Shown here piece after piece: positions 1 to 64,000 of a stretch of DNA of 64,000 nucleotides. The DNA is from Owenia fusiformis (Eukaryota), in NCBI GenBank assembly GCA_903813345.2, contig CAIIXF020000001.1, positions 23,808,001-23,872,000 of the forward strand. Direction: 5' to 3'. Made by a program: the position numbers and the translations under genes. The stretch's first letter is position 1; every line of letters starts with the position of its first letter. The notes under the pieces are model-generated. The model worked only from the letters and a program-made list of their open reading frames with translations. It was not told the DNA's origin and made no database searches.

Positions 1-1830
1 ATTGGTATTATGAAATTGCTTTGATTGTGTTTTTGTATATCACATTTTATGTGTACACGGTAATTAATTACTGGCAACAATTCAACTTGAACCACCATAC
101 ATAAATAGAGATATGTTCTTTTATTTCAAAAACATTTGTTTCACATGACTGTTTGATAAATTGCCTAATATGCCCGAGGTCCTCCGACCTCCTTATGAGG
201 ACAGGAAATACTAGGACTATTAAATACGTTCTTACCTGTAGAGTGTCATTTATTAATGTACGGTAATTGATTTCAGATTAACCCCTCCCCAAATATCAAA
301 TGAACAATCATGTTTTTCTTCTCAAATAAACTGATTTGATTGCTGCTCCTTTGCTAACAAACAGTCTTGAACGTTATTCATTCAAATATAAATACACTGG
401 CGGATCCAGGGGGGGGGGGGGCAAAAAATTTGTAGGGACTCAGAAAATGGGCATATTTTGGCACAAGGCAATGAAAAAGCTTCCTTCAGATATAATTCCT
501 GTAATGTCCTTCCAATCTTAGAATACAGTCAGTATTTATATACATTAACATGCTATTATACCCCCGATTATACCATGTGTTTCAACTGCAATTTTACAAA
601 GATGGACACCTATAAGGCCACGATCACTGGTGACAGAGTCCATCTGTACTTATTTGAATAAATTGCAATTAAATCTGTTGAAAATATAAGATAACCTATG
701 AATCTTTTGAAATGAAAAACTACACACTTTAAGATGGATAAATAGCATTCAGTCTAAATATTATTTTAATATAATATAAATATACATCCAATAATTTATT
801 AATACACAAATACATATTTATGATGACAATAGCCTTTATTGCAAAAATGTATCAGCAAAAAGGACTCCATGAAAGACATTGAAAGTCTTGCCTCAAGACC
901 CTGGACCCAACCCTGCTTCGACAACAGTTGAAGTAGATAAGAGGGGGGGGGGGTCTTGAACCAAAACTATTACACGAAGAGTTAATCATCATTTGCAACC
1001 CCAGCTGCTCCTTACTATAATGAATATACATGTAGTCATTTTTTTTACTTGTGTTCTCATGTAGCGTGAACTAAAGTTAATGTACATTAAACATCACAAT
1101 TTATACTATTAAATATTAGACCCATTCAGGTTAATTAATTGTTTAGTGTGCATAAATCAAAAAGACTCAGTGACCAAGATAAAATTGTATCATAAGATAA
1201 AGGGGCTGATGTCTTGTACTTATGACAAAGATGTGCAAAGAGATATGACAAGATTATAAAGCCAAGAAAAGCTCGTTTGAAGGTTTTTCGATAATCCAGG
1301 AAGTATCTCTAAACAGATAATTAATTTGCATGGGCCTTATAATAAAACAAGGCTATGAAAATGCTATAAATATAATGCCTTGAACTGAACACAATTCTGG
1401 CTAGTCATATTATATTTATGTTCACGATTATTACTCACAGCATTTTGTATCAAAATTATGGATTCATTTACCACGCTGGGTGAAGGCAACTCAATGCAAA
1501 CACTTACAGAGAGCTGAATTGCTTCAGATTAATTTTGATTTGATATTAAAAAACAAAGCCAATTTGAAAAAGAAATTTTCAGGTTTGATTTTCTGAAGCT
1601 TGTTCATATACATATACAATTGTACATGTACATTTTTAGCATTAGGTAACTTATCTTAAACAATTAGCATAGGTTAACTTGTCTTAAATATATGTAAATT
1701 GAGCCTTCCATGCCAGGGGCCTAGAAAGGGAGAAAATATTTCACAAAAAGTAGTTCTGTTAATTTTTGATATTTTCAAATGTTGCATCTGCCTTTACCAG
1801 CGTGATTAATGACAGCAGCTATAGAGAAAT

Positions 1831-2272
1831 TCATGTTGAGATTTTAATAGTTTTACGTGTGTTGTTTTCAATGACAATTTTATCCTGGTAATTCTCAGTA
1901 CTAGGCAACCGTTTCCGTGGCAGCCTAGGTATAGGGTCAGCATGCAGAGAATCTGTCGTTGTGTTAATCATAACGAATCCATTCTCAGTGAAACAATTCT
2001 CTACAGTAGGCCTATCATCACTACCATTATCTGTTTCACCATTCACGTGACAGAATCCATTGTCATCATCATCCGAAGCAGTAATGCCTGTATCATCAGC
2101 AATGTTGCCATGGTTACCGTATCCATATATGTAGAATAGGTTATTTACTCGTACGACAAAATCAGTTAGGTTCGGATAAGAGTTAATAATGTTAGAGAAG
2201 TCGTGACGAGGCAATGTGGCATAGCGAATTATGTAACAATGAGCAAATACAACAGCATCCAGTTCAGTTGGG
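1831..2272 (-). CDS. MTX2: Metaxin-2 alternative terminal exon C (paralogous duplicate, long acidic tail); isoform 354 aa
   Basis: Acceptor tttgttttcaattctag|C CCA ACT GAA CTG GAT, same phase. Open 147-codon frame PTELDAVVFAHCYIIRYATLPRHDFSNIINSYPNLTDFVVRVNNLFY... aligns with the MTX2 C-terminal helices. Confidence 0.78.
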
Positions 2273-5200
2273 CTAGAATTGAAAACAAATGTTTCAATTA
2301 TTCCATCTGCCACAATTGAGAGTGTAATGTTAATTTAGCATTTTCTTAAATCTGAATCTGAATCTGAATCTGGGTCATATACAAAACATCAGCCATAAAG
2401 CATATAAACTCACACATTGTTTCATGAACTTTCAAATACTGTATTCTATAGACTTTCATACGATTTCCCTGCACCTCATGATTCTAGATGCATTTATTTA
2501 TAAGTCTTCTAAATCTAAACTATAGCATTGGTTAACCAGACTACCACCAGCAAGATGTCCATTCATTTTAATTTATTTTACTACCAAAGTTTAAAGAGTT
2601 CAAGAAAATAAGGAAATTACAACATGCCCAACAGCCTAAGCCTTGCAGGGAAGCAAATTATATCAAATAGTATGGATTATTGTTTAAATTCAGTTGCATT
2701 ATCAGATTAATATGGTCATTAAAGTTGCAATATGAAGGTGTTGGACTTATTCCAATTATTGTTCTGAGAATTGCTTATTACATTTCAATCAAATATCACT
2801 ATCATAAAAAATGCACTTAATCCAAGATGTAAAGTTGTAATTATTCTACAATGAAGCATGGATGTATCTGTATCTTTATACACGCATACGTATTGTAAGC
2901 CTAACTATTATATCCTATGTCTTTACATTCCTTGGAACTATTTTCAAGGCTTACTAAAAGAGCCCTTGTCAAACTGGGGTTATTGAGGGTCAAGGTCAAA
3001 GTCACATCTGACAAATCAAAGGTCAATACAGTAAACAGTGTAGATCCAAACACATCTCTAGTCTGAACACCTCTCATTGTGAAAACTTTTTCTTGATGCC
3101 AATTTTGTTTTACTAGTATAGTATCCCTTTGACACTCATTGCAATGGGATGTCAAGGTCACCTGCAAAGCTGATCTCTTACGAGTGTTGGGTTTACGGTC
3201 TGAGGTCATTCAAACAGTTACACTAAATAAACATGTGCCAGGGTTTCTGCCATTGTTTATGTCCCATTCAAATGAGTAATCTACGAGTTGAATTTAATTA
3301 GTGCTTACATGATCCAAATACTAATGTAATCTTACTGCCATATAATATGGGATGGTGATTAAACTATGGCTCATTGGCTCTCAATTTAAGACGTGAAGTA
3401 GTGCAGATAATTAACAAGTCTTAGCATTATTGGTCACAAGACACTGTCTTTTCCCACTTTTTTATCCCAAAATTTAGAATTGCCAAGTAATTTTCCCAGC
3501 AAGACCAAGACTTGATCTTGGAACTAGTCTGCTCTTGCATATGTAAAAGATTCAAATTGAATAGGTAAGTGTAACAGTAGGGTGCGCTTACAGCTAGCCT
3601 GCCTGCCCCCCCCCCCAATCCAGACAAACGCACATTCATCAACACAATACAACAGTATGAGGGTATTTGCTTTTAATATTGGAGCGAATAAAATAGCTTA
3701 GTTCATCCTGAAAATTCGGGAATATGTTGTGATTAGTTTGAGATTGGTGATGCAGAATGTGTAAGATTGTGCTCTAATTTACATAAAAAAAATTATTTAA
3801 TAAATGTGATCTTCAGTACAACACACAGAAAGATTAATGAAAACCTTTCAACATAATTTAATGTATGTAAAAAAACTTATTAACTCTTCAGCAGTTGTGC
3901 AATTAATCGCAATACAACTTACAATAGCATAAATAATCTAATAATTGGATTTGCTCAGCCTTAAGGGGGTATCAACACTTACATGTAGGTTAAGGAGCTT
4001 CACAAAGCCCATTTTGTCTAAGAAGCCTCGCAGGAAACCTTGACCTATTAAACTGACCTTGACCCTTCGGGATACTGAATGTCAGGTAGTCCTAAATACA
4101 ATTCTGATCTTTGTCATTTCAGATGATTGTGATAAAGATGGCATTGATCTTATGTGACATTTATACTGTAATAATTAAGAGCTTCAGTGAGCCTTAAAGT
4201 GAAAACACCCATAAATATTGACATCTCAAGTAGCATAAATTTACCTGTAAATGTGGCATTGAGCTTTCATAACCTGAATGGTGTGACATTGAGTCCAAAA
4301 ATTGCAAAATCGATTGGCATTTGACACATTGGGTTACCTTGATTCCATCCCTCAACGTTTCAATTTAAACCTACATTCCCTCTGATGAATCCTGCCTTGT
4401 TTGGTGACTTAGTAATCATAGATCACAGTGTAACCATATTCATCCCAGATACGACAAAGTCATAAATGCACATACCAAGAGGTGATTCTATAATGGAAGA
4501 GCCTGCTTTGTGAGTTTTAATATTCCACATTTGATATCAATACTTGATCAGATGTAACACTTCAAGGATAAACTCACCAAACGTAAGAACATGAATGAAT
4601 CTGCTTTGACATTTTCAATTCCAACGCAACTAACTCTTTCTACTATAATCATTAATTAATTAACACAGCAACTATGTACTCATTAACTAAAGCACCACAT
4701 TAGTATTAAATCTTTGCATGGCCTATTTCATATGATCTTAATTTTATCTTTTTATGACTAATTTACTGGTGTAGGTCAGATATGGTTATTAATTCAATTC
4801 ATATGAATATTGCTAAAAGGAATTATATTGTCAGTGATCTAAAATGTAATTTGATAAAAGTATAAGCTACATCCTTATTATAAGTGAGTGAGAACTGATG
4901 GAGATATCATTTGATGAAACTATTTTATTAATTTCATTATGTAATTGCTCCCATCTTTTAAAAAGCCACGGTCTAAAAAGAAACTTTGCCTCAATAAAGA
5001 AACTTTGCCCCACTCTTTGGTCTAAAAAGCACTTAACATGTAAAAGTTGAGGTAGTGTCGAGATTTTTAGGAAATATACAGGATTTGTATATGCTCAAAA
5101 TCACCCTCAATCTACAGAAACTCTAAAGGAACATGTTATTTCATTCTTCAAGCACTGAGTGCTCTCAAGGTTTGCTGTAGAAAGAAATAAGCAATTTGCC

Positions 5201-5860
5201 TCACAACATGAGAATATCATCCATTGATATCAATGATAAAATTAATATAGGATTGTGGCTTGTATAATTCCCCAATCAGGCAATATGGGAATTATAGAAT
5301 ATTTAAAAGAATGGATAATTTCCTCCTCATGGAGTTGCATGTGGGTGAATAAATGAATGATAAATCCTAATTGAATACGAAATTACATAACTTGCAACTC
5401 ACTGATACCATGATGTCATTTTGATGTACATTTATTTCCATCTGATTAATGGATTATAGAATTAAATTCCAGCAAAAGAATAGCCAGACATTACATAATG
5501 TTCTCTAGTTAATTATGCATAAGCATCAGGTGCATCAACAGATTGCATTGTGATATAAGGAACAGAATATGAGCAATTTATCTAATTTTATAAAGGATCT
5601 AGTGCACCCGCCATTATGATCTCCATATGAACAAAATGAATCATTTTTAGGTGTAACATAAAGAATACAATGTCACATAATACTGTTGAAAATATTTAAG
5701 CGTTTGGACCCACATGGGCTGAGGTTGAGGTCATTAAGTTCAGCAAGGGTGTATTGACTTGCCATTGGATGTGGTTCATTGACTTAACATGTGGATATCA
5801 TCAGATTCCAATGAAGGCCATTGGTTTCTATTGATTTTCACAAAAATACCTAAAATACAC

Positions 5861-5963
5861 TATGACCTGAATCGATTGCAAATTAAATAATTTCACAATA
5901 TGACACAAATGGTATATCACATCAGATGTGCAAATATAAAGTTTGCAATCGATTCAGGTCATA
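5861..5963. repeat. Perfect 22-bp inverted repeat with 59-nt spacer (mini-MITE or hairpin)
   Basis: TATGACCTGAATCGATTGCAAA (5861-5882) and its exact reverse complement (5942-5963); starts and ends in TA. Confidence 0.8.
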
Positions 5964-6759
5964 CTTCAAATTAAAGGCTTAGACATTTTTTTCATCATTT
6001 TTTTCCCTACAAAATGGCTATAGGAAAATGCTTCAAAAGCAACTTTTACACTTATGAAATCCCATACAACTTTGTAAATCCAAAGATTATACTGTTATGT
6101 TTCATTAATTAATAACATATTTGGATAAGATGTAGGGATGTGTAGGATGCAAATGGATTTTGACAGACACAAAAACACTTCCTGGTTTGGCATCTCAACC
6201 CCTGTACACTTTATGATTGAATATTGGCCCTAATAAGTGGCCCATTCATCAATACAGTGCTGAATATAGGTCAAAAAGATACTAGTGTACATATAAATGT
6301 AATAATAAAAGCAGTATTTTTATTTTGAAAAATCAGATGAATTATTTTTTTCTCATGGGGAGATCCCAATGGAGGGTGTATAAGGTCCTTTGTTACTTGA
6401 ATTATGCAAGCAATGCCAGACAGTTTGCGTGCATTTTAGAATCATGTACAGAAGATCATGCTAGGCCCTAAAAGCTAGCTCACAAGTGAACAAATATCAT
6501 CGTTTTGTCTTCACAAAGTTTATTTTTAACAATACTGCAACATGTGTAGCACATAAATACATGAAATACACTGAACAAATCGGTTAAAACAATCCGAATT
6601 AGATTCATACACAAAGGTATAGAAAACAATAAGCAAACGACGGGGTAATATAAGTGTTCAGTATAGGTAAGATAATGAATGGAAGCACACGCTGTATTGA
6701 AACATATTAAATAAGTTTTACGAGTTGCTATTAAATCCTAGTGCCTAATTCATTGAAAA

Positions 6760-7018
6760 TTAATCTCCATTCAGTTTAACAAAACTATCGTCACTATTTT
6801 CTCCATTGCTAGTTTGTCCATTGCCCTCCTGGTGGCGCTGAATTTCAGCTGTGCTGTCATTACGCCAAATCTCTGTGAAGTATTTATTGTCAATGTGAAT
6901 GCAGAATGCTGCAAGGTTTTCAAACTCACCAACAATGTGAGCTAAGTCCATCTTAGGTTGTGAAGTTGATAAAATAGTGAATAAGTGACCGAAAACTAGG
7001 GCATCGATCTCAGATGGT
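6760..7018 (-). CDS. MTX2: Metaxin-2 terminal exon B (closest to canonical MTX2 C-terminus)
   Basis: Acceptor ttgctcttacag|A CCA TCT GAG ATC GAT completes the phase-2 Arg codon. Encodes [18 protein letters not shown]...[14 protein letters not shown]...[11 protein letters not shown]. Confidence 0.9.
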
Positions 7019-10000
7019 CTGTAAGAGCAACATAAAATCTGCTTCATAAAACACTCAAAACCCTCAATTTTACTTATTTTTACAAAAACAATGAAAATTT
7101 AGAATTTTATAAAAGATATCTACACTATGTACAGTACAATATTCAAGTAACATGACGTGTTATTGTATTACTGACAAAACAAAAGCTATGCCATCTATCC
7201 TATGACTGATAAATAATTTTAACGGTTATCAGATGTTCTGAATCTTAGTCTACGATTATGTCTAGATTTACCATTGAACACAATGGTTGATTTTTCAGCG
7301 TCATTTTCATGTGGATGTTCGAGATTGTAGAACAATGCACCAACAGTTTGACACAGGTTGTTAAGGTTACGGTGACTTGAAGCTATCTCTATAAAGAGAT
7401 AGTGAGATAGGGTGTAGTCAGATAGGGTGTTAAGGTGTGCAAACACTGCAGCATCAAGCTCACTAGGACTGCAAGGAAACAGACAAGGAAACAGACAAGG
7501 AAAGCATGCATAGAAGACTAATACAGATCAACATGTACAGAATTGTAGCCAGGGACAGTTTCAAGACATTGCAGATCAAAATGGCTGATTTTCAAATGTA
7601 CTTCATGAAACAATATTAGAGCAATTTTAATGTTGTTTGTTATTTTAATGTTGCTAATGTTGTTTTTGAAAAATAGACCCTTGGCCGGGGTTAATGTTGC
7701 AAAAATCAAGACTTTGTACAATGTACTTTACTGGCAATTCAGATGATTCTAATGATTCACTAAAATAATAATCTAAGCTAAATATTCATATTGTTGATCT
7801 AGTTCTAATTTATACTTTCATTTATCTCAACTGGCTACAATCCAATACTGTAAAATAAGGGGAAGAAAATAAGGTGGAAATGTTGCAAGGTTCTAGCATT
7901 AATACATACAAAAAATGTACATAAGTAAAACATGTATATATTTGTAGAATGCTCAAGATTGAACACCTGAAAATGACATTTTACATCGAAGATGTTTGAA
8001 TGTAGATGTCCAATTGACATCTATGATATAGGCCCAATTCCCATTTGTGTTTAATATTGACATGTTTTACTGTATATACATGGAGTTGGTTGCAGCATGT
8101 TTCCTATTTATACAACAGAAAACAAATGTTTGCAAATTGTTTTTGGTAAGATAAGCAAAGCAATGTGCTATACACGAGGTAATCTGTTAAAATCAGCTCA
8201 ATATCACAACATACAAAGTACACGTACACCCACACACACATTCTCCAGTGCACACGTATAACTTATACTGTGAATTAATTACTCAGTATGAACATTCAAT
8301 GAAAGAAGACAATTTTGATGCAATGTTTCATATTCTGAATAATTTGTTGACATGTACAGGTACTAGACATTTCTTAAGACAGTTCTAGACTTATGTGGTA
8401 TCGTACATTTCAACATGACTAGGGTGACATCTATTACAATCCCTGGTGATTATTGACACAAAAATGTAATCCAGGTACAGAAGGTTGTATGATCATGATT
8501 AGTGTTCTTTATAATCTAATTTTATATGATTTTCCAAAACTTTCAATTGTGTGCATCCATTGGGAAGCAACAGCGACATAAAGCCTTTATTAAATGTAAC
8601 ACAAAAAAGCTAACAATTACACAATGCATCAAAATATGTCAAACCATTTGTGAAAAGTGCTCCACTTAAATTAATAATTAAACCCATCAAAATATTCTTA
8701 CCGATTGCCGAAGAAATATTGCTGATTGCCTAGCCTTTCCGAAAGTGCTGAGCAACACGTCCTAACCTCCTCACAGACCTCTTCATATGTCTTCTGTGCC
8801 CAGCCAAGAGCCTTCAGTTTGCGCCCGATCTCCATCTGTCGCTTCCAAGGCAAAATTATATTCAGAGGCCAAGGGTAGGGGGAGCCGTACCTAATTTTAG
8901 TCACCTCTGTATAAGTAGTGGTCTCACACCATGTTAAATAGAGCTGAAAACATATGATTAGGTTTACTGTATTTTTTTCTCTAATTTCAAATGTATCTTT
9001 CATACTAGCAGCAATGCAAAAGTTATGGGTTTCTAAAGTTTATTTCTGTGCCCATTAACATGATTCTTTTTTGAAACAAAACTTTGATCATATTATATCA
9101 TGGAGCATCGTACCTCAGCATTCACCATAACTTTGTCAATTAGAGACATATAAGCTCTCATCTCTGCTCTCTCTGAATCATTGAGGTTGTCACTCAGGTG
9201 ATGACCCTGGAATAACAAACAAAATAGACATTTCAATAAATCCTGACCCCATTATGGCAAAGCTTGACAGAATGAGAGTGCCAATGGGTAAATAGTTGTG
9301 GGTTTTTGATTCACGTAACACATTTCAATTTAGGAATGAGAAGTAAAAGGAATAATAACATTCATCAGAATTCCTGAATTTCATATTTCTGATGTTTTGG
9401 GTCCTTAGGGCTTACCTAACCGCTTCTTTTTAACAATGCAATAATTGTATCACATACATAGTAAACACATTAAGACAGAATGATATGAATAAGAAGGGCA
9501 TTTTTATGAAACAAGTTTGGAATTTCTATGCTACCAATGTTACAATTTTTTTTATTTTTAATAATCATTTATTTCATATATATACTATACATACAATAAT
9601 ACAATAATAACGTTTGACTAGGTTACAAGTAACATTATTGTCAAACTGTTACAATTAATGGTGATAACATTTGGAGAACCTCTTAAATGCTATAATTAAC
9701 AACATATTATGAACATTTCTTCAACCCCTTGCCCCTACTTGTGCAGTAAAATATGTCTGAGGTAAAACCTACTGGGACTTTAAATGTGATTACATTGGTG
9801 AAAGGTGTTCACATTTAGATGGTCTGACAAAATTGAGAAATTAAGAAAAAGAGTCTATATATTAAGGTGTTCGCTCAAGAGAGGTGTTCATAATTGCAGG
9901 TTTTATTGTACCGTATCTGGAGATAAAAGGTAACATTACACTTACCTTTGTATTGATAAAGGCTATAATTGGATCAAGCTCTGATATAAGGAAAGGCCCT

Positions 10001-13000
10001 ATTTTCATGAATGGCACTATACCTGTAACGGAAGAAGTGCTTTATAATACTGAAAACAATTTTCAATCAGTTGAAAACAATTTTTAATCATATTTAATTG
10101 GTTCACTGTCATTACACACACGTTTTTGATAATAACTTTGACCCATGATTTGAACATTTGCCCTATATTATTTGTTATTTAGCACATGTAAACTATATAA
10201 GTGTCCAAATCATGGGTTAAAGTTAAAACTTGTATGGGATACTATGTTAAACATTCAACATTTTTAATGTAGCTTGTCTTTTTCAAATGATGTTAAGCTC
10301 AAGTGCATTAATTTGAGATTATCTGATAAGTACTGGTACAGAATTAGATCACTGACGAATGAGTCATTCTGCTCAACCAGAATATATTGTAGGAAAACAT
10401 TAAAACATTTAAACATTTTCTCCAACAACTACATAACTATACAGCAGTGTGACAGTTTGTTTTTGTGAACTCACATTCCATAAGACATTTTTTCGAAATT
10501 TAGGCCTAGAAAATTTAAGTTAAGTGGAGTTGTACAACGTATGGAGAAATGCCTGCAGAGGGGGATATAATACCTGATGGCGACATGTTTTCTGCATTGT
10601 TACGCAGCTCTACAGTGTACTTCAGTCCACACATATTGAGGAACGTGCGAACACTAACACAAGACGCAGCATCAGGAAGCAAAATCTGTTTATCTACAAA
10701 GTTCAATTCAATAATGTTAATTGTACATTTGATTATGCATTATAGCCACTATTAACTTATACAGGGGAGCTACCCTATTGACAATTCAAAAATGCAAGCT
10801 ACCCCTCTGAAAATCTTTTATTACCCTGTCTTTAAGATGAAATATTTGCTGGAATTACACCATGCATTTAAGAAGGTGCCTACCTAAGGTTTTAACCCCT
10901 TTTGAAAAATAGAATCACGATTGTGGTTTTACAAAAGCGCTTTTCCAAAACTCCTAGGACCCAAGTCACTAAAAACGCCTCAAATTGTTAGGCACTTATA
11001 ATAATGGATGGGACCCAAAAATGCAATAGGTCATCAAATTATATCTCAAAAATTGAAAGTAAGTTCACATCACTGGCACAAGTCTCGGTTTTCTCTTCGA
11101 TGCTAAAAGAATACATTTATTGTTGATGTACACATATGCTGGATATTCTCCACATCTACATCGTTAAAAGTGCACAAAAGGCATTTTAGAAATGACAGGT
11201 GTAATTTCAAAATAAAATCCCTAAGGCGCTTTAAAAATGTTGGTGTAATCAGGATGGCAATTTTGTAAAGCGCTTTCTACTAAAGTGCTTTTTGCGCTTT
11301 TTCTGGTGTGATTCTAGCAATTAAGACCAAATTAGATAGAATAAGAATTTAGCATGTAATGTCTAATTTTGCAAGACATGTACAAGTACATATTTACAGT
11401 TATTTATTTATTATTTTTTTTATACATTATCAATTTATTTCATCATAATCATGTTTTACAAGAATGGCTTGCCAATCGCTTATAAAGCATTATAGGCTAA
11501 GCTAGAAAATACATAAATTTAATTACAAATGTAAATGCATGTAATATGGAAGAATAGCAGCAATTTGGATAAGAAATGGGAAATAGGACAGGCTTGGGTC
11601 ATGTGTCATAGTCTCAGTGAGGGGATAGTAGGCATAGTTAATACTTGCTTGGAGGGTCCCATAGAGAATTATGATTATGTTAAGAGTTCTCCAGTAAAAA
11701 ATTGGCAACAAGAGCAAAAAGTTCATTATTTTGTGCCAGCGATAAATCGTCACTGCCATGTTTCAGAAAATCTTTAAATTGGCTTTTGTTCCTTATAGCT
11801 AAAGGCTTGTAAGTCTCTACAAGTGCAAGAAAAGTGTTCCTATTTTGTGCTTTATTTGGACAATAAAAGAATAAATGTTTTGGAGTTTCAGGCACACCAC
11901 AAGCGCAGTTTGGTGTTTCAATATAAGTAAAATTATGGCCATATAGCTGAGCTTTAGTGAGCAAGTCAACTCTGAATCTATTGAGAATTATTTCTTGATT
12001 TCTTTTTAACTTTAATTTAGTAGTTGGTAAAAAGGAGGGCTTAGGGATTTTAATTTTTTGTAAGTTATTGAAGCTGGTAATTGTTTTGCTTTCTCGAATA
12101 TACTTCGGTAGCTTGTTCCAGTGGGAGATAGCATTGAGGACAGAAGAGTTTCTAAATTTGGTTGAGCTTTTGGCAGGTATTTTGAAATCAGGATTTGATC
12201 GGAGTTCTCTGGGATTTTGAATCCTCAGAGGTTCAAAGATGTCTTTCACATAGCTTGGAGTGAGATTATTTTTAACTCTAAACATGAATTTATTTATTTG
12301 CATTGACCGCCTTGTTTCTAGATCAGGCCATGTGAGTGTATTCTTTACCTTAATTGAACTACTACCATGTAAACATCCACTGCATATAAGAGCAGCTTGA
12401 TAGAATAATTTATTTAATATGTTAAGGACACTTTGAGTAGAGGAATCGTAGAGTATTGCGCCATATTCAAAGTGTGGTCGAATGAAAGACATGAAAATTG
12501 TTTCGAGGACATTGGAATTTAGTTTCTTTTGCAGTGATCTGAGAGGATTCAGGAGTTTGTTTACTTTGTTTCTTATGGCAATTATATGTTGTTTGTTAGA
12601 CATGTGCTCGTCAAAGGTATAGCCTAAATGTTTATGCGATGTTTCCCTTTTTATTAAAGCATTATTCATAAAGGAATTGTTCACTTGGCCAAGTTTAATT
12701 CTGGAGTTATGAAAAATTATTTCGACACTTTTTTCAGGTTTAAAGTTGAGATTCCATTATTTACAGTTATTGTATCTACATGTATATTACATGGTCATGG
12801 TGTAATTTATAGCTTGCTGGTTGAATAACACTATTAAATAACATTATAAAATATAAATATGCATGAAGAAAATGTATGATTTCAAATCAAACACAATATA
12901 TTTTAATGATTTCTATTCAAATTACTAACATTGAAAATGACCTTCATTTTCCAAATATTTCATTTCTCAATATTTTGATGATTATGACATGTTTTGGTAG

Positions 13001-16000
13001 GTATGACATCTTAACTTACTTTCATATGGCTGGAAAAGGCAGACATTATCTGGCCATGGCTCACTTGCTAAAAATACAAAAATGAATAATTAATGTTAAA
13101 GGAAGTCCAGTAGAGGGGGTTACCATATTTTCTTTTACTTCAATGTTGTTGAACAAAATCAATGCTTACTGGAAAGTCAAGAAAAAGTCAGGCTATGCTA
13201 AATTTAAAAATAAACAATAAGTTGTTTGGAAATATTTTCAGCATTAAAAGGAGAACTTATCTTGCACTTCACTAGTGCTGAACCTAATATACTCAGTACT
13301 AGACTTTGTTAGGTGGGCTAAATATCCATTTATACTGGGGTATATATAAGTAAGTAACATGTATGTTAATCTGTGATAATACCTTGGTTATATACACATG
13401 TACTTTGATCTCTCAAAATACCTTGGATATGCTTATTTTTATGCTATAAAGAGAATCTCATCCCTATCTTAACAGAGATAAGTATTGACATGAAATTTGT
13501 AATTCTCAAACCTCACAACAATACACTTTATCTGGAACCATATATATTGTTCCACGTTAAAATAAGACTTTACAAGTTCATTCTCTGAATTAAAGTATTT
13601 TATAAAAGTTATTAAAGTATAAGTCACAAAAGAAATGTTAAAATATCTTAATACTTTTCTTGTTTTTTATACATTTTATCAAAACATTCTTCTCTACATT
13701 CTTTTCTGGGTACATTAGTGCACTCCTTGTGTAAAAGTGAGAGATGTAGACATTGTGGGGAAGGAGTGATTCAAATTTGAAAAATAACATGTGACCCTAT
13801 TGAGGGTTGCAGCGAAAATTCCAAACACGCACCATGACCTTATGATTTACGAATAGACAGACCCCGACCAGTTGCCACTCTCCATAGTTGGGTTCACACG
13901 GTTGGTGGTCAGTGGTCAAAAACAATGAATATGATCAACATGTATTTAATTTCGAATTATATAAATAATTTAAGGTTACACATGATCATTATTTTACCCA
14001 TTTCCCTCTTATCCTGTTTTGAGATTTTCATTTTCTTTTACCCACCAACTCATTTTTGTAGCCGTCAACTCAGTTTTTCATTCTCATCTCATTTACCAAT
14101 CAAATACTTAAATAAAATCTAAATGTTTGTTACATTTACCAACCATAGTGTCTGTAATTTCCGGTGGTGACGGTGGCCCAGAAATGAGCTGACTGCCCAA
14201 TAGTATCACAAAGAGGAGGGAAAACTACAGAGCACAGAGATGACCTCATTACTTCTCTTGCTCACCATATTTGTCTACTATAAACGAGGGCGAACGTAAT
14301 ACCCGGAACGTGCCTCGTTTATTCTGACAGTGTGTGTTACCCCCCATTGGACATGAGGCCCAGAGCTGAATATCTATTAAACTGACGATAATCAATTAAT
14401 CATGAAATACATTATCGTGACGCTGTTGGCTTCATTCCCGATCCAGGAATCCGAGATCCAATGACTCTATATGAAACAAGAAGCAAGTTCTCATTGTGGG
14501 AGATATTTATGTTAATGACCATGTTTTCAACTATTGCAAATTAGTCTACGGTATTATGTTTGGTAAAGAGTGTCTGGGAGTGTCAGGGACTGCCAACAGA
14601 TTGCAATTTTTCAATCCAAAAACTGAATTATAATTTTTGGTGGTGTCAGTTAAAGCTTCAATAAAGACCATAAAAGAAATTTGGGAGTCATTTTACCTTT
14701 CCTGGGCTATTAGTGCAACGTTTGGCCTAATGTCTTCTTCGCCATACCTATTTTCTTAAAATATATGCACTTGTCAACGAATACCATCAATCAAGACTTG
14801 CAAATAGACTTCTAAATAAGCAATTGAAAGGATGGACATCATGCATTTGTTTTTTGAAACATTTCTGAATCTCCGCCATTTAAGATTCTTACTGCAGCTG
14901 AGATTAGATAAGACCGCATGTTTATAGTATAACCATGGTTGTCTGATATAACCGTATGCATGGTACACGATATGACTGCCGTCGACAGTCTATTACCAGC
15001 GACTCTTGCTGTTAGCCTGGCCCACTGATGAAGAAAAATCAAAAAAAATTGAAGACTAAAAAACGTCAAATCTACCCATATTCAAGGTCTTATTGACACG
15101 CGCATCATGGTACATAGCAAACAGAATGTTGGATAGAACATTAGGTGAAAACGGGTCTGGAATCCAATGACAATATCACTGGGAAATCATTAAAAGGTAT
15201 GTGAGCATTTTTCTGTCGATGTAAAATGGTTTCAGGAGAAGATTACTGGGGATTTAGGATGATTAGTGATTGTGAATATCAGCAGAAATTATGTACGTTC
15301 GGGGGTTTTCTTTGTAGCAAATGAAAATAGATGTTAGTATTGATGAAATATCCAAACTTTGATATATTTTGACAGCAGTTTCATGATCGTTGAATATGTC
15401 TCTACACTATTTACTCAACTTTAATTGTTGACATAATCACAACCTAATGTTTTTACAAAATCAAAAAGCAATGCACGCTATAAATGTAACTTTTTTTCAT
15501 TCATTCTTCTCACCATGTACCCTTTGCATTCGTTCGACTTCACTTCTAAAAGAGAGCTCCGTCTTCACTCTTTCAGTAATAATAAATCTCTGATCTCACA
15601 GAGCAATCAGAGTTCGTCATCGAGATACGGACGACTTTCTACATGGTCATTTCCTATGACATCACGGCAAAGTTAATGAGCATGTATATAGCACACGTTC
15701 CTTCCACTTCGCTGATTTGTTGAGAAAGGGTCAGCATGGTAGATTTGAAATGATTTATTACCTGCCCTTAAGAAAAAAGCCATGGTAACCATGGTATTCC
15801 ATGGTGCGTCCATGGTAATCCATGGTTTTCCATGGAAATTCATGGTTTTTCATGGTATTTTCCATGGAAATTCATGGATACCCATGGTAATCTTCCATGG
15901 ATATTTACCATGATTTTCCGTGGTAATTGGTGGTTTGGTAATTGTTTTTTCATGAACATGCCATGTTTTTACCATGACACTTGAGTTGTAAAATCAACAA

Positions 16001-18288
16001 TTTTGGCAGGTTTTGTTTTTACCAAAATCTTCAAAATTGAATCAATATTTTAACGAATGAATCCAAGCTGGATTGAGAATTAATCTCATTAATCATAGAT
16101 AAAAGAATATGACACCCCCCACCCTTAAATCTTTGAGAAAGTCAACCTTCTTGACAAAAGCTGGCTTCAGGCTTGAAATACAACCATGTTTTTACAATCT
16201 GAATATATGTTTAGTACATTCTGTACATAGTGTCATATGACAAAGAACTGTTTACTTAATATTTTTTTAATTGATGATTTGACCCCACAATTAAAAGTAA
16301 TAATTTGTTTGCTGGGATTTGCTATCATTTAACTTTGGCACTTATGTAAAAAAGACAAAATAAGTGATAAAATCAGCTCACTGGATTCCCTTATTGCAGA
16401 CTGAATAAACATTTTTACTTGGAGTAAATCCTATTTGGTTTTATTTGATCAACAATGAGTTTTTGACTTGCACTGTCTACACTCACAGACAATAATAATT
16501 ACTGAAGAGGGAGCATTAGAAAGAGTAAGATTATCATATATAATAACAATTAAGATCAGAATATTTAAGAATTGTGCAAATGAACTCTTATAATCTGTTG
16601 TAAAGAGATTAATCTTTTGACATTAATTTGAGAGTTAAGACACCTAATTAACATAGAATAATGGCAACCAAATATTTAAAAATTATGCAAATGATTATTT
16701 ATTCCTATTCAAAGACAAATCAATTTTAATTACTTATACTATGTTTCATGTTTTAAGCCAAATGATGTTGTTAACCCCCTCCCCTTCCTTCATGCAACTT
16801 CTTTTTAAATATAATATTCTTACATAGACAAATTGATTTTTTATCACTTAGGTATAACATTTCAGTTTGCAGCCATAGGCTTGTGTTTAATCCCCCATCT
16901 CAATTTCAAGTCAAAATTCTGTAAAAGTATATACTTTTCTGTGGATTTTTTCAGATAATATGCTTATAAAGGTTGAATGGGACTTAATTTGGAGAAGTTC
17001 ATTTAGAAACATAATGTATTATTCATTTTTCTGCTTCCAAAAGACCAAACAAATAGCCCATGGAAAACCATGGACTTTCAAAAGATCAAAAGAATAATCA
17101 TGGAAAACCATGGCTTTTGATTGCACTTTCCAAAACATCAAAGAAATAACCATGGAAAAGCATGGCTTTCGATTGCAATCAACCGTCTTCCATGGCTTTT
17201 GATTGAAGTTTTCTCAACTTCAAAGAAAGAAACCATGGTTTGTGATTGTATTCTCAAATGTACGAAATGTAATTTAAGAAAATGAGTTATTTATTTCTTA
17301 AATTACTTCATATTGATTTTTAAAACTGAAAATTAAAGAAAGTATTGAAATAAAACAGAGCTTGGGCTAGTTTGACTTAATCTTTTTCAAAGGAAAGAAG
17401 TGTTTGGCCTAAAAAATAAGCAATCTCTATCTAGTCTTGATCTACACAAAAGACCTTTGCACAATTGTTTTTGAAATCTTGTGACCTACTCTCTGCTTTG
17501 CTGTTTCACATATTTTCTCATTTGTAAGCTGAGTCTAACATTCGATGAATGTTCTTGCTATACCTTCAAAATGAAATGTCCACCCTTTTTTCTCAATGAT
17601 AAGTCTCAGTCAAAACATTCATTTTGGAGATTTTGGTAAATACAAATCCTACCAAAATTGTTGATTTTACATCTCCGTGACACATCCATTAAAAACCAAT
17701 TACCAAACCAACAATTACCACGGAAAATCATGGTAAATATCCATGGAAGATTACCATGGGCATCCATGAATTTCCATGGAAAATAACATGGAAAACCATG
17801 AATTTCCATGGAAAACCATGGATTACCATGGGCGCACCATGGAATACCATGGTTACCATGGCTTTTTTCTTAAGGGTGGGCTATCACAAGCATCAATCTT
17901 TAGGGCGGGACTGCTAAACTGTAATATAGTCTATACTAGGAAGAGGGTAGTTTATAACTAGTCTAGCTACTCAACATGTAATCCAACAAGATGAAGTCTT
18001 CGAATTGGACTTGTAGTTGTACATGACCTGAATGAATGAAAGGATTCGATGGGCTGAGACTTAAAATTATAATTCGAACTTTGTCAATTTAACATGTGCC
18101 TCTATGGAGAAACAGTAGGTTACATTATTTGTATCAGTGTTTCACCCATTTTTATTTTATGTGGGCGATAATATGTGAAAGTCAAAAGTTCAATTTTGAT
18201 AATTCATTAAAGCTGTAATAAGTAAGCAAATTCACAATAACATACCTCCTAGTTCAACTGCTATAGGTTGCTCTATTAAACTAGCCAT
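6760..18288 (-). CDS. MTX2: Metaxin-2 (mitochondrial outer-membrane SAM-associated, GST fold), canonical isoform using terminal exon B; 293 aa
   Basis: Exons on the minus strand: 18288-18246, 13067-13020, 10693-10574, 10022-9946, 9206-9114, 8943-8702, 7018-6760. All introns are GT-AG with matching phases (1,1,1,0,0,2). Translation [42 protein letters not shown]...[13 protein letters not shown]...[11 protein letters not shown]...[32 protein letters not shown] is recognisably metaxin-2 (recognised from memory, no search run). Confidence 0.93.
7219..7468 (-). CDS. MTX2: Metaxin-2 alternative terminal exon A (paralogous duplicate); isoform 290 aa
   Basis: Acceptor tctgtttccttgcag|T CCT AGT GAG CTT GAT, same phase as exon B. 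Open 83-codon frame [20 protein letters not shown]...[16 protein letters not shown]...[11 protein letters not shown] aligns with exon B. Confidence 0.75.
11405..12757 (-). mobile_element. 5'-truncated CR1-group non-LTR retrotransposon (3' end of ORF2) in MTX2 intron 2
   Basis: ORF 11680-12757 encodes the post-RT region [10 protein letters not shown]...HKHLG...FIRPHFEYG...[18 protein letters not shown]-rich tail near 11405-11421. 14-bp TSD TATTTACAGTTATT at 11391-11404 and 12758-12771. Confidence 0.92.
15514..15563 (+). repeat. About 50-bp dispersed repeat, second copy at about 56554-56604
   Basis: CATGTACCCTTTGCATTCGTT(C/T)GACTTCACTTCT(T)AAAAGAGAGCT(C/T)CGTC at both sites. Confidence 0.75.
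15765..17876. mobile_element. Non-autonomous DNA transposon with about 270-bp TIRs built of CCATGG-containing subrepeats (CMC/EnSpm-like)
   Basis: Left end CCCTTAAGAAAAAAGCCATGG, right end CCATGGCTTTTTTCTTAAGGG. Inverted similarity spans about 15765-16040 vs 17610-17876. Flanked by TG on both sides (possible 2-bp TSD). No transposase ORF. Confidence 0.85.
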
Positions 18289-18615
18289 TATTGCATTATT
18301 TTAAGTCCAGAATCCCTGTAGAAATCACCTATGAAGTGTCTTGCGAAAAAAAACTAACTTTTAGAATGCATGACGCGACCCAAAACAGTTTGTCGAACTG
18401 TTGAGACAAAAATGATGGGACTGCAAAGTAACTAATGAAATCAAGCAAAAACAATATTGGTATACCTTTGCAATCATATAATTGCTTTTTTGAAAAATAC
18501 GTGCGAAAATGCAGAAATGTTTACCAATAATTTATTTTGGGTGTGTCATGGACAAAATGGCCATGTGATGAAAACAATCTAAAAATGTAAATGACATCGA
18601 AACATCTCCAGAAAC
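18289..18615. promoter_or_regulatory. Bidirectional promoter region between MTX2 and the ZNF654-like gene
   Basis: Divergent start codons at 18288 (-) and 18616 (+) are separated by only 327 bp. Confidence 0.7.
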
Positions 18616-21600
18616 ATGGACTTCGCAAGCTTCCTGAGGCAATTGCTAATTGTTTGCGAATCCTGTACAAATGGCGGAGACGAAGACACTACAAAGTATT
18701 TTTGTAGGGAGTTTGAAAGGGTAAATATAACCTTTTAAAAGTTCACAAAGATTCCTAATTTTTTCCACTTGGATTTTTAAATGTCCATTTCAAATATTTA
18801 ACTTCTGTGTTGTAGATTGCATAGGCCAAGGGTAAAGTAATAGTAAGCCATATATAGAAGAGACAGGTGAACAACTCTGACTTGGACTACTTGTTAAGAT
18901 GGAGATTTCAACAATATTTAGTGTATTATTTTCAAAAAGCCATGGGGAGTTGATAGAAAATTGATAGTTTGTAGCTCTTACCTAAGATTGAAACTCAGTC
19001 AGATGATATAGAGTGAATAATGCTGTCTAAAAGAGAGAATTTCTGAAAACCTGCAATTGCCTGGCAAGTTCATTAGTAAACAAGTGATCTGATTGGTCAC
19101 TGCTGACCTCCCTGACCTCCAACAGTGACAATCAGTTTCAGCTTGCCAGGCAATTGCAGATATCCATAGTTGTTGTTTTATATGCAGTATTATATGCAGT
19201 TTTTAGATAAAGATTTGAAAAAAACAATGATATAAGTTTGAAAAACACTTTGAAGAAGATTTTGGAGAGATTTGGGAATACAATTTGATACCAGTAAGGA
19301 GAACTAGTGCCAAGACTAAAAAAATTTGAAAAATTTTCAATCTTACTTGTGGACCTGTCTCTTCTATATTCAGCTTACTATTACTTTTCCCTTGGCCTAT
19401 GGTAGATTGTGTGTCATGAATCATTTCAATCATTTGGCAACCCAAAGATTTATTCTGAGTAAATTGTTCATTGCTTGTTGCACAGGGAAGGGGTCTAACC
19501 TGTAATATAGCACCAACTGAAAATTCAAATAAAAAATTCCTTGTCATCTCAAAACAACCATGAAGTACATCATTTGATAGATAATTGGTACAGCAATACA
19601 AAAATATACATGCCGATGCGACCAAAGTCATACCAGTCGAGAGTTTTAGAAGGATATTTTTCTGAAAAATCCGTAAATAACATAAAATTTCGTTATTTTG
19701 ACGTTTTATGATGTTTACTTACCTATTTTACTTGTTGATCGATAGTTGCTTTATAATATCCTGTGCTGTTATAGTTCTATATGTGTGACCTTCTGTGTTG
19801 CGTTTAGTAATATACTTAGAAATGAAATTTTCTAAAAAAATTTCAATATCCAGCCCCCGACATGTTGGAAATAGGCACGACTGCACTGGACGAAATTTTT
19901 TGTAAGGCATGGCAGTGTCTTGGTATAAACACTGTGGCAAGCAGAATGAATCATCAAAAATTGTTGAATGTAGTCCCCCTTTCAACATTGATGGATTCAG
20001 TTTCAAATTTTAAAATATTATCAGAATTCATGATGAAATTTCGCGAAAAGAAATTTGAGTCAAAGTTTTGTTGATATTAGTTCACTGTACTTGGGGTTAT
20101 CGATTAATATGCGCAGTGCAACCAATCACTTTCTCTTGATTTCGCAATCACGTTGTACGAGCAGAGGCTAATTATTTGTCCACACTTGACCACATATGGG
20201 AGTATACATCCGGGTCACTACAATGGCGAAATGAATATTTGTGATGTAATGATGGTTTTGTTGAGATGAATATTTCTGAAACATAAGTAAAGTTCGTAAG
20301 GAGACATATGAATTTCAACAACAATAGGAAGTTGTCAATATAAGTGAATGATCTGGAAAATCGGGTAAGTCACAGCGGAGAAAATAACGCCATAAAAGGA
20401 AAATGAAATCAGTAGAAATTTATCAAAATATGGGTTGATTATGTTTTTCGAAAAAACTTGTTAGTTTCACTTACAAAATATCACTATTAAGGTGCCTGAA
20501 TGCAATTTTCTTCATTTTATTGCATTTATGTGCTTATAACCTATCCAGTGAGGTGCTGCAGTATGAATATTTTTTACATTTTCCTGCATTTTTAGGCCTT
20601 GATCAAAATGTGGTAACTTTACGTGGATAACTTCCTTTTTACTTTTATATGCTTATTGAGTCAAGGCTTGCTCTATTGACTTATTTTTCCTTCTAGACGA
20701 ATTCTTAAATTGTGGCTTGTTGATGAACTAGGATATACATATACATGTATATTATTGTTAGTACAATGTTGATACAAAACAATTGATAAGTCGTATAGTT
20801 GGCATATTTTCTTGAATTTAACATTTAATGTCCCAAGCTCCCCCAAACTGCAGAAAAACATACACCGTAAATCATATTTACCAAAATGAGTGTCTCCAAG
20901 GCTTCATACCAGCGTATACATAATGCATTTTTCACGAGTTAGACCTGAAATTTCGCTAAAAAGGAGTACTGGGGTAATCTCTGCCAGGTTTGTATATTGT
21001 GGTTAGCTTTTAATGGTAAGTGCTCAGAAGCAAATAATTCAAGTGCGCAAAATAATCAAATAATCTGATTGGTTTTAGCTTAAGTATGCATGCACACAAT
21101 GTGTGCCATGTTTTTTTCTAGTGATTTAGTTTTGTTCCATGGAGTTTGTCTTTAGATTTAAGAGAACTTTTTACCTATAATAGCAAAACTTTTGTTTTAT
21201 TTATGCATTCTATCTATCAGATAAGAGTTTCAGGTATATAGGCAAATCCATTTTGGAAGGAGCACTCTGTTTAGTTTGAAAACCCACCCTTTATTCATTC
21301 TGATACTGATAGCATCTTTCTGTTTCACCTGAAACATGCTCTGATATTATGAGGCATATTCTGTGATCTGAGTACATCAGATGGGAAGAGTTATAACTGT
21401 CAATAAGTGTGTTAGTTATCATGTTATCATTTAACTTGATGTCAATACATTACATAATAGGCATTGTATTTAACAGCAGATACTAGCACAGCATGTTCAC
21501 AAGTTTAATGACCCCAGTTAGATGAAATATGAGCTGGGATGAAAGATCTCAAAATCCTAAATTTTGGGCTCTCTTGGATCGCCAAATCAAGCTCATTATA

Positions 21601-24600
21601 TCATGGCATCTCAGGGCTGAGAAGAAATGAGATGTCATGGTTTATCATGATGCCCTTTATTATTTACTGTCAGCACTATAGTGTGCGATTGATACATTGC
21701 CAGGGTGGTAAAATATTGAAAATACTGCTATACCTGCACTGTTATTTTCTGGTACAAAATAAAGTATGAAGTCATGAATGAATTTCCTTGGTTTTTTTAA
21801 GAACGCATCATTATATCATCTTCTTTTAGTAAACCTTGTAAGAGGTCAATGGTAACTCAGGAAATGCTGATCTTTCAGGGGCGTAGCCAAGATTAGTAGT
21901 GCTAGTATGTGAGGCTGTAGGCCAAGCAATTACTAATGGAGTCAGTACAGGGGACATACTCCTCTGGAAAAATTAGGATTTTGGGCTTATTAGGTGCATT
22001 CTGAGCCTTCACTGATATAATACCTCACTTATATATATGGAACTGGTTTAAAGTTACAAACTTAACTTTAAACCAGTTACGTTTTGCTTCTAGTTTGAAG
22101 AGTGCAGTAGCAAAGTAAAACAAGACAATGTAATGATGCTTTCCTGAAAAATGCAAGCAAATTTACATGTGCCTTCATACTGAAAATAACATGTGCAGGT
22201 ATAGCAATATTTGTACAGAACTCTGTTATGTCACAATGTAATACATGTACTTCTCTTACACTCTCCTCTTGCATACATTATTGGCTGATATTAAAACAGA
22301 GATATTATACAAATAGTGACTGCCATTGAGGGCAATAGTGTAAATTATTTCCCCGAGGGGAAATCATTTACACTATTGCTCGAAATTAGGCAGTCACTAT
22401 TTGTTATATTATATACCCTATACTGACTCTTGTCCCGTTTCCTCTGCGAAGGACAAAAAGGCTTAGAAAGCCCCCTCCCCGGGTCCATTGTTAGCATTAT
22501 AAGCTGTGACGTCATCAGATGCTCAACAGAAATTTTTGCCTCAGAGACTCTCACTTGACAAATTCAATCGCGTTTAACACGCGGAATAGATTATCATAAT
22601 ACTTGAAATTACACAGACGTATTGAGCTTAGGGAACTTTATACACGTTGCTTATATTGTATCGTTCACGCACATCTGTCATGGTGAACAGAGTTGATTTG
22701 TGTTTGTGCTCATCCTTCATTTTTCTGTTTTTCGTCTGCGCAGTGATGATGCACAGACGTTTCCAAGGGTAACAGAAGTTGCAATCGTGACGTCAGCGGG
22801 CAATAGTTCAAATGTATATTCCCGCTGACGTCACATTTGAGGGAATATAACTTTCCGAGGGAAATAGTAAATCTATTTCGGAACACGTGACTAGGTATTG
22901 ACCAATCAGGATTAGTGTTACATATTGGGTATATAATAAACCAGAATATTAACTGATTTATTTAAGCATTTGAGTGACCCTTTGGGAGTTTCAAAGGCAG
23001 AAAACTGAATATCAGAATATCATACCTCAATGTTAACTTTTTTGAAAAATTAATAAACCACAAAGTTTCATAAATTTTCTTTAAAAAGTGATAGATCAAA
23101 AATTCATATTTGTTCAAAAATTAACTTTTACTATATATAAACTGAATCTGTGCATGATCTGACTCTTCACTCAATGTTTAAGTTTTGCTACTCTATCTTG
23201 CTTTAATTTTGTAAAGTTATTAGTTATCCTTTGTAAATTTATTTAGGGTTGTTAAAGTCAATGAAAACCAAAATTATTTTCTCTGACCTGGAAAAAGTTG
23301 AAGATTTTTAGAACTTAATAAAGTTAATTGTCAGGGAATTACAAAGGTGAGGACTTTTGAATGAAATTTTGAAAAATTGAAAAATACTACGAACTGATTA
23401 GATTGATAATGTTGTGCTAACCTGCCATGTTATTATGTTTCCAAGTTTAAATTTTCTTAGATGCTTTTTAGTACAAAATTCTAGACCTCAGAATGTTTCC
23501 AACTTCAAAGAACGAGTGTCTTTTAGACCCTATATTAGCTCCCAAGATATTTAAAAGAAATTGTACAGGATATCAAAGAAGGGACTTTGTTTGATAACCA
23601 GATCCAAATATTAGGTCATTCTGACCTTTATGTTCTAAAATATAGGTCATTCTATTAACATGTGTAATATGATCTTTTGAAGCAAATACAACCCTTTCAC
23701 ATCATTAGTGTCACTGTTTCTATTTATTATCAAAATAATCTTTATTTACAGTCGTTTTAGACTTTTTTAATTGATCTTCTTGGTGAACAGTGACAAAGCA
23801 TAATGGGAAACATTCAAAAACACATAAAATATAACATATAAAAATGCAAAAAAATGTTGAGTAGTGATCTTCTTTATACTTCAATAAGATGTGTCAGAAA
23901 TGTGTCAGAAAAGAATATTGAGTTTATTAATTTACATCACAATGAGAAAGAACAAGGGGCAACATTAAAAACACCTGAAGTAATTAACAATTCAAAAATA
24001 CATATCAATCAATTATACATTGATCTGCTTTCTTGAGATCAATTGCTCATGTACAGTTTGCATTAAAGTGGCAGTAAAATACTGAATTTATTATTTCACA
24101 TCACAGTGATGAAGCACAAAGGGCAACATTTGAAAACACATAAAACATAACAATTTCTAAAAGGTTACTCTGGACGTTACATGTTGTAACTGTTGTACTT
24201 CAATCTTTAAAAGTGTAGATGATTCATGTATTTGTTCATAATAAGAGACTCTATGAGCCATCATCATCTTCTTCAGATGACAACATTTCAGGCATATTTT
24301 TTGTTAAAATGTCAAACTTTGTGCATTTCCTTTTGCTTTTATACCATGTGCACATGAATCTACAGCCCTACTCCCAACTGGGAATGTACAACACCATCCA
24401 CTGATTGCAGCATTACTATTACATTACTCCACCCATGTACAGTGAGATTTGGAGGAGACAAACCATTTTTACACAAATGAGGCCACATGTTTCTTTCTTA
24501 ATAATGATGGTATATTTCCCATCTACTTGAAGGTGGTTGTCTGTGTATCGTTTAGATTGGTTGGCTTGATATACACCAAAGTGACTTGACGTACATCGTC

Positions 24601-27600
24601 TCCAGTCAAAATGTCCTCAAGAGAGTCCACTACGATTTAGATGTGACCCTCTGTCTCCATATAGGGGGCACTGAGTGATTGCAGTTCACTCATACAGTTC
24701 CCTTTGCTTTGGGCAATTTATTAGCAAATGTCATTTTCCCACCCACTGATATTTCTTCTGCACAATAAAGTTGAGCTGGTTTTTCTAAATATAAACATTG
24801 GTAGGATCAGCCAATGAACTGTGATAATACAAAAATATTATTCATTGACAGAAATGACACCTGTCACATGAAGATTAAATGATTGTACAACAATCATCTC
24901 AATTTGGCATGTACATTTATATGAATATATAGAAAGGAATTACGGTATTATGTTATTTATTTGACTGAAATATTTATCCAATGAGAATATAGACTCAGTG
25001 ATACAATTAAACAATTGGACATCTGCCAAGTTTGGTTTAAACATTCTGGAGATATTTTCTGAAACTGATGAAAAATGCCTATTTTCACAGGAAGTGATAC
25101 ATACCTCCAAAATCGACCAAAATATACATATATCAGGAATATTGAATGTTTTTTATTGCTGTTTCTTAAAAACATACATATTTATCAACAATTTGATCCT
25201 AGATATCAAGGATATTAACGACAATGCATTTTTCAAAAAATGTAAAGTGACCCCAGGGGTGTGTATAGCCATTAGTTCTTTTCTTAGATGCTTTTTTACA
25301 AAAATCTAGACCTCAGCATTAGTTTTTGCGCTATTATTGTTTTGGGTGTGATATTGTTCACTCTTATGTTTTACATCAAATATTACAGTAGATGTAGTCA
25401 GTCAGTGCATCAATATTCCTTGTTGAAACCATCTAAGTTCATATTTGTATAATTTGTATGTTTTAGGTTGTATCAACCTTTCTTGCAAATGATGGTGGCA
25501 ACTTCAGTATAAGACTCCAAACCCTGCAAGCAGTGTTGAATGCATACAAAGAGACCAGGCCATTTTTTGATTATGTATCAGCAGTAGACTCTCTCAGCAC
25601 ATACCTAGTCTTGTAAGTAAACTATCAAATTTAGAAAGACATACATTTTCTCCCGAGGAATGTAAATGAATGGTTTTATAGATGTTGTTAGATATTCAAA
25701 ATTTAGTCAAAGTGATATCATTTTTGAAATCTACATGTAAAGTAGCATCTAGAAATGTGATTTCAAAAATTGTTCATCAACTTTAGAATTTAATTAATAA
25801 AATCGCAAAAAGTGAAATATCTTTTCTTACTAACATCTAGATTGTTCAATTACAAATTATAATCATCGAGAGTAGATTACCCTGAAAATTGTAGTAGTTC
25901 ATGAATGGAGATTCCTCTTGATGTTCATAAAAATAATTAACCCAATATATGTTATGACGTTGCAGGGAATGTGCTGAGACAATGCTTGGTTTGCCATGGC
26001 ACAACATGCCTGATGAAACTCCAGAGAAAGCAGAGTTGATACATATGATCCACAGCATGGAGGACCTCAGTATTGCCTTTAGAGATTTACACAAGTTTGC
26101 AATTCTGAAGGACCTGATTGATGGGCCATGGTCAAATCTGACTTTGGTCATGTTGATGACTGATGATAAGAGACTGGTGATAGACCAAGGTATGGCGGAA
26201 TCAGTGATTTATGTTTTGTAATCTGAGCATAAATGTTATTTTACACTTTTCTGCAAAAATGTATGTTAACCTTTGTGTTGTTTATTTTTAACTTTAATGT
26301 GAAATATGCAGTTTTAGTACAAGGTTTAACTAAATTATTTATATATATTTTTTTATTTTATTATAAACGACTACACTGCATTTTTTGGTGATTTAACATC
26401 TCTCTAGATTCAGTTGAAAATTATGCTGTGCAAAATACCTTCATACATGTAGTTGGGAGACCAAGTGAACTCAGATTAATTGAAACAAATTCATCTAATT
26501 TTAAAGTTTATTGAATTATTGCTGAGATAATACATGAAATGCAACTTTAAGCAAGTGATTCCACTTGGAAACTATTCCTTAGCTATATTAGAAGTTCTCA
26601 TATTACCAGGTACGGATTACATCAAGGAGCACAATCCTGATGTGATGAAACTTCGCTTGAAGATCCTTGTAAGAGAACACTGTTCCAAATATGCCATCAA
26701 CCTGAGTGGCTGGTGCCTCAGGAACCAAATCTATGCACAAGACTACACTATACGAGAGATGCAACTGAAGCTACTCTATGAAGAGGACATTGAATTATTT
26801 CACTGTGAGGTAAATGGCTGCCTATGATGTAGAAATAAAAGTTTACATACAGTAAAACCTGTTTATATTGAACCTTTTTTGCTGAGAAAAAATTTATACA
26901 GAAGTCAGTATAGTGTGTGTGGAGGAAGGGTGTCCACTGGAGACATGTGTGTTCACAATATATATTTTTGTGTTTCACATTCTTGTAATTTCTTGATTAA
27001 TGAAAAAATAATCTTGACATTAAATTTTGATGTTATTTGAATAAAATGCTTTTTATTCTGAATGCAGAGCTGGAATGTCAGCTGCCACATGGGCTTGAAG
27101 ATTGTGCACAGTTTAATGAAGGATAAAGAAGATCCTGCAATGTGTCTGCACTTTGCACAGACATTCCTTGTCCAGGACTGGTTGCGACCAAAACTATACT
27201 GCTGTACAAAGGTATGCAGATGAAACAATAGTTTATGACTCATGCATAAAGCCTTTTTAACCTCTGGGTTCACTGTTCTACCACTACTCATGGTTATCGC
27301 TACCTTGTAACTTAAACTGATCCATTGTAATATTGCTATGTTGATATCCACCACAGTAATTCTTGCTTGGGTCATCATTCGCAACAGTTAGACCATATTA
27401 CTTATTTCTGCAGCTATTTTATTCCATTATTAAGACCATTACATATTTCAGGAGCTACTCCATGCATGGGTTCCACTTCAATACAAGCTGTCTGAGAATG
27501 AAGCAAAGTTTATGCAGGACATTTCAAAAGTAGTCGAAAAGTCAGTTAACACCATGCAGATCATGTATCTAGTTGATGTCATGTGCAAAGAGGTACCACC

Positions 27601-30600
27601 TTTTATCAATATTTCAAAAAATTACATTGAAAGTACATGTGATAAACAATGTACAGGACAATATAAAAGTGCAATGATAACACTCCTTTCACCTTTATGT
27701 TTCCTTGGAATGCACATTGATACATTGACACACAGATTTTATTTGCAAAATCTTGATTTTGATTAAAGCTCACTGAACTGACATGTTTTATGAAAAACCA
27801 ATCTTAATTTAGTAATTTTATGGTTTAAACAGTTTCAGTTCTTGTATGATAACAGAAAACAAGAATTCCAAAAATTAGTGAAAATCTACATTAAAACTTG
27901 ATATGTTGTTATAGGAATTAATGCAAAACTTACTTTAATATCTAATCTTGAATGTGTCATATTTGTTTTCTTTTCAGTTTGGTGACAAATTCCTTCAGTT
28001 CAATACAGAGTTGTGTCTCCTGGCACTGAAAATAGAGACTGGTCATGTTGAGAGGGCATATGCCACTAATGACTGTCATGGTCTAGATAATGCCGCAAAT
28101 GCTCTAACATTCACCTGTCACATCATGTCTTGTCTATACAGAGACAGCAACCTGAAGATGCGTCAAGTCTGCTCATTAACTGCCCTGTCTCTAGATCCCT
28201 CTGAGGATCTCTACTTCCTCGTTGAGGCTTTGTTTAATATCGTAGAAGACACTGATAATCTGGACCTGGCAAATAAACAGGTCGTCAATAACAGTATCAA
28301 TGCATTCAAGCAGTTCCTTAGCAAACATGAGGACAATGACCAACATGGAGATGTAAAGGAACAAAAGAATGCTGACAATAGTGACAAATCAAGTGATGTT
28401 TCAATTCACCAATCAGAGGAATCTGCCGATCATAAGGCAGATAATACTCCGAATGACAAATCAGATGACTTACATCGAGGTAAATCACCCAAAGACAACG
28501 AACATAGAAAAGAAAAGCATGCTCAAGCTATTCCAAATAGAACTGATATGAATAATAATAAAGGGAAGAAGAAAGGAAAAGGTGAAGAGGAGAATAACTC
28601 AAAAAAGGAGTTTTCTCGTAGTTTTGAATCAGTATTCAAGAAATTTGCAGGTGTAACAGATACAAAAGTTCCCGAAGAAAAGAAAACTGACCCTGAACCC
28701 AAATCATCAGTTCAACCTGAATCCTCTGTACCTAAAAATGGGCAAGTAGGTGGAGGATTCATGAAAAACTTCCATGAGTTCATTCGCCAAAACACTGCAA
28801 GAAAGCAGTCATGCTGGCTGAGCAAAACTAAAGAAAGTGATTTGTCTAAGTCATACTTAAAGACACCATCAAGCATGGGGGCAACTCCACCTGAATCTGA
28901 TGAGGATATACAAGGGGAATACCATATTGTAGTGAAGGGTATTAATCCAGAGACCATAAGTGAAATACTTCGTATTTTAGCAAGCATTCGAGCAAAAACT
29001 CTAGATCCAAGTCTACCATGGGAAAAGCTCAAGCATCGTATTCTACGACATCTTTGGGTGAATGGATACCACTTTGATGTGCACAAGAATGATTTTTTCT
29101 CTGGTACATCTGCAGTAGTTCAGGTTAAACCTATAAGTCAGAGTGTACTTGACAGCATTACTGAGACTGAATTGCAGAGTGAATCAAACAGCCCTGTAAA
29201 GAGCAGTAGTCCAATTAGGGTCAGTAGTCCAGAAAAGGGAAACTATTCTTCAAGGAACAATAGTCCTATAAAGCTAAACAGTCCTATGAAAGGCAACAGT
29301 CCCATAAAGTTCAATAAATTACAGAATCATTCAGTTCAACAATCCAAAGAAAGTTCTAGTCCAGGTCGTAGACCAAAATTCAAGGGTATTAAACAAAAGA
29401 CTTCACAGAGTGAAATTGAAAGTATTACTGAAAAATCTCAACATCAAGACAATGTAGACAAAAGGCCATCGATTATCCATGACAGTCCGGTGCGGAATTG
29501 TTTTGATGCCCTCAAAAACATAGATTTTACATCAGCATATGAGCATCACTTAACAGAAAGCCATCCTAATGCAAACATCCTAAATGACAAAGACTCTTCC
29601 AGAGACGGACAACCCCCATCGCCTTCCCAAAGTCCACCCCTCTTATCACCCTTTGACAATTCCACAGAAGGGGACCATAGTTATAGTATAAGACAAAAAT
29701 CCAATGGTTCTACTGAATCTCAGTCCTTCAAGAACACAATGAACGATAGTGTAAAAAGGATTAAAATTTCACCTAGGAGACAAACATGTCCCGTTTTCTG
29801 TAATGACGATGATGAAGTGGCTCTGTCTAAGATACAAACTGCGATAAGAATCAACAAGATGGAAGCGAAACTCATCACCAAGCATGCCATCGAGAACAAG
29901 GTGAGACTTCTTTTACTTTCTGAAACTTCTAATCCTCTCTCTGTAGCTAGAAATTTCAGGGATGGTGATAGAGATCGGCTTGTTGCTGATGTTGCTGCCG
30001 TAGTAGCTGGAATGAATAGTATGTCCATAAAGACCAAGATGTATGGTCTAGATGTTCCACAAAGCAATGAGAAATTAATGTCTACATTTAAGCTGTCATT
30101 GAGTGAGATCATAGAAAGGTTACCATACCATGTAAGTCAATCCCATCGTCAGCATGAATTTGAGAACCCCAAAAAGAGGGACAGTTCCCCAATGCATGTT
30201 TCTGGAATTGATAATATTGAAAGACCCCCTCCTCTCCCTATGTCATACACTTCATACTCCAATTTCATTCCCTTGCTTGATGAAATGTTGACTAGTCTAG
30301 AGAACGATATGGCTTTAGAGAAGAAGAAATTAATGGAAAGACTTGGGAAAGCGTTTCAAGATATGTGTGATAAGTCTGTTGCAAGGGAGAACGTTACTTC
30401 GAGTGTGGAAATCGAACAGAGTGAACCTCCATCTGATGAGATTACAGACTTTACTGATCTTGGTGGCAGCAAGAATCAAACACTTACAAAAAATTTAAAT
30501 CGTTCAAATATTGATGAACTATGTAATCAATATCACCATGATTGTGATCCAGATACTATTGGAGAGCCTGTAAAGATGGATGCTGCTACTCCAGTCGAAG

Positions 30601-33600
30601 AAAAAGAAAGCAGAAACCTCATAAAGGGAAAAGTATATGTTGACACACAAATTAATGAGCCTCTAAAGATGGATGCTGTTACACCAGTCAAAGAAAAAGT
30701 AAGCAGAAAGCCCACGAAAATAAAAATAAATGCTGAATCGCAAAATAAGGAGCCTCTAAAGATGAATGATGTTACACCAGTCAAAGAAAAAGAAAGCAGA
30801 AAACCCATAAAAAGAAAAAGAAATGCTGAATTGCAAAATAAGAAGCCTCTAAAAATGAATGATGTTACACCACCAGTCAAAGAAAGAGAAAGCAGAAAAC
30901 CCAAAAAAGGGAAAATATATGCTGATACACAAATTAATGAGCCTCTAAAGACGGACGCTGTTACACCAGTCAAAGAAAGGGAATGCAGAAAATCCACAAA
31001 GGGGAAAAGTTATGTTGATAATAATGAGCCTCTAAAGATGGGTGGTCTTACACCAGTAAAGGTGAAAGTAAGTAGAAAACCTACACAAGGGAAAACATCT
31101 TACAGAAGTCAGAGGTGGGCTAACCGAACTAGGTACCTACAAGACAATAGACAAAGTACAACTATTTCAACAGAAATGCTCAGTTATTTGAGGAAAGGTA
31201 GATGTATCTCCTCAAAAACTATTTCTTGTTATCATTGTCATGTATCCTTTAAAGCAGGACATTTGAAGCGACATTTATTCCAATATTGTAAGGGTATCTC
31301 AAATGATCAAAAATTGAAATACAAGCTCATGAAGACTGGACAAGTGATTGTGTCTGAAGAAATGCTAGAAATAGTGCAAGGTAATTCTTATTCAAAGGTA
31401 CTGACTCAATGTCTCCATTGTGATTGTATGTTACAAGTACGTCGTATCAAGCAACATATCTACAAATACTGTAAAAATATCACAGATAACCTGAGAATGG
31501 AATATAAGAAATTGTGGACAAGATCTCTTGATAAGAAGGACAAGACTAAGAAAAGAGAATCGTCAGATAGAACTATAAAGAACAAAGTTGTAACTGATGC
31601 AAGGGATATCATATCTGTTGATGAAATTGATGAGGAAGGTAGCAAAGAAGCAGGTCAAATTTATGATGGGAAAACAGCTGCTGATCTTGACACCAGTGAA
31701 GAGATACATGTCAGTGAAAATAATGAACAGATCATAAGTGACCTACCTGATACCAATGCAATACATTGTACTGATGTTCAGGAGAAAGATGCTGATATGA
31801 TTGACATTGAGTCAACTACAGAATTTTCTGTTACCTCTGTTGCCCCAAAAAGAATCAAAAGGAGTACCGTTACACAAACCTTGCCATTGAGCACTACTGT
31901 TCACTCAAATGAACATAGGTCCGAAAAATGTGAAAAAGTCTCTGATAAGGAGCACAATGTCTGTAAAAGGTATAATACACAGAAAAGAGGAAGACGATTT
32001 ACACACAGAGTACCTACTAAAAGGGTAGCTGCTAAATATAGCCTAGGAAATATATTAGGAAACCCTGAAAAGACAGATGGAAATAAAAACATAGTTAAAA
32101 GTGTAGAAACATCGCTTACAACCGTTAGTGAAGAAACTAAAACCTCAGATGATGCTTACAACCAATTAGATGGCAGGCAAGAGATGGTAGGAAAACAGAC
32201 ACTCCAAATACCAGTTAAATTCCTTGAACCAGGAAACCTTGATAAGAAGGAAGATGAAAATTGCAACAGAATTGAAAGTGAAGAAACATCTTCTCTTTCA
32301 ACATTAGCACAAGTATGTGAAGAAACCGAAACTAGACCTGGTGCTGACAATCAATCAGATAGTGAGAAAAAAATAGTGGGGGAAGAAATTTTTCAAACCT
32401 CGAGTAAAGCAATTGAAGTACAGCCTAATTTGAATCAAAGAAGTGGTAATACTGATGAAGAGAGAACACACACACTACTTGTAATTCCACCTGGCCAAAA
32501 AAGGGAAAAACTTACAGAAGATGATGTGAGCACATTTGATACTAAAGATGATGCACCTGTGCCAAAGGTGGACCGACATGAAGTACATCTGTTAAATGAA
32601 GATAAAATGGCTGTAATTGAGGGGACTGTTAACTCTGTCAATTCTGCTGAAGAAAACGTAAACAAAAGTAAACAGGACCTATCTGATGATGACAGCATGA
32701 AAATTGATGAAATTAAAGTTCATGGTGCCCAATCTACTAAAAATGAACCAAGCTCTCTTGATGATCAACAGCAGGATGATAGTGTCATATATGTGGACAC
32801 AGTCAAGAGAAAGGCACAAGACCAAAACTTATTGAATGAAAGGATGCATACAAAGAGGCCAAGAAGGCTATTGGCTAAGGCTATTGATAGAAACAGAAAT
32901 GCAAAAACAATAAACAGAAAAGGAACATCACTTAGTGCTGATTATCCATCCAAATGTGCATATGTACTCAGGCCAAGGGGTAAGGATGATAAAAAAGCCC
33001 AAATCAAAGATTTAAAGCATCAAGGATCTAAAAGTGTTCAACCCATCTCTAAACCCTTATCATCCTCGTCACCATCACAAAGCCTATCTGCAATACAACA
33101 AACATATGACCAAAGCACATCAAGGCTAGGGAGTTCTGCTGAGCATAATCAGCTTGTAACCAACCAGCAACAGATAAGTGCACAACATACTCACCAAATA
33201 AATGTACAACAGCAAATCGGACACCAAATGAATGCACAGCCAGGACTAGTTCAACTCCCTATTACGAACCCTGTAATAAACAATGTTGATATGAATCCTT
33301 ACAAGTTGTATAGCAGAATTCAGCCGAACATGATGATACCCCAACCCTTGTATGGGGGAGCAACAAATGTTCAGCCATCTCTAATAAAGGTACCTAAGAA
33401 TACCAAAGTTATAGTTCTGCCCTATGGTAGTAGGATCAGTCCAGCTCACACAACCTCACATGCTACCACATCTATGCCAGGTGTTGTCATGCATATTCCT
33501 ATACTTGATGCAAATACATTTATTCAGCCGCCTCTCCAACAAAAACTTCCAGCTTCTTCAGCAACATCAATGAACATGAGTGAGAATGGATTTCAAAACC

Positions 33601-36600
33601 AAAATGATATTAAGTATCCTACTGTGCCTTGTACTGGTGATTGGTCAAATAGTTCAGCTGTTACTTCTTCTGTCTTAGGACAACCAACTGAGCTTGCTCA
33701 ATCCCTTTCTATACCTTGGACTGGGAATGGACTGAATAGTTCAGCTGTTACATCTTCTGCCTTAGGACAACCAACTCAGCTAACACAATCCTTTTCTATA
33801 CCTTGGGCTGGAGATGGACTGAATAGTATAGCTGTTACATCTTCTGCCTTGGGACAACCAACTCAGCTCACACAATCCCTTTCTATACCTTGGACTGGGA
33901 ATAGACTGAATAGTTCAGCTGTTACATCTTCTGCCTTAGGACAACCAACTCAGCTCACACAATCCCTTTCTATACCTTGGACTGGGAATGGACTGAATAG
34001 TTCAGCTGTTACATCTTCTGCCTTGGGACAACCAACTCAGCTCACACAATCCCTTTCTATACCTTGGGCTGGAGATGGACTGAAGAGTTCATCTTCTCAC
34101 TTAGAGCAACTAGTTCAACAGACACAGTCCCATCCTATATCTTGGACTGGGGCTGAACGGAATAACATGAACTTTAAAGAATCCTTCTCCTCAGGAATGC
34201 CGATGCATCAAGCACAGTTCACTGCCATGGCTTGGACTAAAAACGAACAGAACAATTTGAAATCTCCTATGCTAGGGCAACCTGTTCAAACAAAACAGCC
34301 CCCATCTGTGCCTTGGACTGGAAGTTTGATTGACCACCATAAAATATTCGACAACATTTCCATTGCTCAAACATGTCAGAGGACCACAAGTCCAATATAT
34401 CCTAGCCCCAGCATAAAAGTTACTCCTAAGTCAGCACACTTAAGTACTCTCCTTCCAATGAATGTAATGTCACAGCATTTAGGATTGATGCTGAATAAAG
34501 GTTCAGCTCTCAGTTCGACTGCACCTGTGTTTACACAAGAGCATGCAAAGAGAGGTATGTGGTCACCTGCAGCATTAGATAAAGACTCTTCTATGATAGC
34601 ACCAGTGCAGACAAAATCAAACTATGTACATTCCTTGTCTGAATATATTGATGAGGATGTTGATTTGAATCACATCGAGAGAGAAGTGTCACAAATGAAA
34701 TCAACTGCAAATGTTATGAAGAATCATACATATACTGAATATACATCATCCCCAGTGGCTGTAGAGAGAGGACAGCCATTACTAAGTCCAATTGACCCAA
34801 TGATACCCAGGACGTTGCCAGACTCTCCTCTAAGTGATGTAGATTTGAACAGTCCAAATGTTCAGTACAATCTGCAACCATCAGCCCATCCATCTTTAGC
34901 TGAATCTATTTTAGAGTCTCCCTTGTCTGATTTAGGCCTCACTATTAAACTTTCTAATATATTCCAAAGAGGAAAGGCAGACTGTACACCTGTGATGGAT
35001 GACAACTTAAACAAACCAGACGATGATGTATATAACATTATAGATTTAGACACAAGTATGACAATCAGTCCATGTCATGGTCAACGCCAAGATAACCCAA
35101 TCATAAAGCCCAACAATGAACCAGATGAAGGATTTAAAGTGGATGGACCCCTCCAAGTAAAAATGATATCATCTTGCATGTTTACAAAGTTTATTGTTTA
35201 AGTTTAATCATTTAGAGTTATCTGTTTACTGCACCTGTTTCTCGTTGAGGCAACAAAGTAATTTTCAGCATTACTTTACAAACAGGGATACAAGTGGATA
35301 TTTCTGCCAACGGAATGTGGAGTTCCATCAACACACACTTTTGTTTATCTTTTTGATCTTTGATAGTTGTTTACTGTGTAGCATTAACATTGAATTACAT
35401 TATATAAAAAAAACTAAAAAAAACTAAAAAAAAGAAAATTCAACGTTAATAATAGCACATTTACATGTACATAAAACCTATTGCAGTATTTCCATTGTTC
35501 TTCTCATATTTTATAATTTATTCATGATAATATATAGAGCTTAGCCACATGAAAATCAACATTAACTTAACTCTGAATTGAGTTAAATTGATCCTCATTT
35601 CTTTGAACATTCAAATTGTTGCACAAATTATAGCAGTATATTATATTATTTTCTGGTTACATGTAATACACATGTACAGTCATTGATTTTCTTCCTGTGG
35701 GTTCGCTTATTTATATACTAACATATTTAGTCTTATTAATTCTATAATATAAATGGCATGTTATGTGTTATAATCTATAACATATATACATGTATGTAGT
35801 ACGATATAACATAAGTAAAATATAAATCCTAATGTTCATTGCATTTAACAAATTAAAAAATTTCATAAGAAATACCTTTATCATAATTCAAAACCACTAC
35901 TGTACATGCCTTCCCACTTCCATTGCATTTAGTAGAAATTAAAGTCAGTTCAAGTTGCTCAAATTTAGAAATTCATATTGATGATTATTATTTGTATTGT
36001 ATGTGTATTTATGTAAAGTTAATGTTTGTTTCAGTCATCCACAGGGTCTTCTACCAGTCAGTCAGATGATGACAACTTGGAGTGGAATGCCCAGGTCACC
36101 ACAGTTGCACCTCTTAAACCTCCCTCAGCAAACAAGGGAGAGTCAGACTCATCTTTGGAGCTAGATGACCTTCAGGTGAGAAGACTTTGTTGTTATGTTA
36201 CTTTCAAGATTACTTTTTATATCAACTATCCAATGAACAAGGGTTCAACTCATCTAGTCAGGTTGGTAGTAGACTAGATGCAAGTCCAAATAATCCTGAT
36301 TTAAATCATTAAATGGTCAACAATTAGTCAAAGTAATATCATATTTGAAATCTACATATAAGGCTTCATCTAGAAATATGGTTTCAAAAATATTTATTTT
36401 CTTAGAAAATATGAATTCAAGGTCAGATTTATTCTTAGAGCCCATGTTATGAAATCATGAAAAGTGCTGTTTTATGTCACCACAAGAAGTCATTGGTCTT
36501 TTTTCAACTTGCTTCAAATTTTTTTCAAAATTATCTACAAGTTCTCAAAAAATCTGACTATACATTTGACCTTCAATGGCATTCCCAATGTCAAAAAAGA

Positions 36601-38063
36601 TTTGACCTTCAATGACCTTCTCAAGCTCAAAAAGGTCTTTTTTTTCAACTTGCTTCAAATTGACCAATTTTTTCAAGATCATCTACAAGGTCTCAGAAGT
36701 TTTAATCTGACTTCAGATTTGAGATTTTACCTTCAAATTCAAAACTTCAAACTGACCATTTTTTTAAAATCATTGATACAGAGTTCTCAGAAATTCAAAT
36801 CAGATGCAGACTTAACATGTAGACTAATAGCACTGTGAGCAACTAGGTGGTGACATTTTGTCATGTTAATGCCTTGTCTTTTCTTGTATTAGACAGATTC
36901 TCTTTTACTGGACCTATTTTCAATAATACAATTATCAAAGTCAAAATGGTTCTTTGAAAATCGAACCACTCAAACTCAATCTACAGCCTAAATTTTAGGG
37001 GTACCCTTTCCGTCATTATCCACCTGGTGGTGAAATTGGTAATAATTTCAGTGATTTGTGAATTTGCATGTACATGTAAATGTATTACAGAGTGTTCAGA
37101 AAGTATTGGTAATTTTGCTATAACTTTTGTTTTCTTGCTTTCTTTCTTCATGATATTTTCACAACAAAATAACTAAAATACCAGATTGTGTGGATGAATA
37201 TGTTTTACAATACTGTATAACATGAAATACTGCCGTGGATATAAAGTTGCCGATTGCCGAATGTAAAACAGAAACGGCAACATAAAATTCGGAAATATAA
37301 TTAAGTAATTGAAGATCGATCTTAGTGGGCGATAATATGGTGTCTAACATGCGTCAACTTACTGTAATAGGGTAATTTTCTAACGAGTATCAACTTACTA
37401 TACTTTAACAAAAATCATAAATAAAATACGATAAAATCTAAGCTTTATTCCCCAGCACTACAATTACAAAGAAAGTTAATAATAAAAATGTTGCAGTTAA
37501 AATGCATGCAGTAAATTCTACAAAATATTAAAAGGATTGTCATGTTAAAAAGTTAAAATGTCAGAAGATATAATCGTATCCAAGTGCTTTGGAAATCCCA
37601 GTATTAAAAGTTTTTAATCCCGATATTAAAAGTTTTTAATCCTGGTATTATTGTCCTGAGTCTATCAAATGCGGGTATTATGTGAATAAATCACTCAAAT
37701 TGTCACTCATAATGTCAGGATGTCAGGTTTTCGGAGTCAGTCAAATGAAGGTGATTAAAATTCAGTTGTAAATCAAAATTATATTAGGGGTGTCAGCTTA
37801 GCAATGTTTTATTTGGCTTTACATTTAGGGGTGTCAGGTCGGCAAACTTTTATTCGGCAATAGCAATTTTAATCCAATTCGGAAAATAAAGCACCCGGAT
37901 TTAATACATGTTATACAGTATCTGTTTTTTATTTCAGGAGCAACCTGTCAAAAGAAATCACAACTCTAACTATAAACTTAGAGAGAACAAGAAAAAACGA
38001 AGTTATGCTGAGATTGATAGGGCAGATCTTGTTGACTTAGACATCCATGTTGAGTCAAATTGA
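18616..38063 (+). CDS. ZNF654/ZNF292/RLF-family protein (conserved helical N-terminal region plus very long low-complexity C-terminus), about 2801 aa
   Basis: Exons 18616-18720, 25467-25612, 25966-26189, 26610-26809, 27068-27211, 27452-27592, 27978-35156, 36035-36175, 37938-38063, all GT-AG and in phase. N-terminal motifs YFCREFE, DGPWSNLTL, MKLRLKIL, AQTFLVQ...LYCCTKELLHAW, LQFNTELCLLAL, MRQVCSLTALSLDPSEDLYFLVEALF follow the order I recall for the ZNF654/ZNF292/RLF N-terminal domain. The gene model is firmer than the family name. Confidence 0.75.
19051..19159. repeat. Small palindromic element (18-bp perfect arms plus inner imperfect arms)
   Basis: CTGCAATTGCCTGGCAAG (19051-19068) and CTTGCCAGGCAATTGCAG (19142-19159); inner TGATTGGTCACTG / CAGTGACAATCA. 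Confidence 0.75.
22304..22941. mobile_element. Non-autonomous element with nested hairpins and asymmetric inverted repeats (family unassigned)
   Basis: Near-perfect hairpin 22309-22404; ATTATATACCC (22408-22418) / GGGTATATAAT (22928-22938); inner TGACGTCAGCGGG / CCCGCTGACGTCA near 22788-22833. Confidence 0.65.
27978..35156 (+). CDS. Giant 7179-nt internal coding exon of the ZNF654-like gene
   Basis: Uninterrupted 2393-codon frame, acceptor ttttcttttcag|TTT, donor CAA|gtaaaa. The next exon at 36035 is phase 0. Confidence 0.88.
30564..31098 (+). repeat. Coding tandem repeat, 6 units of about 93 bp (31 aa, EPLKMDAVTPVKEKESRKPxKGKxYxDTQIN)
   Basis: Unit starts at 30564, 30657, 30750, 30843, 30939, 31026. 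Confidence 0.9.
33625..34090 (+). repeat. Coding tandem repeat, 5 near-identical 87-bp units (29 aa, SSAVTSSALGQPTQLTQSLSIPWTGNGLN)
   Basis: Unit starts at 33651, 33738, 33825, 33912, 33999. Degenerate PWT/SWT units continue to about 34320. Confidence 0.92.
36470..36877 (+). mobile_element. Helentron-associated-like (HINE/DINE-type) repeat, copy 1, with internal TGACCTTCAATGACCTT units
   Basis: Starts T-run-ATGTCACCAC, ends GGTGGTGACATTTTGTCATGTTAATGCCTTGT. Subterminal IR ATGTCACCA/TGGTGACAT. Same family as 46044-46627. Family label inferred from structure. Confidence 0.65.
37213..37918. mobile_element. TA-flanked MITE (Tc1/mariner-type) in the last intron of the ZNF654-like gene
   Basis: TA|CTGTATAACATG ... 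CATGTTATACAG|TA. Confidence 0.75.
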
Positions 38064-38225
38064 GTATATTAAGACAACATGTGATATGGTTTGATCTACT
38101 ACAATGTAGGAGGTCATAAGGCTGCAATATAAGTGTCCATGTATGGTTTAGATGTACAAGACATAAAGTAAAGATGCATTGAAGATAAAGAAGCGTTGAA
38201 CAGCTGATGCATAACTTGTGCATAC

Positions 38226-38680
38226 TAATATTGGAGCCATAACTTGGTGCATGTACATGATAATGTTGGAGCCATACCTTGGTGTATGTACATGTTAATA
38301 TTGGAGCCATAATTTGGTGCATGTACATGATAATGTTGCAGCCATAACTTGGTGAATGTACATGATAATGTTGCAGCCATAACTTGGTGTATGTACATGT
38401 TAATGTTGGAGCCATAACTTGGTGAATGTACATGATAATGTTGCAGCCATAACTTGGTGTATGTACATGTTAATGTTGGAGCCATAACTTGGGGTATGTA
38501 CATGTTAATGTTGGAGCCATAACTTGGTGTATGTACATGTTAATGTTGGAGCCATAACTTGGTGTATGAACATGATAATGTTGGAGCCATAACTTGGTGT
38601 ATGTACATGTTAATGTTTGAGCCATAACTTGGTGCATATACATGTTAATGTTGGAGCCATAACTTGGTGAATACATCACT
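38226..38680. repeat. 35-bp minisatellite, 13 copies, just downstream of the ZNF654-like stop codon
   Basis: Unit TAATGTTGGAGCCATAACTTGGTGTATGTACATGT recurs every 35 bp from 38226 to 38646. Confidence 0.95.
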
Positions 38681-41093
38681 ATGTTGAAGCCTGGTCCCTG
38701 CTGTAATAGAGTAAAGAAGCCTAGAACAGCTTGTACATTATCTGTGAATGGAGTCACCATTTGAATATGTGTTATATGTACATTACTATTTCAGTGAATC
38801 CTGTATATGGAACACCTAAATTGTTCCTTTTGTACAGGTGTTTCTTAGAGAGAATTGTTCATTCATATGTTAGTTGATGAAATTTGGTTCTTTTTAAAAC
38901 TTCTATATAGGTCTTCCTTAAAGAATAAGTGTTCAGTTTGTCAGGTGTTCCTGACAGAGAGGTATTCCATCTGAGAGGTGTTACTGTTCTTTTCTTAAGT
39001 TGTAAGAGGTTCTGATTACTGGAGTTACTTAGGTAATGGCTTTTAAGATAAAAGCAAGTCAATCATGCATGTAAAGACCATCAAGTTTGATTTTTATTAT
39101 TCTCAAGAGATGAAGGTACATAATCTCTTCAAATTAAGAATGTTGAAGAATTTACATTTTGTTAGTTTCCTGGAATACTCTACATTACAATCAATTTGAA
39201 TATGTAAGTTATATACATATAATACGTGAAGTTCACATTCATGAAGTAAAAGTTCCATGGAAAATATATTGGAAAATGTGTTCATTAACTGGTGCTCTAA
39301 CTAATGTAACTGACATCTGTTGCACTATTTAATACCCTTTAATTTGCAAACAAATTAGAATTTCAGCAAAATGATATGTAGCAGTAAGACAATTGATATC
39401 AATGCATTGATTTTTTAAAAAATAGTTTAAAAATTAGCATTTTTTTCTTTATTTGAGTTGAGTGAGCTGTTCAATGTTTCCTTAGCATATTTTTTCAATA
39501 TACCAAGTGGCACCATTTTTTGTTCAATTTATAATGTTAGTTTTGTAAGTGTGTGTTTAAAGCTGTGCATTAACACCAGAGTGTTCTAGATGTGGTACCA
39601 GCATGATAATGTATGTAACATTTATATGCTTTGTGTCTTTTTTAATTTTTAGTTTAAATCTAATTTGGAACATCATGCAGAGAGGTTCACGTCACCTTCT
39701 TATCTTGTTATTTATCGAAAATGAATAAAACAGTGAAATGTCTGACTTGTAAATTGCGAAGTTAGTTAAGGTTTAGTTTATATTCAATTTGGTGATGTGT
39801 AATTAATATATATTTAAGAACTTCTCAACCATTTAGAAGTGCCACTTTTGTGCAACCTTTGCTACTGTTTGTCTGGCTGGTACCACTATGGCTTATTAAA
39901 TAGTAATTTAGTGTAAAATATAAGGGATATTAGAAAGTTGACCAAATAACAGAAATGTGTCATAATTAATGATTAAACTGGTCAAATAGTGTAAGATTCA
40001 CACACAGTGTCAGCATTACTTCCATTAACATTGATACGGAATTGTAAAATAGGAATTTATGTTTATTGTAAAATTTACATTGACAATCGTTAAGGTAGAA
40101 TAGCTGTTTATTTTATATCTTTAAAATATGTTAGTGTTGTACCTTTCAGATAAGAAATGAAGAATTTTTATAAGATATTTTTCTCTGGTGAGTAGTTCAT
40201 AGAGATTATCCTATGAGGTTCAGTCAGGATATTGAGATTATCTTGAGGTTAATATAATACATCTGACAGAGGTTCTCGTACACGTGTGGGAGAAATAGTA
40301 ATATCTGCTGAGATCTCATATTCTCACTTTCAAATACAAAAAAAACTATGTATTCTGGAATATATTCTGAAGCTCATTAAGAACCTTAGTCGTTAATCTT
40401 TTTTGCTTTGTAAAACAATCTGGCTATGGATATGCAAAGTTTAGTGGGAAAATGACATTGATATGATATGATTTACTATGTACAATATCAGTGATATATA
40501 AAAGTTGAGAACTGTACTGTATTGTATTATACAGTACTGTGGAGTACACATACTGTATAACAATAGTACACATACTGTTCTGTGGTGTTATGACTCTACC
40601 ATACTGTAATGCATAAATTCCTTTATTATATAAGATTAATTATGGTATCATATCAGCACAAAATGTACACAAAGTATTTCCTGATTTTATTTATTGTTTG
40701 AATGTTTAGTATAATGTTTATAGTTATTAGATCATTCATTATTGTACAATTGTACCCTATTTTGTGCTATTGCACTCTATTGTAGTGCATGACATAACTA
40801 GATTAGTGACTAGATTAAGGTTAAGTATGTAATCCATGAACAGTTCAGTTTTATTCAACCAGATTTCAGATATTCATGAGGTTTTGTCTACTTTCTAAAT
40901 CAAGACAATATACATGTACATGTAATTTAAGATATTCATAATATTGATATTAAAACAAATAATTTAATAACTTCGTGTGTTCATAAATCATTTAGAAAAT
41001 ACATATATGTACCTCGTTAGTAAAGTAAATACATTTAATTAGCAGTTTACCACCCTGTATATTCTGGTGCCATTGGAGGAGCTGTTCATATCA

Positions 41094-41790
41094 TTTTTGG
41101 CTCACATGGTGACCTTAGGCCCATTTGTCTTTCTGTTCATCCATTCCTTAATAAGGATTATGCCTTGCAAACCCATTGCTGCGTTGGTATAGTTGAAGAA
41201 ATATGAGAGACATTTTAGTATGATTTAAATGGGCTGTTACCAAGAGAGAAATCAACTTGCAAAAATTACTATACTACTTTGCCTTTGAAACAATATTTGG
41301 ACAAATGAAAAGTGTCATTCGTCTTAACTGAGGCTGATATCCATTTGGGTTCATACAGGTAATTTACGACTTTGCTCCTAAGCTTCTACTTCCTTGTTTT
41401 GAGAAATCTGCCTTTTTGTCGTCAAAATATCATATTTTTGGCCAATACGAGCATATATGCAAGTCTGTATCGTTTATAAAGTTCCCAAATAAGACATATT
41501 TTGCAATTGATGCTGAGAAGTATCATTGTTAGTTTCAGCATCCAAGGTTTTAGTTTGCTCAATAGATTATTCAGGAAGTTTGACTAAAATTCAGTTATTT
41601 TTATCCCAAATTTTGCAGTGTAACTCACATGATTCCATGCTGATCTGATTCATTGAGTTGTCATATTGTATTATATTGGCTGTACTTATCTATGATGTTT
41701 TTTGTGACTTGACCTACTTTTGAACTTGAGCTATTTTTAATAATGAGAACTAAGGAACCACCATGTGAGCCCGCAGCAAATGGTGCCATT
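41094..41790 (+). mobile_element. Second HINE-like element
   Basis: T-run followed by GCTCACATGGTG (41100-41111); inverted subterminal copy CACCATGTGAGC (41759-41770). Confidence 0.5.
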
Positions 41791-42337
41791 TTAATGATCA
41801 CACTAATTTGTAATTCAAGAAAATAATATCTGATATACTGTATGGCAACTGTTTATAAACATTAAGTTGTAATGTTGTATCATTTTATAATATTAATGTA
41901 ATTTCAAGTGTTAATTTGAAATAAATTCAATAACATTTCTACTTAAATTGTTCTGTAAAATCAGTGAAAAGAATACAAAATATATGGTACGTGCTGAACA
42001 CTGTGGCATTATAATCAAACATCTCATTGACAATGTGCAACTGACATGTCTGTCTCAAGGGATCAATAATTTTCTATGAATTCTTAATAACATGCAGTGC
42101 CTCTTAGGCTTCACTTCCTATTATAGGTTGTATAATATCTTATATGCCCTAAATATGTCTTGAGACCAACTTCTCCGCACAGTATTGCCAATGCAATTGA
42201 GAAAATAACAACCAACTGTCAAAATTTGAGCTTTCTGCCATCAAATGTAATTCCATCAGTATTTTTACATGACTTGAACTAGAACCCAGGCAGCCAAATA
42301 CGAACTGTTTTTTAATTTCACTTCAATTTCTGACCAT

Positions 42338-42578
42338 GCCCCACCCCCCTTTAGTGGGCCCAGAAAAAATATTTAGTTTCTGGGCCCCACAATTTTGTAG
42401 GGCCTCAAAAAATAATTTGGTCTTTTTGGGGCCAATTTATCAAAAATCGGCCTTAGTTTTCAAAAAGGCCCAATATTTGGTTTTAGGAGCCCAAAATGTT
42501 GAGTTTTGTTTTGAAATTTTTTTTTCCAGACTCAAAATTTGCCCCCCCCCCCCTTGTTAATTTCTGGATCCGCCAATG
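42338..42578 (-). repeat. Fragment of a CA(C/T)TGGCGGATCCAG-terminated dispersed repeat; related end at 395-460
   Basis: CTGGATCCGCCAATG (42564-42578) with a poly-C run; CACTGGCGGATCCAG plus a poly-G run at 395-421. Confidence 0.55.
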
Positions 42579-43358
42579 GACACTGCAACTTGAACATGCA
42601 GAATCTCGAATGCATGGTGATGTATAAAGTCTCCATCAGAGGCTATGTGTTACATTCTGAATGGTAAATGTGGGTAAAGTTCTTGCCAAATGCCAACTTC
42701 ATCTATGATGGGTAGACTGTAACACACCAGCTCTGATGACTTAGAGTATTTGGAGTTATGACTTGCATCAGAGAGTCAACATCAATGTCAAATTTTAATA
42801 AAGACCCTATATTATAGATTGATCTCTGCACCTATGATGGGCTACTATTAGAAGTCTGCCAAATGTAAAAGCTTTTACCTGTATTTTGGACGGGGTGGGG
42901 GATACCTTTAAGACCCATTTTCCTTTAGAAATGATTCAAGAAATGGAATGTTCTAGTCTGATCAAAGAGATTTTGTATCCATCTAATGGTTGATTGATAC
43001 TGACTAAACTTTTCAATTTAGCATGGGCTTTCAAATGCCCATGAATATAGGAAAGCTAGGCCCTTACTTTCATGGATATAATTTCCTTCAAGCCCTTGAA
43101 AGACATTTTTGAACTGTATATGAGACTAGGAGGGTCCTTAAATTCATGGTGTAACTTAAAAATATCCAAAGTTAAATGAGCCTTGCTGCTTGGAAAAATG
43201 TACTGTTAGTTTACATAGCACAGCTCCCTACTTCTACATATTGAAAGTCGCGTATGTGCACAACCTTCGAAACTGAATCCATTTTCATGTTTTTCTGCAC
43301 GTGAAGAATTTTTATTCAGTTGGTCTTTATGTCGAATTGAAGACATACATAAGCACAA

Positions 43359-46300
43359 ATGAGTATAAAACGGAAGCCTATCGATGTGTCGGAGCCGTCA
43401 ACACCAGTGGGATCCCCTGTGAAGCGCCAGTCAACCGGGAAACATAAACAGAAGAGTATCAAATCTCCACAACATGTTCAGTTGAATGAACTCTACAATA
43501 ACTCTGAATACAAATCGAAGCTTGGACATTCGTTCAAAACAAAAGCTTCGTTAACAGGTATGTCGATAATTTGCAACAGAAACAAGGAGGATTGGCAGCC
43601 ATTATTCTAACTCGATCCTTTGTTGCATTGCGTGGAACAATTTCATAAAAATATTTCTATTCCTTGGACCAAGTATTTCATTGGAGATGGGCATTACATA
43701 CCTTCTTCTAAGGCCACTGTATCGTGGCCTTCGTCCAAAGATAAATTCCTGCATGTATAACTGGTAACTGGTCATGTCATAATCATAATTTGAAATCAAA
43801 TATCCACCATTTTTCCACATCACAATTTGAATTGCGAGTTTTGGTCTTATATAATATATTACCTCACCAAAAATTCCAAAACACACATGAAGTGATCAAT
43901 GTATTAGTTCACATCTTCTGGATCGCTAACTTAGAATTTACAGCCAGTTACTAATGTCAGACATTAACGACATTTCGTCCAGTTTTCGAATAGCGCCATT
44001 TTTCGTGGTTTGTTTTAATTTTAGATGAAATCCTGACGAAATCATGCAATATCTCTGGTGATTTTTAGAATATTCAATAAATGAATTAAATGTATACCTC
44101 TGTAATTTGAGACAGTCACTACTTTTTTTGGCTTTGAGAGAATGTTTAGGCTGGTGGTAGAATAAGAATTGATAAAGTCAAAAATATGTGCATACTAGCA
44201 CGGTTACTTTTCATTTTTTGAAATATAATCAATGTATGGTTGTATTGTATGAACGTAAGACCAGAAATTCAGACAAAGTGTACACAGTGTAGAACAGCTA
44301 AGAGAAACCATATTTCCAAAGAATGCAATTGTTTTTTAGATGATTGTGCCACCCTACATAATGACCCATTCATGTGCTGTGTGTTGCCAGACTTCTTGGA
44401 TGATCCACAATTTCTAGATGGTCTACAAAATGAAATGGAAGATCAGATATACTATCAGAAAAATAACGATCTTTACAAGTTCCAACAGGTCTGTTCAAGC
44501 ATTTTAGAAGAAAAGAAATAAAAAATGGTGTGAATATAAATAAATTGAAGTATGATAAAAACCCTACAATATTATACAATATAATAGTTCACAGTTATTC
44601 ATCGAGATTAGAATTGAATATTTGTTTTATTATTCACTGTTATATTCCTCACTCACTTTAATGGAATAACAAACTATTAATGTCTAATTAATCATAACAA
44701 TGTACTCCCAGATATATACAAAATTAAAATTATACTGGACTAAATCGGACTGGTGAATATCATTTGGTATTCAACGAAAGTCAGGAATATGACAGTGTGA
44801 TATAATAATGATTTATATTCTAAGCTTAATATTTTATATATTATACCGATAAATTGGCTCATTATACTGTTTAATTTCAGAGTGATGATTTAAAGAAATG
44901 TAAGAGCCCCCATATAAAAGCACTAAGGTATGGAAAAGTTATGTGAAGCATCACTTGGATTTTCAATGTTATACTAGGTGATTGTTTGTGGCCTTAAAAA
45001 CACTTGACAACAGAGCTCAATTACCAAGAATATGTTAAAGATACATTAGCATACTCGTAAGGAAAAATAAAAATAAAGAAACGATTTTAATTAATTTTTT
45101 ACCAATTTATTTAACTTAAAAGATGAGTTTTTGTTTGTACATACACTTTATATTGTAGGAAACTTTTATCAGGGAGTTTTGTACAATGGCTTCGAGATGT
45201 GACAGGTATTCCCCTATCTAGCAAGATTGACATGACTTGTTCCAGATATGACCATACTGGTGAGTCAGTTATATTGGTAAATACACTTTTTTATGTTACA
45301 TTATTTAATGTTATGCATGTACATGTATATGTATAAAGCCACTGTTTTTATGACCAGTATTTGGTATTTGTATAATTGTCAGTCATCTTTCTGCAGTTTG
45401 TGTCATACAAATTATTGCACTTTGTAACTATTCACAATAACTTACTCAGTGGTTCACTGTTGTAACATGAGTGCCTTGTTTGTGAATTATTTGTTGAATT
45501 AAAGAGGCACTGACTGATTATTTGTTATTTTCATATGTATGCTTCAGACACTTTACTTTGTCATGATGATGAACTGGAAGGGAGAAGAATTGCATTTATC
45601 CTTTACTTGGTGCCTGTCTGGAGTAAAGAGGATGGTGGCACATTAGATCTATTCAACATGGATGGTAGGTAGAAACAGCAAAATTAATTACCATAAATGA
45701 AAACAGCATTATTAATTCTAAAATATGCAATACATATTTTAATTTAAAGTTTATTTGTATTAAAAATAGTTAAATGGACTTTTCATTAATGTTTTCCCCA
45801 CAAAAACAATGTATAAAATATAATTTTGATTTAATGATTATTTTCAGAGTATGGTCAGCCGAATGACATTGTTAAATCTATTATTCCATGTAGGAATACA
45901 TTTGCTTTCTTTGAAGTTACTGAAGCATCACATCACCAGGTAAAAGTCAATGGAGTTATAATCTGAACACATTTTCTGCAAATTTGTGGCCCAATGTTAT
46001 TATATTGTAGTGTGATTGATGAATGCCTTTGTAAGTCTTATAATTTTTATGTCACCACCAAAAAGTGGTATATTTGAGATTTGACCTTCAATGACCTTTT
46101 CAAGGTCAAAAAAAGATTAAAAAGGTCAAAAAGGTATTTTTAACTTGCTTCAAATTGACCTTTTTTCAAAATCATCTACAAGTTATCAGAAGTTCAAATC
46201 TGACTTTAGATATGAGACTTGACCTTCAATGACCTTTTCAAGGTAAAAATAGGTGAAAAAGGTCTTTTTCAACTTGCTTCAATTTAATGGACCAATTTTT

Positions 46301-49300
46301 TTTTTAAATCATATACAAGTTCTCAAAAGTTCAAATCTGGCTATTGATTTGACCTTCAATGACATTCTCAAGGTCAAAAAAGATTTGCCCTTCAATGACC
46401 TTCTCAAGGTCAAAAAAACATCTCCAAGTTCTTAAGTTCAAATCTGACTTAAGATTTGAGATTTCACCTCCAATGACCTTCTCAGGGTAAAAAAGTTATT
46501 TTTTTATTGACCAATTTATTTTTTCAAATTCATCTACAAGTTCTCAGAAATTCAATTCTTACTTAAGATTGAACTCATAATACTGTGAGCAGCTAGGTGA
46601 TGACATTTTGTCATGTTAATGCCTTGTTATTTTGTACAACCCATTTCTTTTACCCACTAGTTTAACATAAAAGGCCAACATATTGTCATGTTATGAATGT
46701 TCAAGTCAAGAATGGTTATAGATTGAAGATTGAAGTTATAGATTTCTCATGTGCATAAGACATTAAGTTTTCAGAACAAAAACGATTCAACAATATTGAC
46801 CATTTCTTGGCTCCAGTACAATATCATTACCTTATGTTCTCTTTATGTGCATGTCATATAGGTGTCCGAAGTACTAGCTGAAGGTAAAGTGAGGCTCTCA
46901 GTGAATGGCTGGTTCCATGGTCCAAATATTCCACGCCCCAAACGTCATATAGAAGTACCGAGGCCATTAGAACCACACATTCCAACAGAGGTAAACAGCT
47001 TTTGAAAATTTGAATAGGTGGAGACTAGATGTAATGCTTGAATATATTTAAAGAATGCAACATTATTGGGATGTTAAAGCTGAGGGAGGGAAAGAACATA
47101 TTTATTTGACACCCAATTTTTTACATTTACTGTACTTTGGTTTCTGATCAGTAAAGTCTAGAAGTACATGTAAATAAGACCCCTCATGTAGATTCAGTGT
47201 CACTGAACCGAACTGAACGAACTGAACATACCTTGACATATCATATGGATTTTTTTCTTTAGATGAGGATAATGAGGCTGTATTCTTCTTATAAGGTGAA
47301 ATGTGATTTCTGTGTTTTATAGGAGGACATCTTGTATGAATGGGTCAACCCTATATACCTGGATATCAATGTGCAATCCCAGATTCAGGAGAAGTTTGAG
47401 GAGGACTCTGAAATAGAACTTAAAGAATTCATAAAGGTATTTATCCTATCGAACAAAGAGGGATATAGGGAACGCCTCCGCCTGTCCGTCCGTACTGCCA
47501 TTTTTGCTATATACTTTGTATGTAAAAATGCCAGCCATGGCTGTTCAATGGGATTTGCTACGCTTTGGAGTTGCTGTTGTCTTATATTTTGCAAATACAA
47601 ATCTGTCAGTAAAGTTGTTGGACCTTGTTACAGTTAAATTACATGGAAGTAATAGCGGCAATAATATTTTGAAATTAATAAGAAGTGAATGCTTTCTTTA
47701 GGGCTCAACCTAAACTCAAAATGAAATAAATCATAGTGTCCTTTAGTCGACCTGTGTAAGAATAATCTCAAACTGGCTACGACTATGATCTTTCAGACTG
47801 AAATTGACCTCTCATACTGACTTTCATAAATTTATATTACGATCCATAGTGTTCAATTTTCAGGAGGAAAAATATCAGCAACTAGTGCAAGAAATGAAAG
47901 ACCACGATGTGGAATGGGAACACATAGGACCCCCTAATAAAAGGTACAACAGATCAAGTACAATCACATTCCTGATCCACAGAGTACAGGATAAGCACTG
48001 ATCCACAGTATATTGCATTTAGGCTCTTATCCAACAAAAATTAAAAGTAGTGCTCTCTTTTTACCTTGGATGAATAAATCTTTAATATGTGTATACATGT
48101 ACCTTCAGATTTTTAAACTGCATTATTTCCCCGGTGTAACAAAATTGTATATCAAATCTTTTAAATAATTGCACGATAAAACTTTTCAGAAATTACAATG
48201 CAGCCAATGTTAAGACATTGCCTAGCTTAATGAGGGAATGTATCAAGTTGTTCCAATCAGAAATGATGTTCCTGACACTCTCAAACATGACTGGGCTGTC
48301 TTTTCATGCCCTTGCACCCAGTGATAGTGAATCTGATGATGAGCCTGACACTGAAAGTGATAACCTTGGAGAAGCAAGCAAGGAGAGTGTTAAAGCCAAC
48401 ACTGAGAGGCAAGACTCTAGTGTAATGGACACAGGGTTGGAACATACTGAACCTGATACAGATCACACCATAGATGCCACACATGTAAAAGTGACTCAGA
48501 GACAAGATTCTAGCATAATGGACACTAATGACACTCATAACACTGGAACGGCAATTGAGAGGCAGGACTCCTCTGTCATGGATACCAGTGAATCTATGGG
48601 TGGTCACAATTTGAGATCAAGGGCAAGATCGACCTCATCTTCAGAGTGCAATGTTAGCGTAAAAGGAAAATCTAAAACTAAAAAAGATGCTGGTGAAGGA
48701 AAAAAGAAAAACAGTAAAGGTATGTGATTGTAATGCATGCATGAGAAGCAGATATACTTATAGGGTACATTTTTCAAGTTCTTAAGCAAAGCATGTCTAT
48801 GCAAAGCATTTAGAAATCAATCTTTTTGTCTTGTAAATGGCTACACGGCACACATACTGGAATGCATGAGAAGCAGATATAGGGTACATTTTTCAAGTTC
48901 TTTAGCAAAGCTTGTCTATGCAAAGCATTTAGAAATCGAACTTTTTGTTTTGTAAATGGCTACATGGCACACATAATGTTTAATTGTTGTCTTGTAAATG
49001 GTCTAGCGCCTCTTGCCAGCTCATGTTATTCTAGATATTGTATTTCTTCAAACACTTCTATATTTCTTATGTTTAATAGAGGAAGACCAACATTCATCAT
49101 TTCTATTATTTTAGAGAAAGCTCCCAAGAACCCACGTTGCCATGGAGAATTGAGAAAATGGCAGCATGGTGACTACACATTGGTGCATGATACAGATTCA
49201 GAGGGGGCAGAATTTGCACTGGATGCAAACTTCTTCTGTTGCTGTAAAGGTATAACTTTTGATATATCAAGGCTATTTAGTATATTAAGCTAGGCTATTA

Positions 49301-50571
49301 AGCTGCTAGTTAAGTGGTTACTACATGAGGACGATGGCATTAGTCTAATGTTTCTATTTTAAGGTATTATTAATCGTATGTTAAAGTGACATCCCAACTG
49401 TTCAACTCACCTGTCTTTGCCCATTAGTACTTGTATAGTAGTTATGGTCACCATTAAATAACTCAGATGCGAGTAGGTAGTTTCTAGTTTCATCACCAGG
49501 CGGCTCATTCGGTTGGTGAGATAGCATGGCGGGTATAATAGAAAGTTCCCTTTAACTTAATATTATCAGTTTTAGTGGTTCAATTTTCATATCACCCTAA
49601 TGTAAAGAAATTTCACTGATTTTATAACATATGGGGAATCTCCCGGAACTAGAAATCACATTTTCCCAAAATTTTAAATTTTCAAAGTTGGTAAACAATT
49701 TTAGAAACTATATTTCTAGATGTACGTTTACATGTAGATTTCAAATATGACATCATTTTGACTGAATTTTGAATATTTAATGAAGTAAATCAGGATTATT
49801 TCTACTCGCATCTAGTCTATTGAATACAAGTACAATTGTGTCATTGTTCCAGGCTGGAAGCAGGAGTATGGGGGCTTCACAAGTTACATCACTAAGGGTG
49901 AGGATGAGGAGGTATGTACATTTATCTTCTCATATGCTGATCTTGTGCATTGTTGATACAGGTGCCTATCTGAGGCTAATGTAAACTACTGTATCTCTGT
50001 CATCATGCAGTATGGTGTCACAGCATCACTTAAAAGAATAACAATTTACCAGTAGCTCAGATATGGTGGTTCTACCAATAAAAACAAGTCCTTTGCGATA
50101 ATTTCACTCAAAGAAGAGTAAAAGGTGACTAATGCTTTACAAAGAAAAGTTTTTTGTTTACTTTGTAGTGTGCTAATCTTGCTGGCACTCTAAATGAATT
50201 TTAATATACCACTGGTATATCTTTTTTTAAAAGAAATGTACATCCAAAAGAAAAGTTTCAAATAAACACCTGTTCAAAATAAATGCCTATTAGATAAGCC
50301 AGAAATCTGGTAGACCATGTGTTATGGGCATTTTTAAATTTTTAGTTTGGGGGCCTTACAACTTTACAATTACTGTATAATTTTTTATATTTGTACCTAT
50401 AAACTGGGGTTTGTTTATTTTCAGTTATTAACTGTGCAGCCATTGGACAATTCCCTGGCCCTTGTATACAGAGACAAGCAATCTCTAAAGTTTGTGAAGC
50501 ATATCAACAGTCTAGTGAAACAGGCCGAGAGAGACCATTTTTATGACATTTCATTTGTCTACTACGAGTAG
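43359..50571 (+). CDS. OGFOD1: Prolyl 3-hydroxylase OGFOD1 (2OG-Fe(II) oxygenase, TPA1/sudestada1 family), about 632 aa
   Basis: 13 exons: 43359-43557, 44340-44488, 44881-44927, 45159-45259, 45548-45664, 45848-45939, 46862-46990, 47323-47436, 47864-47943, 48190-48719, 49115-49249, 49853-49911, 50425-50571, all in phase. Motifs [35 protein letters not shown] (HxD), [63 protein letters not shown]. Confidence 0.95.
46044..46627 (+). mobile_element. Helentron-associated-like repeat, copy 2 (OGFOD1 intron 6)
   Basis: Nearly the same termini and internal units as 36470-36877, with more internal repeats. Confidence 0.65.
48733..48975. repeat. Tandem duplication of about 120 bp in OGFOD1 intron 10
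   Basis: ATGCATGAGAAGCAGATAT...GTAAATGGCTACA(C/T)GGCACACATA is present twice. Confidence 0.85.
49700..49818 (-). repeat. Dispersed repeat family, also at about 25690-25780 (+) and about 36272-36395 (+)
   Basis: Shared core AGTCAAA..ATATCAT.TTTGAAATCTACAT.TAA.....CATCTAGAAAT.T..TTTC.AAAAT. Confidence 0.7.
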
Positions 50572-51386
50572 ATGACTAGAATATTATTAGTATATAGTCA
50601 ATGCAGTAATGCAGTAGAGTTGCAATGCAAGTTGGTGCTTGCCTGGTCGGAGAAAGTGCCATATGCTACATACAGATTGTGATGTGCAACTAAAGAGTAA
50701 CATTGAATCCAATATAAATGTACTGCTTCAAGTTCAAATTTTTAGTTTTCACAACTTGGACAGTTAAGAGGTTTTGTTCTCAAGCTTTAACGCATGTTGA
50801 GGCTGAATCAGCTGAATGTGCATTAGGGTCAGAAACTGGAGATTGAATTTAGCCAAGCTTGAAGATTATGGATATACGTAACTGTCTAGAATTTCATATA
50901 TCAGAAGTTCCATTTAACATATAGACACACAACCCAGGATCGTTTTGATTTTAGATGAAATCTGGCTGTTCTCAAACTTGCGATAAGGGAAGTTTGTTAG
51001 ACCAATATGATTATACACAGCTGTGCAAGTTTTGATATTTTGAATAAATTACTCCTGCTGTAGGACAACGGAACAGTTGCTGCTTCCATGTCAGTGGTAG
51101 TGTGTCTGTGTTAATGGTTCCATAATAAGATAAAAGAATATTCAATTATTTGCTCCATTCTTTTGCTTCAAAATCTATTCACCAAGATACACACCAACAT
51201 AGATTTTTGTTATATCATTTCCAGATTTCATCATCTTCGCTATAAAACACACTCTACCCTACCACGTGACCACATTTAAAAGGGATACAGGCTACAGTGA
51301 AGTGCCAAATGTTTATTTTCATATTTCTGAAGGTATACTAGATTTTAGATATCTTCCAAGTGTTCTACTATACATAATATAGATTC

Positions 51387-51751
51387 CAGGGTTCTCACTA
51401 GGCTTTTAGACTCTGGAGATTCTCTGGAGTCTAATGTCTTTAAACCCTCTTGCTCCATAGTCTAATAGCCTCTCTGGAGTCTAAAGCGTTTTTTTCTGGA
51501 GTCTAATTTTACATTTCTGTCACATTATTTGTGATAAATCCCTTGAGAAAATATACAAAACTGGATAAAAACAAGGAATAGGAAGTGGGAAACCTTTCAG
51601 AAATGTATTTTGTGATTACAATAGGTAGATAATCTTAAGTAGTATTTTGAAAAGTATACAAATAGTATATCTCTGATCTCAAACGTCAAATGAGTGAGTA
51701 GTCGTGATACTGCAAAAATCCGGGGTCTAAAAATTCCTGGTGAGAACCCTG
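51387..51751. mobile_element. hAT-like MITE (CAGGG...CCCTG) with 5-bp flanking direct repeat
   Basis: TIR CAGGGTTCTCAC(T/C)AGG; GATTC at 51382-51386 and 51752-51756; subterminal CTGGAGTCTAA repeats. Confidence 0.75.
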
Positions 51752-52734
51752 GATTCATTGAGCACGGATTTCATTGTATTAAAAAATTGAAAAATGCTCT
51801 AGATAAAGATAGAGAATACCTGCTCCATCTGCAACTTTACTGTAGCGTGTATCGTTTTAAACCTAGTAGTGTAGTGTCTAAAAGTAATTAAGAAGTTGAG
51901 TTTGGTTTGTATGTGGGAATGATGGCGGGGAAATTTGGAAGTACAATATGTACTGCATCTCTTATCTTGATCATTATAATACTGTAATGATGCCTATTGT
52001 GCATCCATTTCACATACAATGTTATTCTCCGAGGTTTGATTCTGTAATACAAAATATCTGGTGTTTAAAATCTGGGAATAAGTGTATTTTTTAAATTCAC
52101 TTAAATATTTATCTCAAGGCCGCAATATTGTTCACTCTATCATGTATTTATTGTTCTTGATCTGAATCGTATAGTAACTTATAAAATAAATACAATACTT
52201 TATTATTAATAACATACTTTATTTTTTGTATCTTTATATAAAATTACAATAAGTAACTTAATACATCAGAACCTGTGTCACTGTGTGAGTGGAACACAAA
52301 AAGTGTTCCACTTCTGTCCTACATTCCTTTCATTTTTAAAAATTATGGCAAGTGGAATGAGGTGATCCACCTACAGTAGTGTTCCACTAGACAGTTTCTA
52401 CTATATCTACTTTTAAAAAATGCAAATAAGTCTACTTTCTCAACCTAGTGGAAGACAAGAGTGACATTCCATTTTCAATACAAACTGAGCTTGAAACACA
52501 ATACTGGATATTCATTCAGATAATTGATGCACACATCTATCAATCCACCACCATAATCTCACAAGCAATGTTTCTGTAATCTAAATAATTTATTCAAAAT
52601 CACAAAGTATGATATTACATATTTCATGAAAATCAATCTTTTCCAAGTGAATATAGTCACTAAAAGTAACATCGTATGATCGTATGATCTGTAAAATGAA
52701 GCCGTCTGATTGGTCAGTTATTGTGCTGTACCAA

Positions 52735-53011
52735 TCTGTATTGCTACTAAGATTGTCCCCATTGATTAGCTCCGTAGCAACACAGAAAATATTGGTACGG
52801 AGGGGGCAATCTCTGTAGCAATACAGAGAATACAGAATATTTCTAAGAGATTATCTCCTAAGTAAACTGTATTGGCCTAAGATCACACGATAAAAACGTT
52901 ATAGAATGATTTGAAGTGCAATTCAGGATATATTCTGCTTGAGAAACTTTGTAAATAAAAATGTTATAGAATGATTTGAAGTGCAATACAGGATATATTC
53001 TGCTTGAGAAA
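52735..53011. repeat. Imperfect inverted repeat (52735-52827) followed by a tandem duplication of about 65 bp (52898-53011)
   Basis: TCTGTATTGCTAC..AGATTGTCCCC / GGGGCAATCT..GTAGCAATACAGA; GTTATAGAATGATTTGAAGTGCAAT.CAGGATATATTCTGCTTGAGAAA twice. Confidence 0.7.
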
Positions 53012-53414
53012 TTCTGTATTGGAACGAGACGAAGTAGAGTGCCAATACAGAATATCTTATAATATTGCAGTTGCGGTAAAGACAAAAGATGTGGCCTATT
53101 AGTAGGCATGCTGTTTGACTACCCTGCCGTGATGCATATACATGTAATGTTCAAATGGAATATTGGCCCTTACCCAATTCATGAAAAATACATTAATATG
53201 TAAACTGATAAAGCATATATATAATCTGAGCTTTATCTTGAGCCATTGCACATTGATTTTCACTGTGAATAAATTGCAATTTTTGGTGTTGGTTATTTTT
53301 ATGGCATAATTTATTACTTTTACACATATTTTTGGATCATTATAAAATGATTGAAATTGTGAAGTGATGAGAGTCTTTTACAATATGAGCAAATGAATAA
53401 GTGGATGATGATCA

Positions 53415-54563
53415 TCAGTGACCATTATCCATATTAAGAAGAGGAAGACAAGATAGGACTACAAAACCAATAAAAATGAAGAGCAGTTTCAGTAGGGGAT
53501 CTTGATCATTTGAGATTTCACCAGGTAAAATCTCTAAGAAAAGGACATACAAGAATGTACCTGCAGCCAGTGCCTCAAAAAGTATTGCGACTAAACTCCC
53601 ACCAAATCCTTTGACTTCCCCTAACCCAATCCCAATAGCTACACCAATAGGGATCATTATTACAAACACTATTGAAAGTTTAATGATCGTTGCTACTCTA
53701 AGGTTAGATTTTGCAAGGTTCATCCCAAGAGCAAATGAAACTAGACTTTCATGAATTAAAATTGCTATAAATAAATTAATTATTTTGGTGAGATCAGTTT
53801 GTAGCCCTAGCACCATACCTTCAAATATACCATGAATGCTTAATGCTAGGAGCAAAATAAAGCTCCTAAGTCCAGCAGTCCGTGAACCTTCAGGTATTAT
53901 CATATGGCTATGGCCGTGACCATTATTATGTCCACTTCTATGACCATGTTCTTTACTGGTATTGCAAGCAACATGACTTGGGTCAGCTGCTTGTTTATGT
54001 GTAATCAAACTATTGTACACCTCCTGATCACTATCATCTCCAGAAGTGGATGATGTTGATGAGGTGGTCACAGCAGAATTATTTGATTTATTCCTGTGTG
54101 ATTTGATCTTTCTGGTAATCTCTTTAGGTGTTCTTGAGCTCTTTAATTGTCTTGGCATAGGGCTCTTTGACTTGATTGAGTTTAATTCTAACTCAGCGTC
54201 TGTATCACTGTCCAAGTGACTATATCCATTTTTATTGCATTTCATAACTGCTTTCTCTATGAAGACAACAAGGAAAAACCCTAAAACAACTGCAAATTCA
54301 GTTACAGGGTAATCAATATGTATATCCTCTTTCTTTAAAATGTTATTAAACTTCTCATGTATATTTGGCAAGAGAGCAATGAAGCATGTCCCCAGGAAGA
54401 CACCACCAGCAAAGCAGTTGCAAAAGCTGATGATCCTCTCAGACTTGGAGCTTAGGACTCTGTTAGGGTCTCGTGGAATGATCTTGAGGGGCAGTATGCA
54501 TGCAATGAAGTTCACAGCAAGTATGGCCAATGTACAGAGGCCCCTGGCCAATATGGTATCCAT
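53415..54563 (-). CDS. SLC39A3: ZIP (SLC39A subfamily II, ZIP1/ZIP3-like) zinc transporter, 382 aa, single coding exon
   Basis: Motifs CNCFAGGVFLGTC, YPVTEF, His-rich loop HGHRSGHNNGHGHSH, TM4 LSIHGIFEG, TM5 IHESLVSFALG, ALAAGTFLYVLFLEILP. The ATG at 54563 has an in-frame TAA upstream, after an acceptor at 54621. Exact paralogue (ZIP1 vs ZIP3) is uncertain. Confidence 0.88.
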   Translation of the reverse strand: MDTILARGLCTLAILAVNFIACILPLKIIPRDPNRVLSSKSERIISFCNCFAGGVFLGTCFIALLPNIHEKFNNILKKEDIHIDYPVTEFAVVLGFFLVVFIEKAVMKCNKNGYSHLDSDTDAELELNSIKSKSPMPRQLKSSRTPKEITRKIKSHRNKSNNSAVTTSSTSSTSGDDSDQEVYNSLITHKQAADPSHVACNTSKEHGHRSGHNNGHGHSHMIIPEGSRTAGLRSFILLLALSIHGIFEGMVLGLQTDLTKIINLFIAILIHESLVSFALGMNLAKSNLRVATIIKLSIVFVIMIPIGVAIGIGLGEVKGFGGSLVAILFEALAAGTFLYVLFLEILPGEISNDQDPLLKLLFIFIGFVVLSCLPLLNMDNGH

Positions 54564-55880
54564 GGTTGCTGTTAATGGTGTCAAGAAGTTCTTGCGTTAC
54601 AATGGAAATGTAAACCTCGCCTGGAAATAAATTTAAAAAATCAATGTGATTAATATTAAAGTATAATTCCTTTAAATACAAAAGTTCATCAAAAATAAAT
54701 ATTGATTTTTAATGCCTTAAATTTGCAATTCCTTAAGTTTCCTTGTTAACTTCCTTAGTATGGTGAGAATTTTTGAGAATTTTCACGCATCCACTACAAG
54801 TGTACTAAATTATCTATATCTTTTATTCAGTATAAGTCAAACAGTGATCAAATGTTACAAAAGAGAATCAGTTAAATTAAACTTGGTTTACCTAGCTCTA
54901 ATCCTAATTCAGAGATTGATTAATTTGCTATGAATGCAGATACAGCTGTTCAATCTAACATGCTAAACTGTTGCTGTCTAACTTGTATTGATTTTGTAAT
55001 AAGCAAGATGACATTGCACATTGATGCATATGTACCACAAGCATGTAGATTAATACTTAATAGCATCAATTGTATAAGTCTATTTTTGTTTATGTTTTTC
55101 ACCTCGGGTATTAGTTCAGTTAGTTTGATTAACATTTAAATATTACCTCATGACCCACCTACATATCCGAAATATGAGTTACCATGGGAACCATATTTTT
55201 TTTCCAATAAGTGGATAATGGGACAAACAAAAAACTGTTCAAATTTAAAGTAAAAGTCACAAAACTGTTATTTTAGGAGACTTTTTCTCAAAGGTTATCA
55301 ATCAATGAGGTACTCATGCCCTGTCATTAGATGGAAAAAATGAACAAAGGGAGAGGAACCGATTTCTGCTTGAAAGTTAGCAATCTTGGAAGATTCATTT
55401 TTCCCCTATAAAGTTTACGAATAAATCTCTAAATGAATAGGTGCAATGTATTTAATAATTTTATCTTAACTGATACACTTCTAAGGTGTGAGATCTTTTA
55501 AAAAAGGGTGCAAGGCCACCAACGTGCACAAATCAGTGTTTTTGCTATAAATCAAGACAATGGTCTACATGACCTCTAATTAATACTTATAAGTGACATT
55601 TTTATTACAAAAATAATGCCATTGTTAGTTTTTCAAAACAAGTTTCTTGCAGATTTGAAGCATTTCCTTGCAGAAATCAGCTACTCTCCCCTCTGTTCAT
55701 CTTTTCCGACCACATAGCGTAAAACTACTATTCTTTATTAAAGATATTAACAGATGAATCTGAATATGAATGATATTATTTTCTCTGCTCTATAAATAAT
55801 AACAATCCCTTTAATAGGTATTAGATATGCTGTTGTTTCATGGTTAACTTGACATGTATACAACTTACAAACATGATGTA

Positions 55881-56300
55881 AATAGAGGATATCCTATGAT
55901 TTATGAGTGATATGATTTTTATCCACGAATTGAGAGTGCAGATGTCAATATCCATGAGTGGATTAAAATCATATCACAAGTAAATTAAGTGATTTAATTC
56001 GAATTTCCCAAATGATCCGCCGATGTTGACACTTAGCCTCGTTTTGAGTCTGAAGTAGCAAAAATCCATAATTCATAGCATACGGCGCCGTATGTCATGG
56101 CTGAAACACCGTATGCTATGGTTAAATGAAAATAAAATATGATATTTTTGACAAATTTTCACTTAACCATAGCATACGGTGTTTCAGCCATGACATACAG
56201 CGCCATATCCAAACTCTCTCGCTACGCTCGCTCGTGCAGATATCATATCCATTCGTGGATAAAAATCATATCACTCATAAATCATAGGATATCCTCTATT
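55881..56300. mobile_element. TA-flanked palindromic MITE with about 50-bp TIRs and a long internal hairpin; degraded relative at about 58840-58973
   Basis: TA|AATAGAGGATATCCTATGATTTATGAGTGATATGATTTTTATCCACGAAT ... reverse complement|TA; internal IR about 56083-56205. Confidence 0.85.
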
Positions 56301-56704
56301 TACCACTGATTACAAAAATACTGTGTAATCCTATGAATAGCATGCTTGAGAATGATCATATATCTCTGGCTATCCTTTCTAAAGTCATTGCCTAATTTTT
56401 GAAGAGTGGAGAATTCCTAACAACAAATTATTTTCATTTTTCAAAATAATATTCCATATTTATTTTCGAAGTTGCAATTGAAGAATGATCAGAAAACAAT
56501 CCTTATCCTCACAGGGCTCCAAGTTCAGAACATTCATAAGGAGATTCTGGACACATGTACCCTTTGCATTCGTTTGACTTCACTTCTTAAAAGAGAGCTT
56601 CGTCGTGTAGTTTAACTAGACTCTGCACACAGGGTAGGACACATGCTTTGGAGGATGTAAATTTTAGAATTTGTCTTCATCATTTAAGTCTGACACACAA
56701 TATT

Positions 56705-58620
56705 TTTTTTTTTTTAAGGTTATTTTATTTCCATATTTAGGACATGTATAAACATACAATAATACAATATTACATGAATATGGAGAAACAAGCCTACGTT
56801 TGCACATTATTGGCTTGTGAAAATACATTTTATACAGCAGATATTTACACATACAATAGTAGTGTCATTATTTACATAAATGCAGTGTTCAGATGGGATG
56901 AAGATGAGTGATGATGATATGAAATTTGGCAAGGTACAGTAGCTATGGCACTTCACAATATTTTGTTAATAAAATCTGATGATAGATTTATAAGTGTTGA
57001 GTTAAGCTTTGGTGATAGTTCTTTATCACCAAATAAAATCATATCAACCTTGTCATATTTACGTTTACTGGAGAAAAGTTTGAGGTCAGGGTCAGCTTGC
57101 TGGGAGAGACTTAGGAGAAATGTTTGTCTTGCATCATGTGTAAGAGGGCAATCAAGCAAATAGTGTACCTTTGTCTGGTTTCGAAACCCACATGGACAAC
57201 TTGGATCTTGGTAATTTACAAAGTTGTGCCGGAAAAAATCAGAGCGCAAAGACAGGTCACATCTCATTCGATTTAGTTTTATTTCCAAAGGTCTCTGGAT
57301 ATTTAAATGGGGTGTCAAAGCAGAGATCATTTTAGTCTTTTTGAAAAAGTGATTTGCATATGATCTTTTGAACTGTGACTTAGTTTCTTTGTTTTTGATT
57401 TGCACTGGGATAGGTATCCATATTTTAATAGGAGATATTGCAGGCGAATTTAGGAATTTTGATGATGCAGAGGCTGGGATTATATATTGACGTTGAGTTC
57501 TTAGTCCTGGTCTATAAGCTGGGTTTAAAAGAGGTGTGTATATATCTTGAACATAGGTGGGGACCATTTCTCTGTTGACTTTGAACATTAATATTGCCTT
57601 CTTTTCCTGTCTACGCTCAAGTAAGGATTTCCATCCCAAGGCTTGTAAAACTTTGTCAAAATTTGATCCGGTGATAGCACCTGAAACTATAAGCGCAGCA
57701 CGATAGTGAATTCTATTGAGCTTTTCAATATGGACTCTTGAGGAGGAGTCAATAAAAGTTGAGCCTTGTTCTAAATGAGGAAGGATAAATGATGTATACA
57801 TTGTCTCCAAGTGTTTTGATGAAATTTTTGACTTTAGAAACAGAAGTGGATTGAGCATTTTGCTAGTTTTCAAAACAATGGCATTGATGTGTTCCTCAAA
57901 ATTTAGATGTTCATCAAGAATGATTCCCAGGTGTTTGTGACTATGGACTCTCTGAATTTGGTCATTATTTAAGAAAAGGGGTTGGTAATTTCTTAACTTT
58001 GCTCTTGGCTTTTTAAAGATTACCTCTCTCGTTTTACTAGGCTTAAATTTCATTTTCCATTTATTTGACCACAAATGTATTTTATTTAGATCAGACTGGA
58101 GTATATTGTGAGAGAGTGTAGTATTATCATTATAGGACACTTGAGCATAAATCGAAGTGTCATCAGCATAAATGAAACATGTGGAGTCTAGAATATCTGG
58201 AAGGTCATTTATGTACATTAGAAAGAAAATCGGTCCAAGAATGGATCCCTGAGGAACTCCAGAGTTTATGTATCCTATTTGAGACCAGATAGAGAAATCT
58301 GAGTTTACTTTTGTTCGTACTCTACGTTCACTTAAGTATGAAGAAAAAAGGTTAATGATATTTTCACCGAAACCATATGATTTTATTTTATGAAGAAGTA
58401 GCTCGTGTGGAATTTTGTCAAACGCAGATTCTATATCTAAAAATAGAGTTCTAACGTCTTTGTTACTTTCAAAAGATGTCATTATATAATTTGTTATACT
58501 TAAAAGTTGGTATTCAACACTATGCCCTGGCAGAAATCCAGATTGGTTTTTAAAGAGTAATTGATTTTCTATTAAGTGTTTAAGCATTTTCTGATGTATT
58601 ATTCGCTCACATAGTTTGCC
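56705..58620 (-). mobile_element. 5'-truncated CR1-group non-LTR retrotransposon with reverse transcriptase domain
   Basis: ORF 56953-58623 has QSGFLPGHS, LDIESAFDKI, GVPQGSILGP, YADD, HKHLG and C-terminal CPCG...HYLLDCP. Poly(A) tail near 56703-56715. 11-bp TSD CACACAATATT at 56694-56704 and 58621-58631. Confidence 0.95.
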
Positions 58621-59479
58621 CACACAATATTATATTAGATACACTTGTTTTCTGCAATTAAAATATAAAATAGCTACCTAATTTGGACTATTTGGACAGA
58701 TATTATCTTTCATCAAAATTCATAGGATAGTCATTCATAGTTATACTGATATTTATCCAGTAATATTTATTTTTCCATTAGCTGAATAATAAGCATGTAT
58801 TGTTGATTGCATGACATCACGTTGTAAATGTACTATGGGATAAATAGGATATCCTATGAATTTTCATGATATCATTCTAATCTACTCATTCGCTATGCTT
58901 GCTTATCCAGATATTGATATCAACTCGTGGATAAACATGATATCACTCAAAATCATAGGATATCCTACATTTATTGGGGGAGAATATCAATATAGATATC
59001 TTCCATCACTGACAATATTCCTTTCTCAATAATATCTATACTTTCCCTTAAGATATACTCTACTTCTAATCCCTCCTCATGTATAACTCTAGTATTGTTG
59101 CAATTATATAATTATCAGCTATCTACAGCTATCTTCAAAATTTAGAATTTGGCCAAAGCTAAATTCAGTTTACACCAAAATAAATGCTGGTGTCTCCCTA
59201 GCCGCCATGTTAAAAGCAGCAATGCTTTCCATATATGACCTGTAACTTTGGATAAGCTTTAAAATGATGTATGACACATACTATGAGGACAATGGTACAC
59301 ATCTGCCTAGGGGGGGGGGCATACTTTCGGGACACCCTGTATTACCTATTCATTGGATAATCGTGTTTGCCAATGGCCTCCTGTGCTAGATATACATTAA
59401 AATCATGACAACCCACAAGTTCCATTAATTTTCATATTAATACAATGTATAAAATAACATACATGTATGTTGTCCTTAC

Positions 59480-59558
59480 ATTATAGTCCCAAAGTGGAAG
59501 TGTCATTCTTAATGGCCACCTTCATCTCATCATTCTTATGTTCAATATCAGCCTTAAC
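59480..59558 (-). other. Probable non-coding 5'UTR exon of the ZIP gene
   Basis: Acceptor tgttttttcag at 59559 and donor AAT|gtaagg at 59479 on the minus strand. The ZIP coding exon begins with an acceptor, so upstream exons must exist. Confidence 0.4.
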
Positions 59559-60184
59559 CTGAAAAAAACATGGAATCTTAGAATAACATAATAGTAATGC
59601 AATAAACAACTTCATGCAGTATTTCAGTATGAATTCCATGTATAAACTGGAGATGAAAAAAGGCTAGAACAACTAAAACATAGTACCATGGGTACTGCGC
59701 TCACATGGGAAGGTTTCAATATTTATTAAGAGCTGACAATAAAAATCTGAAACAATTTTTCCAATACAATAAAAAACTCTCTAGGTGAAACACCTTTGAA
59801 ACCTCTAAAAGTGTTTATCTTGGGACTCTGAAAAGTGTTCTACTTGGAAGGTACATTTAAACAATAAGAAAGGTTATTTTGGGACTCTGAAAAGTGTTCT
59901 ACTAACAGAGATGTTGCATATTGCTGGAGGTGTAAACAAGGAAAACTGGTTGATATTATTCCCCTAGTTGATATTCAACTGATTGCATGCCCTTTATTGG
60001 GTTTCATTGTGTAAAAAATGAGAAAAAACTGGGTAGCCCGGTAGCCGAGGTTCCGGGTGACTGAGTACCTAACAGTCCTCACAGGGTTTAAATTTGATTT
60101 TTTTTCTTTCATGCTCAAAATGCATCTTAATAGTCATAACACTTGCCAGTGCTGAATATGTCCAAAACTACTTGGCCTTAACTA

Positions 60185-60661
60185 CAGGGTAAGCCAAAAA
60201 AGGTAACCCAAACAAATCAGTCCCCGAGTATGGGTTCTAAGTCACATTTGACACAATTGAACCTTGTTCGATGTTCTTTCATTCTAGTAAGCTTAGTCTA
60301 TTCCAAATGCCAAAACATACTGAAATAATGACATGCTTCGTGGAAGCTCATTTTCTATAAGGGCATTGGCACGTGACGCGTCAGGATTGGACCCCAAGGA
60401 TATGAACCCCAAGAAGACCGTTAGGGTTATTTCAAAGATAATGTGTACACTCAATCCGATGTGTTCAAGTTTGCCTCAAAAACAAGATTTGCATTTTGAG
60501 CATGTTTTGTAAAATGCTCATAAAATTGTGATCATCTGGAATAATAGACAAATTAAACTTAGTAGAATGAAAGAAAATTGAACAATGTTATATGACTTAA
60601 ATCTCATATCGGATGACTGAGTTATTAAGATTTGATTGGGTAACATTTTTAGCTCTCCATG
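60185..60661. mobile_element. Tc1/mariner-type MITE
   Basis: TA|CAGGGTAAGCCAAAAAAGGTAACCCAAACAAATC ... GATTTGATTGGGTAACATTTTTAGCTCTCCATG|TA (imperfect TIRs). Confidence 0.7.
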
Positions 60662-60713
60662 TAGTAAGATTTACAAACATAACAGATCCTCTCCCTAAGG
60701 GCATTACACAGTA

Positions 60714-61775
60714 CAGTAAAATCTGTCTAATCCGAACATACCCATGGGCCCAGACAAAAGCGTTCAAATTGGCAGGTGTTCAAATTTGGAGGATTTTGCT
60801 GGTCGGGGGATTTTCATTGTTCAGTCCACTTATTGCACAGAAAACAATACATGTTTTTGATGAGTTAATTCTACAATAGGCTATGTTTTATTTATATTTT
60901 GAATAATTTCATCATTTTAGTAAAAGCAACTCTTATATTTTGGCAAAAACTTTGTAATACACTGTAAAAGTATATGATAGTCTCATACGAAATCTTATGC
61001 TTATCAAATGGCTTATCCCATATTATGGTTATATAGCACTGCTTAACTTTTGCTTGAAAAAGTCCTTCATTGTTGCTTGTTTCTTGGCACTTTTAGCATT
61101 ATAGCAATATTTGAGTATCATATCCTCTTCAACAGTTCAAGTAAAAAGAATTTTTCATGAGTGTTCATTCGAGATGATGTATAATCCTTCAAAATATCAA
61201 GGGCATTCAGGATGTCAGATGTATGCCTTTTTAGGAGACATTTTAGTGATAGGATATTACGAAGTTGAATTTTTTCTCTTTCTCGTGATATAATCTTGTC
61301 TGCAAATGTCGTCTGTGTTGTCTTTGTGATTATAAAACATTTACTGATTGAATCTTAGCTATCGTAACAGACCCATGGGATATAAAACAGGATAAACCAA
61401 TTAACTCCTGTATTCACACCTTTCCAAAACATCCTGTGTTTTCCACAAAGGGATGTCATTGAGACTAAATAAGTTAATTAGGACAATATTGGTTCTTTGA
61501 TTACATTGTATATGTAAAGATAAATAACAACTATAACACTGACTCAATATTTGGCTTTAATTGAAATGTCCAGACATTTGATTTCTGATAAAAATGTTCA
61601 GATTAGACAGGTCACTTTTTCAAATCTGGTTGCTCACTGTTCAATTTAGGAGGTGTTTTGATTTCAAGGTTTTTTTAACATGGGAGTCAATGGGGGGAAA
61701 AATGGGACCGAAAAAAAGTGTTCAAATTGGAAGGTGTTCGGATTAGTCAGGTGTTCAGATATACAGATTCTACTG
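60714..61775 (-). mobile_element. Internally deleted pogo/Tigger-like transposon
   Basis: TA|CAGTAAAATCTGTCTAATCCGAACA ... TGTTCAGATATACAGATTCTACTG|TA. A frameshifted minus-strand remnant reads DILNALDILKDY ... AKKQATMKDFFK*, like the pogo-type transposase C-terminal PIP box (61056-61079). Confidence 0.78.
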
Positions 61776-61777
61776 TA

Positions 61778-62754
61778 CTGTCAACCCCCAATGATTTTCT
61801 CGTGGGACAGATTTTTTTGACACAGTGCCAAAAATTTGCAGAATTTTGCAGGACATCAACCTGAATTCGCGGGATTTCGGGGGACATTTAAGGGATTTGT
61901 GTGATTGCTCTAATAGGTCAAATTTTGATCAAATTTGCGTATTTCGCGGGACCATTCGAGCAACAAACACGCTAATTGCGGGACAGTTAACAGTGTAACC
62001 ACCAAAGACTTCATAGAGGTTTTTTAGACAAAGTGCCCTAAATTCGCAGGATTTTGCAGGACATCCACCTAAATTTTTGGGATGTCACAGGACATTCAAG
62101 GGATTTGCGTGATTGGGACTTAATGTAAAAGTACTCAAATCAAACTTTCAGATACTGATTTATCAAATATAATGCACTTAACTTAAGTAAACGTCAACAC
62201 AATTCCACACAATATGCATAGAAATATTATTAAACTATCAAAAAAACACGCTTTGCTTTTAGGTGTGAGTACCGTAATCCAACACGAAATTCAAAAATTC
62301 TGAACAATACTTTGCACTTATGGGGTTCATGACCAACTATGAAACATTTACCCCCCATAGTGTTATACATTAAAACGTACCTATTCATATAGGGGTTTGA
62401 TTAATCTACATCAAATTTTAGGGAGTCAGGTTTCTTTTCGAGATATGAGTGTCCATTTATTGGAACTCGCATTTGAGAAAAATGAAAATTGCACTCTTCC
62501 TCTTTATTTTGATACCAAATAATGGCACACTAGGTACTTGAGAAGCCAACTACATGGACTATATTCTCTTTCCAAAAGCAGTCTTCGATGATCTGATTAT
62601 TTAGCCTCGGGGATAGTTACAATTTTGAAAATTCACGGAGGTCAAAGCTGACATTTGCGGGACTTCGCGGGACATTGCTGGACACGCGAATGAGCCAAAT
62701 TTTGATCAAATTCTCGGGTTAATCCCGCCATTCGCGGGACATTCGACAGCTCTG
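61778..62754. mobile_element. hAT-like non-autonomous element with (T)CGCGGGAC subterminal repeats
   Basis: Many GCGGGAC/CAGGAC motifs at 61800-62110 and 62655-62745; right end TCGACAGCTCTG. Confidence 0.55.
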
Positions 62755-62924
62755 GTTACACCTTAAAGGCGTGGTGCAAGGAAACACTAGCACTCATATA
62801 GATGCCAACCACCGAACCAACTGACATCCACCTCAACATACTAGCCATCCAACCAATCAAGTAACCAGCTAACCAACCATTCCGATACTGAAACATACTC
62901 AATATTATGAGGCATACATGTATG

Positions 62925-63031
62925 TAACCAAACCCGTCTGGCCCAGTTATCTACTCCCGAAGTCGTAGATCTACGACATCGGGAGTACTATGACGTCGGG
63001 AGTAGATAACTGGCCCACACGGGTTTGGTTA
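62925..63031. mobile_element. 107-bp palindromic mini-element with 7-bp TSD
   Basis: TAACCAAACCCGT.TGG.CCAGTTATCTACTCCCGA arms; ATGTATG at 62918-62924 and 63032-63038. Confidence 0.82.
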
Positions 63032-64000
63032 ATGTATGATATAGTGTTCTGTGATCTGAGCCTTTGATTGAAACACTATATTTTTTATTAAATATCGAGC
63101 ATAGGAGACAGGTTACCTGAAAAGGAAGATAGATATCATTAGAGGTCTATCTCTTATCTAAACAAGGACTGAAACTGAGGCAAGTCTACCCTGGCTGAAA
63201 TCAGCTCTGAAATAACAATTACTGCATGTCAAGCCGTCATTCAATGCTGATTTTGTAGAAAACAGATCTGTCCATCCTTCTACATGTGAGTTTTTCCCAT
63301 AAAGATGCTTAATTAAGTAGAAATTCATCAAATTATACCCCTAGAATATCAAAGTTCAACTGTACATCAATCGCGTGAGGAAAAAAAACAAATCCATTCT
63401 TCACCTTCTGTTCACAAACCCTTCTTCTTCTTCTTGGAAAAGTTGTCCCTCATTTGACTAACAGCAAATGTGTATGTTTATGCAGCAATATATGTTAGTT
63501 TAGAAAATGATTAATTACAATCTTACCTGTACTTCACAGAAACATCCTAAGTATGAAAATATTTCACTAAAAATACATGCTTCCATTTTGTCACATGTTC
63601 ATAATAATTTACATATTGACCATGTGATGTTGACAGGGAGTGTAAACGAACCTAGCGTACAGGAAATATGTTATGATATTTATTAAGAAATTAGGTATGG
63701 TAATCATTATTAATTAAGCATTAAGTATTAAGCCCCCAACCCACTTCACAAAGTTCATGAAGTACCAAGGAAAGACCAAATATTAAATAAATTAGAAAAA
63801 TTGGAATTTCCCAAAAAATCAAGTGGGCGATAATAGAGTCTCTGAAACATTAAATTTTTCCTCCATTAACTTATTACATACATTATTATTAGATAATATT
63901 AGTTTGATATGGTGTGGAAAGCACACAATGATAGATAATTATCGGGAGTATGCATTGAAAATTACAAAATATGTCACTTTTGCCATGTTTCAGAGGCTCT

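Follow-up and report, generated by a model that had tools for sequence, protein, structure and literature searches.

Alternative exons that arose by tandem exon duplication form mutually exclusive exon arrays, and some insect arrays use competing RNA pairing between one docking site and several selectors, a feature not needed for membership of the class. A second class consists of alternative last exons, whose splicing is coupled to alternative polyadenylation, as in tropomyosin genes with paralogous 3' exons. Metaxin-2 (MTX2), a GST-like subunit of the SAM complex of the mitochondrial outer membrane, has a single C-terminus in vertebrates and most invertebrates, with the same Pfam domains as the protein of the marine annelid worm Owenia fusiformis. 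In the Owenia gene, the last coding exon is present in three copies. This case is a further instance of the known exon-duplication phenomenon and its novelty is modest; the two extra protein endings that it offers are plausible but unproven.

The Owenia metaxin-2 gene lies on the minus strand of the window, which denotes the whole 64-kb stretch of DNA analysed, and has seven coding exons. The 293-aa database protein P0005, named Owenia fusiformis, is exactly reproduced by one sole GT-AG spliced path, which ends in the copy called exon B below. The exons preceding the multiplied one are the following.

18246 to 18288, minus strand: metaxin-2 coding exon 1, with the ATG at 18288; on the GT-AG path giving P0005, with a tblastn match
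13020 to 13067, minus strand: coding exon 2; on the GT-AG path giving P0005, with a tblastn match
10574 to 10693, minus strand: coding exon 3; on the GT-AG path giving P0005, with a tblastn match
9946 to 10022, minus strand: coding exon 4; on the GT-AG path giving P0005, with a tblastn match
9114 to 9206, minus strand: coding exon 5; on the GT-AG path, with a tblastn match and the RNA joint 9114>8943 (14, 20 and 22 reads in three runs)
8702 to 8943, minus strand: coding exon 6, the last common exon, encoding the end of Tom37 and the start of GST_C_6

Exon 6 was matched by Tom37 and by positions 2-20 of GST_C_6, and the precomputed Pfam matches of P0005 (PF17172, PF10568, PF13410 and PF17171) contain the Tom37/GST_N_4 and GST_C_6 set expected of metaxin-2. 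P0005 has 230 relatives at E ≤ 0.001; among the 120 listed, all named ones are metaxin-2 or metaxin-2-like, and these align to 82-98% of the query with identities of 48-64%. With the AF2 model of the protein (pLDDT 88.7), Foldseek retrieved chains of the SAM complex entries 9nk6, 6wut, 6wul and 7btw (E 7e-9 to 1e-5) and also ordinary GSTs; a search of the PDB by sequence gave no match. In this model the C-terminal segment forms helices at 211-225, at 232-238 and from 241 onward, followed by a disordered tail, and the multiplied exon is predicted to encode the final three GST-C helices together with this tail.

The initial annotation had described exon 6 as ending GGC AAT CG before a gtaag donor in phase 2 and had placed three exons downstream, each with an AG acceptor, a single base completing an Arg codon and a stop of its own. 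The exon 6 boundary was seen at 8702, followed by gtaaga, and the three exons were confirmed in coordinates and phase.

7219 to 7468, minus strand: exon copy A, one base plus 82 codons and a stop; it has diverged most, carries a basic tail and shows no RNA coverage in three runs
6760 to 7018, minus strand: exon copy B, the orthologous last coding exon; 100% identical to P0005 and taking all listed junction reads
1831 to 2272, minus strand: exon copy C, one base plus 146 codons and a stop; the probable sister of A, with a long tail that is acidic and then basic
7472 to 7503, minus strand: 12-nt tandem repeat in 2.7 copies (TRF, 100% matches), making up the 85%-pyrimidine tract before the A acceptor
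7400 to 7430, minus strand: 15-nt in-frame tandem repeat in 2.1 copies inside exon A, encoding 10 protein letters; a young duplication

The acceptors read ttccttgcag before A (7468), ctcttacag before B (7018) and caattctag before C (2272), and the single base supplied by each copy (T by A, A by B, C by C) finishes a CGN codon for Arg, all in phase with the exon 6 donor. The acceptor tracts had been called pyrimidine-rich, which holds well for A (pyrimidine fraction 0.85) and less for C (only 0.60, the same as the tract of exon 6 itself), with B at 0.65. The open frame of exon B comprises 85 residues, with its stop at 6760; 207 common residues, the Arg and 82, 85 or 146 further residues give predicted proteins of 290 (A), 293 (B) and 354 aa (C). 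The isoform lengths originally proposed were therefore right, the 293-aa form being P0005, whereas production of the A and C forms has so far found no support in the RNA examined or the databases searched.

The three copies were observed to align without gaps over their first ~53 residues, with invariant P, E, D, A, V, F, H, I and N-L, at pairwise identities of 28-40% in protein and 39-52% in DNA, in keeping with the strong divergence, open frames and shared core already noted. All three match GST_C_6 positions 23-64 (E 8e-6 for A, 6.5e-10 for B and 3e-9 for C), and the segment is the end of the metaxin GST-C domain; the score of exon A, 26 bits, is below the Pfam cut-off of 28 bits. When P0005 was searched against the 64 kb by tblastn, the only additional matches were to A, with E 0.035, and to C, with E 7e-9: within the 64 kb, the last exon alone was multiplied. 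Stop-to-stop frames in the window have a mean of 14.5 codons (n = 8252) and 26 of them reach 100 codons; the frame containing C has 167 codons, ranking 7th of the 8252, and those containing B and A have 112 and 102. No in-frame ATG was found from the upstream stop to the C acceptor, and C is thus readable only if spliced. That the extra copies are an assembly artefact, such as collapsed or duplicated haplotypes, is effectively refuted: nothing was found in favour of it, identities as low as those above mean that the copies are no haplotype duplicates, and independent X1 DNA contigs from another individual, about 1.5% different from the window, span 6389-7831 (A and B) and 1755-2740 (C).

Like the members of tandem-duplication exon arrays, the Owenia copies are paralogous, adjacent and identical in splice phase, and all three code for one structural segment, whose core is conserved and whose surface varies. 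Unlike in those arrays, it is the terminal coding exon that is multiplied, so that exon choice in Owenia would involve poly(A) site use too. In the RNA examined, splicing was seen for B only, and no docking-site/selector pairing was found: among the inverted repeats at 1500-8750, the 25 longest of 43 pairs are short and AT-rich, and none ties one site to all three acceptors.

Which copy corresponds to the single ending of other metaxins? Exon B was the closest copy to 116 of 119 homologs (C to 2 and A to 1), with a mean identity of 48% to their C-terminal segment, which points to B as the ortholog of the single last exon in other animals. In a 50-residue tree, a weak data set, A and C group together with a support of 0.86, and the branch of A, at 1.43, has about twice the length of the other two (0.65 and 0.66); A and C are probably sister copies. 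An A or C ending was found in no protein of the databases searched. The B form is the only Owenia protein among the 120 listed of the 230 MTX2 relatives; none of 213 candidates had a C ending when C was queried against longer proteins, and the five matches of C in the 1.84-billion representative library cover C residues 1-48 only.

RNA was examined in three RNA-seq runs of one study (X13, X14 and X15), 6-12% of each being read and joints being listed from 3 reads upward. The joint 8702>7018 from exon 6 to B was supported by 23, 16 and 13 reads, 52 in total, close to the 56 reads of the upstream constitutive joint 9114>8943, which leaves little room for other endings in the sampled RNA. B is the default, working ending in the RNA examined. 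The junction check suggested by the initial annotation was thus positive for B; for 8702>7468 (A) and 8702>2272 (C), it returned no joint at 3 or more reads in this part of the three runs. The RNA coverage behind B stops near 6500, and the sequence beyond the B stop contains the following features.

6500 to 6759, minus strand: 3' UTR of the B transcript, containing an AATAAA that begins at 6524, with a stranded depth of 9-15 in the bin 6511-6820; the end of the UTR is approximate
5587 to 6388, no strand assigned: ~800-bp repeated element between B and C, with a 37-nt inverted repeat; an X1 contig joins 5586 to 6389
1241 to 1830, minus strand: possible 3' UTR behind C, with weak same-strand RNA, mainly in X13; its extent is uncertain

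The element at 5587-6388 is missing from the other individual's allele and shows very high RNA depth on both strands; it is no part of the metaxin-2 coding design. Exon A had practically no RNA coverage, with depths of 0, 0 and at most 0.06 over the bins 7131-7750 in the three runs, despite the strongest acceptor tract. No AATAAA or ATTAAA occurs in the 200 nt from the A stop to the B acceptor, so that A is not a self-contained last exon and would act within a composite terminal exon, as its upstream alternative acceptor; the term "mutually exclusive last exons" is therefore inexact for A. C, which sits 4.5 kb past the stop and the poly(A) hexamer of B and brings a stop of its own, is laid out like a distal alternative last exon; the first canonical hexamers behind it are AATAAA at 840 and 800, about 1 kb beyond the C stop. 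The locus differs from the class of alternative last exons in that A has no hexamer before B and no joint into C is listed.

RNA over C was observed on the gene's own strand, with depths of 2.3, 5.1 and 3.1 in the bin 1861-2170. The first 100 nt of C are nearly bare in X13 and X15 (0.06 and 0.19 in the bin 2171-2480), and X13 depth behind C was 1.6 in the bin 1551-1860 and 4.1 in the bin 1241-1550. X14 reads cross the C acceptor (7 at 2254 and 4 at 2303; depth 4.9 in 2171-2480 and 1.15 in 2481-2790), and the X14 coverage over C looks unspliced, because it extends upstream past the acceptor into the intron; X14 coverage is also present in the scattered intronic bins 3101-3410 and 4651-4960. The X13 and X15 pattern, with coverage over 1241-2170, a peak at 1241-1550 in X13 and almost none just upstream, together with the missing exon 6 junction, would suit a separate transcription unit starting between B and C or inside C and providing no metaxin-2 ending. 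Such a unit is very improbable, however, because no ATG precedes the acceptor in the C frame, which encodes just the last two-thirds of the GST_C_6 domain, which is unable to fold alone, the coverage is on the metaxin-2 strand, and no further metaxin-like exon lies between B and C, where a 102-codon frame at 2901-3209 gave no Pfam match.

Between the copies, pS is 0.73-0.95 and pN is 0.40-0.57. Synonymous sites are thus saturated and the multiplication is old, as had been supposed; the triplication of the last exon is real. Fisher tests of synonymous against nonsynonymous differences gave 6.7e-9 for A-C, 0.003 for B-C and 0.053 for A-B. Family columns conserved in at least 90% of homologs were retained in 11 of 16 cases by A, 12 of 16 by B and 11 of 16 by C, versus 7, 14 and 6 of 31 variable columns, respectively. 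In exon C, the window and a DNA contig of another individual differ at three sites, all synonymous (P 0.011; 0.039 with transitions only). SNP density is 3 in 442 bp there and 10 in 468 bp in the adjoining intron, which has 11 gap letters besides; the difference in density is not significant (Fisher p 0.09). This polymorphism evidence covers exon C, and constraint on A is read from the comparison with paralogs and homolog columns. With long open frames, saturated synonymous sites and family-conserved residues still in place, A and C look selected.

It is nonetheless a serious, if less probable, reading that A and C are dead or never-used relic pseudo-exons, that the B protein alone exists, and that the RNA over C is read-through past the B poly(A) site or pre-mRNA noise. 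It would account for the absence of a listed junction into either copy, the zero depth of A, the X14 coverage spanning the C acceptor along with scattered intronic bins, and the databases devoid of A and C endings; A also has a long branch, a fresh 15-nt internal duplication and a sub-threshold Pfam score. A long-dead copy with saturated synonymous sites should, however, have lost its frame and conserved residues, whereas 146 codons of C and 82 of A are still open, conserved columns are kept more often than variable ones in both, the C polymorphisms are all synonymous and an AG acceptor in the correct phase is retained by A and C. A recent death of A or C is possible.

We regard it as about an even call whether at least one of A and C is a conditionally used ending. 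The preferred reading, on which our confidence is evenly balanced, is that A and C are alternative endings, minor or tied to particular conditions, that selection has preserved, C being the likelier of the two; we infer that A or C is at times spliced in and translated. According to this reading, the last coding exon was multiplied long ago in the Owenia lineage to give the order A-B-C. By default, the donor at 8702 is spliced to 7018, and the message ends at the AATAAA near 6524. For C to be used, the B acceptor and poly(A) site would be skipped and 8702 joined to 2272, giving a 354-aa product whose terminal helices differ and whose tail is longer. Splicing to the upstream acceptor at 7468 would retain B as 3' UTR and give 290 aa with a basic tail, without the acidic F-V-K-L end motif. 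This motif is widely conserved and present in B; C holds it internally in degenerate form and adds an extension of 45 residues, and A lacks it. When common residues 1-207 and the first 60 residues of A were folded together as two chains, the score was 0.83 versus 0.11 for the best of three controls, with contact agreement of at least 90% between runs and partner pLDDT of at least 74; 51 of 78 solved complexes attained this mark, as did 2 of 108 mismatched pairs. A could accordingly complete the GST-C fold in the sense of compatibility only, and the pass may reflect the many solved relatives of the GST-like fold.

The initial annotation knew of no such arrangement in metaxins. No paper was found in the literature on Owenia or hymenopteran metaxin-2 exon copies, but metaxin-2 models of Hymenoptera offer a precedent, since they hold a second, diverged copy, namely those of Habropoda laboriosa (P0076), Xylocopa violacea (P0124) and Microctonus aethiopoides (P0126 and P0130), and P0093, an intron-free assembled contig protein, ends in a diverged copy of the hymenopteran type. 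Three of the 119 homologs carry a diverged or second copy: P0076 has both copies, and P0093 and P0124 end in the diverged one; P0126 and P0130, outside this set, have both. The duplicated segment is that of Owenia and begins, as there, at the P-x-E-[LI]-[DE]-A motif. In two models holding both copies, the diverged one precedes the canonical one. Some models have the diverged copy as their end and others the canonical one, e.g., Andrena cerasifolii "isoform X2" (P0095). Unlike in Owenia, there are two copies instead of three, known here from protein models alone. In the 50-residue tree, a weak data set, the diverged copies of Hymenoptera fall into a clade of their own with a support of 0.95, and the hymenopteran second copy probably arose independently of those of Owenia. 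A bolder proposal, which we consider doubtful, is that Owenia makes three isoforms common over residues 1-208 that swap the last three GST-C helices and the tail, and that the same swap evolved independently in Hymenoptera. If this is true, the C-terminal module of a SAM subunit would be a place where partner choice or turnover at the mitochondrial outer membrane is recurrently tuned.

The metaxin-2 gene of Owenia fusiformis occupies 18288-6760 of the window on the minus strand and consists of seven exons. This is the sole GT-AG spliced path that exactly gives P0005, a 293-aa database protein with the source name 'unnamed protein product / Metaxin-2 [Owenia fusiformis]'. Downstream of exon 6, the last common exon, lie three paralogous copies of the last coding exon, here called A, B and C.

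Coding exons of metaxin-2 and copies of its last exon (window coordinates; exons 1 to 7 are those of the spliced path exactly encoding P0005)
18288-18246, minus strand: coding exon 1
13067-13020, minus strand: coding exon 2
10693-10574, minus strand: coding exon 3
10022-9946, minus strand: coding exon 4
9206-9114, minus strand: coding exon 5
8943-8702, minus strand: coding exon 6
7018-6760, minus strand: coding exon 7, which is copy B; 85 residues beyond the shared Arg
7468-7219, minus strand: copy A; 82 residues beyond the shared Arg
2272-1831, minus strand: copy C; 146 residues beyond the shared Arg

Exon 6 ends GGC AAT CG/gtaaga at 8702. Each of the three copies is directly preceded by AG, supplies the one base that completes the Arg codon and is open to its own stop, exactly as described in the initial annotation. 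The first approximately 53 residues of A, B and C align without gaps, and all three match positions 23-64 of the Pfam domain GST_C_6 (A, E 8e-6, slightly below the curated cut-off; B, 6.5e-10; C, 3e-9), positions 2-20 of which come from exon 6. A tblastn search of the whole window with P0005 found no second copy of any other metaxin-2 exon, indicating that one exon, and not the whole gene, was multiplied. Stop-to-stop frames in the window (33% G+C) average 14.5 codons; the frame with C has 167 codons and ranks seventh in length among 8252, and those with B and A have 112 and 102 codons, a length of at least 100 codons being reached by only 26 of the 8252. An assembly artefact was rejected, as DNA contigs of another individual (run X1) span A and B together and also C, with approximately 1.5% differences. 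X1 was judged to be DNA-like, its depth being flat at close to 13 in 29 of 30 bins, with those in introns no exception, and was used for alleles only. The old triplication of the last exon is real. The introns also contain open frames, at 2901-3209, 11680-12756 and 19203-19718, none of which has a Pfam match; the second of these is a 358-codon frame in intron 2 on the minus strand.

Copy B is the real, orthologous copy. It is the closest of the three to the equivalent segment in 116 of 119 metaxin-2 homologs (A in 1, C in 2), with a mean identity of 0.48 to that segment (A, 0.34; C, 0.35), and the only Owenia protein among the relatives listed in a search with P0005 (120 of 230) is the B form. 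RNA was sampled from three stranded RNA-seq runs of one study carrying the same species label (X13, X14 and X15), mapped on 1-9300; 6%, 6% and 12% of the respective runs were read, and splice joints were listed from 3 reads with 2 starts. The joint into B, 8702>7018, was observed in 23, 16 and 13 reads, and the constitutive joint 9114>8943 in 14, 20 and 22 reads. With 52 reads against 56, B accounts for essentially all of the spliced product in these samples. RNA coverage crosses the B 3' UTR to about 6500, just beyond an AATAAA at 6524. Polymorphisms were also seen in the RNA: two in the exon B tail (6814 and 6830), both nonsynonymous (Q>H, Q>L) and falling in the low-confidence linker of that tail, and two listed in exon 6 (8749 and 8914), both synonymous.

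Are A and C also used as endings? The initial annotation held that three isoforms (290, 293 and 354 aa) are made; the triplication and the coding-like conservation behind this claim were borne out, but production was not, the sampled RNA showing only B. Of the junctions 8702>7468, 8702>7018 and 8702>2272, only 8702>7018 was listed in the three runs; at 6-12% of each run read and a threshold of 3 reads, neither the joint into A nor that into C appeared. RNA depth over exon A was 0, 0 and at most 0.06, even though this copy has the strongest acceptor tract, which is 85% pyrimidine and built of a perfect 12-nt repeat (2.7 copies). Exon C has weak coverage on the strand of the gene, with depths of 2.3, 5.1 and 3.1 in bin 1861-2170. 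The 5'-most 100 nt of C are nearly bare in X13 and X15 (0.06 and 0.19 in bin 2171-2480), and X13 reaches a depth of 4.1 in bin 1241-1550, beyond C. In X14, reads run on into the intron upstream of C (7 reads at 2254 and 4 at 2303), with depths of 4.9 and then 1.15 in the two bins leading from the C acceptor into the intron. This is thin evidence for or against, amounting to a handful of reads from one study: splicing is not seen in the coverage of C, and unspliced read-through fits it at least as well. At the protein level, the C ending was found in none of 213 candidates among the longer proteins (above the 80-255 aa range) of a word-indexed database. Its five matches in a library of 1.84 billion representatives are all confined to C residues 1-48, the domain part. 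No predicted protein with an A or C ending occurs among the 120 of 230 relatives listed for P0005.

Sequence comparison nevertheless gives signs that selection may have preserved A and C. When the copies are compared with one another, synonymous sites are saturated (pS 0.73-0.95) and nonsynonymous differences are less frequent (pN 0.40-0.57); the contrast between the two kinds of change (Fisher) is strong for A-C (6.7e-9) and clear for B-C (0.003), with A-B marginal (0.053). Columns at least 90% conserved in homologs are kept by A in 11 of 16 cases, by B in 12 and by C in 11, and the consensus is matched in variable columns by A in 7 of 31, B in 14 and C in 6; as read from this alignment, the pattern is that of constrained sequence and not of uniform decay. 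The X1 contig over 1755-2740 has 13 base differences from the window. Three of these fall in exon C (442 bp), at codons 6, 105 and 117, and all are synonymous (P 0.011, or 0.039 counting transitions only); the adjoining intron contains the other 10, together with 11 gap letters, over 468 bp, a density contrast not significant by itself (p 0.09). As there is no in-frame ATG from the upstream stop to the C acceptor, C cannot be read alone and needs splicing. The branch of copy A is the longest (A, 1.43; B, 0.65; C, 0.66), and this copy carries a recent in-frame 15-nt tandem duplication encoding a 10-residue stretch; both features would count against selection on A.

A and C have common derived states, namely V-F-A-H where others have V-F-G-H, and an L-F-Y triplet. 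A tree built from 50-residue segments placed them as sisters (support 0.86), but is weak owing to the shortness of the alignment. This grouping suggests that B split first from the ancestor of A and C, and that A and C separated later, even though the two flank B today. Between B and C lies an element of approximately 800 bp (5587-6388) that is missing in the allele of another individual, the X1 contig joining 5586 to 6389 with 10 other letters between. Its RNA depth is very high on both strands, indicating a multi-copy, transcribed repeat, and it contains a 37-nt inverted repeat (5861-5897 with 5927-5963); it is probably a transposon insertion polymorphism.

The default seen in RNA is a splice joining 8702 to 7018, with polyadenylation near 6500. 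Use of C would require that both the acceptor and the poly(A) site of B be skipped, as is usual for distal alternative last exons. Use of A would involve an upstream alternative acceptor, with B carried along untranslated; the 200 nt from the A stop to B contain no AATAAA or ATTAAA, so that an A message would continue through B. A as an internal exon joined to B was rejected, since by hand reading the only good donor noted in it (AATG/gtaaat near 7272) would leave B frame-shifted. A search among inverted repeat pairs gave nothing convincing as docking or selector pairing; the pair 7069-7092 with 8136-8159 (24 nt, 83% complementary) brackets exon A, and is AT-rich and one among 43 similar pairs. 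Overall, we lean slightly towards C being a real ending that is used rarely or conditionally, and consider the same status for A possible but doubtful. That at least one of the two has this status is an even call or slightly better, and the full set of three isoforms is unlikely.

What do the endings encode? In the AlphaFold model of the B form (pLDDT 88.7), the last exon forms helices at 211-225, 232-238 and from 241 onward; confidence stays high as far as about residue 255, after which comes a low-confidence tail. Structural similarity links the model to GST-like chains in solved SAM complexes (E 7e-9 to 1e-5); a PDB sequence search with P0005 gave no matches. Residues 1-60 of A, folded as a separate chain with common residues 1-207, scored 0.83 (best of three controls, 0.11), with a contact agreement of at least 90% and a partner pLDDT of at least 74 across the runs; among solved complexes the mark used is attained by 51 of 78, and among mismatched pairs by 2 of 108. 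Since the GST fold has many solved relatives, this placement shows only a likeness to a fitting domain end, and A still looks structurally compatible with the common part in these models. The B tail ends in an 11-residue stretch that fits an end motif seen in many metaxin-2 proteins of invertebrates, in which [FYW]-x-[KQRM]-[LIVM] comes after a run of acidic and Ser residues close to the C-terminus (for example, ...SDNGNFVKLP and ...GDYDKLEDL); the 10-residue B copy lies at 6760-6800. This motif was found in 32 of 54 tails of at least 12 residues (117 homologs, tails of P0022-P0110). It looks like a short linear motif and may resemble an LC3-interacting region. In C, a degenerate version (ENGFVMIN) lies internally and is extended by a further 45 residues, and A is without the motif, its tail being basic (K/R 8 vs D/E 5).

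Alternative exons arising by tandem exon duplication and alternative last exons are well-known classes. For metaxins, full-text literature searches found no description of duplicated or alternative exons; PMC12794171 and 10.64898/2026.03.15.711473 were unrelated to exon choice. Owenia is nonetheless not unique, similar gene models existing in Hymenoptera. In the animals compared, listings of metaxin-2 nearly always show just one C-terminus. Habropoda laboriosa P0076 (319 aa) and Microctonus aethiopoides P0126 and P0130 have each a diverged copy and then a canonical copy; Xylocopa violacea P0124 (303 aa) and P0093, an assembled contig protein (483 aa, 1726-nt contig), end with a diverged copy, and Andrena cerasifolii 'isoform X2' (P0095) ends with a canonical one. 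The diverged hymenopteran copies form their own clade (support 0.95), separate from Owenia A and C, indicating that the duplications in the two groups were independent. Going by the gene models, the hymenopteran copies may be used alternatively. In some of these models, the two copies are merged within a single protein, possibly through an annotation error. In addition, most of the protein occurs twice in Trichinella 'Metaxin-2' models (P0125, P0131, P0134 and P0135; 478-610 aa), pointing to a tandem duplication of the gene, or a duplication in the assembly, that has been fused into one model.

Outside the gene, the window contains further open frames. A single frame of 2420 codons at 27939-35198 (plus strand) is by far the longest; it lies in a stretch with a G+C content of 0.36-0.40 and a strong A-over-T skew (0.19-0.24), and has a sole, weak Pfam match below the cut-off (TPR_Rlf, E 9e-4). 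An uninterrupted 393-codon frame at 53418-54596 (minus strand) encodes a ZIP zinc transporter (E 2e-58 to Pfam Zip). The frame at 56956-58629 (minus strand), of 558 codons, contains a reverse transcriptase domain (RVT_1, E 7e-28) and is probably a retroelement.

The machinery by which beta-barrel proteins are inserted into the mitochondrial outer membrane includes metaxin-2 as a core accessory subunit. If A and C are unused, the locus shows how long duplicated exons can stay open, motif-conserving and silent in sampled RNA, and it cautions against inferring isoforms from sequence alone. If A and C are used, one gene would yield SAM-complex subunits with differing terminal helices and tails, such swapping would have had two origins, one in an annelid and one in Hymenoptera, and the locus would offer a natural handle on the role of the C-terminal module and its conserved acidic F-x-K-L end motif.

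Follow-up and report, generated by a model that had tools for sequence, protein, structure and literature searches.

Tandem last exons and a LIR-like tail motif in the metaxin-2 gene of the annelid Owenia fusiformis

Whether the choice of a last exon can set how many putative Atg8 docking motifs a protein carries is a question raised by metaxin-2 of Owenia fusiformis, an annelid. In the window analyzed here, a stretch of DNA of 64,000 nucleotides, the gene lies on the minus strand and comprises six upstream exons and three candidate last exons, A, B, and C (Table 1). A first-pass annotation had proposed that the tails encoded by A, B, and C contain 0, 1, and 2 LIR-like motifs, respectively, and that splicing selects among them. 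Answering the question requires the identity of the gene, the use of its last exons in RNA, and the nature of the motif to be considered in turn.

Gene identity and the three candidate last exons

The assignment to metaxin-2 is borne out by Pfam matches, by a 100% match to the Owenia fusiformis protein P0005, and by named metaxin-2 orthologues. Exon 6 matches Tom37 with 29.2 bits and includes the start of GST_C_6, which matches exon B with 39 bits. P0005 bears PF17172 (GST_N_4), PF10568 (Tom37), and PF17171 (GST_C_6), and its UniRef name is Metaxin-2. The top protein matches were named metaxin-2 proteins of molluscs, a brachiopod, arthropods, and vertebrates, with orthologue identities of 50 to 64%. 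Domain architecture and orthology to named proteins both place the gene in the metaxin-2 family. All six constitutive junctions were present in three RNA runs, including the joint 13067 to 18246 between exons 2 and 1 (14, 16, and 19 reads), and we regard the exon layout as almost certain. Exon 6 ends in CG directly before the donor gtaaga, so that an Arg codon is completed by one base from the next exon.

Table 1. Exons and tail motifs of the Owenia metaxin-2 gene, with positions in the window
Feature	Position	Strand	Basis and remarks
Exon 1, coding part	18246..18288	-	Start codon 18288-18286; tblastn, P0005 residues 1-14 100% identical
Exon 2	13020..13067	-	tblastn; RNA joints 10693 to 13020 and 13067 to 18246
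Exon 3	10574..10693	-	tblastn; joints 10019 to 10571 (cut +3) and 10693 to 13020
Exon 4	9946..10022	-	tblastn; RNA joints, 10-18 reads per run
Exon 5	9114..9206	-	tblastn; joints 8943 to 9114 and 9205 to 9945 (cut +1)
Exon 6, last shared exon	8702..8943	-	Translation P0004; Tom37 and start of GST_C_6
Candidate last exon A	7219..7468	-	P0001; end of GST_C-like domain and basic tail without motif
Last exon B, used and annotated	6760..7018	-	P0002, 100% identical to P0005 end; 37-residue tail
Exon B tail motif	6763..6801, core FVKL 6783-6772	-	Matches cLIR and xLIR as DSFVKL
Candidate last exon C	1831..2272	-	P0003; end of GST_C-like domain and 98-residue tail
Exon C motif 1, SDDDDNGFCHVNGE	2035..2076	-	tblastn of B against C: same position as B motif
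Exon C motif 2, ENGFVMI	1966..1986	-	Read from translation

The last exon of this gene is triplicated in tandem. Exons A, B, and C are paralogous: all three follow an AG acceptor, share one codon phase, and keep their frames open, and each encodes the final helices of a GST_C-like domain followed by a tail of its own. All three match GST_C_6: exon C with 36.9 bits (E = 3e-9) and exon A with 26 bits, under the cut-off of 28 bits. Across the 52-residue domain part, pairwise identities are 14/52 for A-B, 20/52 for A-C, and 15/52 for B-C (27 to 38%), a divergence from which we conclude that the duplications are old. Several features are signs that A and C were maintained as coding sequence. Both preserve the E, D, and H that are invariant in the domain. 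Exon A, whose acceptor has a strong pyrimidine tract, is open over 82 codons (P = 0.007 against shuffled sequence), and exon C over 146 (P = 0.00005). The GC content of the exons is 0.39 to 0.40 versus 0.34 for the window. An open frame of 102 residues at 2901-3209, near exon C, is unexplained; its presence shows that a frame of about 100 residues in this region need not be a gene.

Use of the last exons in RNA

Exon B is the copy that is spliced in the RNA sampled, which consisted of 6 to 12% of the reads of each of three runs from one study. The joint 7018 to 8702, linking exon 6 to exon B, was covered by 23, 16, and 13 reads (52 over three runs). Neither an exon 6 to A nor an exon 6 to C junction was found among the 15 of 24 joints listed, and the protein collection contained no metaxin-2 isoform with an exon A or exon C ending. 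The depth over exon A was 0, 0, and 0.09 in the three runs. On the gene's strand, exon C was covered at a depth of 1.4 to 2.0 in the bin 1500-2070, roughly 1/7 of exon B; bins over exon C had depths of 0.2 to 2, except in a single bin of one run, where intronic reads are counted as well. These depths apply to reads that could be placed, most of which were 95 to 99% like the window, and reads of more divergent exons may be lost. Of the proposal that splicing switches between alternative last exons, the part that stood is the existence of three same-phase exons; with B the one last exon whose junction to exon 6 was among those listed, A silent, and C weakly covered, a splice switch is weakly supported.

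The same observations suit a simpler explanation, in which no switch exists, B is the sole functional ending, A and C are old tandem relics, and the exon C reads derive from intronic, read-through, or unrelated transcription. We give this explanation a chance somewhat short of even. Beyond the single junction, the coverage, and the protein collection, it is favored by exon A falling under the Pfam cut-off and lacking a poly(A) signal of its own (neither AATAAA nor ATTAAA occurs between exon A and the exon B acceptor), and by the position of the first AATAAA 3' of the exon C stop, 991 bases downstream. What it leaves unaccounted for is the preservation of the two copies: despite the age of the duplications, both frames are open, invariant domain residues and acceptors are intact, exon C still matches GST_C_6, and its first motif still stands at the position of the B motif. 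Both variants visible in exon C in the RNA are synonymous, albeit with n = 2. Moreover, at 1/7 of the depth of exon B, about 2 to 3 reads per run would be expected for an exon 6 to C junction, which is at or under the threshold of 3 reads for a junction to be listed. A last-exon choice that acts as a regulated switch between zero, one, and two motifs is nonetheless unlikely, and it is the weakest link of the interpretation developed below.

The tail motif in Owenia and in other metaxin-2 proteins

The motifs were located as first described. Bases 6795-6772 of exon B encode SDDSFVKL, with E-N just before and NGD and the stop codon just after. Exon C encodes SDDDDNGFCHV at 2076-2044, followed by NGE, and the second motif ENGFVMI, preceded by a T at 1989-1987, one codon beyond the range first given for it. 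The 34-residue tail of exon A, which lies outside the interval originally annotated, is basic and has no [FWY]xx[LIV]. The [W/F/Y]-x-x-[L/I/V] core is thus FVKL in B and FCHV and FVMI in C. The pattern common to B and C takes the form DDNGFCHVNGE in C, and tblastn places the two at corresponding positions, even though the sequence linking domain and motif can no longer be aligned. The caution that such a 4-residue core arises by chance was justified, as within Owenia the cores alone are not beyond chance: in 20,000 shuffles of each tail, P was 0.09 to 0.11 for one acidic-flanked core in the 37-residue tail of B and 0.03 to 0.07 for at least two in the 98-residue tail of C. The extended B/C pattern, which was defined post hoc, occurred in 200,000 shuffles at a frequency of 0.0002 for B and 0.0005 for C, and it fits descent of the two exons from one common exon with the motif retained.

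As to the claim that the motifs are LIR-like, B and C fared differently. Exon B, as DSFVKL, satisfies both six-residue patterns, cLIR and xLIR (definitions as quoted in PMC5119064); the authors of iLIR caution that false positives are frequent with patterns of the xLIR type. Neither NGFCHV nor NGFVMI of exon C fits cLIR or xLIR; the latter fails with an N opening its six residues. An AlphaFold2 model of P0005 that drew on 65 sequences shows residues 273-293 as coil, with pLDDT values of 57, 49, and 41 for the last three 10-residue blocks versus 86 to 98 for the fold, so the exon B tail is probably disordered. As metaxin-2 is a peripheral outer-membrane protein, we infer that the motif faces the cytosol; the exon B motif would then lie in an accessible, disordered, cytosol-facing segment, as expected of a LIR. 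Taken together, exon B is plausible as a LIR.

To place the motif in a wider context, 76 metaxin-2 tails of at least 10 residues, 69 of them distinct, were compared. The pattern [DE]x0-4[FY]x[KRQ][LIV] was present in 38/76 tails (32/69 distinct ones), against a mean of 1.15 and a maximum of 6 in 500 shuffles; these counts are not phylogenetically independent, with most positives in two arthropod clades. The bearers are mostly crustacean-like sequences and bees. Conservation among spiralians, which the earlier proposal had looked to, did not materialize: of 22 other named spiralian orthologues, only the chiton Liolophura has a similar acidic FxxV ending (ESDFEEV), and the metaxin-2 tail of a second annelid, Lamellibrachia, is without the motif. 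Conservation is found in arthropods instead. Among 31 distinct 16-mers around the motif, F/Y at position 0 and L/I/V at +3 were found in 31/31, K at +2 in 27/31, N at -1 in 17/31, and P at +4 in 15/31. Strict LIR patterns were rarer, with cLIR in 6/76 tails (0.43 expected) and xLIR in 14/76 (1.77 expected); most motif-bearing tails, the DNGNFVKLP and SDNFEKL types with N-F-[VE]-K-L, fail both at the N in front of the aromatic residue.

Near the C terminus of metaxin-2, [FY]-[VED]-K-[LIV] after a Ser/acidic run is a real conserved motif. Its recurrence in crustacean-like and bee metaxin-2 points to a selected short linear motif rather than an accident, and the motif is probably functional. An origin by chance in acidic low-complexity tails, with shared arthropod ancestry and a coincidence in Owenia, would agree with the nonsignificant Owenia cores, the false positives of xLIR-type patterns, and the concentration of positives in a few related arthropod clades while spiralian relatives are without the motif. 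It is improbable given the excess over shuffled tails, the persistence of the motif in clades whose remaining tail differs (YDKLEDL, NFEKL, GNFVKLP, and SEDSFIKL types), and its retention in B and C alongside an unalignable linker. In addition, NSDDS...FVKL and SDDDDNGF of Owenia closely resemble the crustacean-like SDDSDNGNFVKLP, the SDDxDNG-F flank of exon C motif 1 being similar to the crustacean-like consensus. The partner of the motif may be Atg8, at odds of roughly one in three; an acidic/Ser run directly before an aromatic-x-x-aliphatic core is the textbook layout of a LIR, and exon B meets the strict cLIR. A different cytosolic partner, such as the kinesin light chain TPR or the Miro/TRAK machinery, with the likeness to a LIR superficial, is rather unlikely. 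Metaxins are known to take part in mitochondrial transport alongside Miro and TRAK. LIR definitions require neither the near-invariant K at +2 nor the frequent P at +4; these residues, like the frequent N at -1, are a hint that the partner recognizes more than the LIR core. In addition, most motif-bearing tails and both exon C motifs fail cLIR and xLIR. Kinesin light chain cargo motifs have W or Y with acidic residues on both sides. Owenia, with F and then V-K-L-N, does not conform to this definition, nor do the FVKLP-type motifs, and only the malacostracan GDYDKLEDL type comes close to it. Also of relevance, human MTX2 bound no human ATG8 in GST pull-downs (PMC8160579), which speaks against Atg8 as the partner and for another one, though human MTX2 is without this tail.

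Proposed function and comparison with known systems

The explanation that we prefer as a whole, with a probability of roughly one in three, is that the metaxin-2 tail carries a LIR, that exon B is used, that exon C is a minor ending, and that exon A is silent. The exon B motif would most likely act as a LIR whose aromatic and aliphatic residues fill both hydrophobic pockets on an Atg8/GABARAP protein, with the acidic or phosphorylatable serine residues before the core strengthening or gating binding. The SAM complex would thereby gain an Atg8 docking site facing the cytosol. Exon C, with two diverged motif copies, would probably serve as a minor or condition-specific alternative ending, and exon A, without a motif, would be silent or decaying.

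On a bolder reading, a C-terminal acidic, phosphorylatable LIR of metaxin-2 would be an old protostome feature, making the protein the Atg8 docking subunit of the SAM complex in many invertebrates, a role filled in mammals by the N terminus of SAMM50. Owenia and, on its own path, the bee lineage would then have duplicated the last exon into a splice-selectable dial of zero, one, or two docking motifs that sets how readily mitochondria or pieces of the outer membrane go to autophagosomes. That an old protostome LIR and an independent Owenia/bee dial both hold is a long shot.

The closest known counterpart, and the one precedent within this complex for a role in mitophagy, is found in the human SAM complex, an Atg8-docking platform via SAMM50, whose LIR is FVEV; MTX1 bound ATG8s independently of the LIR docking site (PMC8160579). 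SAMM50 and Owenia metaxin-2 belong to the same complex and the same cytosolic face, and the SAMM50 LIR and exon B share an acidic run, F-V-x-[VL], and then proline or acidic residues. Like the SAMM50 LIR, the metaxin-2 tail motif would offer the SAM complex a direct Atg8 docking site. The two differ in subunit and animals, in the C-terminal location of the metaxin-2 motif, and in the third core position, which is E in SAMM50 and K in Owenia; Atg8 binding is demonstrated for SAMM50 and putative for the metaxin-2 motif. Vertebrate metaxin-2, including human MTX2, is an orthologous peripheral SAM subunit with Tom37 and GST-like domains 48 to 53% identical to those of Owenia, a value judged for human MTX2 from the vertebrate orthologues matched. 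Its tails are short or Ser-rich, without the aromatic-x-K-L core, and human MTX2 has no exon B-like tail. FKBP8, BCL2-L-13, and FUNDC1 are outer-membrane mitophagy receptors whose LIRs have acidic or phosphorylatable residues at their flanks (Fig. 6I legend, PMC8160579). As in these receptors, the metaxin-2 motif would lie in a cytosol-facing disordered segment with Ser/acidic residues directly before [WFY]xx[LIV]; they are membrane-anchored dedicated receptors with demonstrated binding, whereas metaxin-2 belongs to an import machine as a peripheral subunit and has a putative motif.

The last-exon region is tandemly duplicated in bees as well, with two copies compared with three in Owenia. The predicted metaxin-2 of Habropoda (P0226) contains two tandem copies in one gene model, one of the motif-bearing type found in Xylocopa (P0271) and Hylaeus (P0025) and one of the plain type found in Andrena (P0245), a comparison between gene models. 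Of the two bee types, the long-tailed one has the cLIR-matching EDFEVI, DSFIKL, and DSFELL and is the diverged copy; the canonical bee copy is plain. Owenia differs in having the motif on its canonical copy, B. Animal genes are known to contain alternative or mutually exclusive exons that arose by tandem duplication. The Owenia copies resemble them in being paralogous, in sharing one phase, and in encoding the same structural element in variant sequence. Unlike typical tandem alternative exons, they are terminal, with use of one copy (B) seen, and a choice among them would therefore couple splicing to 3'-end formation.

The metaxin-2 gene and its three last exons

Exons A, B and C belong to the 3' part of a minus-strand gene, and the tail sequences quoted for them in the first-pass annotation were reproduced by translating the three open frames. 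A search of longer proteins with exon B had a sole full-length return, P0005, a protein of 293 residues that matches exon B at 100% identity and bears the name Metaxin-2 (Owenia fusiformis). The gene model was based on tblastn of P0005 on the window together with splice joints from three RNA-seq runs, and the summed lengths of exons 1 to 6 and exon B amount to 294 codons. Pfam placed Tom37 on exon 6 and the second half of GST_C_6 on A, B and C with 26, 39, and 36.9 bits, respectively (cut-off, 28 bits, with A below it). No PDB chain matched P0005 at an E value of 0.001 or better. Both the metaxin-2 identity and the triplication of the last exon are solid.

Features of the window, with coordinates, strand and basis
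Feature	Positions	Strand	Basis or character
Metaxin-2 exon 1 (coding part)	18288-18246	minus	tblastn and RNA joints
Metaxin-2 exon 2	13067-13020	minus	tblastn and RNA joints
Metaxin-2 exon 3	10693-10574	minus	tblastn and RNA joints
Metaxin-2 exon 4	10022-9946	minus	tblastn and RNA joints
Metaxin-2 exon 5	9206-9114	minus	tblastn and RNA joints
Metaxin-2 exon 6	8943-8702	minus	tblastn and RNA joints
Metaxin-2 last exon B	7018-6760	minus	tblastn and RNA joints
Candidate last exon A	7468-7219	minus	open frame
Candidate last exon C	2272-1831	minus	open frame
Exon A acceptor tract	7471-7500	minus	pyrimidine tract
102-residue open frame	2901-3209	minus	
358-residue open frame	11680-12756	minus	resembles reverse transcriptase
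558-residue open frame	56953-58629	minus	same kind as 358-residue frame
802 bases missing in another individual	5587-6388		X1 joint 5586 to 6389
Inverted repeat	around 5830-5990		
2420-residue open frame	27939-35201	plus	Ser/Pro/Lys-rich
393-residue open frame	53415-54596	minus	putative transporter, by eye

Exon 6 ends in CG, followed by the donor gtaaga, and each of the three last exons starts directly 3' of a pyrimidine tract and AG. Since A, B and C all supply the third base of one Arg codon, they are tandem paralogues of one exon. Within the 52-residue domain part, A and B have 14 identical residues, B and C have 15, and A and C have 20. By this comparison, the duplications are old, and A and C share a more recent common ancestor with each other than with B. 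Several features suggest that A and C were maintained as coding sequence through most of their history. Open frames of 82 codons (A) and 146 codons (C) arose by chance in 0.7% and 0.005% of base shuffles of the respective exon, frame length alone being of little support for A because an unexplained 102-residue frame lies nearby. The invariant domain residues E, D, and H are present in both exons, and their GC content of 0.39 to 0.40 is coding-like, compared with 0.34 for the window. The 102-residue frame, located between B and C, had no detected relation to metaxin-2 and an RNA depth of about zero.

Neither AATAAA nor ATTAAA occurs between exon A and the exon B acceptor, and the nearest such signal past the exon C stop is 991 bases downstream. 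Of the three acceptors, that of exon A has the longest pyrimidine tract, made up of two copies of the direct repeat TTCCTTGTCTGT; despite this, it was unused in the RNA sampled. The triplicated last exon is a candidate case of exon duplication acting on a regulatory protein tail, in which use of the copies beyond B is putative. The annelid Owenia is already in use as a developmental model.

Last-exon use in RNA

Three raw RNA-seq runs from one study that carried the species label were placed on positions 1500 to 18600, with approximately 6, 6, and 12% of reads taken. All three contained the six constitutive junctions, with 7 to 23 reads each, and the exon 6-to-B junction was represented by 23, 16, and 13 reads. 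Depth over exon B (bin 6639-7209) was 12.5, 10.5, and 10.7; over exon A (bin 7210-7780) it was 0, 0, and 0.09. For the 3' part of exon C (bin 1500-2070), depth on the gene's strand was 1.98, 1.6, and 1.44, and for its 5' part plus intron (bin 2071-2641) it was 0.21, 4.76, and 0.49, the value of 4.76 deriving partly from intronic reads near 2470-2510. Neither the exon 6-to-A nor the exon 6-to-C joint was among the 15 joints listed of 24; since the depth of C was about one-seventh that of B, approximately 2 to 3 reads per run would be expected for the joint to C, a number that does not exceed the listing threshold of 3, so the missing entry decides nothing. The majority of placed reads were 95 to 99% like the window (1224/1417 in sequencing run X13), and reads on more divergent exons may fall under the 95% threshold.

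At the protein level, comparison of the exon C translation with longer proteins yielded 213 candidates, none of which scored. In the full-length search, a single Owenia protein appeared in the top 120 of the 230 matches, and proteins ending in A or C were found neither there nor in the exon C search. B is the dominant ending in the RNA sampled; A is silent, and C is minor at most. The regulated last-exon switch put forward in the first-pass annotation, in which tails with 0, 1 or 2 LIR-like motifs (LIR, Atg8/LC3-interacting region) would tune Atg8 recruitment to the SAM complex, is not demonstrated by this RNA. Two variants in exon C (1923 and 1957) are synonymous, and two in the linker of the exon B tail, outside the motif, are nonsynonymous (6814, Q to H; 6830, Q to L); these numbers are too small to weigh.

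A further run, X1, is labelled 'RNA?' and behaved like DNA, with an intron depth of about 10; it was consequently taken only as a second individual. Its contig lacks 802 bases downstream of exon B, in a region with very high repeat depth, transcription on both strands and a visible inverted repeat. This resembles a polymorphic insertion, with a high-copy element situated within the exon B 3' UTR or slightly beyond it. The intron between exons 2 and 3 contains a 358-residue open frame that resembles the C-terminal portion of a reverse transcriptase from a retrotransposon, with RNA reads from both strands and high copy depth in X1, and a 558-residue frame of the same kind is found elsewhere in the window. 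In the single 2420-residue frame, a unit of about 30 residues (LGQPTQLTQSLSIPWTGNGLNSSAVTSSA) is repeated several times nearly identically. The 393-residue frame, which by eye looks like a ZIP-type metal transporter, includes a His-rich loop in addition to several hydrophobic segments.

Conservation of the tail motif

The tail motif consists of a Ser/acidic run and an aromatic-x-x-aliphatic core, FVKL in exon B and FCHV and FVMI in exon C. In Owenia alone, the cores are no more than chance: in within-tail shuffles, one acidic-flanked [FWY]xx[LIV] in the 37-residue tail of B had a P of 0.09 to 0.11, and two or more in the 98-residue tail of C had a P of 0.03 to 0.07. The likeness between B and C exceeds the core (DDNGFCHVNGE in C), with corresponding positions in the tblastn alignment and a diverged linker. 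This extended pattern, defined post hoc after being seen, occurred in 0.0002 (B) and 0.0005 (C) of shuffles. Exon A retains N-G alone from it (TIVFNGK).

Relatives were collected by searching 1.84 billion representative proteins with exon 6 (best 150 of 235 at an E value of 0.001 or better) and a named collection with P0005 (best 120 of 230 at 1e-10 or better). For 171 of them an anchor was obtained at the GST_C domain end, and 76 of these have tails of at least 10 residues. The pattern [DE]x0-4[FY]x[KRQ][LIV] was present in 38 of the 76 tails (mean of 1.15 and maximum of 6 in 500 shuffles) and in 32 of 69 distinct tails, and the looser [DE]x0-4[FWY]xx[LIV] in 44 of 76 (mean, 7.71; maximum, 15; 500 shuffles); these counts ignore kinship, and the tree requires at least 14 changes of a conservative label, with starred branches forcing 5. 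The FastTree tree comprised 138 of the 171 anchored rows, leaving out rows in which under 215 residues precede the tail and 17 redundant vertebrate or fused models. Its labels (34/138 rows 'LIR-like') followed an ELM-like pattern that undercounts the DNGNFVKLP group and are thus conservative.

The consensus of 31 distinct motif 16-mers is a Ser run, [DSG]-[SNE]-[GDE]-N and [FY]-[VED]-K-[LIV], frequently with P and then the C terminus behind it, with K at +2 in 27 of the 31; examples are SDDSDNGNFVKLP, SSKSSDNFEKL, and GNGEGDYDKLEDL. Carriers include four malacostracans (Oratosquilla, Macrobrachium, Penaeus, and Armadillidium), two bees with SEDSF[EI][LK]L (Xylocopa and Hylaeus) and the wasp Microplitis (NYDKL). 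A shrimp tail is of the GDYDKLEDL type. The many further carriers, on roughly 1-kb contigs from JGI, Logan, and ENA, nest within the arthropod part of the tree; the named relatives nearest to them, at 63 to 89% identity, are for the most part malacostracans or an orthopteran. A beetle (DTDWLVI) and stink bugs have further acidic aromatic-x-x-aliphatic tails. Owenia NSDDSFVKL (B) and SDDDDNGF (C) are very close to the crustacean-like consensus. The exon B motif is a real and conserved short linear motif of metaxin-2 in invertebrates, LIR-like in form.

The first-pass annotation had proposed conservation among spiralians as a check, and this failed: the matches listed include 22 further named spiralians, namely 19 molluscs, one brachiopod, one nemertean, and the annelid Lamellibrachia, and of these only the chiton Liolophura had a similar tail (ESDFEEV). 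Owenia groups with these lophotrochozoans in the tree (32 rows; support of 94, not starred). The motif would either be ancestral to protostomes with frequent loss or have arisen more than once, and selection is implied under both. Many mollusc proteins (P0159, P0165, P0171, P0167, P0161, P0162, and P0164) end six residues past the domain at an aromatic residue after N or acidic residues, as in DLNNDY, QLDNDY, KFGREY, and KAGHTF; such ends may be shortened remnants of a Ser/acidic-[FY]-x-K-L tail. Vertebrate MTX2 is without the motif. The coelacanth Latimeria (P0244) has a motif-like tail, DHEKDSSSGESGFSKGLL, with a Ser run, an acidic residue, and G-F-x-K...L at altered spacing, and the remaining vertebrate tails are Ser-rich with no aromatic core.

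A parallel to the Owenia last exons is provided by bees. In the metaxin-2 model of Habropoda laboriosa (P0226), the last-exon region is present twice in tandem, the first copy resembling the long Xylocopa ending with SEDSFELLI (37/57 identical) and the second the plain Andrena ending (37/47 identical). Since one copy matches each type of ending, bees also have two paralogous last exons, with and without LIR-like motifs, as known here from gene models. The read-through in P0226 probably reflects two alternative last exons that were joined in annotation.

Candidate partners of the motif

Using two published six-residue LIR patterns (PMC5119064), DSFVKL of exon B fits both cLIR and xLIR, and NGFCHV and NGFVMI of exon C fit neither. 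Among the 76 tails, cLIR was found in 6 (0.43 expected) and xLIR in 14 (1.77 expected); in the large N-F-[VE]-K-L group, the position just ahead of the aromatic violates the published patterns. P0005 was modelled with AlphaFold2 from a 65-sequence alignment (mean pLDDT, 89.3) and is confidently folded at residues 20 to 255. Residues 273 to 293 are modelled as coil, with pLDDT values of 57, 49, and 41 for the last three 10-residue blocks, which fits a disordered and accessible exon B tail.

Atg8 as the partner of the tail motif is a reasonable inference, to which we assign a probability of roughly 35%. A serious alternative is that the motif docks a transport adaptor instead, kinesin light chain and Miro/TRAK being the candidates. 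Conserved residues at -1 (N) and +2 (K) and the frequent P at +4 speak against a simple LIR, none of them being required by LIR definitions. The fit of DSFVKL to both published patterns and the SAM complex setting described below accord with an LIR.

Other short motifs were set aside by eye against their definitions. The tail motif has K where FFAT needs an acidic or phosphorylated residue, many tails have an extra P or more residues past the L of a peroxisomal -SKL type, most instances have F in place of the Y of a YxxL sorting signal, and the motif is sometimes nonterminal, which does not suit a C-terminal PDZ ligand. The SUMO-interaction motif and the clathrin box were also discarded.

In the full-text literature searched, which leaves subscription journals and supplementary files outside it, neither a tail motif or LIR in metaxin-2 nor alternative last exons of its gene were described. 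The terms motif, isoform, and autophagy were absent from a text search of an invertebrate-metaxin preprint. In a Drosophila Mtx2 preprint, the fly null mutant is reported to be rescued by human Mtx2, so the tail would be dispensable for the essential import function if fly Mtx2 has such a tail; Atg8 appears in that preprint as an RNAi knockdown only, which did not rescue lethality.

A close known system is human SAMM50, the SAM core. According to PMC8160579, SAMM50 binds ATG8 proteins via an N-terminal LIR (core FVEV; peptide EEAEFVEVEPEA), on which basal lysosomal turnover of SAMM50, MTX1, MTX2, MIC19, and MIC60 depends in human cells. The same paper reports that human MTX1 binds ATG8 independently of the LIR docking site and that human MTX2 did not bind. 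Atg8 recruitment through SAMM50 is an established property of the human SAM complex, a setting that fits the LIR reading of the metaxin-2 tail. If invertebrate metaxin-2 has its own LIR, the docking site would have changed subunit in animal evolution, and piecemeal mitophagy of the import machinery would be older and more widespread than mammalian data indicate.
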